Shown here: piece after piece, positions 1-64,000 of the stretch | Layout of the letters: every line of letters begins with the position of its first letter | Position numbering within the stretch: the stretch's first letter is position 1 | Origin: Candidatus Aenigmatarchaeota archaeon | Lineage (GTDB): Archaea; Aenigmatarchaeota; Aenigmatarchaeia; CG10238-14; SpSt-28 | Direction of reading: 5' to 3' | DNA: 64,000 nucleotides | Assembly (NCBI GenBank): GCA_018920305.1 | Contig: JAHLMO010000002.1 | Location: forward strand, 7,580-71,579 | Program-made: the position numbers and the translations under genes | The notes under the pieces: generated by a model | Databases searched by the model: none | What the model was told of the DNA's origin: nothing | Seen by the model: the letters and a program-made list of their open reading frames with translations, nothing else

Positions 1-186
1 CTTCATATCAACTGTAGGAAGAAAAAGTGTTGATACTTTTTTTGACCTTCTAAAGAGTTTTTCTAATATTTTTTCCTTTACTTTTTTAAGAGGTATATTA
101 TTATTTTTGGTGGAATAATTCTATTTGTAAATCTTTTATAAACAAATTCATTCTTTGCTTATAAACAGTAAATAAAATTTATATAT

Positions 187-1275
187 TTATCCTAGTAGGC
201 ATGTATTCCAACCACATTCTAAACAATTTAAACAATTTTCTCTAAAAACAATTAAATTACTTCCACAATTTGGGCATCTAAAAATTTTGTTTTCAATTTT
301 TTTCGAAAAATCTTTTTCTTCTAATGATTTTACTTCTACACTAAACGATTTTAGCATTTCTAATGTTTTTTCATTGTAAAAAATTTTTTTGATTGAATGT
401 TTAAATTTATATACAGGTAATTTTGAACATTCTCTAAATATTGTTATCCCTTTTAATCCTAGTTTATAAGCAAAATAAAATGCGTTTAAAATGTCTTTCC
501 AAGAAGTTTCAAAAGGCATATTTATAGTTTTACTTATTCCATTATCAACCCAAAAACTAAATTCGTATTGAGCCCTTAAATGATCTTGCCAAGAAATTTC
601 GTAAACAGTAACAAAATATTCTTTCATATCATTCGGAATTTCCTCAATATTTTGAATGCTTCCACTTTCTGAAATTTTTTTAATTACTTCTTCTTTATAT
701 AATCCTCTTTCTTTTAATTGAATTTCTAATTCATAATCGTACAAAGCTTTCATTTTCATGAATTTTTTGTTTACCATTTTTATCAAAAATTTTTCATCGT
801 ATAATATATCAAGTATTACTATTAACGCAACAACTCTTTCAAATAATTGTTTTGGTGTTTCAATTATTTTGCCATTTTCATCTCTTAATAAATATCTTGA
901 TGCAACAACTCTTAAAGCATTAATAGAGAATCTTCTATCGATTTCATCTAAAAATTCTTTATTTAATATTTTTTTCTTTTCTTCTCTTATTTTTTCTCTT
1001 TCTTTTCTATATAAAATAAAAGCTTTAGCAGTTTCATATAGATTATTTTCTATTAAAACTTGTTCTATAATGTCTTGAATTTCTTCTACATGCGGATATT
1101 TATCTTTAAATTTTTGAGATATTTTGTTCAATACTTGATTAAGTAAATTTTTTAATAAATTTTCTTCAAATTTATTACTTGCAATCAAAGCTTTTTTGAT
1201 TGCATTTTCAATTTTTTCTATTTTAAAATCTTGCAGATAATTTTCTCTTTTTATAACTTTTGAGGGTAAGTTCAT
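187..1275 (-). CDS. Ribonucleotide reductase-like protein (class II RNR remnant?). N-terminal ATP-cone and the RNR N-helical segment (RYLLRDENGK..ETP) are fused to the RNR C-terminal segment (VDNGISKTINMP..GLKGITIFR) and a CxxC..CxxC zinc ribbon. The catalytic barrel is absent.
   Basis: ATP-cone motif VIKRENYLQDFKIEKIENAIKKA; conserved RNR N- and C-terminal motifs. Length is 362 aa versus ~700+ aa for a full RNR large subunit. Confidence 0.5.
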   Translation of the reverse strand: MNLPSKVIKRENYLQDFKIEKIENAIKKALIASNKFEENLLKNLLNQVLNKISQKFKDKYPHVEEIQDIIEQVLIENNLYETAKAFILYRKEREKIREEKKKILNKEFLDEIDRRFSINALRVVASRYLLRDENGKIIETPKQLFERVVALIVILDILYDEKFLIKMVNKKFMKMKALYDYELEIQLKERGLYKEEVIKKISESGSIQNIEEIPNDMKEYFVTVYEISWQDHLRAQYEFSFWVDNGISKTINMPFETSWKDILNAFYFAYKLGLKGITIFRECSKLPVYKFKHSIKKIFYNEKTLEMLKSFSVEVKSLEEKDFSKKIENKIFRCPNCGSNLIVFRENCLNCLECGWNTCLLG

Positions 1276-1299
1276 AAAAATAATTTTGATATTATTTTT

Positions 1300-1575
1300 A
1301 TGAATTCTATAATTGCTGTAAAAATGAAATTATATGGAAAAGTTCAAAAAGTAGGATTTAGATTCTTTTTATCTAAGCATGCAGAAAGATTAGGAATAAA
1401 AGGTTATGCAAAAAATTTAGAAGATGGTTCTTTAGAATGTCATTTTGAAGGTAATGAAGAAAAAGTTAGAGAAATAATAGAACTTGCAAAAAAAGGACCA
1501 CCACTTGCAAAAGTTAAGAAATATGAAATTTATAAAACTGATATAAAAAATTTTGAATCGTTTGAAATCTATTAA
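1300..1575 (+). CDS. acyP: Acylphosphatase
   Basis: YGKVQKVGFRFF motif; ~90 aa; typical acylphosphatase fold signature. Confidence 0.8.
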   Translation: MNSIIAVKMKLYGKVQKVGFRFFLSKHAERLGIKGYAKNLEDGSLECHFEGNEEKVREIIELAKKGPPLAKVKKYEIYKTDIKNFESFEIY

Positions 1576-1583
1576 AAATTTAA

Positions 1584-3059
1584 ATGTTTACAATAAAAGA
1601 AAGAGATTTAGCGGGAAGAATTGGAACTTTAAAATTAAAAAATGGAGAAAAAATAGACACACCATATTTGTTTCCTGTAGTAAATTTTTTTCATTCAGAA
1701 ATTTCTTTAGATGATATAAAAAAAGTTGGATTCGATGCAATATTAGTTAATGCATACATCTTATTGAAGCACAATTTTGATAAAGAAATTCACGAATATA
1801 CAAAATTTAAAAAAGTAATGAGTGATAGTGGAGCTTATCAGCTACTTCAATATGGAGATATAGATGTCAGTAATGAAGAAATAATAGAATATCAAAAAAA
1901 GATAAATACAGATATTAGCGTTATATTAGATTATCCAACAGGTAAATTAGATTACGAAAATGCAAAATTTACTGTTGAAGAAACGATAAAAAGAGCTAAA
2001 GAGGCAAAAAATTTAATAGATGATAAAAGATTGTGGGTTTATCCGATTCAAGGAGGGAGTTTTGAAGATCTTTTGGAAAAAAGTATTATCGAGGGAATAA
2101 AATTGGATTATGATATTTATGCAATTGGAAGTCCAACAGTATTAATGACTGAATATAAATATGAAGAATTGTTTAAAATAATTTTAAAAGTAAAATCATT
2201 ATTACCATTTAATAAGCCTGTTCATTTATTTGGTGCTGGTCATGCACATTTAATTCCATTTGCAATAGCTATGGGAATTGATTTATTTGATAGTGCTAGT
2301 TATATTCTATTTGCAAGAGATTTAAGATATATGAGTTTTAATAGAACTTATGATTTTAATGAGTTAAAATATTTGCCATGTAATTGCGAAGTTTGTAGAA
2401 AATATTCTGTAGAAGAATTAAGAGAAATTAATAAAAATGAGTTAATAAGATTGTTAGCAATTCATAATTTATACGTTATTAAAAAAGAGTTGGAAAATAC
2501 AAAACAAGCAATAATAGAAGGAAGATTATGGGAATATTTAAGAGAAAAATCTTTTTCTCATCCAGCACTCTATAAAGCTTTTAAGCAATTCAAAGATTTT
2601 AAAGATTTTCTAAAAAATTTAACGCCTTTTTACAAAGTATCTCAAAAAGCAATATTTTTGTATGATAGCTTCGATTTAAACAATCCAAAAGTTTTGATTG
2701 CAAGAGAAAAGCTAAAAGAAATGAATAAAGATGTTGATGAAAAAATTCTTTTGTTTCCATATCTGCTTTGGAAAAATAATGAAAAAACTTTAGAAAAGTT
2801 TACTAAAAAATATAGCGATTTCAAAGTTTATTTCTATTCTCCATATTTTGGAATTTTTAAGTTTGGTTTAAGATATACATATCCATTTTTCCAGAGCGAA
2901 ATTAACGATGATTTTGATAGAGAAGTGTTTGAAGATTTAAGTAACGAAATTAATTCATTCTTAGAAAACAAAAAGATAAAGCAAGCAGTAATAATAATAC
3001 CAAAGGGTTATATTTTAAAAATTAAGAGCAGAAAGAACTTATTAAAAGTTTACATTTAA
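1584..3059 (+). CDS. tgtA: Archaeosine tRNA-guanine transglycosylase (ArcTGT), short form probably lacking the PUA domain
   Basis: TGT catalytic domain with Zn site CNCEVCRKYS..H; 491 aa versus ~580 aa for full-length ArcTGT. Confidence 0.8.
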   Translation: MFTIKERDLAGRIGTLKLKNGEKIDTPYLFPVVNFFHSEISLDDIKKVGFDAILVNAYILLKHNFDKEIHEYTKFKKVMSDSGAYQLLQYGDIDVSNEEIIEYQKKINTDISVILDYPTGKLDYENAKFTVEETIKRAKEAKNLIDDKRLWVYPIQGGSFEDLLEKSIIEGIKLDYDIYAIGSPTVLMTEYKYEELFKIILKVKSLLPFNKPVHLFGAGHAHLIPFAIAMGIDLFDSASYILFARDLRYMSFNRTYDFNELKYLPCNCEVCRKYSVEELREINKNELIRLLAIHNLYVIKKELENTKQAIIEGRLWEYLREKSFSHPALYKAFKQFKDFKDFLKNLTPFYKVSQKAIFLYDSFDLNNPKVLIAREKLKEMNKDVDEKILLFPYLLWKNNEKTLEKFTKKYSDFKVYFYSPYFGIFKFGLRYTYPFFQSEINDDFDREVFEDLSNEINSFLENKKIKQAVIIIPKGYILKIKSRKNLLKVYI

Positions 3060-3065
3060 AGTTTT

Positions 3066-3956
3066 TTGTCATTCAGAGGTAATATTTTTATGGATAGTAA
3101 TTGGAAAATTGAATATGGTAAATTACTGTTTAAACTTTTTGATTCGGTTTATTATATTTTATCTCACGAAGGAGGATATAATGCTATAGTTGTTGGTGGA
3201 ACTGCTTTTAATACTTATGTAGATAAAAAATATAGAAGATTTAATAAAGATGTTGATATTTATATTGAAGTAGATGAGAAAGAACAGATTAACAATTATA
3301 AAAGAAATGTAATAAAACTTATAAAAGAAAATCTAAAAACTTCACCACTTTTATTTAGATTAGAGGATGATAATATCTTAATTTATTCAAAACTCAAAAA
3401 ATTAAATAAAGAGTATATTTACCCATATTTGTCAATTAAATTGGGAACAAAAAGAATTAACTATATAACATTATCAAAATTCGATACATTCTTAGAAAAA
3501 ATTGGATATAAATTTGATTTTGCTTGTACAGATAAAATAAAAGTTATAAATAAAGAAGATTTATTTATTTCAGAGTTAAGAGAGATTATTAAGCCCTACA
3601 AAACTTCAGAAATACTAAAATATCTTTATGATACTTATATTCTTGAGAAGTCTTACTCATTTTTGCTAAAAATTCCTATTTATAGAGTTTATTCATCAAA
3701 TGATGTAGGAATTATTAAGTTTATTCAAAAAGTTCTTAAATTAGTTTTAATTAAACAATCTAAAAAATTTGAAAAAGAATTTTTATTAGGAGATAACTAT
3801 CCAAGAAGAGAAGTTGAAAATTTTCTTGAAAAACTAATATATAATTTGATGTTATCATATGGATATGAAAATACGAAAATTAACAAAAGACTTATAGAAT
3901 ATCTTACATGTTTTTCTAGTTATTATTTTTCGAACTTAAATTTATGCAACATTTAA
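3066..3956 (+). CDS. Pol-beta-superfamily nucleotidyltransferase-like protein. The N-terminal motif resembles class I CCA-adding enzyme.
   Basis: VVGGTAFNTYVDKK..DVDIYIEV matches the hG[GS]..NT..x(n)DhDh nucleotidyltransferase signature (archaeal CCA enzymes have GSYARNTWL..DIDVFV); 296 aa. Confidence 0.3.
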   Translation: MSFRGNIFMDSNWKIEYGKLLFKLFDSVYYILSHEGGYNAIVVGGTAFNTYVDKKYRRFNKDVDIYIEVDEKEQINNYKRNVIKLIKENLKTSPLLFRLEDDNILIYSKLKKLNKEYIYPYLSIKLGTKRINYITLSKFDTFLEKIGYKFDFACTDKIKVINKEDLFISELREIIKPYKTSEILKYLYDTYILEKSYSFLLKIPIYRVYSSNDVGIIKFIQKVLKLVLIKQSKKFEKEFLLGDNYPRREVENFLEKLIYNLMLSYGYENTKINKRLIEYLTCFSSYYFSNLNLCNI

Positions 3957-4011
3957 AAATTCATTAAAAAATAATAGTAAAATTTTTATACTTTAATGTT
4001 TTTTATCATTT

Positions 4012-4971
4012 ATGAGTAGATCAAACGAAATCTTTATAGGAGAGTTAGAAAGAGCATATATCTTTCATACCTCCTACAACAGCCTAGAAGAAAGGAGAGT
4101 ATGGATAGTAAGAAATAAAAATAGAAACGTTGATAATATAAAGGATAAACTACCTTTTAGAATAGAAAGAACTTTTAATGATTTCTCAGAAGTAGTAGCA
4201 AGTATTAGTAAAGGCGATAATATAGAAAGAATAATTTTTTCTTTAGCCGATGTTCCCCAAAAAGATATAGTAAAGGTTTTTGGAAATTTTGAAGTAATAT
4301 TCCCTAACTATGAAAAAATGATGAAAAAAATAAACAAACCAGTTATAGCTATTACTACCTCTACTAAAGGAGCAGGTAAATCTGCAGTAACTCTTACTTA
4401 TGCGACTTACTTTAAAAATAAGAATATTCCATTAATAGTTGCAACTTATCCAGAATTTAATGGAAAATTTGATTCTTCTATTACTCATTCAGTAATAAAA
4501 ACCGAAGAAGATATAAAAAATAGTCCATTTGTTATAGAATCTTCAGAATTTAAACCATATCTATCATTAAACATACCAGTATATGTAGGAATTGATTACA
4601 CTACATTAAACAATACAAAAACTGAAATAGTAATATGGGGAATATGTAAAGGTTCTACAGAGCCGCCTCTAATAAAGCCAGATGTATATATTACTGTCGT
4701 TGATTTAGGAAGAGAAGCTTGGGACTATATAAGTTATCCAGGAATATATAATCTCAGAAATTCACATATAATTTTCTTAAATAAAGCAAATATATTTAAG
4801 AATAGTCTAAAAGAACAGCTAATAATGCAAGAATTAAAAGAAATAAATCCAAATGCAGAAATAATAAAGGTTAGACAAGTAGAAATTGGTGATGATACTT
4901 CAATCGTAGTCCCAGAAGATGAAAAAATAAATATATATGAAATCTTAGGATGCTATATAAAAGGGATATAG
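4012..4971 (+). CDS. Hypothetical protein with P-loop-like segment (IAITTSTKGAGKSAVTL; BioD/CobQ-like?)
   Basis: ORF in track; weak Walker-A-like motif; overlaps next gene by 22 nt (operon). Confidence 0.25.
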   Translation: MSRSNEIFIGELERAYIFHTSYNSLEERRVWIVRNKNRNVDNIKDKLPFRIERTFNDFSEVVASISKGDNIERIIFSLADVPQKDIVKVFGNFEVIFPNYEKMMKKINKPVIAITTSTKGAGKSAVTLTYATYFKNKNIPLIVATYPEFNGKFDSSITHSVIKTEEDIKNSPFVIESSEFKPYLSLNIPVYVGIDYTTLNNTKTEIVIWGICKGSTEPPLIKPDVYITVVDLGREAWDYISYPGIYNLRNSHIIFLNKANIFKNSLKEQLIMQELKEINPNAEIIKVRQVEIGDDTSIVVPEDEKINIYEILGCYIKGI

Positions 4972-6083
4972 AAAGGCTTTATAAGAATTTTTTATCTTCA
5001 ACCACCACCTATAATTTATTTTTAGAAGTTCATAAAGATAGCATTCTCTCAAAAAGAGATGTTAAAAATCTTCTCTTTAGATATTTTCCTTCTATTCTAA
5101 AATTTCAAAACCTATTATGGATTGTTTACAACTACAAAAGTTATAAAAAACTTCTAAAGGAAAGTTGTATACCTTCACGAATTCTTTCTATATTTTTAAA
5201 GTTTCTTGAAGAAAACAATCTCATAAAACTCTCAAAAGAAGGTAAAAATTTAACAAGTGATATTCAAGTTAATTTTTCTTTACCTCTTCCATCAATTTCT
5301 GTAATCAACTGGAGAAACATTCTTCGTAATTTTTCTGAAATTAGAGATAAATTTTTTAGAAATTTCAAACTGAAACATGCATATGAACAACATTATTGTA
5401 CTAATGTTTCTTCTATAAAGAGAATAAAAATAATCTATTCAAATTCATATCTTTTTGACACTACTATAGGAATATTGGGAGATGATGATTTACTATCCAT
5501 TAGTTTTTATCTTTTAATTTCTCAACTTGAAAGTGAAGTTCTACAAAAGCAAGAAACAACTGAAAAAATTTCAAAAATAGTAAACAAGATATATGTTTTT
5601 GATATAGACGAAGAACTAATATATTTGATAGAAAAAGTTATTAGTAATCATGAAAGTTTCAAACTAGAAGTTTTTGACCTATGCTCAAGAATTCCAAAAA
5701 GATTTAAAAACAAATTGGAAATATTTTCATTTGATGCTGACTTTTTATGTTTTTTTGACGCAGCAATAAAAATGATTAAAAAAATTGCTGGAATTAGAGG
5801 TTATATCTCATTAAATCCTATCATCTATTCAGAAAATTATTATAAATATATGCGAAAACTCTTCGAAAACGGTTTTGTAATACATAAGTACTATAAAGGG
5901 TTTAACTTATACCCAATATTACATCCTATACCTCAGATAATAAAAAAAGGAAATAAATTTGTTATCAAACATCGCCAAGATCCAAGACAAATAATTAATG
6001 AAGATGAGTTACGTTATCTAAGAGAGTTATTAAAAAGTAGCTATGCTTTTTCGTCTGATCTTATGATAGTAGAACTTTTGTAA
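4950..6083 (+). CDS. Hypothetical protein with GDDD motif (ILGDDDLLSI), DUF43/BpsA-like?
   Basis: ORF in track; GDDD motif reminiscent of the DUF43 (branched polyamine synthase) family; weak. Confidence 0.3.
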   Translation: MLYKRDIERLYKNFLSSTTTYNLFLEVHKDSILSKRDVKNLLFRYFPSILKFQNLLWIVYNYKSYKKLLKESCIPSRILSIFLKFLEENNLIKLSKEGKNLTSDIQVNFSLPLPSISVINWRNILRNFSEIRDKFFRNFKLKHAYEQHYCTNVSSIKRIKIIYSNSYLFDTTIGILGDDDLLSISFYLLISQLESEVLQKQETTEKISKIVNKIYVFDIDEELIYLIEKVISNHESFKLEVFDLCSRIPKRFKNKLEIFSFDADFLCFFDAAIKMIKKIAGIRGYISLNPIIYSENYYKYMRKLFENGFVIHKYYKGFNLYPILHPIPQIIKKGNKFVIKHRQDPRQIINEDELRYLRELLKSSYAFSSDLMIVELL

Positions 6084-6160
6084 GACAAAAACATGAAAAT
6101 GTAACTTCCTTTATCTTTAAATTTTAATTTTTGTTTTAAAAATAACTTAAAGAAGTAATA

Positions 6161-6742
6161 ATGATAAATATTATGGCATCATACATTATAATTCTTAGAC
6201 ATCCAATTTGGGATAAAAGAAAAGACAAACCATTAAAAGAAACATACGAGCAAATTTTTAGAATATTTTCATTGTTAAGAAAGCATTTTAAAAACATAGA
6301 TATAATTTTTTCTTCTCCAACTAAAAGATGCTTATTCTTAGCCAAAGCAATTTCTATCAAATTCAATACAAAAATAATAAAAACCAGTTTGCTAAAAGAA
6401 AGAAACGAAGGTATTTATAAGTTTTTTGGAGAAAAGGCAGAAAAGTTTTTAGAATTTAAGAGTAAAAACTCGCATTATTGCGAATATAAACCTTTTCTAG
6501 GAGAAAGCGTAATTTCTGTTTTCAAAAGAACAAAAAAGTTTATAGAAAAATATTTAAAAAATTTGAAATATAAAAATGTAGTAATTGTAACTCATTATAC
6601 TAACATTTTAAGCTTTTATTCAATTTTTACTAAAAAAGATATTAAATATGTTTGGGATTATGAAGATTTTTTAGAAAAAGGATCAATAGGATTTTTAATA
6701 GAAAATCTTGATTTTAGGAAAATAAAGTTTGTTCGTGCTTAA
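6161..6742 (+). CDS. Histidine phosphatase superfamily (phosphoglycerate-mutase-like) protein
   Basis: N-terminal ILRHPxW (RHG-like) motif and VTHYTNI (second His) motif. Confidence 0.5.
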   Translation: MINIMASYIIILRHPIWDKRKDKPLKETYEQIFRIFSLLRKHFKNIDIIFSSPTKRCLFLAKAISIKFNTKIIKTSLLKERNEGIYKFFGEKAEKFLEFKSKNSHYCEYKPFLGESVISVFKRTKKFIEKYLKNLKYKNVVIVTHYTNILSFYSIFTKKDIKYVWDYEDFLEKGSIGFLIENLDFRKIKFVRA

Positions 6743-6775
6743 TAATTTAAAAAATTAAAAAATAGATTTTTCAAA

Positions 6776-7117
6776 CTACAACATTAAAATTTTTTGTAGT
6801 TTTCTGTTTATTTCATTTTTCAGATTGTCACTAACTTCTCCAATAATTTTCTTTATTTTTTCTTTGCTTATAGTGAATATTTTATCTAGCTTAATTATAG
6901 AATCTTTTTCTAAGCCAGTAGATTTAAATTCTGGGCTATCACTTTTTATAAGCACATCTGTTTCTTCATTATACATGTAAAGCCTAGAAGTAATAAAAGC
7001 AAGCACTACATCTTAATCCCTATCATATAAAACTAATGCCGGTCTTAGTTTGCTACCAGACAAATCTGTATAAGGATATTCTATCAATACAATTTTTCCT
7101 TTAAGGTTTTTATCCAT
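6776..7117 (-). pseudogene. mazF: MazF/PemK-family type II toxin interrupted by an in-frame TAA (codon 35, at 7013..7015)
   Basis: ATG at 7117 gives MDKNLKGKIVLIEYPYTDLSGSKLRPALVLYDRD, then TAA, then DVVLAFITSRLY... in the same frame. Both halves match PemK/MazF conserved blocks (RPALVL, V.A.ITS). Confidence 0.5.
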
Positions 7118-7124
7118 TTTGAAG

Positions 7125-7718
7125 TTATAAAAATTCTTTTAGATATTCTTCTGAAAGTTTCATTAGAGCTTCTGTTTCCATTCTATCCTCTAACTCATAC
7201 AATAATTTTTTACACACTTCTATCATTTCATTTATATAATTTTCGTATTTCAATACTTTTTCTTTATCTTTTTCGTAAAGAAGCGATAATAATGAAAGTT
7301 TTAATACATTGATAGAAAGAAATATAAAATCTATGTTTTGCAATAAGTCTATTAATCCAGATACTCCTTTGTTTTTTATTACGTAAATTCTAAATGTATC
7401 AAAATAGTATATGATTTCAAAAATTCTTTTTTCTAATTCATTTTGTATATCTTTTACAAATTCTTCATATTTTTCTAAATCTTCTTTTGAAACGTTTATT
7501 ATTAAAAGATTTTCTTCCATAGCTAAAGAAACTAAAATAGTTAAATATTCAAGTAAGTATTTGTCTAAAGATTGAATTAAATTCTCTTCTTTCAATATTT
7601 TTTCTAGTAATTCGTTTAATTTATCCAAATATTCTCTTTTTTCTATTCTTTTTTCGTGAAGTTCTCTTGAAAGTATAAGGGCAGAAACATCAGTTAGTAT
7701 TTTGCTTGCTATTATCAT
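7125..7718 (-). CDS. Hypothetical protein
   Basis: ORF only; helical, charged. Confidence 0.3.
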   Translation of the reverse strand: MIIASKILTDVSALILSRELHEKRIEKREYLDKLNELLEKILKEENLIQSLDKYLLEYLTILVSLAMEENLLIINVSKEDLEKYEEFVKDIQNELEKRIFEIIYYFDTFRIYVIKNKGVSGLIDLLQNIDFIFLSINVLKLSLLSLLYEKDKEKVLKYENYINEMIEVCKKLLYELEDRMETEALMKLSEEYLKEFL

Positions 7719-7795
7719 AATAATATATATTTCTTCAGAAGAATAAAACTTAATTTTTCTTTATAGATATTTAATTTTAACAATAAACATTACCA

Positions 7796-7817
7796 AAATT
7801 TAACCATGGTTAAATTT
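7796..7817. repeat. 22-bp perfect palindrome aaatttaaccatggttaaattt; a partial direct copy (tatggtttaatttt) lies ~30 nt downstream
   Basis: Read directly from the sequence; lies in the intergenic region upstream of 7125..7718(-). Confidence 0.6.
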
Positions 7818-7928
7818 CGGCATGACTAAAATTTAAGTATGGTTTAATTTTAGTAATGTTTACTTCAAGTATTTGTTCTTTATTCAAACAGAAGATTTCA
7901 ATAGCTTAAGAAGTAATGATATTAGCGA

Positions 7929-9182
7929 TTATATAAAGTAGTGCGGAACGAATGCAATTTTTGTCTTATTTATTTCAGTTATTCCAAATTTTCCAAGAGT
8001 AAAAACTATTGCAACCTTTGGCTTATAAACTTTTAAAAAGTTAACAAAACCTTTGCTTATTTTACTCTCTCTAAATTTAACCTCTATTGGAATTATTTCA
8101 TAATCTTTTTGTACTATGAAATCTATTTCATTGCTTCCTGTAGTTCTCCAAAAGTTTATTTTATTAAAATAGTTCCTTAGCTGAATATATACAAAATTTT
8201 CTAATAATCTACCATTATCAATTCTATTTTCCAATTCTCTAAAATCTGAAATCAAAACATTTCTTAATCCAGTATCCAAAAAATAAACTTTCTTAGATTT
8301 TTTAATTTCAGTAACTACATTTTTATAAAAAGGCGAAAGTAAAGAAATTGTATATGTTTGTACAAGAGTTTCTAAGTAATTTTCTAATGTTTTATAGTCT
8401 ATTCTTAAATCTTGAGATATTGATGAAAGATTAAGAAGATTTCCGACATTGAAACTCAAAAATTTCATAAGGTTGTTAAATTTTTCAATATTTCTAATTC
8501 CCAAAAAATAAAATATATCTCTTTCTATGTACATTCTAATTAAATTTTCGAGTAGCTCTTTTTTTATTTTTTCATCATTCTCTTTAACTATAGCTGGATA
8601 AGAACCAAAAATTATATATTCCTGCATCAAATTGTAAAATTCTTTTTCAAAAACAGGCTCTACATCTAACTTTTGAGTTTCTATAAAGTTAAAAATAGAA
8701 TTTATATAATCTTTGAATATTTCGTATAAATCTTTTGCTTTCCATAAAATAAATTCTTCAAAGCTAAGTGGCAAAAGTTCCAAATATATAGCTCTTCCAA
8801 CTAAATGTTTCCCTATTTCTACTTTTATATCAAAAGAACCAGAACCAGTAACTATAACCTTTAAAACATCTTTATAAAAATCATAGATATATTTTAATTT
8901 ACTTCCTATGTCTTTAACATATTGCGCTTCATCTATTAGCAATATTTTTTTCTCTCTGTTTTTAGGAATAAATCTTTTTAATGCTTCTTTAAAATTTTTT
9001 TGAAAAGCCTCTCTTAATTCAAAATCCTCTAGACTTATGTATTCACTATTTTCAAGAATTTCTTTTAAGTGGAGCAAAAGAGTTGTTTTTCCGGATTGTC
9101 TAGGACCCTTAATAATTATATATTCATCTCTATTTATCCATCTCTCCAATTTTTCCTCTATTTTTCTTGGATAATACTCCAT
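7929..9182 (-). CDS. AAA+ superfamily ATPase (archaeal ATPase/DUF4143 family, COG1373)
   Basis: Walker A GPRQSGKTTLL, Walker B LLIDEAQ, C-terminal DUF4143-like region. Confidence 0.7.
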   Translation of the reverse strand: MEYYPRKIEEKLERWINRDEYIIIKGPRQSGKTTLLLHLKEILENSEYISLEDFELREAFQKNFKEALKRFIPKNREKKILLIDEAQYVKDIGSKLKYIYDFYKDVLKVIVTGSGSFDIKVEIGKHLVGRAIYLELLPLSFEEFILWKAKDLYEIFKDYINSIFNFIETQKLDVEPVFEKEFYNLMQEYIIFGSYPAIVKENDEKIKKELLENLIRMYIERDIFYFLGIRNIEKFNNLMKFLSFNVGNLLNLSSISQDLRIDYKTLENYLETLVQTYTISLLSPFYKNVVTEIKKSKKVYFLDTGLRNVLISDFRELENRIDNGRLLENFVYIQLRNYFNKINFWRTTGSNEIDFIVQKDYEIIPIEVKFRESKISKGFVNFLKVYKPKVAIVFTLGKFGITEINKTKIAFVPHYFI

Positions 9183-9255
9183 AAATAATAGAGTTATTTA
9201 TGGAATAAATATAAACTATAGAAAAGTATTTAAACCAGAAAAGTTAAATATTTAG

Positions 9256-10506
9256 TTGATATTTATGGTTTCGATGTTAGAAAATGTAATAAAAACATAT
9301 AGAAGAGGGATAGAATTAAATAATTATCCAAAGGATTTTGAAGAGTTAATTTTAAAACCTCAAAGGATTTTGCATGTAAACATTCCAATAAAAACATCTA
9401 AAGGTTTAAAAGTTTTTGAAGCATACAGAGTTCAACACAATAATTTTTTAGGACCATACAAAGGAGGAATTAGATATTATGAAAATGTTACATTAGAAGA
9501 TGATATTGCTTTAGCAATGATAATGACACTAAAAAATAGTTTAAATAATTTACCATACGGAGGAGCAAAGGGTGCAATAAAAGTTAATCCAAAAGAATTG
9601 AGCATCGAAGAATTAGAAAAGCTAAGTAGAGAATATATAAGAGCAATTAGTATAATAATAGGGAAAGAAATAGATATTCCAGCTCCAGATTTAGGAACAA
9701 ATTCTCAAATAATGGCTTGGATGATAGATGAATTATCTAAAATAGAAGGTTTCAATTCATTTGCTACAATAACCTCTAAACCATTAGAATTATTTGGAAA
9801 TCCGATAAGAGAATATGCTACAGGTTATGGAGTAGCCTTTATTTCTAAATTAATTGGAGAAAAAATCTTAGATGGAATAGAAAATAAAAGAGTTTCAATT
9901 CAAGGATTTGGAAATGTTGGTAAATGGAGTGCATATTGGTTAGAAAAGTTCGGTGCTAAAGTTGTTGCTATTTCAGATTCTTCAGGAACAATATATAATG
10001 AAAATGGTTTAGATATAGAAGAGGTCGAAAAAATAAAAATGAAAACAAATAAACTAACAGAATATAAAGATGGTAAAAAAATAGAAGATCCGAATTATTC
10101 TTTGTATGTTGATTGTGATATATTAATTCCTGCAGCTATAGAAAATGTAATTACCCTTAACAACTTTAACAAAATTAAAGCTAAAATAATAGTGGAAGCT
10201 GCTAATAATCCAACTCAATATGAAGCAGAAAAAGAATTATTAAACAAAGATGTTTATATTGTTCCAGATATCTTAGCAAATTCTGGTGGAGTTATTGCTT
10301 CTTATTTGGAATGGATTCAAAATTTGAATTGGTATTTTTGGGATGAAGAAAAAAATAAGAAAGAATTAGAAAAGATTATGAAAAATTCTTTTGAAAAAGT
10401 TTTCAACAAATTTGAAAAAGAGAATTTAAGAAGTTTAAGGGATGCTGCTATCTCTCTATCGTTAGAAAGGTTATATAAAGTAGCAAAAATAAGGGGCTAT
10501 ATTTAG
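9256..10506 (+). CDS. gdhA: Glutamate dehydrogenase
   Basis: KGGIRY and GGAKGAI Glu/Leu/Phe/Val dehydrogenase motifs; Rossmann GFGNVG. Confidence 0.85.
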   Translation: MIFMVSMLENVIKTYRRGIELNNYPKDFEELILKPQRILHVNIPIKTSKGLKVFEAYRVQHNNFLGPYKGGIRYYENVTLEDDIALAMIMTLKNSLNNLPYGGAKGAIKVNPKELSIEELEKLSREYIRAISIIIGKEIDIPAPDLGTNSQIMAWMIDELSKIEGFNSFATITSKPLELFGNPIREYATGYGVAFISKLIGEKILDGIENKRVSIQGFGNVGKWSAYWLEKFGAKVVAISDSSGTIYNENGLDIEEVEKIKMKTNKLTEYKDGKKIEDPNYSLYVDCDILIPAAIENVITLNNFNKIKAKIIVEAANNPTQYEAEKELLNKDVYIVPDILANSGGVIASYLEWIQNLNWYFWDEEKNKKELEKIMKNSFEKVFNKFEKENLRSLRDAAISLSLERLYKVAKIRGYI

Positions 10507-10520
10507 ATTTATCTTATTCA

Positions 10521-12353
10521 TTAAGTAAATGCTTCAATTTTCTCCTTCTTAACTATAGCTTTTAGAATTTCTTTTCCAAATTCACTTTCTTTATTTAGTT
10601 TTATTGTGTTATCTTTTCCAATATTTGCTGAAAATAAAAACTTTCCATTAATGTAAAATTTTACAGATTTACCTACTAAGTTTTCGAAAAATTTAAATAC
10701 TATAGAATTTCCAGTTTCAGAAATTAGGAAATCAACTTTTTTTCCTAAAGATGGTGTTTTTGGTTCTACATCTATAGAAATTCCCAAAATCTCTTCTAAT
10801 TTTTTTATTGTTTTTCCTTCTTTTCCAATAATTTTTGGAAGAACTTCGTTATCAACTTTTATTAATACTTTATTTTCGTTTAATATTTCTATTTCAGCAT
10901 TCTTATCAAATCTATCAATAAATTCTTTAATTCTTTGCTTAGCTAATTCATATATAGCATTTTTTCTTTTTTCTTCTTCTATTGGAACAACAACATTTTC
11001 TTCTCCAAAGGTATAAATTTCATATTCTAACTTACCACTTTCAAAATCTCTAACTTCAACTACAGGTCTAGCTAAGTCTTCTTCAGTCATACCTGTAGGA
11101 ACTTTAACTTTAATTTCTAAGGTTAAAATTTTTTTAATTTCTCCGTCTTTTATAAAAATTATTGTATCAACTATATGTGGTAACATTCCTAATTCATATC
11201 TACTTAAAAATCTTTGAATAGCATCTATTGCATCGCTTGCATGTACTACTCCTATCATTCCTATACCAGCTAATCTTAAATCAGCAAATATTTCAAAATC
11301 TTTCGTTTTTCTTATTTCATCAAAAGCAACATAATCTGGTCTAACTAATAATAAAATATCTGCAGTTTTTTCAAACGAATTTTCTAGAGGACCATATTGA
11401 GTAACTTCCTTAGGAACTTGTAAATCTCTAGGACTTTCCAAGGTTTTTACTATTTTTCCTTTTTTTAGGTAAAATTCTATTAAAGAGCTACAAAAAGTAG
11501 ATTTACCAGATCCAGGGGGACCACAAATTATTATTCCTTCTGCTTTTTTTTCTAATCTTTCTATTAATTTTTTACTGGGCTTATAATCTTCCAAACTTAG
11601 CTTAACTATTGGTTTTATAACAGTAATTTCATATGAACTAGAAAATGGTGGTTTAGCAATAGCAATTCTATAATTTTTCATTTGAATTACAATAGCGTTT
11701 TCCCTTATTATTTCAAAATAGGAGTTTTCATCTCTTCTCGCAAATTCTATAATTTCTTTTATCATTTCTTCAATTTCATCTCTACTTATTACTTCCTCTC
11801 TTAACTTAACTAAACTCCAATTTCCAGGTTTACCTTTTTTTGCATATGGACTAACGTTTTCTTTTAAATGGATGCTTAAAGTTTCTTCATCGAAAAAACT
11901 TTCAAATTTTAACTTTTCTTTAAGAAAAATTTCAGGAGCGATATAAATTACTTTTGTACCTTCTGCCTCAGCTACTAGTGCTTGAATATAGTCAGAAGTT
12001 AATAAATATGCATTTTCTCTTTTTGCAATATCTCTAATTAATGCATCAATTCTACCTCCTCTAGCTAATTTAATATCTTCTAGGCTAGGTCTTTCTCCTA
12101 CAAACTTAATCAATATATTTTTTGTTTCTGCTTTTTCTCTAATTTCTTTTATTTCATTTAATCCAATAATCCCTTCTTTTCTTCCTTTCGATGCTTGATT
12201 TTGTAATTCATCTAAAGAAGGAATTGGAATAATTATTTCTTTTAAATTTTTAAATTTATCAAAATTTTGACTTACAAATTTATCAATAATTATAGAAGTA
12301 TCTAAGCAAATTTTTTCGGCAATTTCAATTTTTTTATTTATTTCTTCCTCCAT
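10521..12353 (-). CDS. PIN-domain / PilT-like ATPase with C-terminal KH domain (PINA-type ATPase, COG1855)
   Basis: Walker A CGPPGSGKSTF; C-terminal KH GKEGKTIKKLEEILG; N-terminal PIN-like segment. Confidence 0.7.
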   Translation of the reverse strand: MEEEINKKIEIAEKICLDTSIIIDKFVSQNFDKFKNLKEIIIPIPSLDELQNQASKGRKEGIIGLNEIKEIREKAETKNILIKFVGERPSLEDIKLARGGRIDALIRDIAKRENAYLLTSDYIQALVAEAEGTKVIYIAPEIFLKEKLKFESFFDEETLSIHLKENVSPYAKKGKPGNWSLVKLREEVISRDEIEEMIKEIIEFARRDENSYFEIIRENAIVIQMKNYRIAIAKPPFSSSYEITVIKPIVKLSLEDYKPSKKLIERLEKKAEGIIICGPPGSGKSTFCSSLIEFYLKKGKIVKTLESPRDLQVPKEVTQYGPLENSFEKTADILLLVRPDYVAFDEIRKTKDFEIFADLRLAGIGMIGVVHASDAIDAIQRFLSRYELGMLPHIVDTIIFIKDGEIKKILTLEIKVKVPTGMTEEDLARPVVEVRDFESGKLEYEIYTFGEENVVVPIEEEKRKNAIYELAKQRIKEFIDRFDKNAEIEILNENKVLIKVDNEVLPKIIGKEGKTIKKLEEILGISIDVEPKTPSLGKKVDFLISETGNSIVFKFFENLVGKSVKFYINGKFLFSANIGKDNTIKLNKESEFGKEILKAIVKKEKIEAFT

Positions 12354-12384
12354 AAGAAATTGATAATAAGAATTTAAATAACCC

Positions 12385-13749
12385 CTATTTCAAAGAATGT
12401 AAGAATTCTATTAATAACCTTACTCCAAAGCCAGTAGCATATTTATTTATCCAATTTTCTTTTCTTGGATATATTGCTGGACCAGCTATATCTAAGTGAA
12501 TCCATTTTTTATTTTTTACAAATTCTCTAATAAATAATGCACCTACAATACTTCCAGCTTCTCTCGATGTAGGAGATCTAACATTTGCTAAATCTGCTCT
12601 TTCACTTTTTATTAATTCTCTATAAAATGATGGCAAAGGCATTCTCCAAACATATTCTCTTTTTTTCTTTCCAATTTCAAATAATTTTTTAGAAAGTTGA
12701 TTATCGTTTGAATACATAGCAGCGATTTTATAACCTAAAGCAACTATTTGTGCACCAGTTAGTGTTGCAACATCAATTATTAATTCTGGATCAAATTTTT
12801 TAATTCCATATTGAATAGCATCTGCTAAAACAATTCTTCCTTCTGCATCAGTATGCACTATTTCAACATATTTATCTCCAATTTTTATTATATCGCTTTG
12901 TTTTATTGCATTTTCACTAATTATATTTTCTGCTAGAGGAATTAAACCAACAACATTTAATGGTAAATTTAGCTTAGAAATAGCATAAAATATTCCAACT
13001 ATTGCAGCTGCACCACTTTTATCTGCAAACATTTCATACATATATTCAGCTGGTTTAACATTTATTCCACCAGCATCAAAACACAAACCTTTACCTACTA
13101 ACATTATTGGTTTTTTGTTTTTATCTTCTGCTTGAAAATACTTTAAGATTAATAATCTTGGTTTATTTTTTGAAGAATTACCAATTGCCAATATTCCTTC
13201 TAATTTTTCTCTTTCTAAATCTTTCTCATTTAAAACATCTATATAAACATTTGGAACTTCTTCAAATATTTCATATACTTTTTCTACAAATGCTTGTGGA
13301 TAAAGCTTATTAGACGGTTCATTACCTAAATCTCTTGCAATATAAACTGCTTGAGAAATTATTTTAGATTTAGTTAAGCTTGTTTTATCTATTCCAAAAA
13401 TTTTTATATAGATCTTTTTTTCTTTCTTTTTACTTTTATATTTATCGAATTCGTAGGCACTTAGATACAAACTTTCGATAAAATTTTCTTTTTTTAAATT
13501 TTCATTTAAGTTTTCTATATTTATACAAACTTTTTCAAGATTTAAATTATTAATTAATTCATAGATTTTGCTAGCTAATATCATTTCATTCTTTAAAAAA
13601 CTAACATAAATAATTTGTTTTCCTTTCTCCTCTTCTACAATTTTGAATCTAAACTCCTTTGAAAAATCTTTTCCAAATCTTTCATCCTTTATAATTTCAA
13701 CTAGAGGATATTCTTTCTCTATTGCAATCTCTAATCTTAAATTAACCAT
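12385..13749 (-). CDS. pepA: Leucyl aminopeptidase (M17 family)
   Basis: M17 signature VHTDAEGRIVLAD; NVKPAEYMYEMFADKSGAA. Confidence 0.8.
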   Translation of the reverse strand: MVNLRLEIAIEKEYPLVEIIKDERFGKDFSKEFRFKIVEEEKGKQIIYVSFLKNEMILASKIYELINNLNLEKVCINIENLNENLKKENFIESLYLSAYEFDKYKSKKKEKKIYIKIFGIDKTSLTKSKIISQAVYIARDLGNEPSNKLYPQAFVEKVYEIFEEVPNVYIDVLNEKDLEREKLEGILAIGNSSKNKPRLLILKYFQAEDKNKKPIMLVGKGLCFDAGGINVKPAEYMYEMFADKSGAAAIVGIFYAISKLNLPLNVVGLIPLAENIISENAIKQSDIIKIGDKYVEIVHTDAEGRIVLADAIQYGIKKFDPELIIDVATLTGAQIVALGYKIAAMYSNDNQLSKKLFEIGKKKREYVWRMPLPSFYRELIKSERADLANVRSPTSREAGSIVGALFIREFVKNKKWIHLDIAGPAIYPRKENWINKYATGFGVRLLIEFLHSLK

Positions 13750-13770
13750 AAATAAGTAGTAAAAAAATAT

Positions 13771-14070
13771 TTATATTTTTTCTATTTTTATATCTTTTGT
13801 TGTAAGAAGTAAGTAGTTGTCATCTATTAAAATTAAATTTAATTTATAAAGATTTCCAAACCTCTTAAATTCTTTAATTACGTTTTGATAATCAGAAATA
13901 TTTTTTATTCCTTTCAAATTTACCAAAACAACTTTTTTTTCTAAAACTTTTTTTATCACTCTTTCAGTATCTCTTATATCTATTACTTTTTCTATTTTTA
14001 TTTTACTTTCGGCTTTTTCTTCTTTCTCTGGAAGTTCAATAATTTCTTCTCTTTTTTCTCTCATAATCAA
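13771..14070 (-). CDS. Possible SepF-like (DUF552) cell-division protein
   Basis: Pattern VLVNL..(Q)..I.EF...G.LYKL..I.DNYLLLT resembles the SepF core; 99 aa; overlaps the upstream membrane-protein gene by 4 nt. Confidence 0.35.
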   Translation of the reverse strand: MIMREKREEIIELPEKEEKAESKIKIEKVIDIRDTERVIKKVLEKKVVLVNLKGIKNISDYQNVIKEFKRFGNLYKLNLILIDDNYLLLTTKDIKIEKI

Positions 14071-14720
14071 ATAGATAGAAATGTAGATTTTATATTATTT
14101 ACATAACCTTCTATCTTTATTTCGTCATCTTTGAGAACGAAATTTATTTTTATTATTTTATCTAAAACTAAACAATCATTATATATTTTTTGTTCAATTT
14201 TTTTGCCTCCAAAAACAACAGAAAGAGAAGAGTTCGTAACACAAACATCAACAGAATTAGAAGTTATTAAAACGTTTAAGTTTTTTAGGTTTTCTAGTTT
14301 AATCTTTACATTAAATTTTTCTTTGCTAGAAAATTTTAAATCATCTAAATCTAGATAGTTTGTTTTAGCAGAAATATAAATATTGTCTGAATAATATCTT
14401 AATATACAATTTTTTTCGCATTTTAAGAGAATCTTAGAAATATTTTTAGAAATTTTTGAAAGCGATAATTTATCTATTTCGATTTCTCCTAATATTCCGC
14501 TAGTGCTTAAATCGAATTTACCATTTTTTATTTCGAGTTGAGAATCTCTACTAGATTCTATCTTAAAATAAATTATTTTCTCTTCCTTTCGTTGAAGGTA
14601 TGAGAAAAATCCAGATAACATGTTCGTGGAATATTGTTGAAGAGGAGTTTTTGTGAATAGAAGATAAAGTAAAAAACTTATACCTAATACAATTAGAAAT
14701 TCTCTCATTAAACCTTTCAT
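14067..14720 (-). CDS. Hypothetical membrane-anchored/secreted protein (N-terminal TM helix)
   Basis: Hydrophobic N-terminus LIVLGISFLLYLLF; ORF. Confidence 0.3.
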   Translation of the reverse strand: MKGLMREFLIVLGISFLLYLLFTKTPLQQYSTNMLSGFFSYLQRKEEKIIYFKIESSRDSQLEIKNGKFDLSTSGILGEIEIDKLSLSKISKNISKILLKCEKNCILRYYSDNIYISAKTNYLDLDDLKFSSKEKFNVKIKLENLKNLNVLITSNSVDVCVTNSSLSVVFGGKKIEQKIYNDCLVLDKIIKINFVLKDDEIKIEGYVNNIKSTFLSI

Positions 14721-14756
14721 AAAGTATTTATAAGTTATAAATCTATAAAAATATGT

Positions 14757-15920
14757 ATGATAGGCAATCTCTTCGACATTTATTGGATCTTTTTTATTTT
14801 ATTCTTTTTTCTTTTTCCAATTATTTATCCTAGAGTTGTCTTAGCACAAGCATTATATTTTATAAATTCGATGATAGAAAAAGTTTCTGATTCTATAGAA
14901 AGATCTAAAAGAAAATTCATTAGGATCATTAATCCAAAAGTATCTTCAGATAAGATATTTGAGAAATTAGATTTCATAACTATTGAACCTACTAGTTTAG
15001 ATCCATTCGGAATAGTAAATAAATTAGAATTTATTTTAAATCAAAGTAGTGAAAAAATAGAAAGTTATATAAGAAAATTTTCAAATGAAAAGGATGAAGA
15101 AAAGTTAAAAAATTATAAGCTACTTTTTGAAATATTAATAGTGAAAAATATTATTAAAAAGATTTTAGAACATTACAGAGAAATAATAAAAAAGTATAGA
15201 AATTTACAGATTGCTCTTTTTATTCAATTTCAATTACCAATTATTGATAGAATTTTTAAATCTTATGAAAATGGATTCGAAACTGTTTTAAATAATTTAC
15301 CAATAGGAGATGGAATAGGTCCGTTGGTTATCGCTAACCTAATAAGTAAAGAAGATAAAATAAAAGAGATTGAAGAATGCATAGTTGTAAAGAAAAAATT
15401 ATTTGGTAAAGAAGTTATTTTAATAAGAGCTAAGGGTCCAGGTGCTAGATTAGGTAGACTTCATAAAGCTTTAGAAAATGTTTTAAAGAAAGAAAAAAAT
15501 ATCGATAAAATAATAACTATCGATGCTGCTTTAAAATTGGAAGGAGAAGAAACCGGAAGTATTGCTGAAGGTATTGGAGTAGCAATAGGTGGAGTTGGGG
15601 TAGAAAAGTTTAACATAGAAACTATAGCAACGAGAAAAAAAATTAGAATGGAGGCAATTGCAATAAAAATGAGTTCTGAAGAAGCAATAAAGATTATGAA
15701 TCCAAAGATATATGAAAGTGTAGATAAGGTAATTGAAAGATTAAAAGAATTATTAGAAGATTCGAAAAAAGCTATAATTATTGGTGTTGGAAATTCTGTT
15801 GGAGTTCCTAATACAAAAGAAGAATTAGAAAATTTGAAAGAAAAAGTTAAAGATTTTTGGGAAAAATATGGAAAAGAAATAGAAAAGAGGAGTTGGTTAG
15901 ATAAATTATTTGGAATTTAA
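14757..15920 (+). CDS. Hypothetical membrane-anchored protein (DUF1512-like?)
   Basis: N-terminal TM segment, 387 aa, archaeal-only-looking architecture. Confidence 0.3.
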   Translation: MIGNLFDIYWIFFILFFFLFPIIYPRVVLAQALYFINSMIEKVSDSIERSKRKFIRIINPKVSSDKIFEKLDFITIEPTSLDPFGIVNKLEFILNQSSEKIESYIRKFSNEKDEEKLKNYKLLFEILIVKNIIKKILEHYREIIKKYRNLQIALFIQFQLPIIDRIFKSYENGFETVLNNLPIGDGIGPLVIANLISKEDKIKEIEECIVVKKKLFGKEVILIRAKGPGARLGRLHKALENVLKKEKNIDKIITIDAALKLEGEETGSIAEGIGVAIGGVGVEKFNIETIATRKKIRMEAIAIKMSSEEAIKIMNPKIYESVDKVIERLKELLEDSKKAIIIGVGNSVGVPNTKEELENLKEKVKDFWEKYGKEIEKRSWLDKLFGI

Positions 15921-16093
15921 ACATCGCTAGCTCTTAAGGTTGATCTTCCGTTTGCTTTTGCTCTTTCAATAGCTCTTTTTATTAGAGCTTCAACTTCTTT
16001 ATCTAAAGCTTCGAAAAACTCGTCGCTTATTCTCATATCTTTTACAACTTCTCTTACTGCGCTTCTTACAACAAGAGCTCTTTTCTCTGCCAT
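15917..16093 (-). CDS. Small (58 aa) histone-fold-like DNA-binding protein; not in the ORF track
   Basis: MAEKRALVVRSAVREVVKDMRISDEFFEALDKEVEALIKRAIERAKANGRSTLRASDV resembles the alpha2-L2-alpha3 portion of archaeal histones (..ARHAGRKTIKAEDI). Locally GC-richer codons. Confidence 0.35.
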   Translation of the reverse strand: MAEKRALVVRSAVREVVKDMRISDEFFEALDKEVEALIKRAIERAKANGRSTLRASDV

Positions 16094-16175
16094 GAAAAAA
16101 TTATAAGGCTAAAAAATATATATTAAAACTAACTAATTTATTTAGGAAAATGTAAAGTAAGATAAGGCGTAAAAA

Positions 16176-16183
16176 TTATAAAT
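16176..16183 (+). promoter_or_regulatory. TATA box (ttataaat) with A-rich BRE, ~22-27 nt upstream of the rpl10e ATG. Suggests a leaderless transcript.
   Basis: Match to the archaeal TATA consensus; spacing. Confidence 0.4.
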
Positions 16184-16202
16184 ATTATTTGAAGTTATAT
16201 TT

Positions 16203-16718
16203 ATGGCATTAAGACCTGGGAGATGTTTTAGAAGGATAGAAAGGCCATATACTAGAATTTCTTATAGAGTCAAAAGTAAAAATTATATTGCAGGGGCACC
16301 TCCAGCAAAAGTTAGGCAATATGAAATGGGAAATAAGAATTTAACAGACTATATAGAATTAAAATTGATTGCCAAAGAGGATGTTCAAGTTAGAGATAAT
16401 GCCTTAGAAGCAGCTAGAGTTATATGTAATAAGTTTTTAGAAAGAAAAGTAGGAAATTCGAATTATTATTTAAAAATTATAAAATATCCCCATCATGTAT
16501 TAAGGGAACATCCAATAGCTATGGGTGCAGGTGCCGATAGATATAGTCAAGGAATGAGATTAGCATTTGGTAGACCTATAGGTAGGGCAGTTCAATTGTT
16601 TAAGGGAGAGGCGATAATTTTATTGAGAATTAAAAAAGAATTTTTAAATTTAGGTAAGAAAGCATTAGAAATTGCTGCATCTAAACTTCCTAAAGGCTAT
16701 AGAATAGAAGTTTCATGA
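16203..16718 (+). CDS. rpl10e: 50S ribosomal protein L10e (uL16)
   Basis: MALRPGRCFRRIERPYTR...APPAKVRQYEMGN. Confidence 0.9.
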   Translation: MALRPGRCFRRIERPYTRISYRVKSKNYIAGAPPAKVRQYEMGNKNLTDYIELKLIAKEDVQVRDNALEAARVICNKFLERKVGNSNYYLKIIKYPHHVLREHPIAMGAGADRYSQGMRLAFGRPIGRAVQLFKGEAIILLRIKKEFLNLGKKALEIAASKLPKGYRIEVS

Positions 16719-17200
16719 AAATTGCGATATTCAGCGATACTCACGACAATACTGAGAATATTTTAAAATTAATTTCAAAATTAAACAAAATTAAAGTTGA
16801 TTATGCATTTCATTGTGGAGACATTTGTTCGCCTTTTTCAATAAAATTGTTTGAAAAACTTAATGTAAAAAATTTATTTGTAGTATTTGGAAATAATGAT
16901 GGAGATAAAGTAAATTTGATTAAAAATATGCCAAAAAATACTAAGTTTTTTCAAAATTATGGGGAAGTAACTCTTTCTAATAAAAAAATTTTATTTACTC
17001 ATTATGATTTTATTGCAAAAGCCTTTGGATTTTTAAATAAATATGATTATATATTTTTTGGACATACGCATAAAAAGGAAGTTTTAAAAATTAGAAAAAC
17101 TACATTAATCAATCCTGGAGAAATTTTAGGATATTTTTCAAAACCAAGTTTTTGTATATTAGATTTGAAAAACGATAAGTATAAATTTTATAATCTTTAA
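16715..17200 (+). CDS. Metallophosphoesterase (MJ0936/YfcE family)
   Basis: DTHDN, GDICSP, GNND, GHTH motifs. Confidence 0.75.
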   Translation: MKIAIFSDTHDNTENILKLISKLNKIKVDYAFHCGDICSPFSIKLFEKLNVKNLFVVFGNNDGDKVNLIKNMPKNTKFFQNYGEVTLSNKKILFTHYDFIAKAFGFLNKYDYIFFGHTHKKEVLKIRKTTLINPGEILGYFSKPSFCILDLKNDKYKFYNL

Positions 17201-17820
17201 ATATTAGATTTAAATTTGAACGTTGTATCAAAATATCTACTGCCGAATTTTTTATCATAAAAATAATTTAAAAGAAAAATACATTGAGATGTAAAGTATA
17301 AAGTTTTTCCAAGGGAAATAATTTCATTGGAGAAATTTTTACAAATTTCTAATTGTTTTTTATCAATTCCAACAAAATCTCCTAAAACAAATAAAGAATT
17401 TTCGTCTATTTCAACATCTTCAATATTTTTACCATCTAAATCTAAAAGAAAAATCTTAAAATTTCTTTTTTTGTATTCATTTAAAATTTCCTCTAATCCT
17501 TTTCTTTCAACATAAACACCCTTTAAAGCTTCTATAGGTTTTTCTTTTTTCTTATAAAATTTCCAAAGCGAAATTTTAATTAAACTACCTATATCCTTTT
17601 TGCTCCATGGTGTTTCTAAATTAGAAACAATTTTTATTCTTATTGGCGGTTTTGGTGGACCTAATAGAAGAAGATTGAATTCTACATCACTTCTTAATCC
17701 ATTTGATATAAAAAATGCATGAATTATAGAATGAATTGCTATATCTAATCTACCTGCCTTATAAAAGTCTTTTATCTTATATGTAGTGTGACCATGTGAA
17801 ATTAGTAAAAATGCTCGCAT
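17197..17820 (-). CDS. SPOUT methyltransferase, TrmY-like (tRNA pseudouridine54 N1-methyltransferase)?
   Basis: GRLDIAIHSIIHAFF...LLLLGPPKPPIRIKI resembles TrmY/DUF358 (GRLD..., GPP.PP). Confidence 0.45.
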   Translation of the reverse strand: MRAFLLISHGHTTYKIKDFYKAGRLDIAIHSIIHAFFISNGLRSDVEFNLLLLGPPKPPIRIKIVSNLETPWSKKDIGSLIKISLWKFYKKKEKPIEALKGVYVERKGLEEILNEYKKRNFKIFLLDLDGKNIEDVEIDENSLFVLGDFVGIDKKQLEICKNFSNEIISLGKTLYFTSQCIFLLNYFYDKKFGSRYFDTTFKFKSNI

Positions 17821-17868
17821 ATTTTTGTTTTCTCTTTAAAAATAAATTTTTTAAATTTTTAACATTAT

Positions 17869-18027
17869 ATGGCATTACTCAGAGAAATTCCAACTTTTGA
17901 CAAATGTCCAAAATGTGGAAAAGGCGCAAAAATAAAGTATGAACTTATATCTCAAAACGAAAAAACAAGTGTAGTAGTTAAGATTTACGAGTGTTCTTTT
18001 TGTGGTTATAAAGGTCCAAGGATCTAA
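17869..18027 (+). CDS. Small zinc-ribbon protein (52 aa; CPKCG...CSFCG). Overlaps the 3' end of the MFS ORF.
   Basis: CxxC..CxxC; not in the ORF track (<60 aa). Confidence 0.25.
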   Translation: MALLREIPTFDKCPKCGKGAKIKYELISQNEKTSVVVKIYECSFCGYKGPRI

Positions 18028-19255
18028 GTTGAATGATAAATTCTTTAATGAGAGTCGAAAAAAAATCTAGAGATAGAAAAACTGTTTTATATATGCTATC
18101 TAATGAAATTCGTTTATCTTCAAGAAGTTTAGAAAAAATGAAAGATGAGAAAAATCTAAATATAAAAGAAATATAAAAAACGTATTCCAATCCTAATTGT
18201 GCAATAAAACCACCAAAAAGATTACCCAATAATAATCCTAAACCTATAAAAATGTTTAGAAAACCTATTTCGTTAGCAACGTTAAATTTCTTCGAAACAT
18301 AGGTTAAATGCAATATAGAAAAAAGCTGCCAAGAAATTCCCGCGATAAAACTATATAGAATTATTATTGGAAAGCTTTTAGTAGTAACCCAAATAAGAGG
18401 AATTAGAGAAATTAGAAATGTAGAAATTTGAAATAGAGTTGTTATATTAAAACGTTTTTCTAACTTTTTAATAGAGCTTGAAAAAATTAAAAATGAAATC
18501 ATTTCAATACATATAATAATAGACCATTCTACCTCAGAAAGTCCTAGAATATTTTTTAAGAAAACCGAAAAAAATGGACCTGCTATACCTATAGAAAAAT
18601 AAAATAAAAACAGCGATAAAGAATAGTTTCTCAATTTTTCATTCTTTATATTTGATTTTATTTTGTCTTTAACGAGATTAAAATAATTTCTTGGAAATAT
18701 TGGAAGAGATGTTTCATCTTTTTTTCTAATTTCTATTTTTTGAAGTATATAGATGGATAAAATAGAAAATACAAGTGGGATATAAAAAATAAATGATGGA
18801 TAATTAAATTCTTTTATTAATAAGCTAGATGTTATTGTTGCGAGTAGAGTTATAGAAGTATAAATTATAGCTAAATTAGAAATCTTATCAAATGTTTTTT
18901 CCCTAAAAACATTAGATATTATCCATGTATAGCACACAGATATTATCGAACTAGAAATGGCTCTCAATAACATCGATATAAAAAAAAGAAATTCAGTTTT
19001 CGAATAATAAGCAAGGACAAATGATAATCCCCAAATTAATAAAGAAATAGAAAGAGCTTTTTTTATTGTTTTTGGATTAATCAGCGCTAAGGAAATAAAA
19101 AAAGCTAGTACGTAAGAAATGCTTAGAATAGCATTAAAAAATCCAATAAAAAAATAAGAGAAACCCAAACTTAGAGCGTATAAAGTTATAAAAGGCACAA
19201 TAAATTGAGATGCTGTAGATAATAATGCCTCTAATATATAAACTCTTCTTTCCAT
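17978..19255 (-). CDS. MFS-type transporter
   Basis: ~12 predicted TM helices; 425 aa. Confidence 0.55.
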   Translation of the reverse strand: MERRVYILEALLSTASQFIVPFITLYALSLGFSYFFIGFFNAILSISYVLAFFISLALINPKTIKKALSISLLIWGLSFVLAYYSKTEFLFFISMLLRAISSSIISVCYTWIISNVFREKTFDKISNLAIIYTSITLLATITSSLLIKEFNYPSFIFYIPLVFSILSIYILQKIEIRKKDETSLPIFPRNYFNLVKDKIKSNIKNEKLRNYSLSLFLFYFSIGIAGPFFSVFLKNILGLSEVEWSIIICIEMISFLIFSSSIKKLEKRFNITTLFQISTFLISLIPLIWVTTKSFPIIILYSFIAGISWQLFSILHLTYVSKKFNVANEIGFLNIFIGLGLLLGNLFGGFIAQLGLEYVFYISFIFRFFSSFIFSKLLEDKRISLDSIYKTVFLSLDFFSTLIKEFIIQLRSLDLYNHKKNTRKS

Positions 19256-19275
19256 ATTAAAATAATTCTATTTTT

Positions 19276-20631
19276 ATGGATTATGAAAAAATTTTTAGAG
19301 CTTATGATATAAGAGGAATTTATCCAAATGAAATTAACGAGAATTTTGCTTATGAATTAGGAAAAGCATTAGCAACGTTTTTCTCTGGAAAGAAAAGAAG
19401 AGTTGTGATAGGTAATGATGTGAGATTAAGTAGTGAAAGTCTAAAGAATTCTCTTATAAATGGATTAATAGAAAATGGATATAATGTATTTGATTTAGGA
19501 ATAGTTCCAACTCCAATAGTTGCATTTGCTACTAAATTATTAAAAGCAAAATTTGGAGTAACGGTTTCTGCATCTCACAACCCAAAGGAATGGAATGGTT
19601 TTATTATTAATGATTCGAATTGTTTAACTGTAGGTTTAAATTTTGGATTAGAAAAAATTAAAGAAATAATGCAAAATAAAAATTTTATAAATTCAAAAAG
19701 AAAAGGAAAAGTAGAAAAATTTAATATAGAGGGAGAGTATATAAACTTTTTAAAAAGTAAATTCAATTTTGAAAGTAACTTAAAGATAATAATAGATGCA
19801 GGTAATGGATCAGCTAGTGAATTGTTACCAAAAATATTAAAAATTTATAATAAAGGAAATAATATTGAATTATTTTGTAGATTTGATGGAAACTTTCCCA
19901 ATAGAGATCCTGAACCAAAAAAAGAAAATTTATCAAAGTTGATAGAAAAAGTTTTAATTGAAAAAGCCGATGTTGGATTTGCTTATGATGGTGATGCAGA
20001 TAGAGTTGTTATAATAGATGATAGGGGAGATGTTTTATTATCTCATCAAATTCTTTCTCTGTTATTACAATCGTACGGAGATAAAATTAAGAATAAAAAG
20101 GTTATTATAGATGTTTTAAGTTCTATAGCTGCTATTGAAGAAATAAAAAAATATAAAGCAAAACCTTTAATTACGAAAGTTGGTAGAAGTTACATTCAAA
20201 ATGAAATGTTTAAAAACAAGGCTTTTTTAGGTGCAGAAATTTCTTATCATTTTTACTTTAAGGAAGTCTTTTATCTAGATGATAGCATTTTTTTAACTTT
20301 AAAAATATTAGAATTTTTAACGAAAACTAATAAAAAAATTTCAGAATTAATAAGAGATGTTCCAACTTATTTCTACGAATCTAAAAGAATTGAAATTAAA
20401 GAGGAAATGAAATTTAAGTTTATTGAAATACTAAAAGACGAATTTAAAGAATATAGTATTGAAGAGTTAGACGGAATAAAAGTTTGGCTAGATAACGAAA
20501 GTTGGATTGCAATTAGAGCATCAAACACAGAGCCAAAAATTTCTATTACTTACGAATCAAAAAAAGAAAAAAGATTTGAAGAATTAAAACAAATATCAGA
20601 AAAATTAATAGAAAAAATTAAAAAATTATAG
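19276..20631 (+). CDS. Phosphoglucomutase/phosphomannomutase
   Basis: Active-site SASHNP; metal-binding DGDADR. Confidence 0.8.
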   Translation: MDYEKIFRAYDIRGIYPNEINENFAYELGKALATFFSGKKRRVVIGNDVRLSSESLKNSLINGLIENGYNVFDLGIVPTPIVAFATKLLKAKFGVTVSASHNPKEWNGFIINDSNCLTVGLNFGLEKIKEIMQNKNFINSKRKGKVEKFNIEGEYINFLKSKFNFESNLKIIIDAGNGSASELLPKILKIYNKGNNIELFCRFDGNFPNRDPEPKKENLSKLIEKVLIEKADVGFAYDGDADRVVIIDDRGDVLLSHQILSLLLQSYGDKIKNKKVIIDVLSSIAAIEEIKKYKAKPLITKVGRSYIQNEMFKNKAFLGAEISYHFYFKEVFYLDDSIFLTLKILEFLTKTNKKISELIRDVPTYFYESKRIEIKEEMKFKFIEILKDEFKEYSIEELDGIKVWLDNESWIAIRASNTEPKISITYESKKEKRFEELKQISEKLIEKIKKL

Positions 20632-20872
20632 AGAATTTTATAAGAAGTTGGTCAAAGACTTAATTTAGAAAGATTTTAATGGATTTAGCAATTTATTCTA
20701 CTATCTTAGACATTCTCATATTTTTAGGAACTCTACTATCAGTCATATTTAAAATAATCTTTTTATGGTTTTATGTTAAGATAAGCAATGTGTGTTCGAA
20801 TTTAGAATTTAGAATTTTTTATAAGAAAAAATTTTGAGATAAAATCTTTCAAATTTTCTATAGTTATGTGAT

Positions 20873-20946
20873 TGGGCGGGGGGAGATTTGAACTCCCGAC
20901 CTCCCGGTTATCAGCCGGGCGCTCCACCAGGCTAAGCTACCCGCCC
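20873..20946 (-). tRNA. tRNA-Ile (anticodon GAU)
   Basis: GGGCGGGTAGCTTAGCCTGGTGGAGCGCCCGGCTGATAACCGGGAGGTCGGGAGTTCAAATCTCCCCCCGCCCA folds as a cloverleaf. Confidence 0.85.
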
Positions 20947-20959
20947 ATATATAAATAAT

Positions 20960-21454
20960 TTAAATATTCTCTATAATTTTTAAAATTTTTTGGAATGTTT
21001 CATTCCACTTTTCTTTTTCTAACCAATAGACTATACCAAATCTAGAAAACTTATTTATGTATGCTCTATGCAAGGTTGCTATTATATTTATTTCTATTTC
21101 CATTATTTTTTCGATAAACTTCTTAAATCTTTCACTTAGCATTTCCATTTTTCCAATTTCATCGATTAAAATTAGTTTTGAATTTAGATTAATAAACTCA
21201 ATAACTTTGTCCAAATTTTCTAAAAATAAATAATAGCCTGCATACTCTAAACTACTTTTTATTTCCTTTGAGGCAAAAATAACTTTTTGATTTAAATCTA
21301 TCGAATAAATTTCAAAACCAATTCTTCTATTATTTTTTAAAATTTCCTCTGTATAAAATCCACTAATAGATATTTTATTTCTGTATAATTCATAAATCTT
21401 TTTAATTAAAGTAGTTTTTCCACATCTTGGCAAACCACTAATAAAAATTTTCAT
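20960..21454 (-). CDS. Nucleoside-triphosphatase THEP1-like (MJ1559 family)
   Basis: Walker A GLPRCGKTT; Walker B LILIDEIG; 164 aa. Confidence 0.7.
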   Translation of the reverse strand: MKIFISGLPRCGKTTLIKKIYELYRNKISISGFYTEEILKNNRRIGFEIYSIDLNQKVIFASKEIKSSLEYAGYYLFLENLDKVIEFINLNSKLILIDEIGKMEMLSERFKKFIEKIMEIEINIIATLHRAYINKFSRFGIVYWLEKEKWNETFQKILKIIENI

Positions 21455-21915
21455 TATATCATTCTTTTAAGTAAATTATTGATTTCCTTTCCTATATATC
21501 CTAAAATTCCTTCTGGATATTCTAATTTTTTAGTTTTCTTAAAACCACCTTTTGGTGGATGTAATCTAAAAACTCTCTTAAATTCTGAAAAATCTTTTAA
21601 CTTCTTTTTACCTTCGTATAATAAATCGGCTAATTCTTCAAATGAACTAATTCCATATTTTTTTAAATCTTCTATTTCAACTTTTTTATCTCCAATTTTT
21701 CTTAATCTCTTTTTTAATAATAATACCAATACATCTTTATCAATCTCTCCATAGCATATATAATTTTTTACTTTCTTTAACATTCCTAAAGTTGATTTGT
21801 TAGGTTCTAATAAAACGCAATTGTAAATATATCTTAGATTAAGAAGCATTAAAGTATCCTTAACTTCTCTAGGTGCTTTAATTCCACTTCTTAATCTTAT
21901 AGCTGCTATTAACAT
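21454..21915 (-). CDS. rpl30p: 50S ribosomal protein L30 (uL30)
   Basis: IRLRSG..V.DTL.LL.L...N..V..P...GML.KV..Y...GE and FRLHPPKGG match archaeal L30. Confidence 0.8.
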   Translation of the reverse strand: MLIAAIRLRSGIKAPREVKDTLMLLNLRYIYNCVLLEPNKSTLGMLKKVKNYICYGEIDKDVLVLLLKKRLRKIGDKKVEIEDLKKYGISSFEELADLLYEGKKKLKDFSEFKRVFRLHPPKGGFKKTKKLEYPEGILGYIGKEINNLLKRMI

Positions 21916-21939
21916 AGTAAATATTTTAATTAATAAAAT

Positions 21940-23760
21940 TTAAATTCTTTCAACTTTTTCAATTCCTAATATATCAAAAGCGTTTTCTAAAATATTTTTT
22001 GTTATTAATAGAAGGACTTTTCTTAATTCTTTTTTATCTTTATCTTTTTCATCTATTATTCTACATTTTTCATAAAAAACATTAAATTTTTTTGATAACT
22101 CGTAAATATAATTTGCAAGTTGATTAATTTCTAATGTTTTAGCTACAGAATTTATAACACTATCGAACTTTAATATTTCTTTTGCCAAATTTTTTTCTTC
22201 TTCGTTCAATTCACAATCAAAATCATTGACTTTTAATTCGCCAATCTTCTCTAAATTTCTTACTATAGAATTTATTCTTGCATAAGTATACATCAAATAT
22301 AAGGCAGTATTTCCGTCTAATCTTAACGCTTCGTCAAAATCAAAGATTAAATCTTTATTTTTATCTAGCTTCACCATTTCATACCTTAAACAACTTTTTA
22401 CTATTTTTTTAACTAATTCATCATCTTTTATATTTCTTTTTTCTAGAGTTTCTCTAACTTTTTCTTCAAATTTTTTTATTAAATCATCAACATTAACTAC
22501 TAAACCTTTTCTCCCACTCATCTTTAAAAAATCTTTTTCAACTTCTATTCCTAAACTATTGGCTACTTTTTTTGAAATAAAAACTAATCCGTACGAATAA
22601 TAAATGTACTTTTTGTTTGTTAATTCTTTTATTAAATTTTCTATTACGTATTGATTTTCAGATTGTTCTCTTCCAATTACATTTATTGACATATCAAAAT
22701 TTTCAAAATCTTTAATTTCTCTGCCGAATTTATCTGTTTGATATAATTCTTTTCCATTTGGTTGTTTTAATAAGAACGAAAATAAGAAACTTTTCGATAA
22801 TAAGCTATGCTTCCAAAAAGCATATGCGATATCTTTAGCTAAATAAGTTAATGTTCCATCACTTTTAATTAAAACTAAATTAGTATTTTTTGATTTTATT
22901 ACATACGTTCCCACTTTTCTTTTAGTAATAGAAGAAGAATATTCATCCAGTTTATCAACTTCTTCTCCATTTTCAACAAACTCTATTTTATTTAATTTTT
23001 TTAATTTTTCAAAGGTTTCTTCCCATAAACCAAAACTTAGTATATCACTTTCCTTGTTTATAAAATCGAAATAAATGTCGAAATACCATAAAGTTTGTAG
23101 CTGAGCTTCTATTACTTTTTTAACAATTTGCTTATTTAATTCTGAAGTAAATGAATTTTCTATTTCTAATTCTTTAACAATAATATTTTTTAATTTTCTT
23201 AAATTCTCATCATTTTCTAAAAGTTTATTTACTTGTGTATATAATTTACTACAATATAGATCAAATTTTTCGTTCGTGTTAATATCTTTATTAAGATATT
23301 TGAATGCTATTAATAATTCAGCCATTTGAGCACCAGTATCATCTACATAATTTGCTACAAAAACTTTATTTCCTAATTTTTTCAAAAATCTATATAAACA
23401 ATCACCTATGCAGGAATTTCTTAAATGTCCTATGTGTAGCGCTTTATTTGGATTTGCACTAGTATGTTCTATTAGTATTTTATTTGCAATAATTTTTTCT
23501 TCAATTATTTTATCATTTAGAAACTTTACTAACAATTTTGGCCAATTCAAGAAAATATTAAAAAAATCATTAACCTTATCGAAAGATTTTATAAAATTAG
23601 AGCTTTTTATGAGTTTTAGAAGTTCATTTTCGAAAATTTGCTTTTCTACTTTATATTTTTTTGAAAGTTTATTTACGTTAAAACAGATATCTCCATATTT
23701 TTCTTTTATTTCAATGTCTTCGTAGCTTATTTTTAAATCTTCTAATATATATCTTAGCAT
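21940..23760 (-). CDS. argS: Arginine--tRNA ligase
   Basis: Class I HIGH (NPNKALHIGHLRN); ArgRS architecture; 606 aa. Confidence 0.9.
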   Translation of the reverse strand: MLRYILEDLKISYEDIEIKEKYGDICFNVNKLSKKYKVEKQIFENELLKLIKSSNFIKSFDKVNDFFNIFLNWPKLLVKFLNDKIIEEKIIANKILIEHTSANPNKALHIGHLRNSCIGDCLYRFLKKLGNKVFVANYVDDTGAQMAELLIAFKYLNKDINTNEKFDLYCSKLYTQVNKLLENDENLRKLKNIIVKELEIENSFTSELNKQIVKKVIEAQLQTLWYFDIYFDFINKESDILSFGLWEETFEKLKKLNKIEFVENGEEVDKLDEYSSSITKRKVGTYVIKSKNTNLVLIKSDGTLTYLAKDIAYAFWKHSLLSKSFLFSFLLKQPNGKELYQTDKFGREIKDFENFDMSINVIGREQSENQYVIENLIKELTNKKYIYYSYGLVFISKKVANSLGIEVEKDFLKMSGRKGLVVNVDDLIKKFEEKVRETLEKRNIKDDELVKKIVKSCLRYEMVKLDKNKDLIFDFDEALRLDGNTALYLMYTYARINSIVRNLEKIGELKVNDFDCELNEEEKNLAKEILKFDSVINSVAKTLEINQLANYIYELSKKFNVFYEKCRIIDEKDKDKKELRKVLLLITKNILENAFDILGIEKVERI

Positions 23761-23770
23761 AAATTTAATA

Positions 23771-24577
23771 ATGGATATTTTTGATATATTGAAATTAATA
23801 GTTACAAAAATATTTTTTACGAAAGCAAGTATTGACGATATTAGAACTACAGAAATAAGAGATATAGAAGTTTATTTCTTTATTTCTTTATTAGTGATTC
23901 TAAATTTAATTCAAATTCTTTATTATAAAGATTTCAATATTCTTTATAGTCTTTTAATTAATTTAGCTATTTTTGGTTTTTTTGGTTTTTTTCTATATTT
24001 TAGTGGTCAATGGGGCTTAGGGGACTCTTTTTTACTATTATCTCTAGGATTACTAAATATTTTTAAAAATATTTTCGAGATTCTTAATTGGTTGTTAATA
24101 ACTTTTTCGGTTGGAGTTTTTTTTATATTTTTCTATTCGGTCCTTTTTGTATTTTTATTAAAAAAATATGAAAAATTAAATTTATTCTCGAAAATTTCTC
24201 TTTTCATTTCTCTCTTCTTTTCATTTCTATCCCTATACTTTTTGTTTAATAAAATGACCTTTAACTTTTTAATATCCTTTTTAATTCTTCTTTACGTTTC
24301 AATACCTTTTTTAAAAAGTGTAAAAGATTTGATGATTAAAAGAATTTCAATAAATAAATTAAAAGAGGGAGATGTTTTGCTAGACTTTAAAGTTTGGAGA
24401 GGAATAACTAAGAAAGAAATTGAAGAGTTGAAAAGAAAGAAGATAAAATATGTTTATATTAAAGAAGGTGTAAGATATGCTCCTACATTTTTATTTACTT
24501 TAATTTTAATAGTTTTAGAAAAAATTTTTGGAATTGTTATTTTTGATTTCTTTCCGAAAGATTTCTTTCTAATTTAA
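23771..24577 (+). CDS. Polytopic membrane protein, possibly A24-type prepilin/preflagellin peptidase-like
   Basis: Multiple TM helices; GQWGLGDSFLL motif reminiscent of the A24 peptidase Asp box. Confidence 0.3.
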   Translation: MDIFDILKLIVTKIFFTKASIDDIRTTEIRDIEVYFFISLLVILNLIQILYYKDFNILYSLLINLAIFGFFGFFLYFSGQWGLGDSFLLLSLGLLNIFKNIFEILNWLLITFSVGVFFIFFYSVLFVFLLKKYEKLNLFSKISLFISLFFSFLSLYFLFNKMTFNFLISFLILLYVSIPFLKSVKDLMIKRISINKLKEGDVLLDFKVWRGITKKEIEELKRKKIKYVYIKEGVRYAPTFLFTLILIVLEKIFGIVIFDFFPKDFFLI

Positions 24578-24788
24578 TAGCTTCATTAATTAGTTTTAAA
24601 ATCGAGGTGCAACTAGCTAATATGTGAGAAAAATTATTGTCTTCTATTTCAAATACTATTTTACTGCTAATTAAATTTATTTTTTCTTTTTCCTTTTTTA
24701 TATCTGGAGCTAAAGATTCAAATATTTTTTTAGCTATTTCTTCGTTTTTCAAATCTAATTCCATTTTTAAATTCATAATAATTTTCAA
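24537..24788 (-). CDS. Possible KEOPS subunit Pcc1-like
   Basis: 83 aa; pattern E.A..I..SL.PD...........V..E.....I......S.L...I...L resembles Pcc1. Confidence 0.35.
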   Translation of the reverse strand: MKIIMNLKMELDLKNEEIAKKIFESLAPDIKKEKEKINLISSKIVFEIEDNNFSHILASCTSILKLINEAIKLERNLSERNQK

Positions 24789-24803
24789 TAGATTTAAAAA
24801 ATT

Positions 24804-25667
24804 ATGCCAGCAAATTTACCTGCTGAGTGGTATGCGACAGAAAGAAAATATTTAGAGGCTAAAACTTTGGAAGAAAAAATTTTTTGGTTAGAAAAATTAA
24901 TTTCTATAACACCTAAGCATAAAGGAACTGAAAATTTATTAGCAGATTTAAGAAAAAGGTTATCAAAATTAAGATCTTTATTAGAAAAGAAAAGTAAAAA
25001 AGTAGGAGGATATACTTATTTCAAAAAAGTAGGGAGTGTTTTAATAAACCTTTTAGGCGTTGCAAATTCTGGAAAAAGTTATTGGATAAATAAGTTATGT
25101 AATACTAATTTAGAGAGTAGCGAAAAGGAATATGAAACAAAAGAACCAAAAAGTGGAATATATGTTTTCGAAGGAATAGAGTTTCAATTAGTAGAAATTC
25201 CATCATTTTTTCTTCCAAAGCATATGTGGATCGCGAGAATTTCGGATGCGAATGTATTTTTGATAAATAATCTATTAGATATAGACTTCCAGATTAAAAC
25301 ATATGAAAATATTATAAGGGATTTTAAACTTCAAAATGTTTATTTTGTTTTAAATAATGTAAAAAATTCAGAAGATTCAAACTTTTTTAAGTATTCTATG
25401 TTAAATTATGAAAAGTTATTTATAGATATTTGGAATTCCTTAAATAAAATTAGAATATTTACAAAACCACCAGGAAAAGAGATAAGTCAAAGAGCATTAA
25501 TTTTGAATAAAAACTCTACTGTTTTAGATGCTATAAATGAAATTGACGAAAGATTGAAAGAAAATTTCAAATTCTGTATTGTTATTAGAAATGGAAAAGA
25601 AATAAGAGCTGGGTTAAATTTCGTATTAGAAGATAAAGATATAATTGAAATAAGAACAAAGATTTAA
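24804..25667 (+). CDS. DRG/Obg-family GTPase-like protein with C-terminal TGS domain. The G domain is degenerate.
   Basis: N-terminal DRG-like helix (KHKGTENLLADLRKRLSKLR); G1 GVANSGKS; TGS domain at C-terminus. The DxxG (G3) position reads EIPS. Confidence 0.5.
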   Translation: MPANLPAEWYATERKYLEAKTLEEKIFWLEKLISITPKHKGTENLLADLRKRLSKLRSLLEKKSKKVGGYTYFKKVGSVLINLLGVANSGKSYWINKLCNTNLESSEKEYETKEPKSGIYVFEGIEFQLVEIPSFFLPKHMWIARISDANVFLINNLLDIDFQIKTYENIIRDFKLQNVYFVLNNVKNSEDSNFFKYSMLNYEKLFIDIWNSLNKIRIFTKPPGKEISQRALILNKNSTVLDAINEIDERLKENFKFCIVIRNGKEIRAGLNFVLEDKDIIEIRTKI

Positions 25668-25716
25668 AGTATAAAAATTTCTCAAGATGAATTTTAGTTA
25701 TCTTTATATGTAAGAA

Positions 25717-25824
25717 TGGGCCGGGCGGGATTTGAACCCGCGACCTACGGGTTTCTTCATTATTCAGAGCTTTTAGTGTATTAAACTAAAAGCCCGCCGC
25801 TCTACCATGCTGAGCTACCGGCCC
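25717..25824 (-). tRNA. tRNA-Lys (anticodon UUU) with a ~34-nt intron at the canonical 37/38 position (approx. 25753..25786)
   Basis: GGGCCGGTAGCTCAGCATGGTAGAGCGGCGGG-CTTTTA-[intron]-A-CCCGTAGGTCGCGGGTTCAAATCCCGCCCGGCCCA. Exons resemble archaeal tRNA-Lys. Confidence 0.75.
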
Positions 25825-25868
25825 TGGTTAGTATAAAAAATAAAATTATTTTTAATAAAATAATAAAT

Positions 25869-26567
25869 TTATTCAAGCTTTATACCATCTAAACTATAAA
25901 TTTCAATATTTTCTATATCAACTAACTTTTTAATAATATTACTAGATTTAATAACTTCTTCAATTTCTTTTCCAGCTAATAGGGGAGAAAAAGGCGGAAT
26001 TATTATTAATTTTTTGTTTTTTCCAAATTCTTTTTTTAATCTAAATATAGAAAAAATTCTAAGTTCGTATATTTTTTTATCCTTAGGTAAAAGATATTTA
26101 GAATGGGCATGAGAGCAAAAAATTATTTTAGATTTTAACACATTACTTATTGGATAGGAATTTCCATGAAAAAATCCATATTTTAATAGCGAAAATCCTC
26201 TTGAAGAATAAATATTTATTTTTTCATCTTTTATAATCTTTTCTATTAATCCATCATGATTCCCCTTGACTACATAAATTTTTTCGAATTTTTCTTTTAA
26301 AAAATCAAAAAAATCCTTTAACTTTTCTATTTCCTTTTTATTTGTAGGTAATCCTATTGAATGTTTTGTATCTCCCAATAAAATTATGTTTTTAGCTTTA
26401 GTTTTATTTCTACAAAATTCTATATCCTCTTTTATTTTTTCTGTATATGCTACGTTTATTCCTTGATTTTTTAATTCAAATTCATAACCTATATGCAAAT
26501 CTCCTATAACTAAAGAAGAAATTTCTTTTAGAAAGACGCATGCATAATTTTTTATGAATTTCATCAT
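25869..26567 (-). CDS. Calcineurin-like metallophosphoesterase. Overlaps the rad50 stop by 4 nt, so co-operonic.
   Basis: GDLHIG, GDTKHS, GNHD, GHAHS motifs. Confidence 0.6.
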   Translation of the reverse strand: MMKFIKNYACVFLKEISSLVIGDLHIGYEFELKNQGINVAYTEKIKEDIEFCRNKTKAKNIILLGDTKHSIGLPTNKKEIEKLKDFFDFLKEKFEKIYVVKGNHDGLIEKIIKDEKINIYSSRGFSLLKYGFFHGNSYPISNVLKSKIIFCSHAHSKYLLPKDKKIYELRIFSIFRLKKEFGKNKKLIIIPPFSPLLAGKEIEEVIKSSNIIKKLVDIENIEIYSLDGIKLE

Positions 26568-28909
26568 TCAATTATAACTTTTGAAGGCAGATCTTCGAAC
26601 TTGTTTCTTTCTACTCTAATTATATTTGCGTTAATTATACTTTTAAATCTTTCGTCATGAGTTATAATAAATACTTGATCAAAAATTTCTGAGAAATTTT
26701 CGTTTATTATTCTAGCAAATTGTGTTATTGCTTCTTCATCTAAATTATGTGTAGGTTCGTCAAATATTATAATATTTAAAATTGGCGATAAAACTTTTGA
26801 AAAAGCTATTCTTAAACAAATAGCCGCTAAAGTTCTTTCGCCACCTGAAGCAACTTTATCTAATTCTATCCATCTTCCCAAAGAATCTTTTATTTGTAAA
26901 ATATAATCATCTTCAGTAGCTATAAATCTTGCATCTATATAATCTCTATATGGATAAATTTTTTTCCAATATAAAGAAAGATAATAATTTATTGCATCTA
27001 ATAATTTATTTCTAACTATTAGCTGAGCCTCTTTAGTAGAAATTTCTAAAATATTTAAATCTTTTATAACTCTCTCTAAATAATTCTTTTCAGATTTTAT
27101 TCTTTCTCTAAGAGAAATTCTATCTTCAATTTCTTTTTTTCTTTGTAATAGAACATTAAGCAATTTTTTATTATTTTCAATTTCTAATTTGGTATTTTCA
27201 AATTTTAACTCATATTCTTTTAAAACATTTTCGTAATTTTTTAAATTTTTATATTCTTCTATTTCAATTAAATTTTTTAACCTATTTCTTAAATGTTCCA
27301 AATCATTTTCTAAAATCTCCAACTCTTTTTTTAGCTTATTTACCTTTTCAAATTTCTCTAAGTTATATTCTATTTCTTTTTTAGCTACTTCTTTCTTATG
27401 TTTTTCGTCTTTTGTTTTTTCAAACTCTTCTTTAATAGTTTTTATTTTATCTTCTTTTTCTAAAATTTCTTTTTCTAAATTTTCAATTAAATTATAATTG
27501 ATATTACTTAAGGTTTCTAATTCTTTTTCTAAATTTTTCTTCTCAGAAAACTTTAATAAAATATTTCTTTTTTCTTCTTCGATACTTTTTATTTCGTTCT
27601 TTATTTTTTCAATCTCATCTTTAATTTTGCTAAGTTCTTTTAATAAGTTTTCTATAAGATTTTTATGCTTTTCTCTCAATAAATCTTTTTTGTCTTTATC
27701 TATTTCTCTTTCACAAATTGGACATATACTAAATTCTTCTTCTAAAATATCGACTAATTTTTCCTCTTTTTTTATTTCATTTTCAATTTCTTTCTGTTTA
27801 TCTAAAATTTTTTCTAACATTTCTTTCTTTTCTTTCTCTCTTTTTTCTATTTCGTTGAGTAAGATTTCTATATTATTAAACTCTAGGAGTTTTTTTTCTA
27901 TTTTTTCCTTTCTCTCAAATTTTTGTTTTATAACTACTAAGCTTCTATATTTTTCTTCCTTTTCTCTCTCTAGTTTATTTAAATCTTCTTCTAATTTTAA
28001 TAGTTTTTTTTCTATTTCTATTAGATAAATTTTAATTTTGTCTATTTCTTTTTCTAAATCTTCTTTGTTAAAGTATTTTATTTCTTTTAACAATTCTTCT
28101 ATTAAATTACTTATCTTATCAATTTTAGCTTTTTTATCTATAATCTCTTTTTCTAAATTGTTAATTTCTTTTTCTATATTTTTGCCGATTTCAACTTTTT
28201 TCCTTAATTCATTTATGGTATTTTCTAAATCAACTTTAATTTTTTCCAGTTCTTTATTTTTTTCTTCTATTTTTTCTATTTCGTTTTTTATTTCTTCTAT
28301 TTTTTTATCCAAATTTTCAGAGATAAGCTGAGATAAAAATCTTTCCTTCTCTCTATGAATATCTATTAATCTATTTTTTACACTTACGCATGTTTTTCTA
28401 ATTCTTTCTAACTTTTCAACTCCAATCATTTCATCAAATCTTGCTTTTCTTTCTCCTCTTTCCAAATTCAGAAAAAATTCTAATTTATTTTGCTCAGCGT
28501 AAATAACATTAATAAATGTTTGAAAATCAATTTTCAATAATTTTTGTAAAAATTCATTAACATCTGTTGTTCCTGACCTTATAATTTTATTATCTTCTTT
28601 TAGTTCGGAATAACTTCCCTTATTTTTTTCAATTATTCTAATTATTTCATAATTTTTTTCATTAAGTGAGAAATTTAGAACAATTTTTGCAAAATCTTTT
28701 TCTTTTGGTTTTTTCATTATTATGTCTTCTAATTTTATCTTTCTTGAATTTAAATCGGAAAAGTTTCCTAATAAGGCATAGGAAATTGCATCTGTAATAG
28801 AAGTTTTTCCGCTTCCTAATCTTCCAATAATTAAATTAATCTTTCCTAATTCAATTACTGATTTTTCGTGCGATTTCCAATTTTCTAAATAAATTTTTTT
28901 AATCATCAA
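26564..28909 (-). CDS. rad50: DNA double-strand break repair ATPase Rad50
   Basis: N-terminal Walker A GRLGSGKTS; central zinc hook CPIC; long coiled coils; C-terminal signature/Walker B; adjacent to mre11. Confidence 0.85.
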   Translation of the reverse strand: MMIKKIYLENWKSHEKSVIELGKINLIIGRLGSGKTSITDAISYALLGNFSDLNSRKIKLEDIIMKKPKEKDFAKIVLNFSLNEKNYEIIRIIEKNKGSYSELKEDNKIIRSGTTDVNEFLQKLLKIDFQTFINVIYAEQNKLEFFLNLERGERKARFDEMIGVEKLERIRKTCVSVKNRLIDIHREKERFLSQLISENLDKKIEEIKNEIEKIEEKNKELEKIKVDLENTINELRKKVEIGKNIEKEINNLEKEIIDKKAKIDKISNLIEELLKEIKYFNKEDLEKEIDKIKIYLIEIEKKLLKLEEDLNKLEREKEEKYRSLVVIKQKFERKEKIEKKLLEFNNIEILLNEIEKREKEKKEMLEKILDKQKEIENEIKKEEKLVDILEEEFSICPICEREIDKDKKDLLREKHKNLIENLLKELSKIKDEIEKIKNEIKSIEEEKRNILLKFSEKKNLEKELETLSNINYNLIENLEKEILEKEDKIKTIKEEFEKTKDEKHKKEVAKKEIEYNLEKFEKVNKLKKELEILENDLEHLRNRLKNLIEIEEYKNLKNYENVLKEYELKFENTKLEIENNKKLLNVLLQRKKEIEDRISLRERIKSEKNYLERVIKDLNILEISTKEAQLIVRNKLLDAINYYLSLYWKKIYPYRDYIDARFIATEDDYILQIKDSLGRWIELDKVASGGERTLAAICLRIAFSKVLSPILNIIIFDEPTHNLDEEAITQFARIINENFSEIFDQVFIITHDERFKSIINANIIRVERNKFEDLPSKVIIE

Positions 28910-28910
28910 T

Positions 28911-30107
28911 TTATACTAATGTTTTTTGTGTTTTTGTTAGAATATCAACTAAACTATCAACATCACCATCTTCAAATAACTCTAGTAGTTTTTCAAAATT
29001 AAAAGAGTTAGAAAAGTTTTTTTCTTTCAATCTTTCTAAAAGAACTGATAAAATAATCTCATCAATGCTCTTTTTTTCTTTTATTATTTGAATTTCTTTT
29101 TGTATTTCTAGTATCTTCTCGCTTTCAATTAAATTTTCAAATCTTATTATTGCTTTATCTTCAAAAACAGATAATATATTCTTTAGAATTCTATCTTCTA
29201 ACTCTTTTTTTCCAACTAGTTTAATTTTTATTACTGACTTTTCTTTATTTTTACTTATTATTTCATTAATTCTTTGAATAAAATTTTCTATTTTGAAATT
29301 ATCGCTTTCGAATTCTAATAGATAATATTTTCTTGGTAGTTCAACTTCCTTAAAAAATATTTTAAAGTTTTTTGAATCATCTTCTATTTCAACAATATTA
29401 TATCCTCTTTTTTCATTAATTTCTTTTTCGCTGATTTGAGTAATTATAGGACTTCCTAATATTAAGAGTGTTAAATTTTCTATTCTTTCAACATTTCTTA
29501 AATGAATGTGTCCATTAACTATTAAATTAAAATCTTTTGGTAAATCGCTTATTTTTAAACTACTTTCTTCTTGAGAATAAATATATGGAAAAATATTTTG
29601 ATGTAAAACTAAAATGTTAAAATAATTTCCAATTGGTTTAGGGTTTAATTTTTCTTTTAGTACATCTTTTGCATATCTTTCTGGTACATTTGACATAGCA
29701 TATATACAGATTTTCTCATTTTCAAAAATTATTTTTCCAATAGTTATATAGTGAAAAAAGTTTAATTCATCAAAAATTTTATAAATAGATGTTTCATCTT
29801 TTAATTTTCTATCGTGATTACCATGAATAGCAAAAATAATTGGGACTTTTTCTTCGAATTCCTTTTCGTTTATTTTAAATTTCAATTTCTTATCTTTCTT
29901 TCTAATCTTTTTAAATATCTGTAAAGTTTTTAGTATAGTTTCGTTATCTGGATCTTTTTCGTCAAATAAATCACCAGCAATAAATATTATTTCGCATTCC
30001 TCAGCTAGTTCTAATAGAATTTTTTCAAACATAATAAAACAATCTTCATATAATTCTCTTTCTTTTCCAAAACCTAAGTGTAAATCAGAAATAAATCCAA
30101 TCTTCAT
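28911..30107 (-). CDS. mre11: DNA double-strand break repair nuclease Mre11
   Basis: Phosphoesterase motifs DLHLG, GDLFD, GNHD, GHIH; precedes rad50. Confidence 0.85.
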   Translation of the reverse strand: MKIGFISDLHLGFGKERELYEDCFIMFEKILLELAEECEIIFIAGDLFDEKDPDNETILKTLQIFKKIRKKDKKLKFKINEKEFEEKVPIIFAIHGNHDRKLKDETSIYKIFDELNFFHYITIGKIIFENEKICIYAMSNVPERYAKDVLKEKLNPKPIGNYFNILVLHQNIFPYIYSQEESSLKISDLPKDFNLIVNGHIHLRNVERIENLTLLILGSPIITQISEKEINEKRGYNIVEIEDDSKNFKIFFKEVELPRKYYLLEFESDNFKIENFIQRINEIISKNKEKSVIKIKLVGKKELEDRILKNILSVFEDKAIIRFENLIESEKILEIQKEIQIIKEKKSIDEIILSVLLERLKEKNFSNSFNFEKLLELFEDGDVDSLVDILTKTQKTLV

Positions 30108-30159
30108 TTAAATTTAATAAAAATTATTAATTTAAATTTTGAGATAATTTAAATTATAA

Positions 30160-30259
<100 letters not shown>

Positions 30260-30310
30260 TAAAAGTAAGCTTGTTTTTCCAAATTTTATATCTAATCTTA
30301 TCTTAACCCT

Positions 30311-30949
30311 TTGATAAATACTCATATCTCTCAAAATAAAGTTTTTGTCCGCTATTTGTTAGATATAACAAATAGATGTATATTTAACTGTATTTATTGT
30401 TATAAGAAGAGTAGGAATTCTGATATTTTAGAGAATAATACAGCATATCTTAAGACAGAAGAGGTGATATATGTTGCAAGAGAGTTGTCAAAAATTGGTT
30501 TTAAGATTGTAGCAATTTCTGGAGGTGAACCTAGTTTACATCCAAATTTATGTAAAATAGTTAAAGAAATTAGAGATAAGACAAAAACTAAAAGTATGTA
30601 TAAGTTTGAGTGGAAACAGAGATATTCGCAATTATTTGAGGAAAAAAATTCATACCAAGTAACTATGACTACTATCAAAAAACTAAAAAAATATAGAGTA
30701 CCTTTTTCTATACATTCAACTATAACTCCAATTAATTATTCTTGTGTTTACGATTTAACAAAATTTTCTAAAAAAGTAGGAGCAATTAGTATAAAGTTAT
30801 CTCATGTCATTTCTTTTGGGCGTGGAAAAAACAAAAATCTTTTTTTATCTAAAACTCAGCTTGATAAATTATTTAAGCTTCAATTCTCAGCAAAAAAAAG
30901 TTTGATATACCAGTTTTTACTAATTTGTGTGATAACTTGCTTTAGATAA
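30311..30949 (+). CDS. Radical SAM domain protein (short, 212 aa; possibly truncated)
   Basis: CxxxCxxC (NRCIFNCIYC) near the N-terminus; GGEP motif. Confidence 0.45.
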   Translation: MINTHISQNKVFVRYLLDITNRCIFNCIYCYKKSRNSDILENNTAYLKTEEVIYVARELSKIGFKIVAISGGEPSLHPNLCKIVKEIRDKTKTKSMYKFEWKQRYSQLFEEKNSYQVTMTTIKKLKKYRVPFSIHSTITPINYSCVYDLTKFSKKVGAISIKLSHVISFGRGKNKNLFLSKTQLDKLFKLQFSAKKSLIYQFLLICVITCFR

Positions 30950-31028
30950 GAAATTTAGTATAGGTTCTTTTTATTTGAGTAGCTAAACTGAAATTATATT
31001 TCCAAATAATTTGAAATATTGATTTGTT

Positions 31029-31649
31029 TTATATTAATTTTTTCATAATCAGATAAATGTTCCTCTTTCTCGGAATTTCTGGATTTTCAATTATAGTATC
31101 AACTAAAAAGTATTTCCTAAAAGATTTTTCCCACATTTTTAACTCTTTATAAGAAAAAGGATAAAACTGAACTCCAACAACTCCTCCATCTTTGAGTATA
31201 TAATTTATACCTTCTGCAATTTTTTCCATATCTTTTCTCTCTTTTATCCATTGAAATGCTGAAATAGAAATAATGGCATCAAAACTGCTTTTTTCAAAAT
31301 ATTTTTTTAATTCTCTAAAGTCTCCTAAATAAACCTTTAGATTTTTTTCTTTTGCTTTTTCTATCATATATGGGTTTATATCTATTCCAAACGCATCAAA
31401 TCCCACTTCAATTAAAGCTTCCATAGAAAAGCCCACACCACATCCTAAATCTAATATTGATTTGGGTGGATATATTCCTAATATCTCAATTATTTTAAGT
31501 GCATGTATTCTTTGAATTTTTCTTATCGAATTTGAGGCCGCGTATCTTTCTACCATTTCTCTATCATAATACTCTAAAGGAGATTGATATAGTTCTTCTG
31601 GTCTCAAAATTTTAACCTGCCAGTTTTTTTCTATTTCTCTCTCCTTCAT
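31029..31649 (-). CDS. Class I SAM-dependent methyltransferase
   Basis: Motif I LDLGCGVGFS; Rossmann-like methyltransferase fold; 206 aa. Confidence 0.7.
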   Translation of the reverse strand: MKEREIEKNWQVKILRPEELYQSPLEYYDREMVERYAASNSIRKIQRIHALKIIEILGIYPPKSILDLGCGVGFSMEALIEVGFDAFGIDINPYMIEKAKEKNLKVYLGDFRELKKYFEKSSFDAIISISAFQWIKERKDMEKIAEGINYILKDGGVVGVQFYPFSYKELKMWEKSFRKYFLVDTIIENPEIPRKRNIYLIMKKLI

Positions 31650-31947
31650 AACGATAAATAAACAATAAATTTTTAATTTTAATTGACTTTGCGAAATGAA
31701 ATAATATCATTAAAAAAATCAAAATAAATCTATTACAAAACTAAAACAATCAGCGATGATAGAATAATTGATTGTAAAAGGTAATTTTGTTTGAATGAAA
31801 CAAAAACAAATACATATAGCAAAACATAGAAATTTTGGAAGGATTAGAAAAAAACTTCCCTTCGATTTTATTAGGGAGTAAGAAATTAGTTACTTAAAAA
31901 GACTCTACATAAGAAATATTTTAATATCGAATAAATTAAAGTTTTTT

Positions 31948-33138
31948 ATGAATAAAATTCTTTTGGATAATAATTTAAAAATTTATACAATAAAAACTGA
32001 AAATAAAAATATTGGAATAGGAATAGGAGTAAATGTAGGAAGTATATATGAAGAAATTCCGGGAATTTCTCATTTTTTAGAGCATATGATGTTTAAAAGT
32101 AACAAAAAATATTCGTCTCAACAAATTGATGAAGGTTTAGAATTATCTGGAGCCATTTCAAACGCTTTTACATCAACATGTTTAACTTTTTATTTTGTAG
32201 AAACAATTCCACACGGTTTTAGCAAAATAATTGATATTTTGTTTTCAATGTTTTCTAATGAAAAATTTAAGGAAGAAGAATTTGAAAAAGAAAAGAAGGT
32301 CGTTCTTAGTGAAATAGAAAGAAACGAGAATAATCCAGAAGATAGATTAATCTCTTCTATTCCAAACTCAGTATTTGGAAATTCTGATTATGGAAGAAGT
32401 ATAATTGGGAATAGAGAAAGTATAGAGAGTATTACTAAAAAAGATTTGGAAGAATTTAAAGAAAAATATTATTCTGCAAATAACATGTTCATTTTGTTAG
32501 AGGGAAATTTTAACAAAAAACATATAGATTTGGTTATAAAATATTTTTCAAAATTAGAAAATAAAGATGTAAAATTAAAAATACCTACGAAATCGAAAGG
32601 AAAAGATATCTATTTAAATCTTTATACTCAAAATCAAATATATTTTGCATTAAGTAAAAATTATAAAATCGAGGAATTTTTTGATTTAGAGGCATTATCA
32701 TCAATACTTTCCGGTGGAATTTCTTCTAAATTATTTCAAATATTTAGAAATAAATATGGAATTGGATATGTTCAACAATTAGAAAATACATATATTTATC
32801 CGGAGCAAATAATTTTCTCATTATTGATTCCTGGTTTTGAAAAGGAAAAAGAACAAATATTGGAGAAGGCGATTAACGAAATAATTAGTAATTATAGTGA
32901 TTATATAAGTAGTGAATATGTAAATGGTAGAATCAAAAGACAAAAATTGGTTTTTGAAAAAATTAAAAATAATTTATTTAAAAAAATGTACTATGATGCA
33001 TTATTAATAAAGTTGTTTGATATATCTTTTGAGCAATTTGAAAAAATTATTTTTACAAAAATGAAAAATTACGAAAAATTAGAAAAATATTTGGAGTCTT
33101 TAGAAAAAGGAAACAGAGTAATTATTTATCCTAAATAA
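31948..33138 (+). CDS. M16-family (insulinase/pitrilysin-like) zinc peptidase
   Basis: Inverted zinc motif HFLEH..(E); 396 aa. Confidence 0.7.
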   Translation: MNKILLDNNLKIYTIKTENKNIGIGIGVNVGSIYEEIPGISHFLEHMMFKSNKKYSSQQIDEGLELSGAISNAFTSTCLTFYFVETIPHGFSKIIDILFSMFSNEKFKEEEFEKEKKVVLSEIERNENNPEDRLISSIPNSVFGNSDYGRSIIGNRESIESITKKDLEEFKEKYYSANNMFILLEGNFNKKHIDLVIKYFSKLENKDVKLKIPTKSKGKDIYLNLYTQNQIYFALSKNYKIEEFFDLEALSSILSGGISSKLFQIFRNKYGIGYVQQLENTYIYPEQIIFSLLIPGFEKEKEQILEKAINEIISNYSDYISSEYVNGRIKRQKLVFEKIKNNLFKKMYYDALLIKLFDISFEQFEKIIFTKMKNYEKLEKYLESLEKGNRVIIYPK

Positions 33139-33151
33139 AAATAAAATTAAA

Positions 33152-33223
33152 TGGACCGGCGGGGATTCGAACCCCGGGCCTCCCGCTTGCAAGGCGGGCG
33201 CTCTTCCACTGAGCTACCGGCCC
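33152..33223 (-). tRNA. tRNA-Ala (anticodon UGC)
   Basis: GGGCCGGTAGCTCAGTGGAAGAGCGCCCGCCTTGCAAGCGGGAGGCCCGGGGTTCGAATCCCCGCCGGTCCA with the G3:U70 Ala identity pair. Confidence 0.9.
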
Positions 33224-33304
33224 ATATAAATTATAAAATTGTAATTTTATCTAGTTTAATTTTTTAATATTTTATTTAATTTTTAACTTTGTCGTATATT
33301 AATT

Positions 33305-35758
33305 ATGGTTTACATTAAAAAAATTATTTTACAGGGTTTTAAAAGTTTTAATAGAAAAACTGTTATTCAGTTTATAAATGGTTTGAACGTAATAATAGGA
33401 CCTAATGGAAGTGGAAAATCTAATATAATAGATGCAATTTGTTTTGTTTTGGGAAAAATTTCTGCAAAACAAATGAGAGCAGAAAAATTAAGTGAATTAA
33501 TTTTTAGAGGAACTGAAACTAAAAAGCCAGCTGATATAGCTTCTGTTTCGATAATTTTTGACAATTCGGATAGAAAATTTCCAATAGATAGCGATGAAGT
33601 TATAATAACTAGAAAAGTCAATAGAAAAGGTCATACAATTTATAAAATAAATGATAAAACTGAAACTAGAGAAAGAGTATTAGAATTATTAAGTTTTGCA
33701 AACTTAAGGCCAGATGGTTATAATATAATTTTACAAGGAGATGTAACTAGAATAGTTGAAATGAGTGAAAAGGAAAGAAGAGAAATTATCGATCAACTTT
33801 CTGGAATTTATGAATATAATCAAAAGAAGGAAAAAGCTTTACAAGATCTAGAAAAAATAGAACAAAGATTAAGAGAATTTGAAATTATAATTACAGAAAA
33901 ATATAAAAAATATAAAGAATTAGAAGAGCAAAAAAATTTGGCATTAAAATATAAAGAGTTAGAAAGAGAGTTAAGAACTATTAAAAAATCTTTATTAATC
34001 AAAAAAATAGAAGAAATTGATAATCAAATAGAAATTATTAAAAAACAAAATGAAGAATTTGAAAAAAGTATTCAAGAAATTTCTGAAAAAATTTTAAATT
34101 TAGATAAAGAAATTGATGAAAAAGAAAAAGAAATTGAAAAACTTTTAAAAACTATAAAGCAAATAAGTAAGAAAGAGGAGGAAAGTAATTTAAAAGTTGA
34201 ATTAGAAATTAAAAAAACTAGATACGAATATAATAGAAAAGAAATTGAAAGATTATTAAATGTAATACATAGTTTAGAAAGTATCAAAAGCGAAAGAGAA
34301 ATTCCTATTGCGGTAAAAGAAATTTTAAATTTAGGTTTAAACGGTGTATATGGAACTATTCACAATTTAATGAGAGTTCCAGAAGAATATCAATTAGCAA
34401 TTGAAATTGCTGCAGCTAATCATTTATTTGATATTGTTGTTGAAAATTTTGAAGTTGCAAAAGCGTGCATAGAATATTTGAAAAAGGAAAAAATAGGTAG
34501 AGCGACTTTTTTACCTCTAGATAAAATTAATTACAAAAGATTGGATGAAAGATTTTTAGAAATAGATGGTGTCATAGGAATTGCAAGTGATTTAATAGAA
34601 TATGATAAAAAATTTCAACCTGCCTTCGAATTTGTTTTTGGTACTACTTTAATAATTAAAGATTTAGATACAGCAAAAAGAGTTGGAATAGGAAAAGTTA
34701 GAATGGTAACATTAGAAGGAGATCTAATAGAGAGAAGCGGAGCAGTTAGTGGTGGATATGTTGTGAAAAAAATTATTACAGATACTTCAAAATCTAAAGA
34801 AATAGAAAAGTATAGAGAAATAATTAAAAAATTAGAAGAAGAAAATAGATTGCTAGAAATAGAAATAAAAAGTTTAGAGGAAAAAATAAGAAAAATTAAG
34901 CCAATAGAAATTCAAGTTTTGCCTGAAATAGATGAAAAAGAATTAGAAAAAATAAGAAGAGAAAGAAAAAAATTGTTCGACGAAAAAATTAATTTACAAA
35001 ATAAGATAGCGAATAATAAAATTAAAATTGCTAAACTAGAAGCTGAAAAAGAGAGATATATAACTGAATTAGAAGAGTTTAAAGATATTGAAAAAATTAT
35101 CGATGAAAGCATAGAAAAACTTACAATAATGTATGATAAGGTCTATTTTGAATTAAAATCACTAGGACCTATAAATTTTAAAGCAATAGATGAATTTGAG
35201 AAAATTAAGGAAGAATTCGAAAATTTAAAGCAAAAATTCGATAAAATAAAGGAAGAAAAAAATAAAGTAATTGAAATGATTAATGAAATAGAAAAGAAAA
35301 GAAGAGAAACTTTCTTTAATACTTTAAATTTAGTTTCAGAAAGATTTAATTATTTATTCAATAAAGTTGTTGGAGGAGAAGCAAGGCTAGAGTTAGAAGA
35401 TAATAGTAATTTAGATAGCGGATTACTAATAAAAGTTAAATTTCCAGAAAAGGGATACGTTGAATTAGATAGTTTATCTGGTGGAGAAAAAACATTAGTT
35501 GCTATTTTATTTTTATTATCTTTGCAATTAATAAAACCTACAGCTTTTTATGCATTAGACGAAATTGACGCAGCTTTAGATAAAATAAATTCAGAAAAAA
35601 TTGCAAACTTATTAAAGGAAATTTCCAAAACAACGCAAATAATTATAATAACTCATAACGATATTACAGTAAAGTATGCAGATACACTATATGGAGTTAC
35701 TTTAGATGAGGGAGAATCTAAAATACTTAGTTTAAAAATAGAGGAATATGCAAGATAG
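33305..35758 (+). CDS. smc: Chromosome segregation protein SMC (short-armed, 817 aa)
   Basis: N-terminal GPNGSGKSNIIDAICFVLG; hinge GVYGTIHNLMRV...; C-terminal LSGGEKTLVAILF...DEIDAALD. Confidence 0.8.
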   Translation: MVYIKKIILQGFKSFNRKTVIQFINGLNVIIGPNGSGKSNIIDAICFVLGKISAKQMRAEKLSELIFRGTETKKPADIASVSIIFDNSDRKFPIDSDEVIITRKVNRKGHTIYKINDKTETRERVLELLSFANLRPDGYNIILQGDVTRIVEMSEKERREIIDQLSGIYEYNQKKEKALQDLEKIEQRLREFEIIITEKYKKYKELEEQKNLALKYKELERELRTIKKSLLIKKIEEIDNQIEIIKKQNEEFEKSIQEISEKILNLDKEIDEKEKEIEKLLKTIKQISKKEEESNLKVELEIKKTRYEYNRKEIERLLNVIHSLESIKSEREIPIAVKEILNLGLNGVYGTIHNLMRVPEEYQLAIEIAAANHLFDIVVENFEVAKACIEYLKKEKIGRATFLPLDKINYKRLDERFLEIDGVIGIASDLIEYDKKFQPAFEFVFGTTLIIKDLDTAKRVGIGKVRMVTLEGDLIERSGAVSGGYVVKKIITDTSKSKEIEKYREIIKKLEEENRLLEIEIKSLEEKIRKIKPIEIQVLPEIDEKELEKIRRERKKLFDEKINLQNKIANNKIKIAKLEAEKERYITELEEFKDIEKIIDESIEKLTIMYDKVYFELKSLGPINFKAIDEFEKIKEEFENLKQKFDKIKEEKNKVIEMINEIEKKRRETFFNTLNLVSERFNYLFNKVVGGEARLELEDNSNLDSGLLIKVKFPEKGYVELDSLSGGEKTLVAILFLLSLQLIKPTAFYALDEIDAALDKINSEKIANLLKEISKTTQIIIITHNDITVKYADTLYGVTLDEGESKILSLKIEEYAR

Positions 35759-36449
35759 CAGCAATGTTAGCATTTTTGAAATTATAGAAAGTGGAAATTG
35801 GGAAAAATTAATTTATCATATAGTAGAAATAGAAAATTTAAATCCTTATGATATAGATTTAGTTAGACTTTGTGATAAATTCTTGGAATATATAAAGAAA
35901 GCAGAAGAACTAGATTTTAGAATTCCGGCAAAAGTTCTATATATTGCAATTTTCTTATTAAAATTAAAAGTTGATTTGTTATTTCCAAAAGAACAGGAGA
36001 TTCAAGAAAAAATTAGAGAAATTCTAGATTTGCCACAAATAGATATTAGTAATTTAGAACTAAATTTACCGATTAAAAGGTTACCAATATCTCAAGTGAC
36101 TTTAGATGAATTAATTTTTTCGCTAAAAAAAATTTTAGCTCAAAAGGAAAAAAAGGAAAAAAGACTTCTTAAAAGAAAGGCTCTCGAAGAAAATATTATA
36201 AATAGAATAGAAGAAATTGATATAGATAAGATTATTAGAGAAGTTTTTCAAAAAATTTTGGAATTAATAAAAAATAGAGAAAAAATTTTTTTTGAAGAAA
36301 TTTTAGAGAAAAGAGAGTGGAAAGAAATATATATTAAATTTTTTTCAATTCTCCAATTAGAGTTAGAGAAAAAAATTAAAACTTTACAAGAAGAACCTTT
36401 TGGAAAAATTTATATTTTTAATAATAATAATAGATATGAAAAAATCTAG
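35748..36449 (+). CDS. scpA: Segregation and condensation protein A (kleisin ScpA)
   Basis: Immediately downstream of and overlapping smc; N-terminal ScpA-like segment; 233 aa. Confidence 0.6.
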   Translation: MQDSSNVSIFEIIESGNWEKLIYHIVEIENLNPYDIDLVRLCDKFLEYIKKAEELDFRIPAKVLYIAIFLLKLKVDLLFPKEQEIQEKIREILDLPQIDISNLELNLPIKRLPISQVTLDELIFSLKKILAQKEKKEKRLLKRKALEENIINRIEEIDIDKIIREVFQKILELIKNREKIFFEEILEKREWKEIYIKFFSILQLELEKKIKTLQEEPFGKIYIFNNNNRYEKI

Positions 36450-37053
36450 TAGAACAAAAGTTATCAAGATTAAGATTAACATATTTCTTATTGCATTTAT
36501 ATTATTAACTATACTTTTATCCTTTCTAATTTATTTTTCAGTTTATAATTATAATTCACAAAGGGCTAAAGAATTTTATTTTGACTATAAAGGATATTTG
36601 ATAGAATTTAGAAGACCTATATCTAATTCTTATAAAGTTAAGGTTTTTCCTAATGAAAGTATGCTAAATTTGTCTACATATTCATTAGCATTAGGAATTT
36701 ATAAAAATTTAAGTATTGTTATTCTTGAAAAAGATAACAATCAAGCAACAGCCATTCAAGCAGCTGAAATAATTTCAAAAGTAAAAAATGTTTTAGACTT
36801 CGAATTAAAAAATTATAATGAAGGAATTGGAATTAACTTAATTAAATTAAAAACAGATTTATACGAATTAAACATTTCAAATAGAGAATATTACGTTTTT
36901 TTAAGATCTTATTTATTTTCTAACGAAACTTACATCAAAGTTCATAGAATAAATCTAATAGAAATAACTGGAAAAAATTTAGAAGAATTTGATTTAGCGA
37001 CAATAAGATTTTTGATTAGTTTTTTGGAAAATATGAAAAATCTCTATAAATAA
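36400..37053 (+). CDS. Hypothetical membrane-anchored protein
   Basis: N-terminal TM helix FLIAFILLTILLSFLIYF. Confidence 0.3.
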   Translation: MEKFIFLIIIIDMKKSSRTKVIKIKINIFLIAFILLTILLSFLIYFSVYNYNSQRAKEFYFDYKGYLIEFRRPISNSYKVKVFPNESMLNLSTYSLALGIYKNLSIVILEKDNNQATAIQAAEIISKVKNVLDFELKNYNEGIGINLIKLKTDLYELNISNREYYVFLRSYLFSNETYIKVHRINLIEITGKNLEEFDLATIRFLISFLENMKNLYK

Positions 37054-37056
37054 TTT

Positions 37057-37887
37057 ATGATAAGATTAGGGCCAGCTGGATTACCAACTACACTTTCTTC
37101 GAAAAATAAAAATACAATAGAAGGAATTAAAGAAGTTAGAAATTTAGGATTAAATGCAATGGAAATAGAATTTGTAAGAAATATATATTTAAACGAAAAA
37201 AGCGCAGAAGAAGTTGGAAAGATTGCAAAAGAATTAGATGTTGAATTAAGTATACATGCCCCATATTTTATTAATTTACTTGGTGAAAAAGAAGAAACAG
37301 TTAAAAAAAGTAAAGAATTGATATTAAAATGTTTAAAATTAGCAGAAATAATGGATGCAAAATTTGTTGTTGTTCATGCAGCTTATTATGGAAAACTAAG
37401 TAAGGAAGAAGCTTTTGAGAAAATGAAAAAAATAACAATAGAGTTGTTAGATAAAATGAAAGAGCTAAAAATTAAAAATTCTGTTCTACTTTATGAAACA
37501 ATGGCAAAATCTTCTCAATTTGCAGATTTTGAAACTTTAGTAAAATTAAAAAACGAAATTAATAGTAAGCAATTTAGTATTTGTATCGATTTTGCGCACA
37601 TTTTTGCATATAATAATGGAAAAATTGATTTTAACAAAATTTTTGATTTAGCTAATTTTGAATATTATCATACGCATTTTTCAAATGTTAAATTTAATTT
37701 AAAAACAAAAAAGTTTGTTGATATACACACTAATATAAACTCTCATCCAAAATTTGAGGATTTAGCAAAAACTCTAATTGAAAGAAATATTGAAAATATA
37801 ACAATAATTTCTGAAAGTCCTATTTTGGAGCAAGATAGTTTAAAAATGAAAAAAATATTAGAAAGATTTGGATATAAATTTGGTTAA
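37057..37887 (+). CDS. nfo: AP endonuclease family 2 / endonuclease IV-like (xylose isomerase-like TIM barrel)
   Basis: SIHAPYFINL (Nfo signature HAPYLINL); further Nfo/AP-endonuclease family 2 similarity. Confidence 0.6.
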   Translation: MIRLGPAGLPTTLSSKNKNTIEGIKEVRNLGLNAMEIEFVRNIYLNEKSAEEVGKIAKELDVELSIHAPYFINLLGEKEETVKKSKELILKCLKLAEIMDAKFVVVHAAYYGKLSKEEAFEKMKKITIELLDKMKELKIKNSVLLYETMAKSSQFADFETLVKLKNEINSKQFSICIDFAHIFAYNNGKIDFNKIFDLANFEYYHTHFSNVKFNLKTKKFVDIHTNINSHPKFEDLAKTLIERNIENITIISESPILEQDSLKMKKILERFGYKFG

Positions 37888-37899
37888 AATTATTTTTCT

Positions 37900-38316
37900 A
37901 TGATTAAAAAGGTATCTTGTGGGGCTATTGTCTTTTATAAGGAAAACGATAATATTGAGTTTTTAGTCTTAAAATATCCAAATTATTGGGGATTTCCAAA
38001 AGGAGAAAAAGAAAAAAACGAGAGCGAAATAGAGGCAGCAAAGAGAGAAATAAAAGAAGAAACAAATTTAGATGTTGAATTTATTCCTGGTTTTAGAAGG
38101 GAGTATGAATATTCTTATTGGCTTCATGGAAAGCTAATAAGAAAAAGAGCTATATTTTTTTTAGCAAGAGCTAAATCAAAAGATGTAAAAATATCTTGGG
38201 AGCACGAAGATTTTAAATGGTTAAATTTTGAAGAAGCAATCAAATTGTTAAATTTTGAAGAAGATAAAGAAAATTTAAAACTTGCATATGAATTTATTAA
38301 GAAATTGAATCTATAA
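37900..38316 (+). CDS. NUDIX hydrolase
   Basis: Nudix box GFPKGEKEKNESEIEAAKREIKEETNL. Confidence 0.75.
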   Translation: MIKKVSCGAIVFYKENDNIEFLVLKYPNYWGFPKGEKEKNESEIEAAKREIKEETNLDVEFIPGFRREYEYSYWLHGKLIRKRAIFFLARAKSKDVKISWEHEDFKWLNFEEAIKLLNFEEDKENLKLAYEFIKKLNL

Positions 38317-38365
38317 ATCTTCAAATATTTCTCTTATATACAAATCACTATAAAAAGTAATTTTG

Positions 38366-38773
38366 CTAAACTTTTATAATGTCTAATAATATAGAGGGAC
38401 AAACTTTTTTAACTCCATCAATAGAAGAAATTTTTTTATGCAAATTTTCTAATTCTTTGATATCATCTACTATAACTTCGATAATTATAGTATGATCACC
38501 GCTAGTAAGATATATCGAAAAGATTTCATTATATGATTTTAATTTTTCCAATATATCGATTAATTTTTCTGATTCTACATCTATTCCTGTTATCGAATAA
38601 AGAAGATTTGCACGCTTAAAATTTATTATTGGTTTAAACCCTAATAATATTTTTTCTTTTTTTAATTTTTGTATTTTCTTTCTTATGGCAACTTCAGATT
38701 TATTTAATTTTTTTGCTATTTCCTTTTTTGAATAACCTTTTAAAAGCATTTTTAATAAAATTTCCCTTTCCAT
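38366..38773 (-). CDS. Lrp/AsnC-family transcriptional regulator
   Basis: N-terminal HTH; C-terminal RAM-like domain; 135 aa. Confidence 0.7.
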   Translation of the reverse strand: MEREILLKMLLKGYSKKEIAKKLNKSEVAIRKKIQKLKKEKILLGFKPIINFKRANLLYSITGIDVESEKLIDILEKLKSYNEIFSIYLTSGDHTIIIEVIVDDIKELENLHKKISSIDGVKKVCPSILLDIIKV

Positions 38774-38878
38774 AAAATTTTTAAATCATTAAATAATTTA
38801 AATAACAATTTTGTATCGTTTTGATAAATTTTTTTATTAAAAAGAAAAGTATTTATATTTTTTCGATAAAATAATAGT

Positions 38879-39547
38879 ATGAATAGTGAAACTAATGTAA
38901 TACGCTTAGGAGACAAGTTTCCAGAAATGCAAGTAGTAACAACAGACGGTATAAAAGTAATACCTAACGACTATAAAGGAAAGTGGCTAGTACTATTTGC
39001 ACATCCAGCAGATTTTACACCAGTTTGTACAACAGAATTTGTAGCATTTCAAAAAAGATATGAAGAATTTAAAAAATTAAACACAGAACTTTTAGGTTTA
39101 AGCATTGATCAAGTCTTTAGTCATATAAAATGGATAGAATGGATAAAAGAAAAATTAGGAGTAGAAATAAAGTTTCCAATTATAGCAGATGATTTAGGAG
39201 AAGTTTCTAAAAAATTAGGATTAATTCATCCTACTAAAGGAACAAATACAGTAAGAGGTGTATATATAATAGATCCAGAAGGTATTGTAAGAGTAATGTT
39301 GTTTTATCCACAAGAAATAGGTAGAAATATTGATGAAATATTGAGAATCATTAAGGCTTTACAAACTAGTGATAAGCATAAAGTTGCTATACCTGCAAAT
39401 TGGCCAAATAACGAATTAATAGGAGATAAAGTTATAATACCTCCAAGAAAAAGTCTCAGTGAAGCTAATGAGTACAATGAAAAATTAGCTAAGAAAGAAT
39501 TAGAAGGTTACGATTGGTGGTTTGTATATAAAAGTATAAAAGAATAA
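38879..39547 (+). CDS. Peroxiredoxin (Prx6-like thiol peroxidase)
   Basis: Peroxidatic Cys motif FTPVCTTE; 222 aa. Confidence 0.85.
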
Positions 39548-39645
39548 GAATAAAATATTATGCCAAGAGGTTGTAAATCAAAAAAGAAATCTAAATAAGT
39601 TTCAGTAATCTATATACTTCAACTTGTCCTTTCTTTTTTTCTTTT

Positions 39646-40296
39646 TTAAATCGAATCAAAATATTTTAGTATCAAATTTTCAATATTCTTCTCATTTAGT
39701 CCTTTACTCATTAAGAAAAACTTTTGATCATAATCTAATCTAATTATTTTAGAAGAATGAAAAGCTTTTGAACTATCATTTTCAACGTTTATTATAGGAA
39801 TAGAAACTAATATCGAATTGTCTTTTAAATAAAAAACTTTGTGTAGGTTAGCTATAGAATTTATTGATTCTTCTTTTATTTCTATATTACCTATTGAAAC
39901 TAATTTTTTAGTAACGAAAAGTTTCATATTAGAATTAATATAACTATTTGAATTTGGAGTTAACTTAAGATAAATATATCCTTCTTTTGCTTTTCCATAA
40001 AGAAAATAATTTATATTTCCTATCGAAAATATTTCATCAATTAAAATAAATGAATTTGATTTGGTTTTTATATAAATATTCGAATCTGAAGCAAAAATTT
40101 TTCTAATAACTATACTATTTCTTATGTTAGAATAAAAATTACAATTTTCTATCTTCAATTTTTCTTCGTATAGAGCGTTTTTAGTGTATAGATAAGTTTT
40201 ATCACTATTAATTTTTAATTCTCTACTTATTTTTTCTCTATACTTAATTTTATTTACATCTAAATACTTTCCAAATTTATTAACCAAAGCCTCCAT
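39646..40296 (-). CDS. sufD: SufD-like Fe-S assembly protein (truncated, 216 aa)
   Basis: C-terminal FFLMSKGLNEKNIENLILKYF parallels SufB FFLTSKGINENKAKELIFFGF; downstream of sufB with overlap. Confidence 0.45.
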   Translation of the reverse strand: MEALVNKFGKYLDVNKIKYREKISRELKINSDKTYLYTKNALYEEKLKIENCNFYSNIRNSIVIRKIFASDSNIYIKTKSNSFILIDEIFSIGNINYFLYGKAKEGYIYLKLTPNSNSYINSNMKLFVTKKLVSIGNIEIKEESINSIANLHKVFYLKDNSILVSIPIINVENDSSKAFHSSKIIRLDYDQKFFLMSKGLNEKNIENLILKYFDSI

Positions 40297-41683
40297 ACTC
40301 TTCTAAATTAATAGAAAGTATCTTTTTCAACTCTAACTTAAAAAAATCAGGTAAGTAATTAATGATATCATCTATAAATCCGAAAAATATTAATTCTTTT
40401 GCCTTATTTTCATTAATACCTTTAGAAGTTAAAAAGAAAATTTTTTCATTATCTATAATTTCGTTTTTACCTTCATGATTAAAATAACATTTATTTTCGT
40501 TAACTACTATTCTTGGTATAGTTTCTACTTTACCACTATCTATAGAAAGAGAGTCGCACTTAGAAATTACAATAGAGTTTTCAGAGTTCTTGTTGATAAA
40601 TATATCAAATCTGCTTGTTGATTTAGCATTTTCTCCAATAGCAATACCCTTGGAAATTATTAATCCTTTTGAATTTTTTCCATTAAAAATTAATTTTCCT
40701 CCACTATCAATGTGTTGATTATTATGAGCTATAGAAAGATTATATATTTCACCTAAACAATTATTGTTCAAAATTAAAGAAGGATAAAGCATTGTAACTT
40801 TACTTCCTAACTCTATAGAAGTCCATTGAACTTTTGAATAATCTTCTAAATATGCTCTTTTAGTAACTAAATTATATACATTTTTAGACCAGTTTTGTAT
40901 TGTATAATACTTTACTTTAGATCCTTTTTTTGCAATAACTTCAACTACTGCAGCATGTAAAGATGCTATCGAATATATAGAAGCACTACAACCTTCTACA
41001 TAGTTTACTTCGCTATTTTCATCTGCAATAATTAGTGTTCTTTCGAATTGACCCATTTTTTCTAAATTAACTCTAAAATATGCGTGAAGAGGAAATTCTA
41101 ATTTTACATCTTTTGGTATATAGATAAATACTCCTCCACTCCATACTGCAGTATTCAATGCAGCAAACTTGTTTTCATAGGGACTTACAATTTTGCCAAA
41201 ATATTTTTTAACAAGTTTTGGATAATTAATTACTGCTTCATCTAAGCTAGTAAATATAATTCCAAATTCTTCTAATTTTTCTCTTATTTTTTTAAATATA
41301 GGGATTGAATCGAATTGAAATTCGATTCCAGCTAAAATTTCAATTTCTTTTTTTGATAAACCCAATTTAATAAAAGTTTCTTTTATAAAACTTGGTAATT
41401 CATCCCAACTTCTTGGTTTTGGATATAGTGGAGAGGAAAAGTAGTTTATTTCATCAAAATTTATTTCTATTTTGGGTCCAAAATTAGGCATAGGTAACTT
41501 CTTAAATGCTCTAAAACCTTCCAATCTTTTCTTAAGCATCCATTTTGGTTCATTTTTTATTTCTGAAATTTCTTTAATTTTTTCTTCATCTAAAGGACCT
41601 TTAATTATTTTTTCTGGAATATAATTTGAGCTAAACCAATCTTTCTCTTTTAATTTTTCTATATCTTTAAATATTGAAACCAT
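40280..41683 (-). CDS. sufB: Fe-S cluster assembly protein SufB
   Basis: SufB family; 467 aa; overlaps sufC and sufD. Confidence 0.85.
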   Translation of the reverse strand: MVSIFKDIEKLKEKDWFSSNYIPEKIIKGPLDEEKIKEISEIKNEPKWMLKKRLEGFRAFKKLPMPNFGPKIEINFDEINYFSSPLYPKPRSWDELPSFIKETFIKLGLSKKEIEILAGIEFQFDSIPIFKKIREKLEEFGIIFTSLDEAVINYPKLVKKYFGKIVSPYENKFAALNTAVWSGGVFIYIPKDVKLEFPLHAYFRVNLEKMGQFERTLIIADENSEVNYVEGCSASIYSIASLHAAVVEVIAKKGSKVKYYTIQNWSKNVYNLVTKRAYLEDYSKVQWTSIELGSKVTMLYPSLILNNNCLGEIYNLSIAHNNQHIDSGGKLIFNGKNSKGLIISKGIAIGENAKSTSRFDIFINKNSENSIVISKCDSLSIDSGKVETIPRIVVNENKCYFNHEGKNEIIDNEKIFFLTSKGINENKAKELIFFGFIDDIINYLPDFFKLELKKILSINLEEYGGFG

Positions 41684-42359
41684 TTTTCTTAATTATTTCT
41701 AAAACTTCTTTATTACATTCTTTTTTTATTTCCCCATTCACTAAAACAAAGAATTTCTTTATGTTCATTCTTTCTAGAAAGTTTACATTATGAGAAATAA
41801 TTAAAAAAGTTTTTCCATTTCTTAGTTCATTTTCTATAAAATTTATTAAATAATCTATAGACTGAATGTCTAATCCAGAATCTATTTCATCAAAAATTAT
41901 TAGTTTTGGATTTAATAGTTTAATTAGCAGCAATTCAAATTTCTTTTTTTCTCCACCAGAAAATCTTTCATTGATTCCTCTTTCTAGGAAATCTTTTGGT
42001 AAGGATAATTCTTCTCCTATTTTTTTAATTTCTTCTAATTTTTTGAATCCTAAATATTTTAAAAATTGAAATGTTTTTATATATTCTATTTCTGGTTGCT
42101 GTTGCATTGAAAGATAAATACCTAATTTAGCTATTTTGTCTGTTTCTAAATTTGTAATATCTATATCTTCAAAAAAAATTTTACCACTTTTTTCGATTAG
42201 TTTATCGTTTAATATGCATCTAGCTAAAATTGTTTTTCCGCTTCCATTTGGACCTATAATTGCAGATATACTATTTTTATCTATTTCGAAAGAAATATCT
42301 TTTAGAATAACTTTATTTTCTATTTTTGCGCTTAAATTTTTAACTCTAAGCATCTTCAT
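41667..42359 (-). CDS. sufC: Fe-S cluster assembly ATPase SufC
   Basis: ABC ATPase: Walker A GPNGSGKT, signature FSGGEKKK, Walker B IIFDEIDSGLD. Confidence 0.85.
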   Translation of the reverse strand: MKMLRVKNLSAKIENKVILKDISFEIDKNSISAIIGPNGSGKTILARCILNDKLIEKSGKIFFEDIDITNLETDKIAKLGIYLSMQQQPEIEYIKTFQFLKYLGFKKLEEIKKIGEELSLPKDFLERGINERFSGGEKKKFELLLIKLLNPKLIIFDEIDSGLDIQSIDYLINFIENELRNGKTFLIISHNVNFLERMNIKKFFVLVNGEIKKECNKEVLEIIKKNGFNI

Positions 42360-42404
42360 AATATAACACTGTTATAATAAAATATTTATATATTTTATTA
42401 TTTT

Positions 42405-42641
42405 ATGAAACTTAGAGAAATTTGTGGGGGTGCTTTTTCATTAAAATTTGATAAAGAGATTGAAATTGAAAAAATAGCTAATCTTTTCAAAGATTATAAA
42501 ATTGTTATTAAAAATGAGGATTCAATAAAATTGAGTAAAAAAGAAAAAGAAATTTTAATTTTTAAATATGGGGAAATACTTTTTTATAATTTTAAAAAAG
42601 ATGAGATTTTTGAAATCTTAGAAATTATAAAAAATGTTTGA
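42405..42641 (+). CDS. Hypothetical small protein upstream of sufS
   Basis: ORF only. Confidence 0.2.
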   Translation: MKLREICGGAFSLKFDKEIEIEKIANLFKDYKIVIKNEDSIKLSKKEKEILIFKYGEILFYNFKKDEIFEILEIIKNV

Positions 42642-43860
42642 TGTAGAAAAAATAAGAGAAGAATTTCCAGTATTGAAAAGAAAAATTAATAATAAAAAGC
42701 TAATTTATTTTGATAACGCTGCTTCCACTCAAAAACCAAAAGCTGTAATAGAAAAAATAAAAGAAATATATGAAAATTGCTATGCAAATATACATAGAGG
42801 AATTCATACTCTAAGTCAAGAGTTAAGTGATGAATATGAAAATGCTCGTAAAATAGTTGCAAATTTTGTAAATTCAAATTTTGAAGAAATAATTTTTACA
42901 AGAAATACTACTGAATCTATAAATTTAATCGCATATTCTTATGCATTAAAAAATTTAAACAAAAATGACGAAATAATAATAAGTGTGATGGAACATCATT
43001 CAAATATTTTACCATGGCAGTTTGTATCTAAAAAAGTTGGTTGTAAGCTTACTTATGTTAGTCTGAATAAAGATTATAAAATAAATGTAGAGGAGTTTAA
43101 GGAAAAAATAAACAGAAATACTAAAGTTGTTTCTATAACTCATATTTCAAATGTTTTAGGAAGTATTAACGATATAGAAGAAATTATTAAGATTTCTCAT
43201 GAAAATGAAGCAATAGTTATAATAGATGCTGCGCAAAGTGCTCCTCATACTAAAATAGATGTTAAGAAATTGGATGCAGACTTCTTAGTATTTAGTTCTC
43301 ATAAAATGCTCGGTCCTACAGGTATAGGTATTTTATATGGAAAAAAAGATATTTTAGAAGAAATGGAACCATTTTTATTTGGTGGGGATATGATTAAGGA
43401 TGTTGATTTTTATTCGGCAATATGGAATGATTTACCATGGAAATTTGAAGCAGGCACACCTAATATAGTAGATGCTATAGCTTTTGCTGAAGCAGTTAAA
43501 TTTTTAGAAAACATTGGAATGGAAAATATCGAAAAATATTTAAATGAATTAACTAAATATTTCTTAGATAGATTTAGCGAACTTAGAAAATTTAAATTAG
43601 TTGGCAGCAGGAATTACAAAAATAGAGCTCCAATATTTTCTTTTATACATGATTATTTGAAGTCGCATGAAATAGCAAAGTTATTAGATTTAGAAGGTAT
43701 AGCAGTAAGAAGTGGATATCATTGTGCACATCCACTAATGAAATATCTTAATCTCTTTGAAAGTGGCGGAACTGTAAGAGCAAGTTTATATTTGTATAAT
43801 ACAAAAGAAGAGATATCTTATTTTTTTGATATTCTCAAAAAAATAGAAAATAACTATTAA
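42634..43860 (+). CDS. sufS: Cysteine desulfurase SufS (class V aminotransferase)
   Basis: PLP-Lys SSHKMLGPTGIG; catalytic Cys loop RSGYHCAHPL. Confidence 0.85.
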   Translation: MFDVEKIREEFPVLKRKINNKKLIYFDNAASTQKPKAVIEKIKEIYENCYANIHRGIHTLSQELSDEYENARKIVANFVNSNFEEIIFTRNTTESINLIAYSYALKNLNKNDEIIISVMEHHSNILPWQFVSKKVGCKLTYVSLNKDYKINVEEFKEKINRNTKVVSITHISNVLGSINDIEEIIKISHENEAIVIIDAAQSAPHTKIDVKKLDADFLVFSSHKMLGPTGIGILYGKKDILEEMEPFLFGGDMIKDVDFYSAIWNDLPWKFEAGTPNIVDAIAFAEAVKFLENIGMENIEKYLNELTKYFLDRFSELRKFKLVGSRNYKNRAPIFSFIHDYLKSHEIAKLLDLEGIAVRSGYHCAHPLMKYLNLFESGGTVRASLYLYNTKEEISYFFDILKKIENNY

Positions 43861-43945
43861 TTAAACTTAAAAATTTTAAGTTAGTATTATTGCGTGCAAT
43901 AAAGATTGTAATAGAATTTTTTCTAAATTTATATAAAATTAGCAT

Positions 43946-44911
43946 ATGAGTTTTACTGAAAAATGGAAATTTCTAACTTATGGAACAAATTTAGAAAAAT
44001 GTCCAATTTTTTTAGCTTCTTCTAATGGCAAAAAAATTCCATTATTAAAAACACTACTTTCTAATTCTTGTATAAATAACTGTTTATTTTGTCCATATAG
44101 AAACGAAAGAAGAATTACACGAACTATTTGGAAAAAAGAAGAATTAGTAAATTTAACAATAAAATTAACTAGGGCTAAGAAAATTAATGGATTGTTTTTA
44201 TCTAGTGGAATAATAAAAGATCCTATTTTAACTTCAGAAAAACAAATAGAGATAGTAGAAGAGCTAAGAAAATTAAATTACAATAACTATATTCATCTAA
44301 CATTAATGCCAGGAATCGATATAGAATTGATGAAAAGAGCTGTAGAATTGGCTAATAGAGTAGGAATAAATATTGAATTTCCTTCACAACAATATTATGA
44401 TGAAGTTAAATTATACTTATCTTTTAAGCAAGATGTATTGAAAAGATTAAAATTATTAAGTAGAATTGTTGAATATTATAGAAAAAGAGGCAAAAAAATT
44501 GATTTAGTAACACAATTTATAGTAGGAGTAAAAGAAGAAAGCGATAAAGAAATATTGGAAACTACAGAATACTTATATAGAAAATTAAATCTAAAAAGAG
44601 TTTATTATTCAGCTTTTGAACCAATAGAAAATACTCCACTAGAAAATAAAAAACCAGAAAGTAAGGAAAGAGAAAAAAGACTTTATAGAGCAAGTTTTCT
44701 TATAAGAGATTATAAACTTAGCTATAAAGATTTTGAATATGACGAAAACGGAAATTTAATGTATAGCGATCCAAAAAAATCTTTGAAGCCAGAAATAAAA
44801 GAAAAATATAATTTTAACGATCTACTCAAATTTGAAAAATTTGGAATAAAAAGAGCTTTTCGATTGAATAATAATTATAGCTTGATAAAATTTTTATCTA
44901 CTCCTTCTTAA
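43946..44911 (+). CDS. Radical SAM protein of unknown function
   Basis: CxxxCxxC (SCINNCLFCPY); 321 aa. Confidence 0.5.
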   Translation: MSFTEKWKFLTYGTNLEKCPIFLASSNGKKIPLLKTLLSNSCINNCLFCPYRNERRITRTIWKKEELVNLTIKLTRAKKINGLFLSSGIIKDPILTSEKQIEIVEELRKLNYNNYIHLTLMPGIDIELMKRAVELANRVGINIEFPSQQYYDEVKLYLSFKQDVLKRLKLLSRIVEYYRKRGKKIDLVTQFIVGVKEESDKEILETTEYLYRKLNLKRVYYSAFEPIENTPLENKKPESKEREKRLYRASFLIRDYKLSYKDFEYDENGNLMYSDPKKSLKPEIKEKYNFNDLLKFEKFGIKRAFRLNNNYSLIKFLSTPS

Positions 44912-45269
44912 GAAATCTTTCTATTTTTCTTTTATTTTTTGGGCTTTGAAAACCAAGTTCCAAAGCAAAATTATAAATTAAAATAGATGTATAAATTAAA
45001 AAAGAAATTCCTATAATTGCAAAAATTGTTTGAAAAAGAGCAACATATAAACTTATTTGAGCTTCATAAAAAAATAAAGATAAAATATTTGAAATAAAAT
45101 AGAGTAAAATGAAAAAAATTGAAAGGAACAAATTTTTTAAAATTTTTCTCATTTCTTTCGAAATAAAATAGTTTGAAGAGAAAATAAATAAAATTAAAGA
45201 TTCTAAAGCTCCAATTATTAAGCTTAAAATGCTTAATAATATTAGATACGTTATTATTTCATTAGCCAT
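44898..45269 (-). CDS. Small polytopic membrane protein
   Basis: Hydrophobic, ~4 TM. Confidence 0.3.
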   Translation of the reverse strand: MANEIITYLILLSILSLIIGALESLILFIFSSNYFISKEMRKILKNLFLSIFFILLYFISNILSLFFYEAQISLYVALFQTIFAIIGISFLIYTSILIYNFALELGFQSPKNKRKIERFLKKE

Positions 45270-45297
45270 AAAAATAATAATAAAAATATTAATCTAA

Positions 45298-45909
45298 TCA
45301 TTTTTCAATCAAAACGAAAATTTCGTCAACTAGATATTTTATATCTTCAATAATTGATTCTTTTTCCTTTGAGAAGATAAAAATTCCCAAGGTTTTAAAC
45401 ATCTTTAATTTTGATACAAAAAAATGAAAAAATTTGAGAAATTTTTCTCTATCAACATAAAGAAGTATTGAATCCAAAGAATCAAAAACTATAAAAACAT
45501 TTCTAGTTTCTTTAAAAGAAGAAGAAATTTCAAGAAATAATATTCCTAATTCTGTTAAATTAAAAGGTGAATTTAACATTATTACATTTTCTAGTTTTTC
45601 TTCTATTTTAACTTTAGACGAAACTAAAATTTCTGGAGAAGAAACATAAACGTATTGAGATATAACATCTATAAATAAAATATTTGAAAGATTTATTCCA
45701 AAACTTTTAAATATTTCAATTAAATAATTTGAAGGATTTCTTATAGAAATATAAATACATTTCATTTTTTTATCATTAACTAAATGCTTAATTATTTTAG
45801 CTATTTGTTGATCAAGATTTAAACCACTCCAATCCTTAAAATTTAATAATATTATTTTCGAATTTACAAACTTTTCAACAATTTTTTTAATATCTGCTCT
45901 TTCATCCAT
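45298..45909 (-). CDS. Hypothetical protein, possibly a degenerate (P-loop-less) KaiC/RecA-like domain
   Basis: Similar size and hydrophobic-strand pattern to the adjacent KaiC-like ATPase but no Walker A; weak. Confidence 0.25.
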   Translation of the reverse strand: MDERADIKKIVEKFVNSKIILLNFKDWSGLNLDQQIAKIIKHLVNDKKMKCIYISIRNPSNYLIEIFKSFGINLSNILFIDVISQYVYVSSPEILVSSKVKIEEKLENVIMLNSPFNLTELGILFLEISSSFKETRNVFIVFDSLDSILLYVDREKFLKFFHFFVSKLKMFKTLGIFIFSKEKESIIEDIKYLVDEIFVLIEK

Positions 45910-45937
45910 AAATAAATTGATTCTATTTAATTAGGAA

Positions 45938-46678
45938 TTAAAAAGAGGTTTCTATTAGCTTAATTCCTTCATTAGTTATATGAAATGGTAGGACAAATTC
46001 TACATGTTTACTTCTTCTCATCTTTAAAATTGTTAAAGTTCTCTTAAACTCTTTTGATTTTGGATTATATTCTAATTTTATTATACCATCAACGAGAAAT
46101 TCTAAAATACCTGAAATTGTTAATCTTTTAAATCTTTCTGAAGGCGATGAAGTTATTAAAGTTACAACACCTAAATTTTTTAATCTTTTTATAAAAAATG
46201 TTAGTGCAGTCCTTCTTAAATATTCGTCTTTAATAAAACTTTCTAATATCGAAATAGAATCTATTACTAATCTTTTTGCATTAATTTCTCTCACAGCTTT
46301 TTCTATTTTTTCAACTAAATTAAATATATAAAATTTAATAATTTTTCCTATTTCTTTTTCTGATTCAAAAACTTTTGGAGAAAATGATAATTCTGGTTCT
46401 AATTCCAATATTTTAAGCAATCTTTTTTGTTCAAATTCTTCTAAATTTATATTCATGCTTTCTAAAACATCTACTTTTAAATCTTCAGATCTTTGTTCAG
46501 TTAAAACTAAAATACAGCTTTCATTATTTTTTAAACCTTCTAATAAAAAATTGATGCAAAATATTGTTTTACCTGTTCCAGGATTTCCAGTAATTAATAT
46601 AATGGAATTTTTTGGAAAACCACCACCAATTTTTTCATCCAAACCTTTAATTCCACTTGAAATTCTCTGAATACTCAT
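45938..46678 (-). CDS. KaiC/RadB-like RecA-superfamily ATPase
   Basis: GIKGLDEKIGGGFPKNSIILITGNPGTGKTIFC. Confidence 0.65.
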   Translation of the reverse strand: MSIQRISSGIKGLDEKIGGGFPKNSIILITGNPGTGKTIFCINFLLEGLKNNESCILVLTEQRSEDLKVDVLESMNINLEEFEQKRLLKILELEPELSFSPKVFESEKEIGKIIKFYIFNLVEKIEKAVREINAKRLVIDSISILESFIKDEYLRRTALTFFIKRLKNLGVVTLITSSPSERFKRLTISGILEFLVDGIIKLEYNPKSKEFKRTLTILKMRRSKHVEFVLPFHITNEGIKLIETSF

Positions 46679-46712
46679 AAAAACTATATATTTAACTTAA
46701 ATTTGATAAATT

Positions 46713-47618
46713 ATGAATAATGAAATTGAAAAATATAGAAAAAAAGTTTTTAAAACTATTGAAAAATATAAACTTATAGAAAATAAAGATAGAATATTTG
46801 TTGCTATAAGTGGAGGAAAAGATAGCTCAGCTGCTTTATCTTTAATAAAAGAATATATTGAAGAAAAGAATTTAAATGCTAAAGTTTTTGCTTATCATAT
46901 TAATTTAGGCTTTGGATATTCAGATAGATTGGAAGAAGAAGTAGAAAAAATATGTGATTCTTTAGGTGTAGAACTTTACGTAACTAATGTAAAAAAAGAA
47001 TTTAATTTAAATATTTTGGAAATTTCAAAAATACTAAAAAGACCAATTTGTTCTATTTGCGGATTAATAAAAAGATACTTAATGAATAAGATTCCTAGAG
47101 AATTAGGAGCTACAAAAATAGCTACAGGACATCATATGTATGACATGCTAATAAATTATTATAAGAATTTAATACATGGAAATTTTGATTGGAATCTAAA
47201 AATTTTACCAAAGTTAAAAAGTGAACATCCTAAACAGCTAACAAAAATTAGACCATTAATATTTGCCTATCCACATGAAAACAAGATGTATTGTGAATAC
47301 AAAAATATACCGATAACGAAAATTAGCTGTCCATACTCTCCAAATTTTTGTTGTTATTTAAGTAGAAGAGAAGATTATAAAATCTTTCAAATTTTAGAGT
47401 TTTCAGATAAAAATTTTAATAATTTTAATTTAGAACTTATAAGAGGAATTACAAGATTCAATAAAAGAATCGAGAAAACTATAGAAGCTAAAAAAGAGAA
47501 TTATATGGAGTGTGAAATTTGTGGAGAGCCAACAAATCAAAAAATTTGTGGATTTTGTAAATTAAAATTGATCTATCAAAAACAAAATATGGATAACAAA
47601 ATATCTAATCTCTATTAA
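46713..47618 (+). CDS. PP-loop ATP pyrophosphatase, tRNA thiolation family (NcsA/TtcA-like) with C-terminal Zn finger
   Basis: PP-loop SGGKDS; C-terminal CEICG..CGFC. Confidence 0.6.
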   Translation: MNNEIEKYRKKVFKTIEKYKLIENKDRIFVAISGGKDSSAALSLIKEYIEEKNLNAKVFAYHINLGFGYSDRLEEEVEKICDSLGVELYVTNVKKEFNLNILEISKILKRPICSICGLIKRYLMNKIPRELGATKIATGHHMYDMLINYYKNLIHGNFDWNLKILPKLKSEHPKQLTKIRPLIFAYPHENKMYCEYKNIPITKISCPYSPNFCCYLSRREDYKIFQILEFSDKNFNNFNLELIRGITRFNKRIEKTIEAKKENYMECEICGEPTNQKICGFCKLKLIYQKQNMDNKISNLY

Positions 47619-47775
47619 GTCTCATTAAATCCTAATTTAATTGTTAAAAAGCATAGAAAATAAGAGATATGTTGTATATAAGAGATATTTATTATGCAAT
47701 AAAAGTTGAATTAAAAAAAGTTTAACTATTCAAAGATAAAGCATATTTCATAGATGTGTTTTGAAGAAATTAGTA

Positions 47776-47850
47776 TGCCCCGGGCGGGATTTGAACCCGC
47801 GACCTACGGCTTAGAAGGCCGCCGCTCTATCCTTGCTGAGCTACCGGGGC
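47776..47850 (-). tRNA. tRNA-Arg (anticodon UCU)
   Basis: GCCCCGGTAGCTCAGCAAGGATAGAGCGGCGGCCTTCTAAGCCGTAGGTCGCGGGTTCAAATCCCGCCCGGGGCA. Confidence 0.85.
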
Positions 47851-47965
47851 ATACTAATATTATTATTTTAATATTTAATTCTTAAAAGAGAAATAAAAGT
47901 TCAAAACAAGAACATAAATAATGAGATAAAAAATTGTGAGGAAAAGTTTTTCAAACAAAATTGTT

Positions 47966-48256
47966 CTATGAAAATAAAAATCCTAAACCTTCACTAGCTT
48001 TTAAGTTTTCTTCTTTAAATTTTTTGATTATTTTTTCTTCCAATTCTTCGTTAGGAATTTCTGTAAATTCTCGAATTAATTCTGTTGCAATTTTTATATA
48101 TTCTTCTGGTCCATCTAAAATTAGAGCAAATTTATCTTTAAGCTCTATGTCTTTTAATTCTCTAAAATAAATTGAAAGTATAGATAATTTTTCGTTTTTC
48201 TTTAAAATTTCTTCGACTTTCTCTAACTTAGTTTTTTCTAATATTAAAACTTTCAT
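47966..48256 (-). CDS. Hypothetical protein
   Basis: ORF only; directly downstream of the tRNA-binding protein gene. Confidence 0.25.
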   Translation of the reverse strand: MKVLILEKTKLEKVEEILKKNEKLSILSIYFRELKDIELKDKFALILDGPEEYIKIATELIREFTEIPNEELEEKIIKKFKEENLKASEGLGFLFS

Positions 48257-48257
48257 T

Positions 48258-48584
48258 CTATCTTATTCTACTTCCCTCCTTTATATCTTTTTCAGGAATT
48301 ATTAGAGAAAGATTTTTATTTTCATCTTCAACAGCTAAAATCATACATTCACTAATTTCTCCCATAAATTTCTTTTTTTCCAAATTAGTTACAAAAACAA
48401 ATTTTTTTCCTATTAAATCTTCTTTTTTGAAATAATTCTTTAATCCAGCTATTGCTTGTCTTTTCTCATTACCAAAATCTACTATAAGCTTTATTAAGTT
48501 TCTAGAATTTGGTATGTCTTGTACATCTATTACTTTTCCTATCTTCATTTCTATTTTTTTAAACTCATCAAAGCTTATTTCCAT
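48258..48584 (-). CDS. tRNA-binding domain protein (CsaA/Trbp111/EMAP-like)
   Basis: IGKVIDVQDIPNS..L..L.VDFG...RQI..GL...Y; OB-fold tRNA-binding domain. Confidence 0.7.
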   Translation of the reverse strand: MEISFDEFKKIEMKIGKVIDVQDIPNSRNLIKLIVDFGNEKRQAIAGLKNYFKKEDLIGKKFVFVTNLEKKKFMGEISECMILAVEDENKNLSLIIPEKDIKEGSRIR

Positions 48585-48609
48585 AATACTTAGTAAAAGG
48601 AATTTATTT

Positions 48610-49005
48610 ATGAAAAAATTTTATACAATAGGTCATAGCAATAGAAAATTGGAAGATTTTTTAAATTTACTTAAAAAATATAACATTGAAATATTGATAG
48701 ATGTTAGAAGATTTCCAAAAAGTAAAAAATTTCCGTGGTTTAATAAAGAAGTTTTAGAAAATGTTTTAAACAAAAATAATATTAAATATGTTCATTTAGA
48801 AAATCTTGGTGGTTTTAGAAAAGAAGGTTATGAAAAGTATATTAAAACTTATGAATTTAAAGAAGGATTTAAGAAACTTTTAGAATTTTCTAAAGATAAA
48901 AACGTTTGTATAATGTGTGCTGAAAAATTTTATTGGAAATGTCATAGGAAATTTATAATAAATGAACTTAAGAAACATAATATAAAAGTAATAAATATAA
49001 TTTAG
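48610..49005 (+). CDS. DUF488-family protein
   Basis: MKKFYTIGHSNR N-terminus. I moved the start to the internal ATG at 48610 to remove overlap with 48258..48584. Confidence 0.55.
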   Translation: MKKFYTIGHSNRKLEDFLNLLKKYNIEILIDVRRFPKSKKFPWFNKEVLENVLNKNNIKYVHLENLGGFRKEGYEKYIKTYEFKEGFKKLLEFSKDKNVCIMCAEKFYWKCHRKFIINELKKHNIKVINII

Positions 49006-49031
49006 CTATTTAGTTTTTAGAGAACAAAAAA

Positions 49032-50252
49032 CTATGGATTTAATCTAAATCTATCTCTTGGCCACATCGTAGCTTCTCTAATATTTTCTAAATTACAAAC
49101 TTTCATTGTAAATCTTTCCAATCCTATTGCCCATCCAGCGTGTGGTGGAGCTCCATATTTAAATGCTTCTATATATTCTTTAAAATTGTTTGGATTTAAA
49201 TTATTTTCAATTAATCTCATTTCCAATAATTCTGGAATATGAATTCTTTGTGCTCCGCTCGCCAATTCTAAACCCCTATATAGAAAATCAAAAGAATTTG
49301 TAATATTTTTGTTTTCATCATTTAACATAGTATAAAAAGGTCTGTGCTCTTTTGGAAAATTTGTTATAAATAATGCCTCAGAAATTTTTTCGCATAATAT
49401 TTTTTCATGTTCTCTTTTTATTTCGTCTCCAAAATTCAAATTCAAAATTTGTATAGCTTCTTCATATTTAATTCTATCTAATGGTAATTGAGGTATATTT
49501 AACTTAACATTTAATTCCTTTAGTTCTTTTTCATTTTCGTTTTGAATTCTTTCTAATGTATAAACGAAAAATCTTTCTAAGTATCTCATAACATCTTCGT
49601 GATTAGCAAATGCAACCTCTATATCTAAGCTTCTAACCTCGTTTAGATGGTATAGAGTATTATGTTTCTCTGCTCTAAAAATTGGTACAACACAAAAAAC
49701 TTTTTCTAAACTTATTGCTGCCATTTGCTTATATAATTGAGGACTTTGTGCTAGATAAGCTTCTTTTTCAAAATAATTAATTTTAAATAGATCCGCGCCA
49801 CCTTCGCTAGCAGAAGAAATAATTATTGGTGGTTGAATTTCAATAAATCCTTCTTTACTAAAAAAATCTCTAAAAGATCTTAAAATTGTATTTTGGATTT
49901 TAATTATTGAGAGAGTTTTATGATTTCTAAAATCTAGAAACCTCCAATCAAGTTTTTTGTCTAGAGAATAATTAACCTTTCCACTTGGATCTATTGGTAA
50001 AATATTTGGAGCTAAACTAACTATTTTAATTCTCTTTGCTAATATCTCTTTGTATTTTTTTGATATACCCTTTTCTAATAACTCTCCTTCAACTTCTATT
50101 GCACTTTGTAATGTCAATTTTTCTAGTTCTTCAAAATTTTCCATCAAATCTTTTCTACATGTAACTTGATAATCCTCTTTAGGTGTATGAAGTATTATAA
50201 ACTTAACCTTTCCAATATCCTTTATATCTTCTACCCAACCTCTAAAAATCAT
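49032..50252 (-). CDS. aspS: Aspartate--tRNA ligase (archaeal AspRS/AsnRS type, class IIb)
   Basis: Class II motifs FRAE and GLERF; AQSPQLYKQM; N-terminal OB fold; 406 aa. Confidence 0.8.
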   Translation of the reverse strand: MIFRGWVEDIKDIGKVKFIILHTPKEDYQVTCRKDLMENFEELEKLTLQSAIEVEGELLEKGISKKYKEILAKRIKIVSLAPNILPIDPSGKVNYSLDKKLDWRFLDFRNHKTLSIIKIQNTILRSFRDFFSKEGFIEIQPPIIISSASEGGADLFKINYFEKEAYLAQSPQLYKQMAAISLEKVFCVVPIFRAEKHNTLYHLNEVRSLDIEVAFANHEDVMRYLERFFVYTLERIQNENEKELKELNVKLNIPQLPLDRIKYEEAIQILNLNFGDEIKREHEKILCEKISEALFITNFPKEHRPFYTMLNDENKNITNSFDFLYRGLELASGAQRIHIPELLEMRLIENNLNPNNFKEYIEAFKYGAPPHAGWAIGLERFTMKVCNLENIREATMWPRDRFRLNP

Positions 50253-50956
50253 ACTATCTTCAAATTAAATATTTCTGCAATTTGTTCAATTTCTTCTAAA
50301 GCTTTAGGATTATCTTTTGGAATAACATATTTTTTGTCTTTATCTCGTATACCTTTAATAGAGCAAAAATTTGAAAAATTAAAAACTTTTTTATCATCGA
50401 AGCTATATTGATTTCTGTTAGAATTAATAATTAATTTTTCCTCTAGTATTTTTTCAATTTTTTTTGCTAAAAAATAAGATGGTCTTACTCTTCCAATTTC
50501 TATTTCAAATAAATGCTTCTTTGAAACTTTTAATTTTTTAGCCAAAGCTGATAGAGAGTAACCTAATTTTATTCTTTTTTCTTTCATTTTTTCAAAATCT
50601 ATATTTGCTACTAATTTTCCATATCTATAAATCGGTATTTCCTCATTTCTAAGATAGTTTATAAAAGTTTTGAAATTAAAAACCTTAATATTTTTTCTAA
50701 TATAAATATAATCTTTTAAACATTCTCTAGATGTTCTATTACTTATAATTATAGAATTAGTATCTAAAAACTTTTCTAGATTTATCAAATCTTCATTAAT
50801 CTTTTTATTTAAAGAATTTAAATTTTCGTATATTTTTATAAAAAAACAAGTTTTTCCTTTTTTAATAAAAAAATCAAAACACTTTGAATATATCGATTTA
50901 AAAACTTCAAAACTGTATTCTTTTTCTAAAAGCTTTGCAATTTCATTTTTTTCCAT
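50249..50956 (-). CDS. Hypothetical protein with C-terminal XRE-type HTH
   Basis: LGYSLSALAKKLKVSKKHLFEIE HTH-like segment. Confidence 0.3.
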   Translation of the reverse strand: MEKNEIAKLLEKEYSFEVFKSIYSKCFDFFIKKGKTCFFIKIYENLNSLNKKINEDLINLEKFLDTNSIIISNRTSRECLKDYIYIRKNIKVFNFKTFINYLRNEEIPIYRYGKLVANIDFEKMKEKRIKLGYSLSALAKKLKVSKKHLFEIEIGRVRPSYFLAKKIEKILEEKLIINSNRNQYSFDDKKVFNFSNFCSIKGIRDKDKKYVIPKDNPKALEEIEQIAEIFNLKIV

Positions 50957-51662
50957 ATTTATCTATTATATTTTTAAAAATCTTAATAGAAATTTCAAAA
51001 TCTAACTCAGGAATATCTGTTTCAAAAATTTCGAATGAAATTGTTCTATCATTAAAATATTCTACTAAAATTTCTACTATTTTTTTAATTGGTAAAATAC
51101 CTTTTCCTAAAGGTAAGTGAGAATGAGTAATTCCATTTATATCAGAAAGATGAAAATGAAATATCTTATTTTTATTTTTTATTAAAAATTCTTTAAATTT
51201 AGAAAAAGAATTAACTGTTAAAAAATGAGAAATATCGATAACAAACTTTAAGTTAAAAGTAAAAATATTTTCTAAAATTTCGGCTCTTTGAAATAAATTT
51301 TCAAAATATAGATTTTTATCTTTTATTTCTTTTTCAACTATTTTGTATTTTTTAATACTATCTTCGTCATCAGAAAGAATATGTACAACGCCAAAAGAAT
51401 TAAAATATTCGACAATTCTATATAAATGAAGAATTTCTTTTTGATCATCCCTATTAAGAATATTAAGCCAATTTGGAAGATGAAAAGAAGCATAGATTCC
51501 TAAATTTTCTAACTTATTTTTAATTTTCTCTTTTTCCTTTTCAACAACTTCTCTCATATAATCTTCTAACACAATTTCGACACCATCAAATCCTAATTTT
51601 TTAGCTAATTCTATTTGAGAATAAACATCTTTCGATGGATCTAAAGTTAAAAAAATTCTCAT
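50943..51662 (-). CDS. Sugar phosphate isomerase/epimerase-like TIM-barrel protein
   Basis: AP endonuclease family 2/xylose isomerase-like fold signature at the N-terminus (LGFDGVEI). Confidence 0.5.
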   Translation of the reverse strand: MRIFLTLDPSKDVYSQIELAKKLGFDGVEIVLEDYMREVVEKEKEKIKNKLENLGIYASFHLPNWLNILNRDDQKEILHLYRIVEYFNSFGVVHILSDDEDSIKKYKIVEKEIKDKNLYFENLFQRAEILENIFTFNLKFVIDISHFLTVNSFSKFKEFLIKNKNKIFHFHLSDINGITHSHLPLGKGILPIKKIVEILVEYFNDRTISFEIFETDIPELDFEISIKIFKNIIDKYGKK

Positions 51663-52153
51663 TGAATATATTTTTCAATTTGTTTTTTTATATCTTCTAT
51701 CTTCATACCAAAATATCTTTCGATATTTTGACTTGGCATTAAAACTTTTGTATTTCCTACTTTTCTAGAAACTATTAGACCTTTTTTCTCTAAAATTCGA
51801 ATATAATCGTATGCTCTATTTCCTTGAATTTTTACAATATCACTTTGTTTTATTGGGTATTTATAAATAATTAATGCTAATGTTTTTAGCGTTCCTAAAC
51901 TTAAATCACTAAATGCAGCAACTTTAGAAGCTTCGTTTCTATATTCGGCTTTTATTCTCATTTCAAACCCCTCTGGTGTTTCGACAATTTCTATTGCTCT
52001 ATTCGAATTTTCGTATTCCTTTATTAATTCTTCTAGACATTTCTTCACATTTTCTTCGCTTTCATTTACTAATTTTGATAGTTGAAGAATTGAAATAGGT
52101 CTGGATGCAGAAAATAGTATTGCCTCAATTCTTGCTTTTAATTTTTCATTCAT
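51659..52153 (-). CDS. scpB: Segregation and condensation protein B (ScpB)
   Basis: IEAILFSASRPISILQLSKL winged-helix N-terminus typical of ScpB. Confidence 0.7.
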   Translation of the reverse strand: MNEKLKARIEAILFSASRPISILQLSKLVNESEENVKKCLEELIKEYENSNRAIEIVETPEGFEMRIKAEYRNEASKVAAFSDLSLGTLKTLALIIYKYPIKQSDIVKIQGNRAYDYIRILEKKGLIVSRKVGNTKVLMPSQNIERYFGMKIEDIKKQIEKYIQ

Positions 52154-52179
52154 AAATTTAAATTTTTATAATAAATTAT

Positions 52180-52449
52180 ATGGTAAGAGGAAGTAAATCT
52201 AGGAAAAAATTAAAAATTGGGCATCATAGAAGAGGTATATCTAGATTTTTTCAAGAATTTAAAATAGGCGATAAAGTTATTATTGATATTGATCCATCAA
52301 GCCATGATGGAATGCCACATCATAGATTTCAAGGAAAAATAGGAAATATCATAGAAAAAAGAGGGAATGCTTACTTAGTTAAAGTAAAAGACAAATTTAA
52401 AGAAAAAATAATAATTGCATTACCACAACATTTAAGAAAGTTAACTTAA
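52180..52449 (+). CDS. rpl21e: 50S ribosomal protein L21e
   Basis: MVRGSKSRKKLKIGHHRRGIS... Confidence 0.9.
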   Translation: MVRGSKSRKKLKIGHHRRGISRFFQEFKIGDKVIIDIDPSSHDGMPHHRFQGKIGNIIEKRGNAYLVKVKDKFKEKIIIALPQHLRKLT

Positions 52450-52459
52450 AAATTATTTT

Positions 52460-52774
52460 ATGGAAATTTTAGAAGAAAGATATATTACGAAATACGAAGT
52501 ATTAGAAATTATTAGAGGAGAAACTACAAATAGTTCAATTAATTCTGTAGCTGAAAATATAAAAAATTCTATAAAAAAAGAGGTAAAAATAGATGAAATT
52601 GACGAAATAAAGAAAGAATTAAAAAGTTTGGGTTTAAAAGAAAACGAAATAGTAATGATATTGGACTTTTTACCAGAAAGTATTGAAGATTTAAATATAC
52701 TTTTTGGAAAAAATATAAAGTTTTTTGATGAGGAAAAACAGAAAAAAATAATAGAAATTGTAAGTAAAATATAG
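52460..52774 (+). CDS. rpoF: RNA polymerase subunit Rpo4 (RpoF)-like
   Basis: Conserved archaeal gene order rpl21e-rpoF-DUF655; ~100 aa helical protein. Confidence 0.45.
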   Translation: MEILEERYITKYEVLEIIRGETTNSSINSVAENIKNSIKKEVKIDEIDEIKKELKSLGLKENEIVMILDFLPESIEDLNILFGKNIKFFDEEKQKKIIEIVSKI

Positions 52775-52785
52775 AATTTTAAATA

Positions 52786-53331
52786 ATGAAGGACGAATAT
52801 ATTATTGTATTAGATTATTTTCCAACAGGAAAACCGGGAAGTGTTTTAAAGATTCCTATAGCACATGGTATTGGCGATAGATATTTTAATTTATTAGAAG
52901 TAAGTTTAAAACCAAACGTAAAAGTCGATGTAAATGAAAGAATTTATATTGGAAGCGGATTCAGAGATAAAGTACAAAGAATTATAAGAAAGATAAAGTA
53001 CAGTGAATTATCATCGATTGCCCAATCAGTTTTAGATGAAGTATTAGATAATTTAATAAAACAAAATGAAAAAAGGTTAATAAAAATTTTTAATATTGCA
53101 GGTCCATTAACTCCAAAAATGCATGCGCTCGAATTGTTTAGAGGAATAGGAAAGAAACATCTAGAAGATATTTTAAAAGAAAGAAAAGTTAGACCATTCG
53201 AGAGTTTTGAGGATTTGAAAAATAGAGTTAAATTCTTGATGAATCCAGAAAAGATGATTAAAGAAAGAATAAAAGAAGAATTAGATGATAAAGATGAATA
53301 TAAATTAATTGTAGGTAATGCAATGCTCTAA
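52786..53331 (+). CDS. DUF655-family protein (RNA-binding)
   Basis: Position after rpl21e-rpoF; family-like N-terminus. Confidence 0.5.
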   Translation: MKDEYIIVLDYFPTGKPGSVLKIPIAHGIGDRYFNLLEVSLKPNVKVDVNERIYIGSGFRDKVQRIIRKIKYSELSSIAQSVLDEVLDNLIKQNEKRLIKIFNIAGPLTPKMHALELFRGIGKKHLEDILKERKVRPFESFEDLKNRVKFLMNPEKMIKERIKEELDDKDEYKLIVGNAML

Positions 53332-53340
53332 AAATAAAAA

Positions 53341-53601
53341 TTATACATTAACTAAAATTGTAAGAGTTATAATCCAAGAAAGAAAATATATCAAAGCATA
53401 TTTTTCAATAATTTTGAAAAATTTATTTTCTCTACCCAATAAATAAGAAAAAACTAAAAAAACAAGTAGTGGAATTGACAGTCCAATTATGTCTATAAAA
53501 TAAAACTTATATGTTATAAAGGAACTCAATACACCTAATATTATAAATAATATTTTTTCCTTATTTTTCTCAAAAATATACAAAATTTTATTTTTTTTCA
53601 T
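53341..53601 (-). CDS. Small membrane protein
   Basis: Two TM helices; overlaps the rnhB start by 4 nt. Confidence 0.25.
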   Translation of the reverse strand: MKKNKILYIFEKNKEKILFIILGVLSSFITYKFYFIDIIGLSIPLLVFLVFSYLLGRENKFFKIIEKYALIYFLSWIITLTILVNV

Positions 53602-54251
53602 ATAAAATCTATAATTTTTTTTAGCCTTATTTTTTTACTTTCTTCCTCATAAGTTATCCATGCTTTTCTTATGAAATCATAATCTTTTTTTTCTTGAAAA
53701 ACCTTTTCTAGAAATTTTCTTGTTTTTTCATCACTTACATATCCACTTCCAAAATCAAAATTTATTTCTCTTTTTATTTTTTCAATTTCCCTATCTCTAA
53801 TAACTTTTCCAATTATACTTGCAGCAGCTACTACCAAATTTTTTTCATCCATTTTATGATCAGCAATTATTTCGACATTCTTTTTTAAAAGTAATGCTAG
53901 TTTTTCTTTAAACTTTTTTGGATTGAATGGTGCATCAATAAAGTAAATTTTTGCATTAGATTTGTTTATTAACTTTGAAATTCCTAATAACTCTATTTCA
54001 TTTAAATTCATTTTCTTTTTTAGCATAAGATAATTTAAATCTTTTGCAGAAATTATCTCTTGAATATAACTTCCTATTTCAATTAATTTTTCAAATAATT
54101 TTTCTCTTTTATATTCACTTAACTTTTTCGAATCCTTAACACCAATTTTTTCTAATTCATTAATTTTTTCTTCATCAATAAAATAAGCAGTAATTACTAG
54201 CGGTCCAATAATACAACCTCTACCATTCTCATCTATTCCAGCAATTATCAT
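53598..54251 (-). CDS. rnhB: Ribonuclease HII
   Basis: GIDENGRGCIIGPLV active-site N-terminus. Confidence 0.85.
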   Translation of the reverse strand: MIIAGIDENGRGCIIGPLVITAYFIDEEKINELEKIGVKDSKKLSEYKREKLFEKLIEIGSYIQEIISAKDLNYLMLKKKMNLNEIELLGISKLINKSNAKIYFIDAPFNPKKFKEKLALLLKKNVEIIADHKMDEKNLVVAAASIIGKVIRDREIEKIKREINFDFGSGYVSDEKTRKFLEKVFQEKKDYDFIRKAWITYEEESKKIRLKKIIDFI

Positions 54252-54260
54252 TATTATATT

Positions 54261-54668
54261 ATGGAAAGTTTAAAGAAATTTTTAGAAGAAAGAGATTGGA
54301 AATATTTTGAAAATTTTATTGCAGAAGTTTTTGAAAGATTTAATTATAAAATTAGTAAAAATGTAAGAATAAAATTTCTAAATTATAAAGAATTTGATCT
54401 GATTGCGAAAAAACAAGATAAAATACTACTAATAGAATGTAAAAAATGGAAAAAAGAATATTCGAAATTCAAAAATGTAAGAAGAGAAATTGAAAAATTT
54501 AAAGAAAAATTTAAAGAATATAAAAAATATCAAATAAATAAAAAAATATTTGGATTAATGATTTTTTTAAATGCTACTTTTCAACCAATAAGAGAAGAGA
54601 ATATTTTTGTTTTATCAATTGATTTTTTAAATACATTTTTGAATGAATTTGAAAATTTATATTTTTAA
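54261..54668 (+). CDS. Restriction-endonuclease-like (Mrr-cat) fold protein
   Basis: FE.FIAEVFER.NYKI......EFDLIAKK.DKILLIECKKW pattern (D..(D/E)xK-like). Confidence 0.35.
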   Translation: MESLKKFLEERDWKYFENFIAEVFERFNYKISKNVRIKFLNYKEFDLIAKKQDKILLIECKKWKKEYSKFKNVRREIEKFKEKFKEYKKYQINKKIFGLMIFLNATFQPIREENIFVLSIDFLNTFLNEFENLYF

Positions 54669-54685
54669 TGTTATTATAATTTTAA

Positions 54686-55231
54686 ATGGAAGAGATAACT
54701 ATTGAAAATATTGTTGTTTCGCTAACATTCGATCAAAAACTTCCAATCGATAAATTATTAAAAAAATACTTAGATATAGAATTCGAGCCAGAACAATTTC
54801 CTGGATTGGTTTATAAACTACAAGATCCAAAATGTTCATTTTTAATTTTTGAGACTGGAAAAATAATTTGTACTGGAAACAGAAGGATGGAAGATGTAGA
54901 AAAAGCATTAAAAATCATTTCAGAAAGATTAAAGAGTGTTGGAGTAGACGTTTCTAAAGCTGAGAAAAGTGTTGAAAATATTGTCGCTTCTGTGAAATTA
55001 GAAGGAGAAATAGATTTAAATTGTTTAGCTTATGAATTAGAAGAAGCTGAGTTTGAACCAGAACAATTTCCTGGATTGGTTTATAGAAAAGCTGAGCCAA
55101 AATTAGTATTTTTAGTATTCAAGAGCGGAAAAATAATTTGTACAGGTGGAAAAAATGTTGAAGAAGTAAAAAAAGAATTAGAAAGCTTAATTAAAAAAAT
55201 AAAGAACTCAAAATGTTTTGAACCATACTAA
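54686..55231 (+). CDS. tbp: TATA-box-binding protein
   Basis: Two direct repeats with EFEPEQFPGLVY...GKIICTG. Confidence 0.9.
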   Translation: MEEITIENIVVSLTFDQKLPIDKLLKKYLDIEFEPEQFPGLVYKLQDPKCSFLIFETGKIICTGNRRMEDVEKALKIISERLKSVGVDVSKAEKSVENIVASVKLEGEIDLNCLAYELEEAEFEPEQFPGLVYRKAEPKLVFLVFKSGKIICTGGKNVEEVKKELESLIKKIKNSKCFEPY

Positions 55232-55245
55232 AAATAATATAAATC

Positions 55246-55253
55246 TTTATAAT
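55246..55253 (+). promoter_or_regulatory. TATA box (tttataat) ~21-28 nt upstream of the mcm ATG
   Basis: Consensus match and spacing. Confidence 0.35.
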
Positions 55254-55273
55254 GTCTCTTTCCTAATTATTTA

Positions 55274-57319
55274 ATGCTAGTTCTACAAACAAGACAAATT
55301 GCTAAAATTGAAGAGGGAGAAAGATTAGAAATAAAAAATCTCTTTTCAAATTTTTTAGAAGAATATTACTTAAAAGAAATCGGAAGAATCTTACTAAATG
55401 ATGAAAAAAGATTATTAATTGATTTTTCCTTATTAGAGCAATTCGATATTTCATTAGCTGAAAAATTTATCGAAAATCCAGAGGAAATTTTAAAAATTTT
55501 TGAGGAAACTTTATATGATTTAGAACCAAAACTTAAAGATAAAGTTAGAATTAGATTTTATAATTTTCCAAAATATCTAGAAAAAAGAATAGGAAATTTA
55601 AGAAGTGAACATTTAGGAAAATTAGTAGTTGTTGACGGAATTGTAAAGAGAGCTAGTGAAGTTAGACCAGAAATATATGAAGCAATTTTTGTTTGTATAG
55701 AATGTAAAAGATTAGTTACACAAATTCAAACAGAAAGAAGTTTAAAAAAACCAATAAAATGTCCATATTGTAATTCTAGAACTTTTGATATAATCGGAGA
55801 AAAATTATACGATGCCAGATGGATTGTAATAGAAGAACCATACGAAATTCTTAGCGGAGAAAGACCTAGTAACATAATGGTTTATTTAAAGGAAGATTTA
55901 GTAGAACCAAAACTAAGAATAAAAACAGATCCAGGAAATAGAATAAGGGTTATTGGAATTCTAAAAAGTATTCAAAGAAAGTTAAGAAAAAGTTATGGAA
56001 GAACTATGGAAATTTTTATAGATGCGCTAAATTTTGAAACTTTAGAAACTGAATGGGAAGATATAGAAATAAGTGAAGAAGATGAAAAGAGAATTATTGA
56101 ATTATCAAAAGATCCTAACCTGTATCAAAAGTTAGTTAATTCGATTGCCCCGACAATATATGGATTAGAAGAAATAAAAGAAGCTATTTTATTACAAATG
56201 TTTGGAGGAAATGAGGAAATAATGCCAGATGGAACAAGAATAAGAGGGGAAATTCATATATTATTAATTGGGGAACCTTCTACAGCTAAATCTCAATTAT
56301 TAAAGTATGTAGCAAATATAATGCCAAGAGCTAAATATGTTAGCGGTAGCGGAGCTACTGCAGCTGGATTAATAGCTACTGTAACTAGGGATGAAGAATT
56401 TTTAGGTGGATGGGTATTGGAAGCTGGAGCAGTTGTAATGGCAAATAAAAGTGTCGTATGTATTGACGAATTTGAAAAGGTAAGAAAAGATGATTTGATC
56501 GCTTTGCACGAAGCTATGGAACAAGGATCTTCCTCTATTGCAAAAGCAAGTATTGTCGCTACGTTACCGGCTAAAACAAGTATATTAGCTGCTGGAAACC
56601 CAAAATATGGAAGGTTTGATCCTTATATACCTCTAAGGGAACAAATCGAAATACCAGAAACTCTATTAAGTAGATTCGATTTAAAATTTGCATTAAGAGA
56701 TATTCCAAATAGAGAAAAAGATGAAAAAATTCTAGAGCATATAGAGGAAAGTAGATTCTTCAGAAAAGAAGAAAAATTCAAAGAAATTGTCCCACCAATA
56801 TTATTAAAAAAATACATTGCTTATGCAAGAAAGAACGTATTTCCAAAGATGACAAAAGAAGCATTAGATAAGATAAAACAATTCTTTTTAGAAAGCAGAT
56901 TAAAATATAGCGAAACGTCTGCAATTCCAATAACTATGAGACAATTTGAGGCATTAATAAGATTATCTCAAGCATCAGCAAAAGCTAGGTTAAGTAATGA
57001 AGTTACCATTGAAGATGCAGAAAGAGCAATAAAATTGATGAAATATTCATTAAAACAATTTGGTTTTGATCCAGATTTAGGAACAATTGATATTGATAGA
57101 TATGAAGGGGTTACTACAACATCACAAAGAGGTAAAATAAGAACTGTTAGGCAAATCATCGATGAACTATCAAAAGTTTTCGGAAATTTAATACCTGAAG
57201 AAGAAATAATAAGGAGGGCAAAAGAACAAGGAGTTGAAGATGTTGAAGAAATTCTAAATAAAATGAAACTAAGTGGAGAATTAATCTCTCATAAACCAGG
57301 GTTTGTTGGAAAAATTTAA
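55274..57319 (+). CDS. mcm: Replicative helicase MCM
   Basis: Zn finger C..C...C..C; Walker A IHILLIGEPSTAKSQ; Walker B; arginine finger SRFDL. Confidence 0.9.
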   Translation: MLVLQTRQIAKIEEGERLEIKNLFSNFLEEYYLKEIGRILLNDEKRLLIDFSLLEQFDISLAEKFIENPEEILKIFEETLYDLEPKLKDKVRIRFYNFPKYLEKRIGNLRSEHLGKLVVVDGIVKRASEVRPEIYEAIFVCIECKRLVTQIQTERSLKKPIKCPYCNSRTFDIIGEKLYDARWIVIEEPYEILSGERPSNIMVYLKEDLVEPKLRIKTDPGNRIRVIGILKSIQRKLRKSYGRTMEIFIDALNFETLETEWEDIEISEEDEKRIIELSKDPNLYQKLVNSIAPTIYGLEEIKEAILLQMFGGNEEIMPDGTRIRGEIHILLIGEPSTAKSQLLKYVANIMPRAKYVSGSGATAAGLIATVTRDEEFLGGWVLEAGAVVMANKSVVCIDEFEKVRKDDLIALHEAMEQGSSSIAKASIVATLPAKTSILAAGNPKYGRFDPYIPLREQIEIPETLLSRFDLKFALRDIPNREKDEKILEHIEESRFFRKEEKFKEIVPPILLKKYIAYARKNVFPKMTKEALDKIKQFFLESRLKYSETSAIPITMRQFEALIRLSQASAKARLSNEVTIEDAERAIKLMKYSLKQFGFDPDLGTIDIDRYEGVTTTSQRGKIRTVRQIIDELSKVFGNLIPEEEIIRRAKEQGVEDVEEILNKMKLSGELISHKPGFVGKI

Positions 57320-57343
57320 ATATATTTTATTATTAATTAAATA

Positions 57344-57619
57344 ATGGAGATTAAAATTTTAAAAGAAGAAGAAAATACTTTGTTAATAGAATTTGTTAAT
57401 GAGAGTGAAACATTTCTAAATCTTTTAAGAGAAGAATTGTGGAATGTTAAAGGAGTAATAGAAGCAGCTTATATAAGAGAACATCCCGAGCTTTCTAATC
57501 CAAAATTATGGATAAAAACAGAAAATATAAGTGCTAGAGAAGCATTAAAAAATGCTATTAATAACTTAATAGAAAGGTTTGAAAAACTTAGAGAAGGAGC
57601 ACGAAAAATAATAAAATAA
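57344..57619 (+). CDS. rpoL: RNA polymerase subunit Rpo11 (RpoL)
   Basis: 91 aa Rpb11-like. Confidence 0.65.
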   Translation: MEIKILKEEENTLLIEFVNESETFLNLLREELWNVKGVIEAAYIREHPELSNPKLWIKTENISAREALKNAINNLIERFEKLREGARKIIK

Positions 57620-57624
57620 AAATT

Positions 57625-58341
57625 CTAAACAACTCTTATAATTTTATAATTATATTTCCAGCAACCACTCTCATCATGATCACCACAATTGAGAGTTTCA
57701 GTAATATCAGTATTTCCCCAGTTACGAGAACCTAAACTAAGGCTTACAGAAGGTCTATTTTTATCTTCGTGTATAGCTCCATTTTTACAATATTTGTTTT
57801 GAGAAAAAAGATTTGAATATTCCTTATATCTAACTCTATCATCTTCAACATAATATTCTATTAACCTATCTCTGTTACATATTCCAGTACAATAATCTTC
57901 GTATCTATCTTCTCTACAAGCTCCACCACTACAATATCTATCTATAGCTGTTCCCTTTACATATGGATTATCTCCATCACTATCTGTAGACTCTCCACAA
58001 TATGTTGTAATATAATTTGCTGAACACCAACAAGTTGCACCATCGCTTTTGCATGATCTCTCTATATAACATCTATATTTATCCGCTCTTTGACCACAAC
58101 CACAAGTATATTCATCATTACATCGATAAAATATCGTTTCACACTCTAAACATTTTTTTTGCTCTGAATCATATTTTTTACACTGTCTTACATAATATCC
58201 ACCAGCAGTACAATAACAACCCGAACAATCATCTGATGAAGAGGAAGAAAACGAGTAAAGAAATGATATAGATAAAAAAATAGCACTAAAAAAGAAAAAT
58301 AATATCAATATTCTCTTATTCTCAAAAAGGACACCCTTCAT
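57625..58341 (-). CDS. Secreted/anchored cysteine-rich protein (238 aa; ~30 Cys)
   Basis: N-terminal signal/TM, then a Cys-dense, Lys-poor domain; overlaps the upstream large Cys-rich gene by 4 nt. Confidence 0.5.
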   Translation of the reverse strand: MKGVLFENKRILILFFFFSAIFLSISFLYSFSSSSSDDCSGCYCTAGGYYVRQCKKYDSEQKKCLECETIFYRCNDEYTCGCGQRADKYRCYIERSCKSDGATCWCSANYITTYCGESTDSDGDNPYVKGTAIDRYCSGGACREDRYEDYCTGICNRDRLIEYYVEDDRVRYKEYSNLFSQNKYCKNGAIHEDKNRPSVSLSLGSRNWGNTDITETLNCGDHDESGCWKYNYKIIRVV

Positions 58342-61298
58342 ATTAATTTAAATAATTTTAAACTTTTTATTAAGTTTTGAACTACCAGATTATGTATGAC
58401 TTCAAATATCGAACTTTTTTTACTTATTACTATTCCATTCATAAAATAAAATTCGTGATTAAACCAAATTTCAACTCTTACACCTTTATCTCTTGGATCA
58501 TACATTTTACAAATTATTCTATTTACTCCACTAAAATATCTTGGATTTTCTACAGAACAACTATTTATTGTTTCTCTTTCAGTATTTTGCGTACATGGGA
58601 AAGAATTTCCGCACTTACATTTTTGTCCGCTTTCTAAAATACAATTTCCGAATAATATATCATTTATAGTACAAGCATTTTTTCCATCTATAGTAGGATT
58701 AAGATAACATTCCATATTTAATTCTCTTTGTTCTCTTGCATACTCTGCTTCCCATATTACACTAAATCTTTTCTCAGTAGAAGGTAAAAACTGGAAACCA
58801 TCCCTTATATTTTTGGAAACTAAAAATGGTAAGTCAACTAAAATACCTGTATCGTTTTTTGAACAAACCGCTAACCTTCTTAAATCATTTGATCTTATAT
58901 TTTCCCATGCAATTACTATTCTATTACCATAATCCTTTATATACTGCGGATTTATTTTTGTGTTTGCTTCTAGATCTACAAAATCTTTAAAGTTATATAT
59001 CTTTACATTTCTTGGATTATTAGCTGGTCCAACCCATAAACAATCCGTAAATTCATCAGTTTTTCCAATGATATCTCTTATTTGTGTACATTTATTTCTA
59101 TATCCGAAACAATCTATTTCTTTATGATAATTTCCACCCAAACTATTTGTCTTACTTTTTACTTCGCTACTGGAATCCCAATAAGTTTTAAGAAAAACTA
59201 TCTTATCTGTTCCTCTTTGGTTTTGTTGATCTCCTCTTGCACCCAAAAATATATAAACTTGATAATTTGAATTAGAAGCAGAATTACCAGCTTGATCAGC
59301 TATATATGCGTATAACCTTCCCCATCCAATATCTAATCTTCCGAAGCTTGCTGTATGAGTTGCTGGTATCGGATATAATGCACCACCAGGACAGGAGGAA
59401 ACCGGAAAATTAGTCGATTTTGTTGATTCTGGAGATTTATCAAATCTTAGCGAGGAGAATCTTACACCGCTTATTTCTTGTCCATTATACTCATCTCTAC
59501 TTTTTGAAGTAAAGGTTATACTTTCCTTATCTATAACAACTTTATCTGGAGTAAGAGGAATTCTTCTTCCATCTTTATCTATGTAATAATTTGGAAACGG
59601 ATCATAAGTATAATCACCACTTGATATCAATTCAGGTCTATGTTGAATATCAACAAAGTATGGATTTCTCTTATCTATACAATAGTATCCGCTAGATATG
59701 ACACCACTCATCTTATCTGTATTATCACAAACAAAGATATCTTCAATTCTATATATACAAACTTCTCCAGGACTACACCTTAAATGAATATTTATTGATT
59801 CTGACGGACATCTAGAAGAAAATGTACCTAGCGCAATAGAACAATCAAGACCTTCTCCACAATTAACTGTTAATGTACTTTCTAGTTTGCTAGTTCCAAA
59901 AATAGCACTAAATGAATAACTTCCAGATCGTGTTGGAACGTTATAACTTCCACTACAACTTCCAACTAAGTTTGATCCCATAGATACAGGTATTCTACAT
60001 AATTCTGAACCATCTGGTCTTACAATTATTATATTCTTATTTTGGCAATTTCCAGAAGCAGAGTATCTTACCATCGCGTTTATATTTATTGTCTTTCCAC
60101 AATCAGTAGTACTTGAAGGCGAAATAGAAAAAGACTCTAAGCAAAGATAACAACCATCAGACCAACAACATACACCTCGACAAATAACTGTCAAGTTTGC
60201 TGATATTTTATTCTCTTCATAAACGGCATTAAAGGTATAGTTTCCAGACTGAGTTGGAACGTTATAACTTCCACTACAACTTCCGGCTTGATTCTCGCCT
60301 ATAGAGATTGGTATTTTACATAATTCTGAACCATCTGGTCTTAAAACTGTTATATTCTGATCTTGACAATCTCCAGATGCCGAATATTTTACTTCGGCTT
60401 TTATATCTATTGTATTTCCGCATCTATCAGTACTACTTGGATTTAAAGATAATGATTTCAAATCTACTTTACAACATTTAGCCTCTAATTCTGTAGTTAC
60501 TTCTAGGTTTTGGAGAACAGCCTTAAAAGTATACTCTCCAGCTTGATCAGGAACTTTATATTTTATATTACGTTTTCCTACTAAATTGTTTCCTACATTT
60601 GTTATTGGAATTTCACATACTTTATTAGAAAAATGATCCAAAACAGTTATGTTTTGATTGAGATAAGCTTCTGTAGCAGTATACTCTACGCTTATCTCTA
60701 TATCTATTTCTTCACCACATTTATCTGTGCTACTTGGATTAAGAGATATTGATTTTAACCCTGGACACTGTACTTTTATATTAAAATATTTTACTTGTCT
60801 ACTTTCTGGATATCTTAGTTGTCCATAAATGGCTCTAAAAGTATATTCTCCAGGGTAAGATGGAATATAATAGTCTTCAACACAACCTATTGTATGTTCT
60901 CTACCAGGTTCAACATCCTGAATATGCAGATTACAGAATACAGAACCATCTGGTCTAAACACTGTTATTATTTCTCCACGACAAACTTCAGAATTAGCTG
61001 TAAAATTAACTACTGCTCTTAAAGTATCGCTTCCTCCGCACTGGGAGAAAAACCTAGGAACTAGATAAAAATGATTAATATGTATAACACAACAAGGCTC
61101 TCTAGACCATCCAGATTCACAACAATAATAAGTTACGCCACCAAAAGTAGCGGAATCTCCTATTTTATAATCACATCCTTCTTTACAACAACTTTTCCAT
61201 ATGTCGCTTTTATCGCTAAAAGAAATATAGAAAAAATGTAGAGTTAAAAAAGAAATAAACACTAAAAAAATTGTAATTCTATGAATAATACTTACCAT
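58338..61298 (-). CDS. Large secreted cysteine-rich surface protein (986 aa) with 4 tandem ~95-aa Ig/CARDB-like repeats and a ~500-aa C-terminal domain of unknown function
   Basis: Signal/TM N-terminus. Repeats S.NPSSTD.CG..I.I...V.Y.ASG.C...NI.V.RPDGSELC.IP.S.G.N..GSCSGSYNVPT.SG.Y.F.A appear 3 times, plus a diverged first copy. Confidence 0.5.
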   Translation of the reverse strand: MVSIIHRITIFLVFISFLTLHFFYISFSDKSDIWKSCCKEGCDYKIGDSATFGGVTYYCCESGWSREPCCVIHINHFYLVPRFFSQCGGSDTLRAVVNFTANSEVCRGEIITVFRPDGSVFCNLHIQDVEPGREHTIGCVEDYYIPSYPGEYTFRAIYGQLRYPESRQVKYFNIKVQCPGLKSISLNPSSTDKCGEEIDIEISVEYTATEAYLNQNITVLDHFSNKVCEIPITNVGNNLVGKRNIKYKVPDQAGEYTFKAVLQNLEVTTELEAKCCKVDLKSLSLNPSSTDRCGNTIDIKAEVKYSASGDCQDQNITVLRPDGSELCKIPISIGENQAGSCSGSYNVPTQSGNYTFNAVYEENKISANLTVICRGVCCWSDGCYLCLESFSISPSSTTDCGKTININAMVRYSASGNCQNKNIIIVRPDGSELCRIPVSMGSNLVGSCSGSYNVPTRSGSYSFSAIFGTSKLESTLTVNCGEGLDCSIALGTFSSRCPSESINIHLRCSPGEVCIYRIEDIFVCDNTDKMSGVISSGYYCIDKRNPYFVDIQHRPELISSGDYTYDPFPNYYIDKDGRRIPLTPDKVVIDKESITFTSKSRDEYNGQEISGVRFSSLRFDKSPESTKSTNFPVSSCPGGALYPIPATHTASFGRLDIGWGRLYAYIADQAGNSASNSNYQVYIFLGARGDQQNQRGTDKIVFLKTYWDSSSEVKSKTNSLGGNYHKEIDCFGYRNKCTQIRDIIGKTDEFTDCLWVGPANNPRNVKIYNFKDFVDLEANTKINPQYIKDYGNRIVIAWENIRSNDLRRLAVCSKNDTGILVDLPFLVSKNIRDGFQFLPSTEKRFSVIWEAEYAREQRELNMECYLNPTIDGKNACTINDILFGNCILESGQKCKCGNSFPCTQNTERETINSCSVENPRYFSGVNRIICKMYDPRDKGVRVEIWFNHEFYFMNGIVISKKSSIFEVIHNLVVQNLIKSLKLFKLI

Positions 61299-61337
61299 AA
61301 ATAGTATTTAAAAACTATTTTTATTTATAGGCTACTA

Positions 61338-62540
61338 TTAATCAAGTTTAAATCTACTAAATCCTCCTATTCCACCAAAAGATAAAAATTGCTGACCTTC
61401 AGAAGTTTGAGATGATACAATATAAACTTTTGTATTATATTTTTTTGCTGTTTCTAAGATTTTATCAAAATAATTATTAAAATCTTCTATTTCCATTTCT
61501 TTCCCACAAACATTGCATTTTTTATCTATTTTATCTAAAAAATTTTCTTCTTCTCTTACATTTCCACAACTTTTACAAAGCAATCTTATCTTTCCAAAGT
61601 TAAAATCTTCAGAAATTATTAATTCTTCTAAAGCTCCAATTTCTAAATATTTTAAAACCTCTGCAACACTATAAACAACGTTGTTTTGTAATTTACTAAT
61701 GGCTTCAAAAAATTTTTTCAAAATAATTTTTTCTCTAACTACTTCAGTTTTACTTAGTTCTTCTTCACTTCTATTAACTAACTCTTGCAGTCCATATTCA
61801 TTTGTATATCCAACATCTTTTACTGCAATTATCTTATCTCTTAATCTATAATCTAAATATTCATTTTTTACAAATTCTTCTTTTATTGGTCCTGGACCAC
61901 CAATTAAAATACCTTTTGCGTCATTCTGTAAAAATATTTGAGAAGCTTTTTCTCCAATCTCTTTAAGCCATTCCTCTAATGCTTGCTCCCTTATTCTTTT
62001 ATATCTCTGCTGACTCCATCCGCCTTTAACTGTTTTAGATGGTACGTTTGACTCGTCATTATATATAACTTCAATATTTTTACCTCTAAGAATTCCGATA
62101 GTAACTTCTTTAGAATCTAAAACTATTAATCCAAAAACTTCTTTTTCTTTTAATAATTCTTTTAATGGTTCAACTAAAAACTGATTATCACATCTATATA
62201 TTTTTAAATTTAAAGGTTCTGGAGGCTCTATTACCCAAACTTTAAATTCGTCTTTTCCTTTTCCAACATTTCCACTAAAAATTACTAGACCATTTTTTCC
62301 AACTTTGCCTACATTTCTTAGAGCATTTGCTACCCTTTCTAATGCATCTATTACGTTATTTCTAGTTGTATCGCTCTTAATATTTCTTGCTGTAGCTATT
62401 TCAGCAGAAATTTGTGCTATTGCAGAATTTATATCATAATTAGGGGGTAAATAATAGCTTATTAATTCTGTTTTTCTGCCTCTATAACTCTCTAGTTCTT
62501 TTACCAATTTTTTTAATTGTATTTTTTTCTCTTCCTCCAT
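61338..62540 (-). CDS. prf1: Peptide chain release factor aRF1 homologue (GGQ motif replaced by GGW)
   Basis: NIKS (ARNIKS) and YxCxxxF (YRCDNQF) present; the GGQ position reads KGGWSQQRY; C-terminal CxxC..CxxC insertion. Confidence 0.7.
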   Translation of the reverse strand: MEEEKKIQLKKLVKELESYRGRKTELISYYLPPNYDINSAIAQISAEIATARNIKSDTTRNNVIDALERVANALRNVGKVGKNGLVIFSGNVGKGKDEFKVWVIEPPEPLNLKIYRCDNQFLVEPLKELLKEKEVFGLIVLDSKEVTIGILRGKNIEVIYNDESNVPSKTVKGGWSQQRYKRIREQALEEWLKEIGEKASQIFLQNDAKGILIGGPGPIKEEFVKNEYLDYRLRDKIIAVKDVGYTNEYGLQELVNRSEEELSKTEVVREKIILKKFFEAISKLQNNVVYSVAEVLKYLEIGALEELIISEDFNFGKIRLLCKSCGNVREEENFLDKIDKKCNVCGKEMEIEDFNNYFDKILETAKKYNTKVYIVSSQTSEGQQFLSFGGIGGFSRFKLD

Positions 62541-62608
62541 ATTATTTTGAGTTTTTCTATCTTTATTTTAAATTTAAATATTTAAATTTAATTTTTATTT
62601 ATTGAAAC

Positions 62609-62830
62609 ATGGCAAATAACAGACCTTTGGATGCTCTAGAGAAAGCAAAAGAAAAAAAGATAATAGTAAAACTTAAGAATGGAGAAGAAATAATAGGAAA
62701 CTTAAAAGCAGCTGATTTACATCTAAATCTTTGGCTTTATGATGTAGAAATATCTAATCAAAACGAAAGAAAAAAAGTTGAAGAGATATTAATAAGAGGC
62801 GATTCCATCAGCTATATAATAACAGCATAG
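62609..62830 (+). CDS. Sm-like archaeal protein (LSm)
   Basis: Sm1/Sm2 motifs (KLKNGEEIIGNL...ILIRGDSISYI). Confidence 0.85.
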   Translation: MANNRPLDALEKAKEKKIIVKLKNGEEIIGNLKAADLHLNLWLYDVEISNQNERKKVEEILIRGDSISYIITA

Positions 62831-62840
62831 ATAATTTAAT

Positions 62841-63032
62841 ATGACAAAAGGTACTCCATCTCTAGGTTTAAAAGCCAGAAAAGATTTACATATAAGATGT
62901 AGAAGATGTGGTCATTTTTCCTATCATGTAAGAAAAAAAAGATGCGCTTTTTGTGGATATCCAGATTCTAAATGGAGAAAATATAGTTGGCAAACAAAAA
63001 TAGGAAACAAAAAAAGAAGAAGATCTTATTAG
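62841..63032 (+). CDS. rpl37e: 50S ribosomal protein L37e
   Basis: MTKGTPSLGLKARKDLHIRCRRCG..C..CG zinc ribbon. Confidence 0.9.
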   Translation: MTKGTPSLGLKARKDLHIRCRRCGHFSYHVRKKRCAFCGYPDSKWRKYSWQTKIGNKKRRRSY

Positions 63033-63042
63033 TTTAGTATTT

Positions 63043-63050
63043 TTTAAATA
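63043..63050 (+). promoter_or_regulatory. TATA box (tttaaata) ~21-28 nt upstream of the EF-2 ATG
   Basis: Consensus archaeal TATA; spacing. Confidence 0.35.
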
Positions 63051-63070
63051 ATTTATTATAATTTATTACT

Positions 63071-64000
63071 ATGGCCGAAATGGTAGAAAGAATTAAAGAG
63101 GTTATGAAAGATCCAGATAGAATTAGAAATGTTGCTACTTCTTCACATGTTCACCATGGAAAAACAACTTTAACTGATAACTTAATGGCTGGTGCAGGAA
63201 TGCTAGCTGAGGAGTTAGCGGGTAAAATAATGTATACTTGGTTTGATGAACAAGAAAGAGAAAGACAACTAACAATCTATGGTGCAAACGTTTCTATGAT
63301 TCACAACTATAAAGGAAAAGATTATTTAATTAACTTAGTAGATACTCCTGGTCATGTTGATTTTGGTGGCGACGTTACTAGAGCTATGAGAGCTGTAGAT
63401 GGTACAATAGTGTTAATTTGTGCTGTAGAAGGTATAATGCCTCAAACAGAAACAGTATTTAGACAAGCATTAAGAGAAAGAGTTAAACCTGTATTATTTA
63501 TTAATAAAGTTGATAGATTAATAAAGGAAGTTAAACTAACTTCTCAACAAATGTTAGAGAGGTTTGAAAGATTAATAAAAGAAGTTAATTTATTAATACA
63601 AAAATATGCAGAAGAACAATTTAGAAATTCTTGGTACGTAAATGTTCAAAATGGTAGTGTAGCTTTTGGTTCTGCAAAACAAAGATGGGCAATTTCATTA
63701 CCATATATGCAAGAAACAGGAATAACATTCAAAGATATAATTAACATGGTATTAAATGATGAACAAGAAGAATTAGCTAAAAAAGCGCCTTTACATAGAG
63801 TTGTTTTAGATATGATAATTAAACACTTACCTAGCCCAAAAGAAGCAATAAAATATAGATTAGAAAAAATTTGGCCAGGAGATTTGAATAGTCAATATGG
63901 AAAAGATATGTTAGAAGTAAATTCTAATGGAAAACTAGCAGCTATTGTTACAAAAGTTATTCCAGATCCACATGTTGGTTTCGTAGCAACAGCAAGAATT
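63071..64000 (+). CDS. fusA: Elongation factor 2 (aEF-2), 5' partial; continues past the window end
   Basis: MAEMVERIKEVMKDPDRIRNVATSSHVHHGKTTLTDNL...; G domain motifs. Confidence 0.9.
   Translation, partial: MAEMVERIKEVMKDPDRIRNVATSSHVHHGKTTLTDNLMAGAGMLAEELAGKIMYTWFDEQERERQLTIYGANVSMIHNYKGKDYLINLVDTPGHVDFGGDVTRAMRAVDGTIVLICAVEGIMPQTETVFRQALRERVKPVLFINKVDRLIKEVKLTSQQMLERFERLIKEVNLLIQKYAEEQFRNSWYVNVQNGSVAFGSAKQRWAISLPYMQETGITFKDIINMVLNDEQEELAKKAPLHRVVLDMIIKHLPSPKEAIKYRLEKIWPGDLNSQYGKDMLEVNSNGKLAAIVTKVIPDPHVGFVATARI

Follow-up and report, generated by a model that had tools for sequence, protein, structure and literature searches.

The window (the whole stretch of DNA analysed here, 64,000 nucleotides with a GC content of 24.7%) carries near one end an uninterrupted open reading frame (ORF) of 362 codons, the product of which is identical to MBU5682290.1, deposited as 'hypothetical protein KQA34_01050' from a 77-kb contig of a Candidatus Aenigmarchaeota metagenome-assembled genome (MAG). 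Two genes for an acylphosphatase and an archaeosine tRNA-guanine transglycosylase (TGT) follow in the opposite orientation, and the coordinates of these genes, of three tRNA genes and of the parts of the ORF discussed below are collected in the table. The genes of the window are those of a housekeeping region, encoding ArgRS, AspRS, SMC/ScpAB, Rad50/Mre11, MCM, TBP, aRF1, SufBCD/SufS and ribosomal proteins. The context was scanned by Pfam for 61 further ORFs, by NCBIfam for five, and by tblastn with fragments of class II and class III ribonucleotide reductases (RNRs) and of an ATP-cone-bearing R2 protein (PF00268) as queries; these searches (Pfam, NCBIfam and tblastn) returned no second RNR, no NrdG and no recognisable deoxynucleoside (salvage) kinase within the 64-kb window. 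A radical-SAM ORF at 30311-30949 was considered as a candidate for NrdG, the activase of class III RNR, and was rejected, its best matches being of the NirJ/MoaA type with no NrdG model among them. This 212-aa protein matches only the first ~200 positions of NirJ/MoaA-type models of 300-350 positions, and the match of the 216-aa SufD-like ORF at 39646-40296 to the SufBD core is confined to positions 131-230; each may be a naturally short gene or a further case of truncation. Elsewhere in the window, a 986-aa ORF (58338-61298) with faint similarity to Filamin/MG2 repeats, followed by a 238-aa ORF without an assigned family, may encode a large surface protein such as those by which DPANN archaea contact their hosts.

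Table. Features of the window at and around the 362-codon ORF (aa, residues of the 362-aa product; L081, L082 and L083, contigs with a frameshifted allele; N, non-synonymous; S, synonymous)
Feature	Position	Strand	Evidence or remark
Probable nrdJ remnant, class II (adenosylcobalamin-dependent) RNR	187..1275	-	Pfam, NCBIfam, database identity
ATP-cone, aa 6-94, native frame	994..1260	-	Pfam PF03477, E=3e-21; 100% nucleotide identity to L081/L083
RNR N-terminal all-alpha segment, aa 115-161, native frame	793..933	-	PF00317; aligns with intact orthologue through codon 161
Frameshift, one G lost in codon 162	790..794	-	intact GAAAAGATTTTT, window GAAAAATTTTT; common to L081, L082, L083
Out-of-frame stretch, 12 codons, aa 163-174, FLIKMVNKKFMK	754..789	-	ancestral codons 163-175 IFDKNGKQKIHEN; three-frame translation, tblastn
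Junction 1, 83-nt deletion at 6-nt microhomology AATGAA	749..754	-	
Surviving island, codons 203-208 (MKALYD, aa 175-180), native frame, one T>C	736..753	-	
Junction 2, 1362-nt (454-codon) deletion at 3-nt microhomology GAT	736..738	-	removes original codons 209-662
Six window-specific transitions, within 165 nt 3' of junction	574..739	-	3N:3S; non-synonymous I197V, A224V, P228S
RNR barrel C-terminal end, aa 181-285 (original 663-767), native frame	421..735	-	PF02867; T. maritima NrdJ alignment
Cys-rich zinc-finger tail, C334-C359	199..276	-	sequence; identical in intact orthologues
Acylphosphatase	1300-1575	+	synteny anchor; divergent from RNR, 24 nt off RNR start
Archaeosine TGT	1584-3059	+	synteny anchor, after acylphosphatase
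tRNA Ile-GAT	20872-20947	-	
tRNA Ala-TGC	33151-33224	-	
tRNA Arg-TCT	47775-47851	-	

The initial annotation had read the ORF as an open frame that unites an ATP-cone, the N-terminal helical segment and the C-terminal region of an RNR with a zinc module of the class II type, and all of these elements were recovered. Besides the N-terminal ATP-cone, Pfam places Ribonuc_red_lgN (PF00317) at residues 115-173 (E=2.7e-8) and Ribonuc_red_lgC (PF02867) at residues 178-279 (E=1e-19), the latter match spanning only profile positions 421-522/523, and six cysteines (C334, C337, C348, C351, C354 and C359) lie at the C-terminus, where most class II RNRs have a Cys-rich zinc finger as their terminal domain (Loderer et al. 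2017, PMC5704485). The NCBIfam class II RNR models give two disjoint partial matches, far under their curated cut-offs (112 bits against 400 for TIGR02504 and 200 against 1125 for PRK06406), and the structure of Thermotoga maritima NrdJ aligns at chain residues 11-58 and 543-632 only. Kinship with the family is evident from the orthologous position and from a nucleotide identity of 97-100% to intact or frameshifted nrdJ alleles, and both accessory elements, the ATP-cone and the Cys-rich zinc finger, are present. The ten-stranded alpha/beta barrel with the finger loop that carries the thiyl-radical cysteine is lost except for its C-terminal end, the NPCGE motif (codons 453-457 of the orthologue) being deleted, and so is the active-site redox cysteine pair, which corresponds to C271 and C466 of the intact orthologue and lies inside the deleted segment. 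The ORF is nrdJ by descent but lacks every catalytic attribute of the family.

Intact class II RNR genes of 2535 nt, encoding 844 aa, occupy positions 4018-6552 of two contigs from Aenigmatarchaeota MAGs, L003 (JAWBAK010000002.1; protein MEM5820654.1) and L004 (JAVYPJ010000002.1; MEM0243376.1). Both came from a scan of species-representative genomes, in which their best segments matched residues 180-362 at 98% and 92%, respectively; the full-length relative that the initial annotation had suggested looking for is therefore found at the locus. At the nucleotide level, L003 is 97% and L004 about 90-92% identical to the window gene, the identity to L003 being 96.6% over gene nucleotides 1-527 and 97.6% over nucleotides 538-1089. 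The intact NrdJ of L003 has the same start and a near-identical ATP-cone and zinc-finger tail, and its gene begins 24 nt from a divergent and identical 91-aa acylphosphatase, followed by the archaeosine TGT, as in the window. The same neighbour genes flank the enzyme of a more distant relative (L001, protein P0002, 80% amino acid identity), whereas L004 lacks the acylphosphatase and TGT neighbours and has a glutamate dehydrogenase gene (2532..3773) upstream of the RNR instead. At 90% identity, the clusters to which the two intact proteins belong comprise at least eight full-length sequences of 844 aa, all from independent MAGs, whereas the deleted form is present once. The intact orthologue aligns with chain residues 121-633 of T. 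maritima NrdJ (E=6e-122), placing its C271, N453/C455/E457 and C466 opposite C134, N320/C322/E324 and C333; of these, C134 and C333 are the redox pair and C322, the cysteine of NPCGE, is the thiyl-radical cysteine. An intact orthologue at the locus and disabling lesions in the window copy, as expected of a pseudogene, are thus both present.

The neighbourhood itself is variable. Although the TGT is 491 aa long in both the window and L003 (1584-3059 versus L003:2234-3709), this region is 92.6% identical with 11 gaps, and the C-terminal third contains a strongly diverged patch (FKQFKDFKDFLKNLTPFYKVS in the window versus FRIFENYKKYFTEHSNFFKIF in L003), which, beside an identical acylphosphatase, hints at local recombination. 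Between the TGT and a histidine-phosphatase gene, the window has three ORFs (3066-6083) for a DUF6036 nucleotidyltransferase, a 319-aa protein of no family and a 377-aa BpsA_C-like protein; the TGT and phosphatase are adjacent in L001, and the alignment with L003 ends at the TGT. The segment is a strain-variable insertion of ~3 kb beside the decaying RNR.

The deletion boundaries, the mapping of which had also been suggested at the outset, were located by alignment to T. maritima NrdJ and the intact orthologue. Compared with the 844-aa protein, codons 163-202 and 209-662 are absent from the 362-aa product, and residues 163-174 are read out of frame; in nucleotides, positions 1-527 of the window gene pair with L003 1-528, one nucleotide being missing from the window gene, and positions 538-1089 pair with L003 1984-2535, the total difference in length being exactly 1446 nt (482 codons). 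The first lesion is the loss of one G within GAT GAA AAG ATT TTT (codon 162). Past it, the ancestral frame still encodes KIFDKNGKQKIHENESF, and the called ORF encodes FLIKMVNKKFMK. A k-mer search then revealed a 19-nt match, AATGAAAGCTTTGTA[C/T]GAT, to intact codons 202-208, lying 83 nt downstream of the first breakpoint. The 1-nt and 83-nt lesions together amount to 84 nt, so that the native frame is restored at MKALYD. A simpler scheme, in which a single 1445-nt deletion and the 1-nt frameshift were accompanied by 10 nt of untemplated filler, was discarded after the same search, the "filler" being the remnant of codons 203-208. The second junction eliminates nearly all of the barrel, including the equivalents of Cys271, Asn453/Cys455/Glu457 and Cys466. 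Since the three losses sum to 1446 nt (1 + 83 + 1362), or 482 codons, the first ORF runs in frame into the last 182 codons; the frameshift alone would have led to a stop at residue 189, and the deletions alone to one at residue 182.

The earlier description of this gene can now be refined. The absence of the catalytic cysteines is borne out, the equivalents of T. maritima C134, C322 and C333 all lying in deleted codons 209-662. The barrel is indeed missing apart from its last ~100 positions, which stay, but its loss had been put at ~400 residues, against a net loss of 482. Likewise, the N- and C-terminal segments are joined, as was stated, but not by a direct jump: the out-of-frame residues 163-174 and the surviving island at 175-180 stand between them. 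Having lost nine tenths of the barrel together with the radical cysteine and the two redox cysteines, the predicted product cannot reduce nucleotides.

An intermediate state of the gene is preserved in contigs of three further, independent MAGs, L081 (JAWAVZ010000182.1), L082 (JAWBCR010000149.1) and L083 (JAWBHA010000093.1), which share the identical 1-nt deletion in codon 162 and have a complete barrel. In L081 and L083 the 2534-nt gene is called as two overlapping ORFs of 188 aa (ATP-cone and lgN) and 682 aa; the L082 contig starts inside the gene, so that the upstream ORF is cut to 129 aa, and the body ORF is called at 642 aa. These contigs encode the three members of the cluster of intact proteins that begin at or after residue 163 and contain HENE and FRECSKL, which are otherwise specific to the window. 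Nucleotides 1-527 of the window gene are 100% identical to L081 and L083 and 99.7% identical to L082, the upstream flank is 99.8% identical to the frameshifted alleles, the 186 nt past the stop are identical, and the barrel end is 98.6% identical to L081; the linked substitutions K114R, L124V, A149V, P155L, Y175N and G765C are common to the window and the frameshifted alleles. The whole barrel is still encoded by these alleles, whereas another 1445 nt are missing from that of the window. The shared 1-nt deletion and the near-identity set the order of events as intact gene, frameshift and deletion, and the deletion appears to have arisen within essentially one strain. Of the two fates that the initial annotation had offered, a decaying RNR is the one that agrees with intact 844-aa orthologues, a frameshifted intermediate in three MAGs and a singleton 362-aa form.

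The frameshifted genes lie at L081:170-2703, L082:1-2357 and L083:565-2957, and their body ORF stays open over 2 kb of AT-rich DNA. In this allele, a -1 slip of tRNA-Lys on GAA-AAA-T would recreate the native DEKIFD, as would one extra A introduced through transcriptional slippage on A5T5. L081 and L083 also carry a G629S replacement in the conserved IAPTG loop.

It may be asked whether the deletion was produced by assembly, by binning consensus or by amplification (a chimera) over a full-length frameshifted allele. The deleted form is known from one assembly only, the three contigs with the full-length frameshifted gene are all short (~3 kb), hinting at a tangled assembly graph, and the six substitutions by the junction could reflect a mixed-strain consensus. 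However, the junctions share 6 and 3 nt, whereas collapse by an assembler needs k-mers of at least 21 nt, and the enclosed 13-nt island is a signature of microhomology-mediated repair or template switching, not of repeat collapse. Moreover, the 77-kb contig is collinear with its relatives on both sides of the gene, and a minority chimeric molecule would not reach the consensus. An artefact of any of these kinds is accordingly improbable, and mis-assembly in particular is an unlikely source of the deletion.

Of at least 13 assemblies, one alone has the deleted form, which makes up a one-member cluster in a collection of 15 billion proteins, and neither the matches from a search of 5.8 billion proteins nor the genome collection included a second genome with the same architecture; the derived architecture, as is usual for a pseudogene, is conserved nowhere else. 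A 32-mer spanning the junction and a control 35-mer from the same gene were both without a match in JGI metagenome contigs, from which the species is absent, and a search of the literature on RNR in Aenigmarchaeota found nothing relevant. The same searches bear on the idea that the ORF represents a naturally short family, or an intein-containing or split gene with the barrel encoded elsewhere; the short family and the intein are scenarios that the initial annotation itself had named as fatal to its reading. Split and intein-containing class II RNRs are known, PRK08332 of NCBIfam models intein-containing enzymes of the Pyrococcus type, and much of what the N-terminal part matches in the databases consists of short 'partial' proteins. 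These short hits, however, stem either from contig ends or from frameshifts, the breakpoints in the DNA can be mapped to one contiguous gene of the ancestor, close relatives have the intact 844-aa orthologues, and other Aenigmatarchaeota loci encode full-length enzymes. Among the latter is L017, which had been considered as a contiguous match to residues 114-285 and proved to be a normal 696-aa RNR; the only 362-aa match was the window's own protein, and a natural short family was rejected. Pfam detects no Hint, intein or LAGLIDADG domain in the 362-aa protein, and no barrel-encoding sequence was found elsewhere in the 64-kb window by tblastn or by the Pfam scans of the 61 further ORFs. An organisation of this kind is hardly conceivable.

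An unrelated, GC-rich archaeal class II RNR (protein P0003; L002:6935-8675, JGI 3300066320, Ga0599197_37469) is also internally deleted. It lacks the equivalents of intact residues 410-678, including NPCGE, the join lying at a VWRRV / IIKKI-like repeat, and its ATP-cone is on a separate overlapping ORF, indicating a frameshift. It is a second compound RNR remnant resembling an open ORF.

Substitutions in the gene were compared along the lineages. The stem of the frameshifted clade has 7 non-synonymous and 14 synonymous changes, the interior of the clade 7 and 8, and the L003 branch 5 and 16, with 65 and 159 as the baseline between L003 and L004. Gene-wide contrasts for relaxed purifying selection, drawn from few changes, were non-significant (p=0.16-0.38; p=0.16 for 7N:8S against 65N:159S), the changes being too few for dN/dS because the lesions are very recent. 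On the clade stem, the replacements are concentrated around the frameshift, codons 114-175 containing five of the seven (5N:2S, compared with 2N:12S in the other codons; p=0.017). A first comparison, of 7N:8S in the window lineage with 0N:9S in the L003 lineage (p=0.022), had been taken as decay after the deletion and was abandoned, most of these changes being shared with the frameshifted full-length allele. Of the replacements specific to the window, A224V and P228S strike positions that are invariant in 13 of 13 relatives. The six window-specific transitions make up all the differences from the frameshifted sisters, the remaining ~920 nt of the gene and ~750 nt of flanking sequence being free of them, and three of the six states are also present in other alleles (L004, P0126/P0129); as read from the alignments, the cluster is compatible with decay, mutagenic repair synthesis, a small recombination patch or a mixed-strain consensus.

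The persistence of an open frame through these lesions is one reason to consider that the fused protein of ATP-cone, C-terminal segment and zinc finger is a selected nucleotide-sensing module, kept when catalysis had been lost and acting either in the manner of NrdR, as a regulator, or as a dominant partner to a second RNR. The alternative frames of the gene contain 41-44 stops per 362 codons (about one per 8 codons), so that a fusion out of frame would have ended immediately, and three lesions nevertheless gave a net in-frame outcome. The chance of this is ~1/3 for a single event behind both deletions and ~1/9 for independent ones, and mild selection may have helped to keep the frame open. 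In addition, the lesions have spared the ATP-cone and zinc finger, both of which are identical to their counterparts in functional relatives, and the promoter-proximal layout with its 24-nt divergent spacer is retained. The out-of-frame stretch, on the other hand, was already stop-free in the frameshifted allele, the first ORF of which reaches residue 188, and open remnants are preferentially called and noticed, closed ones being missed; given also the chances of 1/3 to 1/9, we do not read the open frame as a sign of function. The architecture is a singleton across protein and genome searches; outside the deletion the gene is 99.8-100% identical to the frameshifted allele, which leaves no time for selection; the twelve linker residues are a by-product of the frameshift; the barrel fragment is torn from its fold; new substitutions have hit invariant positions; and the NrdR family is absent from the 25 NCBIfam and 10 Pfam hits to the 362-aa protein at E≤1. 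A selected module is thus very improbable, and the retained allosteric or regulatory module that the initial annotation had put forward as the second fate is not supported, the form being conserved nowhere, twelve residues being frameshifted filler and the lesion lengths accounting for the open frame. It would be more speculative still to suppose that the deletion was favoured after the frameshift, the small protein having become an ATP/dATP-sensing regulator or decoy, NrdR-like and made de novo from an RNR. We regard this as a long shot; if true, an NrdR-like regulator would have been caught at birth in a natural DPANN population.

It is therefore very probable that the 362-aa ORF is a very young, strain-specific pseudogene remnant of nrdJ in one Aenigmatarchaeota (DPANN) species. 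In the proposed course of events, an ancestral intact gene of 2535 nt would have encoded the 844-aa enzyme with its ATP-cone, N-terminal helical domain, barrel and zinc finger. In one haplotype, a single G would have been lost in codon 162, dividing the gene into the 188-aa ATP-cone ORF and the 682-aa body ORF. In the genome of the window, the frameshifted allele would then have lost 83 nt and 1362 nt at short microhomologies, most simply in one complex microhomology-mediated or template-switch event that left the 13-nt island. Direct observation covers the existence of the three alleles, the position of the breakpoints, the absence of the catalytic residues and the occurrence of the deleted form as a singleton; beyond this, we infer that the deletion is biological rather than produced by assembly, that a single event caused it, and that its product is functionless. 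A compound pseudogene is a known kind of thing, not a new protein type or new biology. As a broken copy of a well-known enzyme, the protein itself matters little. The modest value of the locus lies in the population snapshot that it offers: in a DPANN archaeon with a reduced genome, a normally essential gene is lost in steps, and its intact, frameshifted and deleted alleles can all be seen in near-identical genomes recovered from related hot-spring samples. If the gene was the sole RNR of the strain, dependence on the host for deoxynucleotides would be arising in real time. The case also calls for caution in annotation, since a 'hypothetical protein' with an open frame and a wealth of domains may turn out to be a compound pseudogene, the lesions of which happen to sum to a multiple of three.

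The remnant is worth comparing with the systems from which its parts are known. Its zinc-finger tail has the same CxxC...CxxCxxC...C arrangement at the extreme C-terminus as the tail of class II RNRs (Loderer et al. 2017, PMC5704485), but there is no active site left to receive its electrons. The solved class II RNR, T. maritima NrdJ (PDB 1XJE/1XJK), has neither an ATP-cone nor a zinc-finger tail; conversely, the window protein lacks the equivalents of its chain residues ~60-540, including C134, C322 and C333. The bacterial RNR repressor NrdR is, like the window protein, small and composed of one ATP-cone and one Cys4-type zinc module. This likeness is superficial, for in NrdR an N-terminal zinc ribbon precedes the ATP-cone, whereas the order is reversed in the window protein, the zinc module of which is the redox tail of a class II RNR, in contrast to the DNA-binding ribbon of NrdR.

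Follow-up and report, generated by a model that had tools for sequence, protein, structure and literature searches.

Several described systems bear on how surface proteins of archaea might be built. The OmpL47-type (NF047446) and CHB_HEX_C_1 (PF13290) domains are Ig-like domains of bacterial surface proteins. In chaperone-usher pili and in the 'threads' of Sulfolobus, polymers are built from identical or similar subunits, linked by the donation of one strand. The S-layer of Sulfolobales has two components, SlaA and SlaB, the latter anchored by a C-terminal transmembrane (TM) helix and a coiled coil. DPANN symbionts form cytoplasmic connections with their hosts, and to our knowledge very few surface proteins of DPANN archaea in general have been tied to a function. 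We know of no host-contact machinery defined for Aenigmatarchaeota, and a literature search on this subject returned nothing relevant. In Nanoarchaeota, hypothetical 'external' proteins with an N-terminal anchor show an elevated density of non-synonymous SNPs and have been interpreted as host-contact proteins (Jarett et al. 2018, PMC6142677).

Here we describe a pair of genes in a 64,000-nt stretch of DNA (hereafter the window) from a reduced-genome DPANN archaeon, whose products appear to be extracellular proteins, rich in disulfides and composed of Ig-like domains (Table 1). We favour, with a probability of about 0.55, a reading in which they are the two subunits of an extracellular, disulfide-stabilized surface complex, its Ig array exposed and variable, with contact as the most likely role. 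As the initial annotation had it, the genes lie on the minus strand and overlap, here by 4 nt (ATGA, joining the small-gene start to the large-gene stop), and are bordered by core genes, aRF1 at one end of the pair and MCM and rpoL at the opposite end. The flanking spacers are 5 and 39 nt long. The 39-nt spacer, between aRF1 and the large gene, contains TATAAATA, a possible promoter of the large gene's own; AT-rich motifs like it are common at 24% GC, which makes it a weak candidate. Both proteins are cysteine-dense (5.0% in the large and 8.8% in the small, versus 0–3.7% in about 60 other window ORFs) and lysine-poor (about 6% in both versus about 12%). Each has a single N-terminal hydrophobic segment that ends in SFS, and a ..SFSG/D motif is conserved in the large-subunit family (alignment A1); these segments would route both proteins through Sec. 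A Kyte–Doolittle scan found no further TM-grade segment in either protein (windows above 1.6 occur in the large one only at aa 1–28), and no C-terminal TM or sorting signal was found in either.

Table 1 Features of the gene pair, with positions in the window
Feature	Position	Strand	Remarks
Possible own promoter, TATAAATA	61322..61329	(-)	about 27 nt upstream of the large-gene ATG
Large subunit gene	58338..61298	(-)	986-aa ORF; map from alignment A1
N-terminal hydrophobic segment, aa 1–27	61218..61298	(-)	putative Sec-type signal peptide or signal anchor; ends in SFS
N-terminal Cys module, aa 28–73	61080..61217	(-)	WKSCC..GCDY..TYYCC.SGW..PC
Ig-like repeat R1, aa 74–176	60771..61079	(-)	part evolving fastest
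Ig-like repeat R2, aa 177–273	60480..60770	(-)	47% identity with R3
Ig-like repeat R3, aa 274–372	60183..60479	(-)	59% identity with R4
Cys-rich linker and Ig-like repeat R4, aa 373–485	59844..60182	(-)	
Split OmpL47-type domain (putative), second half, core aa 486–546	59661..59843	(-)	F..RCP.ES..I.L.C...VCIY...DN..K....YCIDK..P
Ig/FN3-type beta-sandwich (confident), core aa 547–685	59244..59660	(-)	D.EY.G.EISG ... DQAGNSASNSNY
Most conserved stretch, core aa 686–830	58809..59243	(-)	FLGARGDQQNQ.GTDKIVFLKTYWDSS ... GKTDEFTDCLWVGP ... CSKNDTGILVDLP
C-terminal Cys-rich beta module, core aa 831–960	58419..58808	(-)	pLDDT 80–90; GFQ.LPST..RFSVIW..YAREQRE..ECYLNP...ENPRYF.G.NRIICK.YDPRD
C-terminal amphipathic helix, aa 965–986	58341..58406	(-)	not TM-grade
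Small subunit gene	57625..58341	(-)	238-aa ORF
N-terminal hydrophobic segment, small aa 1–33	58243..58341	(-)	ends in SFS
Variable Cys-rich region, small aa 34–105	58027..58242	(-)	alignment A4: Cys residues conserved, little else
Disulfide-rich beta module (conserved), small aa 106–189	57775..58026	(-)	YCGESTDSDGDNPY.KG...YC..G.C...Y.DYC.GIC.R..L.EYY...LFS...YCKNG
Split OmpL47-type domain (putative), first half, small aa 190–238	57628..57774	(-)	P.VSLS...W.NTDIT.TL.C.D.DESGCWKYNY

Searches of known families assigned neither protein, as previously noted. In a scan of 1.84 billion proteins there were 15 matches, and the pair is confined to a narrow clade of Aenigmatarchaeota whose members are, with few exceptions, hot-spring MAGs. 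The closest genomes carry the label Candidatus Aenigmatarchaeota, and a contig of one relative measures 549 kb, in line with the reduced genome suspected by the initial annotation. The large subunit has an orthologue, P0001, of 92% identity, and the small-subunit family (P0006–P0015) spans 41–92% identity. In all 11 examined loci with a small-subunit gene, a core gene directly adjoins it; the order is core then small in 10 of them, nearly all with the 4-nt overlap, and reversed in L013. The pair is mostly single-copy, and some genomes have two paralogues or variants that lack the small subunit.

The large subunit begins, after its hydrophobic segment, with a Cys module in which W34, C37, C38, C42, Y44, C59 and C60 are invariant (alignment A1) and which the remote homologues P0031, P0032 and P0038 also possess. 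Four tandem repeats of about 95–105 aa follow (aa 74–485; tblastn E-values of 1e-11 to 1e-38), close to the length first proposed. R1 is 25–31% identical to R2–R4, R3 and R4 have four conserved cysteines each, and R3 is 55–58% identical to the Ig modules of P0003, P0004 and P0005. Repeat number varies across relatives (0, 1, at least 2 and 4). These repeats had been termed Ig/CARDB-like, of which the first half stands: Pfam HMM searches gave no CARDB match at E ≤ 1, and on R3 aa 292–365 the Filamin/ABP280 repeat (PF00630) scored 26.5 bits (E = 1.2e-5), just below its cutoff of 26.9, and MG2 (PF01835) 24.1 bits, below its cutoff of 32.8. The near-cutoff PF00630 match would support a generic Ig-like (E-set) fold only.

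The core, in the C-terminal ~500 aa, has no Pfam, NCBIfam, PHROGs, PADLOC or PDB sequence match, in agreement with the lack of a recognizable family reported earlier. Fold searches return strings of Ig/FN3-like domains only, with no enzyme fold; those against BFVD gave generic FN3 and lectin domain strings at TM ≤ 0.24. The best Foldseek matches are long beta-sandwich strings, the macroglobulin (MG) arrays of complement C3, alpha-2-macroglobulin and TEP1, at TM-scores of about 0.13 and r.m.s.d. above 40 Å, so that only the domain type is shared; unlike MG arrays, the gene pair has no thioester domain, bait region or sequence homology to them. The module at aa 831–960 recurs in P0032 and P0037, two remote homologues, as a unit of its own. 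The terminal helix is modelled at residues 480–500 of the core and 629–645 of P0021, with a hydrophobic moment of 0.33–0.67 across the family.

In sister lineages, the C-terminal module of the small protein is fused straight onto the N-terminus of the core, as in P0021 and P0027, which are Rosetta-stone fusions of small module and core. The conserved module of the small subunit (aa 106–189) is homologous to aa 359–492 of P0027 (49% identity, E = 1e-36) and to aa 37–150 of P0021 (39%, E = 8e-28), in both cases directly N-terminal to the core, and the small proteins end at the exact points where the fused proteins run on into it. Upstream of the RNase P p30 gene, L007 and L008 carry the two-gene pair, and L009 has a fused gene in that slot, with no separate small gene behind it. 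By hhalign, residues 190–236 of the small family align with positions 7–52 of the junction domain of P0030 (E = 4.5e-5) and residues 15–61 of the core family with positions 68–112 (E = 1.6e-5), the probabilities for the two window halves being moderate (69% and 79%). This junction domain is contiguous in P0030 and matches NF047446 with E = 8e-5 and 23 bits (cutoff 40); the remote homologue P0032 does so with E = 1.3e-9 and 38.3 bits (cutoff 40) and scores above the cutoff for PF13290 (22.8 versus 22 bits). Whereas these contiguous versions match the models, the half-domains of the window alone reach neither threshold, and neither they nor an artificial chimera of them directly match any library model. 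What the halves have in common with NF047446 and PF13290 is the pattern W..[DN].[IV].[IV].[LI].C.D..SGC..Y.Y ... VC.Y...D..GN......IDK..P; unlike those domains, the window version is divided over two separately translated proteins and carries extra cysteines. Because the fused homologues have the domain contiguous, we interpret the two segments as a single OmpL47-type beta-sandwich divided between both window proteins. The AF2 model of fused P0021 is confident across the junction (pLDDT 81–96), with values of 84–94 for the counterpart of small aa 106–189 and 81–91 for the strands equivalent to core aa 486–546; the same segment is modelled with lower pLDDT (64–85) in the core alone.

The C-terminus of the small subunit would thus provide the first three strands of the domain and the start of the conserved core the remaining ones. 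With the strands divided in this way, the fused homologues lead us to infer that the two chains assemble by completing one shared domain. Such an arrangement would resemble donor-strand complementation, in which an incomplete Ig-like fold is completed by another chain to give a very stable, non-covalent extracellular link. In contrast to those systems, a single heterodimeric domain is proposed here, to which one protein would supply about three strands and the other about four, and no sign of polymerization was found for the gene pair. Cysteine counts are odd in the small subunit and in the core and even in fused P0021, a parity that is no more than suggestive; one inter-chain disulfide may reinforce the link between the subunits.

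Evolutionary rates differ sharply along the large subunit when the window is compared with one near-identical strain, L001. R1 is 71.9% identical to its counterpart with 7 gap positions, and has dN = 0.195 and dN/dS = 2.2, versus dN = 0.0045 and dN/dS = 0.10 for 11 neighbouring genes pooled (Fisher p = 6e-11). R2 has dN/dS = 0.69, and the core, at 0.20, is under purifying selection. With only about 5 synonymous changes, the excess of R1 over 1 is not significant alone (p = 0.11), and its divergence could owe something to recombination. A role at the surface or in interactions is consistent with the rapid non-synonymous change of the Ig array. Like the Nanoarchaeota proteins of PMC6142677, the large subunit belongs to a hot-spring DPANN archaeon, has one N-terminal hydrophobic helix and shows a locally elevated non-synonymous rate; unlike them, it comes from another phylum and is a different protein, with the elevated rate in one Ig repeat and a defined partner subunit.

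In the two-subunit surface complex that we favour, the core would be kept at the cell by its partner, by its own amphipathic helix or by both, and the N-terminal Cys module with its variable number of Ig-like repeats would form an exposed, fast-diversifying array. Most likely, the complex would serve to contact surfaces or other cells, a host for example. No recognized adhesin, lectin or receptor-binding domain was found in the gene pair, and an adhesion or host-contact function, as proposed by the initial annotation, is inferred. With its predicted shared domain and fast-evolving Ig array, the pair is a good candidate for cell-surface contact machinery of the source archaeon.

The same features could describe a structural envelope system of S-layer type, consisting of a large lattice subunit and a small partner or anchor without a specific host-contact role, which we consider unlikely, though the best placed of the alternatives. 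As with SlaA/SlaB, an operon in a thermophilic archaeon encodes a large secreted protein rich in beta-sandwiches and a small secreted partner, predicted here to form a two-subunit surface assembly; the pair appears vertically inherited, is mostly single-copy and is embedded among core genes; and the core outpaces housekeeping genes, as S-layer proteins do (57–77% identity among relatives versus 83–96% for MCM and aRF1). However, there is no sequence or global fold likeness to any known or solved S-layer protein, including SlaA and SlaB, and no TM helix or coiled coil of the SlaB type. The proteins show no enrichment of N-glycosylation sequons (6 in the large one, 0 in the small), and the lack of a C-terminal TM or sorting signal and the occurrence of paralogues and small-subunit-free variants also speak against a lattice. 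A repeat that alone diverges so strongly resembles a tip facing a ligand or partner more than a lattice element.

A bolder version of the contact role, in which the pair is a host-attachment apparatus (a split-domain heterodimer with aa 686–830 as a new receptor- or membrane-engaging element and an Ig tip in an arms race with the host), strikes us as doubtful. The stretch on which it turns has dense invariant columns (alignment A3), pLDDT of only 33–57 in both the core-only and the fused P0021 models, and no family or fold match in our searches. Being the most conserved part of the core yet without a predicted fold, it could carry an activity outside the complex model. The core might then harbour a new catalytic domain and be secreted as an enzyme or a toxin, directed for instance against a host envelope, with the Ig-like domains and the small subunit as its carriers or targeting modules. 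In favour are the wealth of conserved D, K, E, C and W residues in this near-invariant, unassigned stretch and the fact that such conservation within a fairly fast-evolving protein is typical of an active or specific binding site. We hold this to be improbable, since profiles from Pfam, NCBIfam and PDB gave no match to a catalytic family, even with a limit of E ≤ 1, and the secondary structure of the core is predicted to be almost entirely beta strand. Among specific candidates, no transglutaminase/papain-like core, that is, a catalytic-core sequence match with a Cys-His-Asp triad fold, was found.

Lower still in probability is a fusogen-like role, in which the complex would bring about membrane contact with a host cell, or fusion to it, its core and terminal helix engaging the target membrane. 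An all-beta ectodomain rich in disulfides, its conserved amphipathic helix at the terminus and the cytoplasmic connections of DPANN symbionts would suit it, but HAP2 and Fsx1 are absent among the top Foldseek matches and align no better than isolated FN3 domains (r.m.s.d. 5–10 Å). The hallmarks of class II fusogens such as HAP2 and archaeal Fusexin1 (a three-domain ectodomain with fusion loops and a C-terminal TM anchor) were likewise not identified.

The initial annotation had regarded the pair as a compositionally atypical cassette inserted between rpoL and aRF1. Its lower AT content holds against the window average (GC of 0.28–0.33 versus about 0.24), but the adjacent MCM gene also reaches 0.32. 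The GC excess is confined to codon position 2 (z = 3.5 and 4.2) and stems from the amino-acid content of both proteins; neither GC3 (z = 0.3 and 0.2) nor synonymous codon usage (z = −0.6 and −0.9) departs from the remainder of the window. With amino-acid content taken out, the composition of the pair cannot be told apart from that of the genome. Raised GC in an AT-rich genome need not signal foreign DNA, and here it is entirely a matter of amino-acid content. The aRF1/rpoL slot holds orthologues of both genes in the related genomes L001, L003 and L005, and core-family genes adjoin aRF1 in three species. Orthologues in the slot and ordinary composition had been set beforehand as the observations that would count against an insertion; both were found, the orthologues being without annotated function. 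Recent acquisition as a foreign cassette is therefore scarcely credible, and a horizontally acquired island is refuted as far as sequence evidence reaches: total GC above average, an amino-acid composition unlike any other protein in the window and a different locus in more distant relatives are outweighed by ordinary codon usage, the occupied slot, the confinement of the family to Aenigmatarchaeota, the absence of any integrase, tRNA or boundary repeat at the edges of the pair, the short spacers and the lack of a PHROGs or PADLOC match at E ≤ 0.1. The comparison with relatives indicates instead that the pair is a conserved module, native to its clade and vertically inherited within it.

The locus offers a concrete, conserved two-gene candidate with a predicted heterodimer interface, a fast-evolving exposed repeat and a near-invariant module at aa 686–830. 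Its natural split and fused variants provide an evolutionary series for the division of an extracellular Ig-like domain between two polypeptides. Should the host-attachment reading prove true, the pair would give a first molecular handle on how Aenigmatarchaeota bind to their partners.

The best-supported reading of the two genes is that they encode a native, two-subunit, disulfide-stabilised cell-surface complex. Both are the minus-strand ORFs described by the initial annotation, and they overlap by 4 nt (ATGA). aRF1 lies on the same strand, 39 nt upstream of the large gene, and rpoL is convergent with the small gene, only 5 nt separating these ORFs and thus leaving no space for a terminator hairpin. 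Gene packing at both spacers is extremely tight; the longer one holds TATAAATA, ~27 nt upstream of the ATG. As had been claimed, each protein starts with a single strongly hydrophobic segment (no second TM-grade segment is present in either protein outside it), and both are dense in Cys and poor in Lys: Cys makes up 5.0% of the large protein and 8.8% of the small one, compared with 0–3.7% in ~60 other ORFs of the window, and Lys stands at ~6% in the pair versus ~12% elsewhere in the window. N-glycosylation sequons are not enriched, and no paralogue of the pair turned up when the rest of the window was searched. Only one other window ORF has elevated Cys (3.7%), and its product may be a metal or Fe–S binding protein. 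Two of the five tRNA genes in the window, at 108 and 99 nt, are long enough that they probably contain introns; the remaining three are of normal length.

Coordinates of the gene pair, its parts and related loci, with dN/dS between the window and strain L001
Feature	Position	Strand	dN/dS	Remarks
Large gene	58338-61298	-		ORF, 986 aa
R1	aa 74-176		2.2	dN = 0.195; 38.8 non-synonymous vs 5.2 synonymous differences; 7-residue indel
R2	aa 177-273		0.69	
R3	aa 274-372		0.29	
R4	aa 373-485		0.75	
Core			0.20	Purifying selection
Small gene	57625-58341	-	0.23	ORF, 238 aa; dS threefold above background
Spacer, aRF1/large gene	61299-61337			
Spacer, rpoL/small gene	57620-57624			
ORF with elevated Cys	46713-47618	+		
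Long tRNA gene	25717-25824	-		108 nt
Long tRNA gene	30160-30258	+		99 nt
Order-swapped pair	L013:5832-8407			
aRF1–MCM slot	L016:7087-11437			Contig JAVYPJ010000002, 288 kb
P0003/P0004	L004:10001-12883			GCA_044343115; DUF2341-domain proteins with R3-like Ig module
P0005	L002:8397-11534			GCA_044343115; 1045 aa, multi-repeat, R3-like Ig module

The two genes are tightly linked. A gene for the core, as the C-terminal ~500 aa of the large protein are called here, directly adjoins the small gene in all 11 examined loci that carry the latter, in the order core then small in 10 of them, nearly all with a 4-nt overlap; the eleventh (L013) has the reversed order, small then large. The L013 large gene is broken by an N run (a scaffold gap), and in its insert repeated CNDGKDNDGD..DCNDPDCSNDNAC-type Cys/Asp-rich motifs replace the Ig repeats of the window. 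In the fused homologues P0021 and P0027, the core is directly preceded, within one chain, by the 130 conserved residues with which the small protein ends (matches to the small protein: 49% identity and E = 1e-36 for P0027; 39% and E = 8e-28 for P0021). At locus L009, a fused gene stands in place of the two-gene pair that loci L007 and L008 have upstream of RNase P p30, and no separate small gene follows it. These fusions are a classic Rosetta-stone case. A rival reading of the pair is a two-component S-layer.

No family could be assigned to either protein, as the initial annotation had noted: Pfam, NCBIfam, PHROGs and PADLOC scans gave no above-threshold match, PDB sequence and profile searches gave no match, and scanning each family member separately revealed no recurrent weak match. 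The core family comprises ~16 clusters at 90% identity, whose members are 40–80% identical to the window protein, lack any Pfam domain and, where a source is named, are all 'hypothetical' proteins of Candidatus Aenigmatarchaeota. Among 1.84 billion representative proteins, an exhaustive profile search returned only 15 matches at E ≤ 1e-3 (nine below 1e-30); scanning 185,579 species-representative genomes yielded eight loci in seven Aenigmatarchaeota MAGs, whose isolate names match Tengchong geothermal-spring data sets (PMC11094006, PMC11770067). Alignment A1 defines the architecture of the large protein: a signal/TM segment, a conserved ~45-aa Cys module (WKSCC..GCDY..TYYCC), a variable insert and the core. 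The small-protein family forms 10 clusters with 41–92% identity. A shortened homologue of the small subunit, P0013 (134 aa), has a signal peptide almost identical to that of the window protein, lacks most of the Cys-rich middle and could be a deletion allele; its MAG is labelled Nanopusillaceae archaeon, which suggests possible mis-binning. Literature searches for surface proteins rich in Cys in DPANN archaea or Aenigmatarchaeota yielded no relevant report.

The junction between the two chains appears to fall within a domain. Alignment A5 shows the separate small proteins stopping (...ESGCWKYNYKII-RVV) at the very point where the fused ones run on into roughly the first 60 core residues. The homologue P0030 has the corresponding segment in one piece, and this matches NCBIfam NF047446 (OmpL47-type beta-barrel domain; E = 8e-5) over both halves; in the remote homologue P0032, the complete domain matches the same model with E = 1.3e-9 and also exceeds the cutoff of Pfam CHB_HEX_C_1. 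Profile comparison (hhalign) places small-family residues 190–236 on positions 7–52 of the P0030 domain (E = 4.5e-5) and core-family residues 15–61 on positions 68–112 (E = 1.6e-5). In an AF2 model of fused P0021, pLDDT averages 79 and is high across the junction (81–96 for residues 40–215), with three strands in the small-equivalent part and four or five in the core-equivalent part; modelled without its partner, the core segment has a lower pLDDT of 64–85. An artificial chimera of the small C terminus and the core N terminus had no library match, and the split-domain argument therefore rests on the fused homologues and hhalign. We infer that the window chains may assemble by completing a shared β-sandwich, the small subunit docking onto the core through domain complementation. 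All small proteins have an odd number of Cys residues (21, 21, 21, 21, 23, 23 and 15), as do all cores (19 or 21), whereas fused P0021 has an even number (26); the totals for the full large protein vary with the inserts. This parity would fit a single inter-chain disulfide but is no more than a hint. If both N-terminal segments stayed on as uncleaved anchors, the small subunit of the four-repeat variant would be unlikely to extend as far as the base of the core, so that cleavage of at least one of the two signals seems the likelier case.

The core would be the conserved functional body of the complex. Both the core-only model (pLDDT 73, pTM 0.47) and the P0021 model are nearly all β-strand with a terminal amphipathic helix, the hydrophobic moment of which is 0.33–0.67 across the family. 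A second rival, a new secreted enzyme, would be hidden in the conserved stretch: residues ~686–830 of the large protein show the densest sequence conservation, yet have the lowest confidence in both models (pLDDT 33–57), and they match nothing in any search. No enzyme fold was found in the core models, and transglutaminase was rejected, its matches being without global similarity. A third rival, a fusogen-like machine, was rejected: HAP2 and Fusexin1 matched no better than isolated FN3 domains, and a C-terminal TM segment is absent.

That the pair is a foreign cassette, inserted and compositionally atypical as initially proposed, is effectively excluded by ordinary codon usage and conserved synteny. 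Its GC content (0.28–0.33) does exceed the window mean (~0.24), but that of the adjoining MCM gene reaches 0.32. Both genes are GC outliers at codon position 2 only (z = 3.5 and 4.2); GC3 is 0.15 in each (z = 0.3 and 0.2) and synonymous codon choice, scored with a model of the other 58 window ORFs, does not stand out (z = −0.6 and −0.9). The shift thus stems from amino-acid content, Cys, Gly, Ser and Thr replacing Lys, Ile and Glu, and is not a mark of foreign DNA. Strain L001 (GCA_038735415), whose housekeeping proteins are 97–100% identical, shares with the window the arrangement MCM, rpoL, small gene, large gene, as do L003 and L005/L012 (GCA_038997165, 549-kb contig), where aRF1 is in place too; core-family genes adjoin aRF1 in three species (L012, L016 and L019). 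Composition and synteny thus both go against atypical, inserted DNA, although the orthologues have no known function. In L016, the aRF1–MCM slot contains neither rpoL nor a small-subunit gene but three consecutive genes (396, 439 and 613 aa), all encoding an N-terminal hydrophobic segment, the third of which belongs to the core family but carries another N-terminal extension. This slot looks like a hotspot of genes for surface proteins.

The insert is the variable part of the large protein. The four tandem Ig-like repeats expected there are present, with 59% identity between R3 and R4, 47% between R2 and R3, and 25–31% between R1 and the other three (tblastn, E = 1e-11 to 1e-38). Their 'CARDB-like' label did not hold, as Pfam returned no CARDB match; the only Pfam signals in either protein were sub-threshold matches of R3 to Filamin (26.5 bits; cutoff 26.9) and MG2. 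Four repeats are found in the window protein and P0001, one in P0002, at least two in P0036, and none in P0016, L007 and L008; the insert of other family members consists of unrelated Cys-rich linkers. R3 is 55–58% identical to Ig modules of P0003, P0004 and P0005 from another Aenigmatarchaeote. It thus resembles these modules more closely than it does R1 or R2 of the same protein, a sign that Ig modules may have been shuffled among surface proteins. The P0005 gene lies within 13 consecutive genes (3103 to 19982) without a recorded Pfam match.

Evolutionary rates between the window and L001 were set against eleven pooled neighbouring genes (dS = 0.046, dN = 0.0045, dN/dS = 0.10). The ratio of non-synonymous to synonymous differences in R1 departs from the housekeeping ratio (Fisher p = 6e-11); dN/dS > 1 in R1 taken alone is not significant (p = 0.11). 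Fast non-synonymous change concentrated in a single repeat, combined with variation in copy number, is what one would expect of an exposed surface facing a partner or enemy, and parallels the elevated non-synonymous SNP density in hypothetical external proteins of Nanoarchaeota (PMC6142677). The N-terminal Ig array would form a variable, exposed extension of the complex.

Multi-Ig, Cys-rich surface proteins are an already known kind. Three features are new: two families that lack annotation are restricted to a single Aenigmatarchaeota clade; they are obligately paired, with fused, split and order-swapped forms occurring naturally; and one Ig-like domain is apparently shared out between two secreted chains. 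No domain of proven adhesive function was found in the pair. In a DPANN archaeon with a genome of ~0.55 Mb or more, the most likely role of the complex is contact with other cells or surfaces.

What the first reader, a model, noticed from the sequence alone, without database searches (positions are those of the whole stretch)
62016..62024. aRF1 homologue with the catalytic GGQ replaced by GGW
The 400-aa protein (61338..62540, minus) is clearly eRF1/aRF1-family. The NIKS stop-codon-recognition motif (ARNIKS) and YxCxxxF (YRCDNQF) are intact. The segment that aligns to the universal peptidyl-tRNA hydrolysis motif reads TVKGGWSQQRYKRIR, where eRF1 has HGRGGQSALRFARLR. The DNA is ggc gga tgg (minus strand, 62016..62024), so it is not a single-base error from CAA or CAG. 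The Gln of GGQ is considered essential for release activity. A GGW variant could be an inactive or repurposed paralogue (Pelota/Dom34-like rescue role with retained NIKS), or could indicate altered termination chemistry. All three stop codons terminate conserved genes in this window, so there is no evidence of stop reassignment here.
Basis: partly seen in the sequence, partly recalled or inferred. Interest (0 to 1): 0.7.

Follow-up and report, generated by a model that had tools for sequence, protein, structure and literature searches.

The report
Archaeal release factor lacking catalytic glutamine
The gene that should end protein synthesis in this small archaeon has tryptophan where every textbook release factor has its "universally conserved" glutamine, and the same kind of swap (to Trp, Met or Phe) is fixed across whole related lineages, so it is a real natural variant and not an error.

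Summary
ORF 61338..62540 (-) is a full-length aRF1 (TIGR03676, 442.6 bits against a cut-off of 234.7). Its NIKS and YxCxxxF motifs are intact, and GGW (ggc gga tgg, 62024..62016) lies exactly where GGQ should be.

It is not an error and not private to this genome. All 22 closest database relatives (58-93% identity, labelled Aenigmatarchaeota) have GGW. More distant relatives have GGW, GGM or GGF, and rarely GGS or GGA. A second, separate GGW clade exists.

Only the Gln position changes. G173, G174, S176, R179 and R182 are invariant, and the loop is the best-conserved part of the protein. Non-Q forms almost always carry Gln two residues downstream (GGxSQ, 88% against 20%). Inteins sit exactly at this site.

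GGW, GGM and GGQ genes share a neighbourhood (TatD, LSm-L37e, RpoL). This argues that the GGW gene is the orthologous aRF1 and not a Pelota-like paralogue. Whole-genome copy number could not be checked.

All three stop codons are used in the window.

Best reading: a working release factor that does without the Gln side chain. I found no paper describing this.

The parts
61338..62540 (-). aRF1 gene (400 aa, ATG start, TAA stop). Domains: eRF1_1 residues 10-130, eRF1_2 residues 136-263, eRF1_3 residues 268-399.
   Evidence: ORF. Pfam PF03463/PF03464/PF03465. TIGR03676 equivalog at 442.6 bits against a cut-off of 234.7. AlphaFold model with pLDDT 87.8; its best PDB matches are aRF1 4af1 (E 1.8e-40) and eRF1 5lzt (TM 0.82).
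62010..62024 (-). Catalytic-loop motif G173-G174-W175-S176-Q177 (ggc gga tgg agt cag). W175 (62018..62016) replaces the GGQ glutamine. Q177 (62012..62010) is the Gln at +2.
   Evidence: Sequence. Alignment to GGQ of 4af1 and eRF1. G173, G174, S176, R179 and R182 are invariant in A1 and A2. W175 and Q177 are 100% conserved in the 23-member clade.
62373..62384 (-). NIKS stop-codon recognition motif (N53-S56; context TARNIKSD).
62178..62198 (-). YxCxxxF motif (Y115 R C D N Q F121).
   Evidence: Y115, C117 and F121 are invariant in A1 and A2.
62609..62830 (+). LSm (Sm-like) protein gene, transcribed divergently from aRF1. It is part of the conserved neighbourhood used as orthology evidence.
   Evidence: PF01423 at 63.5 bits. 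The same adjacency is seen in L081 (GGW) and L020 (GGQ), and within 8 kb in L084 (GGM).
62841..63032 (+). Ribosomal protein L37e gene, downstream of LSm.
   Evidence: PF01907 at 82 bits. Synteny as for LSm.
57344..57619 (+). RNA polymerase subunit L (Rpb11-like) gene, 3.7 kb from aRF1. It is also found near GGQ-type aRF1 in other archaea.
   Evidence: PF13656. tblastn hits next to aRF1 in L063, L014 and L021, all GGQ.

Best explanation
This is the organism's ordinary, orthologous class-I release factor (aRF1), from a low-GC archaeon related to genomes labelled Aenigmatarchaeota (DPANN). The glutamine of the GGQ motif has been replaced in evolution by tryptophan.

Proposed mechanism:
- The protein still reads UAA, UAG and UGA through its intact N domain.
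- It is presumably still delivered by aEF1-alpha through its intact C domain.
- It still inserts the tip of its M domain into the peptidyl-transferase centre.
- Hydrolysis is driven by the elements that remain invariant: the two glycines (loop conformation), the main-chain NH of residue 175 (water positioning), S176, and the rRNA-binding R179 and R182.
- The Gln side chain's packing role is taken over by a large polarizable side chain, W here and M or F in sister lineages. This side chain would fill or stack in the pocket that N5-methyl-Gln normally occupies.
- Gln177, two residues downstream (GGxSQ), may supply the amide that was lost.

Shown here: family membership, motif state, lineage-wide and repeated fixation, strong purifying selection on the loop, shared gene neighbourhood with GGQ orthologues, and use of all three stop codons.

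Inferred: retained catalytic activity, the packing or stacking role of W/M/F, the role of Q177, and sole-copy status.
For: Family and fold:
- aRF1 equivalog, three domains, NIKS and YxCxxxF intact.
- Confident aRF1/eRF1 fold.

Distribution:
- GGW is in all 22 closest homologues from independent assemblies.
- GGW, GGM or GGF is in 97 of the best 120 hits.
- Non-Q forms are 9 of 80 loci from species-representative genomes and about 20 of the 150 best 50%-identity cluster representatives.

Independent origin:
- A second GGW clade (P0152 and 10 relatives) has nearest relatives at 50% identity or less that carry GGQSSVRF.
- That clade sits on a housekeeping contig.

Selection on the loop:
- Only the Q position varies. 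G173, G174, S176, R179 and R182 are invariant.
- The loop block has conservation 0.94 against 0.83 for the whole protein in the window clade.
- Gly and Ser codons vary synonymously around a fixed TGG or ATG.
- Replacements are W (68), M (44), F (11), S (2) and A (2). Leu, Ile and Val never occur.
- Gln is at +2 in 112 of 127 non-Q forms against 37 of 185 GGQ forms. Tyr is at +5 in 83% against 21%.
- Inteins are inserted exactly at GGx|S in both Q and non-Q forms.

Orthology:
- TatD lies convergent downstream of aRF1 in GGW (L082), GGM (L084, L007) and GGQ (L012, L020, L022) loci.
- LSm-L37e and RpoL neighbourhoods are shared with GGQ loci.
- There is no second aRF1 or Pelota-like ORF in the 64-kb window or in any fetched locus.

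Code: all three stop codons are in use.

Literature:
- The main-chain amide of the Gln is the critical catalytic group. Q->P abolishes release. The side chain mainly packs the pocket and selects water (PMC4691834; PMC6742477).
- N5-methylation acts through van der Waals contacts with U2506, A2451 and A2452 (PMC5799190).
- The title of a paper listed in the references of PMC2613156 states that a human eRF1 Gln mutant does not completely lose activity.
Against: - No activity data exist for any of these proteins.
- Reviews state that mutating any GGQ residue is lethal or inactivating in model organisms (PMC9589212; PMC8131318).
- Sole-copy status is not shown.
- The +2 Gln cannot be essential. 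13 W/M sequences have neither Gln (GGWSA[NS], GGMSA), and some are 86-90% identical to GGWSQ forms.
- The backbone of the neighbour-joining tree is weak, so the number of independent origins (about 13 by parsimony) is uncertain.
- One apparent origin (P0237) is a single sequence in a mobile-element-like context.
Confidence: 0.6

Rival explanations
1. The GGW protein is a specialised paralogue, such as a regulator, a rescue or stalling factor, or a stop-codon binder without release activity. A canonical GGQ aRF1 elsewhere in the same genome does the real termination.
For: aRF1 paralogues are known in some archaea and ciliates (PMC2613156). Genomes labelled Aenigmatarchaeota carry either GGQ or non-Q forms in my sample, so co-occurrence is conceivable.
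Against: - No assembly appears twice among the 80 loci.
- GGW, GGM and GGQ genes occupy the same neighbourhood: TatD, LSm-L37e and RpoL.
- The equivalog-level score and full motif set are those of an orthologue.
- The loop is under stronger constraint than the rest of the protein.
- In the 42-50% identity band, non-Q clusters far outnumber GGQ clusters. That is not expected if every non-Q gene had a GGQ partner of the same lineage.
Confidence: 0.15
2. The protein is the sole aRF1 but is hydrolysis-dead or nearly so. It recognises stop codons and recruits recycling factors, and the peptide is freed by another route such as peptidyl-tRNA drop-off plus Pth2, another hydrolase, or slow spontaneous hydrolysis. 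Slow-growing episymbionts might tolerate this.
For: Textbook view that GGQ mutations inactivate release factors. DPANN-type genomes are strongly reduced. Loss of the side-chain carbonyl that helps coordinate the water (PMC5799190).
Against: - A dead loop should decay as in Pelota/Dom34 and the baeRF families (PMC6514570; PMC2613156). Here GG, S, R and R are invariant and loop length is fixed.
- The replacement is restricted to W, M or F and never includes the mutationally easier Leu.
- It recurs together with Gln at +2. This is the signature of selection for a function at the PTC.
- The main-chain amide, the critical catalytic group, is retained.
Confidence: 0.15
3. Sequencing or assembly error, or a recoding event, so that the real residue is Gln.
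For: None, beyond the general possibility in metagenome assemblies.
Against: - CAA or CAG to TGG needs at least two base changes.
- TGG is present in 11 independent loci with divergent flanking codons.
- More than 120 distinct proteins carry W, M or F.
- TGG also encodes the nearly invariant W102 of the same protein and 121 codons in window ORFs.
Confidence: 0.01

Closest known systems
Canonical aRF1/eRF1 class-I release factors (TIGR03676; PDB 4af1, 3agk, 1dt9, 5lzu)
   Same: Three-domain architecture and fold. NIKS and YxCxxxF stop-codon motifs. GG-x-S..R..R catalytic loop followed by a long helix. C-terminal domain with the Cys4 insertion and a GGIGG..R tail. Equivalog-level HMM score. Genomic neighbourhood shared with GGQ orthologues.
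   Different: The third motif residue is Trp here, and Met or Phe in relatives, where every described class-I release factor has Gln. The protein therefore cannot be a substrate for N5-glutamine methylation by Mtq2 at this position. Gln at +2 and Tyr at +5 are strongly enriched.
Pelota/Dom34 (TIGR00111)
   Same: Homologous M and C domains. Lacks the catalytic Gln.
   Different: Pelota has an Sm-like N domain without NIKS or YxCxxxF, and a truncated, poorly conserved loop (PMC2613156). The window protein has the full aRF1 N domain and a highly conserved full-length loop. Its Pelota HMM score is 66.7 against a cut-off of 177.65.
VLRF1-type release-factor homologues (aVLRF-1 and acVLRF-1; relatives of Vms1/ANKZF1)
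   Same: According to PMC6514570, these families carry a GGxSQ motif, with the conserved Gln two residues after the position it has in GGQ. GG[W/M/F]SQ here has the same pattern. PF18859 matches at 51 bits.
   Different: Those proteins are separate families with a different domain make-up and act in rescue and quality control, not in stop-codon termination. The NCBIfam acVLRF1 score here is 41.5 against a cut-off of 125, and the eRF1_2 match is far stronger. The resemblance is a motif-level parallel and not membership.
Laboratory Gln mutants of RF1, RF2 and eRF1 (Shaw & Green 2007; Seit-Nebi et al. 2000/2001; Santos et al. 2013), known to me through citing papers
   Same: They show that the side chain is not the main catalytic group. 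The main-chain amide is critical, Q->P kills activity, and the side chain packs the pocket and selects water. The title of a paper cited in PMC2613156 says a human eRF1 Gln mutant keeps some activity.
   Different: Those are engineered, generally unfit or lethal variants in model organisms. Here the replacement is the natural, fixed state of whole lineages. The primary papers were not available in the library.

Membership tests
aRF1/eRF1 class-I release factor (TIGR03676) | Family HMM above the curated cut-off, and three domains eRF1_1, eRF1_2 and eRF1_3 | tested here: met
   442.6 bits against 234.7. PF03463, PF03464 and PF03465 are all above cut-off. The fold matches 4af1 and eRF1.
aRF1/eRF1 class-I release factor (TIGR03676) | NIKS and YxCxxxF stop-codon recognition motifs | tested here: met
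   TARNIKSD and YRCDNQF. N53, K55, Y115, C117 and F121 are invariant.
aRF1/eRF1 class-I release factor (TIGR03676) | [quoted passage not shown] | tested here: not met
   GGW at residues 173-175. I therefore file it as an orthologue-derived variant and not as a canonical GGQ release factor.
aRF1/eRF1 class-I release factor (TIGR03676) | Orthology: the single aRF1 of the genome, in the ancestral locus | tested here: inconclusive
   The neighbourhood is shared with GGQ-type loci: TatD, LSm-L37e and RpoL. There is no second copy in the window or in any locus. Whole-genome copy number could not be obtained (truncated).
aRF1/eRF1 class-I release factor (TIGR03676) | Stop-codon-dependent peptidyl-tRNA hydrolysis | not testable with these tools
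   Needs biochemistry or genetics.
Pelota/Dom34 (TIGR00111) | Family HMM above cut-off, Sm-like N domain, and a truncated, unconserved M-domain tip | tested here: not met
   66.7 bits against 177.65. The aRF1 N domain with NIKS is present. The loop is full-length and is the most conserved block.
aVLRF-1/acVLRF-1 (GGxSQ release-factor homologues) | GGxSQ catalytic-loop motif | tested here: met
   GGWSQ at residues 173-177. The motif definition is from PMC6514570.
aVLRF-1/acVLRF-1 (GGxSQ release-factor homologues) | Family-specific HMM above cut-off as the best explanation of the region | tested here: not met
   NF041024 scores 41.5 against 125. PF18859 scores 51 bits but lies under a 126-bit eRF1_2 match.
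Mtq2-Trm112 substrate (N5-methyl-Gln of GGQ) | Gln at the third motif position to accept the methyl group | tested here: not met
   Trp at position 175. No Mtq2-like gene is in the window (the best methyltransferase scores 26.7 against 243 for PRK14968). The genome-wide presence of Mtq2 was not testable.

The most novel reading that the evidence does not exclude
Whole lineages of DPANN-type archaea terminate translation with a sole release factor that has abandoned the 'universal' catalytic glutamine. They would use an alternative catalytic-loop architecture, GG-[W/M/F]-S-Q. In it an aromatic or sulfur side chain stacks or packs in the peptidyl-transferase centre, acting as a genetically encoded stand-in for N5-methyl-glutamine and making Mtq2 dispensable. 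The amide is either supplied from position +2 or is not needed at all. This state would have evolved convergently several times.
Probability: 0.45. Interest if true: 0.9.

Novelty: new variant of a known kind. Interest (0 to 1): 0.8.

Why it matters
GGQ is described as universally conserved in class-I release factors of all three domains (PMC2613156, PMC8131318, PMC6144793, PMC9589212). What its glutamine side chain does has long been debated: coordinating the water, excluding other nucleophiles, or merely packing the pocket, with N5-methylation tuning it.

If the GGW, GGM and GGF proteins are the sole, working release factors of these archaea, nature has already run the mutagenesis experiment. 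In that case:
- The side-chain amide at this position is dispensable.
- Only W, M or F is accepted as a replacement.
- A Gln tends to appear at +2.

This gives concrete constructs for biochemistry, cryo-EM and molecular dynamics (GGWSQ, GGMSQ, GGFSQ, GGWSA). It also gives a testable genomic prediction: loss of Mtq2 in these lineages.

There are practical consequences too. Motif-based checks that call such genes 'inactive' would be wrong. The motif state may also be a useful lineage marker within Aenigmatarchaeota and related DPANN groups.

Tried and rejected
- **Paralogue or Pelota in the window or fetched loci.** None in 691 kb. This says little about whole genomes.
- **Mtq2/Trm112 loss hypothesis.** I could only look in the window. 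There is a TrmY and one generic class-I methyltransferase, neither of them Mtq2. The hypothesis remains untested.
- **Primary papers on Gln mutants.** Shaw & Green 2007, Seit-Nebi 2001, Frolova 1999 and Santos 2013 are not held in the library. I used citing papers instead.
- **Literature searches for prior description.** I tried GGQ+DPANN+aRF1, GGQ plus DPANN phylum names, GGW+GGQ+release factor, and GGQ+aRF1+metagenom. Nothing relevant was found. This library is not all of the literature.
- **'Shifted catalytic Gln' as a sufficient explanation.** Weakened, because 13 W/M sequences lack Gln at both positions.
- **P0237 as an independent cellular origin.** Set aside. It is an orphan sequence on a contig with an integrase, a recombinase and ORFans.
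- **Viral contigs.** There are only two aRF1-like genes, and both are GGQ.
- **Codon reassignment or sequencing error.** Rejected.

Full report
**Observation.** The window holds a 400-aa ORF at 61338..62540 on the minus strand. Pfam finds the three eRF1 domains. NCBIfam scores it as an aRF1 equivalog (TIGR03676, 442.6 bits, cut-off 234.7) and far below the Pelota cut-off (66.7 against 177.65). HMMER alignments to the solved structures aRF1 4af1 and mammalian eRF1 put GGW opposite GGQ without gaps and show NIKS and YxCxxxF intact. An AlphaFold model (pLDDT 87.8) has the loop-then-long-helix arrangement of the M domain. Its best PDB matches are 4af1 (E 1.8e-40) and ribosome-bound eRF1 (TM 0.82 to 5lzt).

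**Setting.** The window has 24.7% GC and 92% coding density under the standard code. Its 68 ORFs end in TAA (43), TAG (16) and TGA (9), so there is no sign of stop-codon reassignment. Neighbouring genes are archaeal housekeeping genes: LSm, L37e, RpoL, MCM, TBP and RNase HII. The region is syntenic with a 288-kb contig of an NCBI MAG labelled Aenigmatarchaeota, whose aRF1 is 83% identical and also GGW.

**Not an error and not private.**
- Of the best 120 homologues among 5.8 billion proteins, the 22 closest (58-93% identity) all have GGW. More distant ones have GGW, GGM or GGF, with one GGS and 23 GGQ. In total there are 51 W, 38 M, 8 F, 1 S and 23 Q after intein removal.
- Among the 150 best 50%-identity cluster representatives, about 20 are non-Q, including two GGA and a second GGS.
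- Among 80 aRF1 loci from species-representative genomes, 7 are GGW and 2 are GGM. Those that carry a taxon label are labelled Aenigmatarchaeota. Other MAGs with that label have GGQ.
- At the DNA level W is always TGG and M is always ATG, while the flanking Gly codons and even the Ser codon family (AGY/TCN) differ between loci.
- These samples were chosen by similarity to the query, so the fractions are not prevalences.

**What changes and what does not.**
- In alignments of 24 and 79 sequences, G173, G174, S176, R179 and R182 are invariant. Only position 175 switches.
- In the 23-member clade of the window protein, the block 164-185 is the most conserved part of the protein (0.94 against 0.83 overall). 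W175 and Q177 are at 100%.
- Across 312 aRF1 sequences the replacements are W (68), M (44), F (11), S (2) and A (2). Leu, Ile and Val are never seen, although Leu is the one-step mutational hub between Gln, Trp, Met and Phe codons.
- Non-Q forms have Gln at +2 (GGxSQ) in 112 of 127 cases, against 37 of 185 GGQ forms. They have Tyr at +5 in 83% against 21%.
- Thirteen W/M sequences have Ala at +2, and some are 86-90% identical to GGWSQ forms. The +2 Gln is therefore favoured but not indispensable.
- Many archaeal aRF1 genes, both Q and non-Q, carry an intein inserted exactly between the third motif residue and the invariant Ser (GGx|C...HN|S).

**Repeated origin.**
- A neighbour-joining tree places non-Q forms in three large clades: the window's W clade, a second W clade, and a mixed M/F/W clade. 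There are also scattered singletons. Parsimony gives about 13 Q/non-Q changes. The backbone of this tree is weak, so that number is soft.
- One further origin is well supported. P0152 and ten relatives all read KHTKGGWSQ[RK]RFER, while their nearest relatives (50% identity or less, one labelled Diapherotrites) read KHRAGGQSSVRFERL. P0152 lies among housekeeping genes. There both Q->W and S->Q at +2 arose again.
- Another apparent origin, P0237, is an orphan on a contig with an integrase, a recombinase and ORFans. I do not count it as a cellular lineage.

**Orthologue or paralogue?**
- No second aRF1 or Pelota-like ORF is present in the window or in any fetched locus. No assembly appears twice among the 80 genome loci.
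- More tellingly, a convergent TatD gene lies just downstream of aRF1 in GGW (L082), GGM (L084, L007) and GGQ (L012, L020, L022) loci.
- LSm-L37e lies next to aRF1 in the window and L081 (GGW), 1.8 kb away in L020 (GGQ), and 8 kb away in L084 (GGM).
- RpoL is near aRF1 in the window and in the GGQ loci L063, L014 and L021.
- This shared neighbourhood, with the equivalog score, argues that the non-Q genes are the orthologous aRF1.
- Whole-genome copy number could not be checked.

**Mechanism.** According to papers I could read:
- The main-chain amide of the GGQ glutamine is the critical catalytic group, and Q->P abolishes release.
- The two glycines adopt glycine-only torsions.
- The Gln side chain mainly packs the pocket so that water is selected (PMC4691834; PMC6742477).
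- N5-methylation stabilises the side chain by van der Waals contacts with U2506, A2451 and A2452, and its carbonyl helps hold the water (PMC5799190).
- In Haloferax the aRF1 Gln is methylated by Mtq2, and deleting mtq2 doubles the generation time (PMC6144793).

All the backbone-dependent elements are kept here. I therefore infer that the protein still catalyses release. W, M or F would provide the packing, or stack on a PTC base, in place of methyl-Gln. From my own knowledge, Met is roughly isosteric with the methylated side chain. Q177 may contribute the amide. [quoted passage not shown] That is a parallel in motif only, not membership. A corollary is that Mtq2 should be dispensable in these lineages. 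I could not test this. The window has only a TrmY and a generic methyltransferase.

**Rivals.**
- A specialised paralogue with a GGQ copy elsewhere (0.15) is not excluded, but it fits the synteny and conservation poorly.
- A sole but hydrolysis-dead factor (0.15) fits the textbook statement that GGQ mutations inactivate release factors. It does not fit the invariant loop, the restricted W/M/F choice, or the convergent +2 Gln. Inactive relatives such as Dom34 and most baeRF families show decayed loops of variable length.
- Error or recoding is rejected.

**Novelty.** Papers in the library call GGQ universally conserved in aRF1 and eRF1 (PMC2613156; PMC6144793; PMC9589212). The broad survey of the aeRF-1 superfamily treats classical aeRF-1 as GGQ. 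Four targeted full-text searches found no description of GGW, GGM or GGF aRF1. I rate it a new variant of a known kind. The gene is an aRF1 by descent, but it fails the family's hallmark catalytic motif.

**Limits.** There are no activity data and no whole-genome copy counts. The tree is distance-based only. The taxon labels are those of the depositors. The literature check is limited to the held library.

Noticed in passing
Homologues P0053, P0061, P0063, P0069, P0083, P0084, P0110, P0116, and P0122-P0235 (many): There is an intein insertion hot-spot in archaeal aRF1, exactly between the third residue of the GGQ-type motif and the invariant Ser (GGx|C...HN|S). It is seen in dozens of 50%-identity clusters, with inteins of about 130 to 580 aa, in both GGQ and GGW/GGM/GGF genes.
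   Followed up: partly
L085 340-1395 (JGI contig Ga0272442_10005311); also L086: P0237 is an orphan short aRF1 (351 aa, GGWSQ; nearest relative 56% identical and GGQSA). It lies among ORFans with a phage-type integrase and a recombinase. It may be a mobile-element or virus-borne release-factor gene.
   Followed up: partly
L088 5001-5855 (IMG/VR UViG_3300042261_001929, 77.9 kb); L089 23-316: Two contigs in the viral collection encode aRF1-like proteins, and both have canonical GGQ. One lies on a 78-kb viral contig.
   Followed up: no
Homologues P0006, P0008, P0010, P0012, P0014, P0021, P0022: Part of the window's GGW clade has NIKL in place of NIKS in the stop-codon recognition motif. PMC2613156 notes that the S of NIKS is sometimes L, N or D.
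   Followed up: no
window 58338-61298 (-): Directly downstream of aRF1 is a 986-aa Cys-rich protein with an N-terminal hydrophobic segment and internal ~95-aa repeats (LSLNPSSTD.CG...YNVPT.SG.Y.F). Pfam gives only sub-threshold Filamin and MG2 hits. It is probably a surface protein. The syntenic MAG has unrelated unannotated genes at this position.
   Followed up: no
window 25717-25824 (-) and 30160-30258 (+): Rfam finds five tRNAs but ARAGORN finds only three. The two extra matches are 108 and 99 nt long, so they are probably intron-containing archaeal tRNA genes.
   Followed up: no
L081 5834-9496 (-): In the syntenic Aenigmatarchaeota-labelled MAG, the gene next to L37e is an EF-2 of 1220 aa carrying an intein with a LAGLIDADG endonuclease. 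The window ends (64000) before the equivalent gene could be read in full.
   Followed up: no
window 187-1275 (-): A 362-aa ORF combines an ATP-cone, the RNR all-alpha domain, and only the last ~100 positions of the ribonucleotide reductase barrel model. It is a very short or fragmented RNR large subunit.
   Followed up: no
window 62010-62015 (-): Q177 and Q178 both use CAG, although CAA outnumbers CAG 300 to 42 in the window's ORFs.
   Followed up: no
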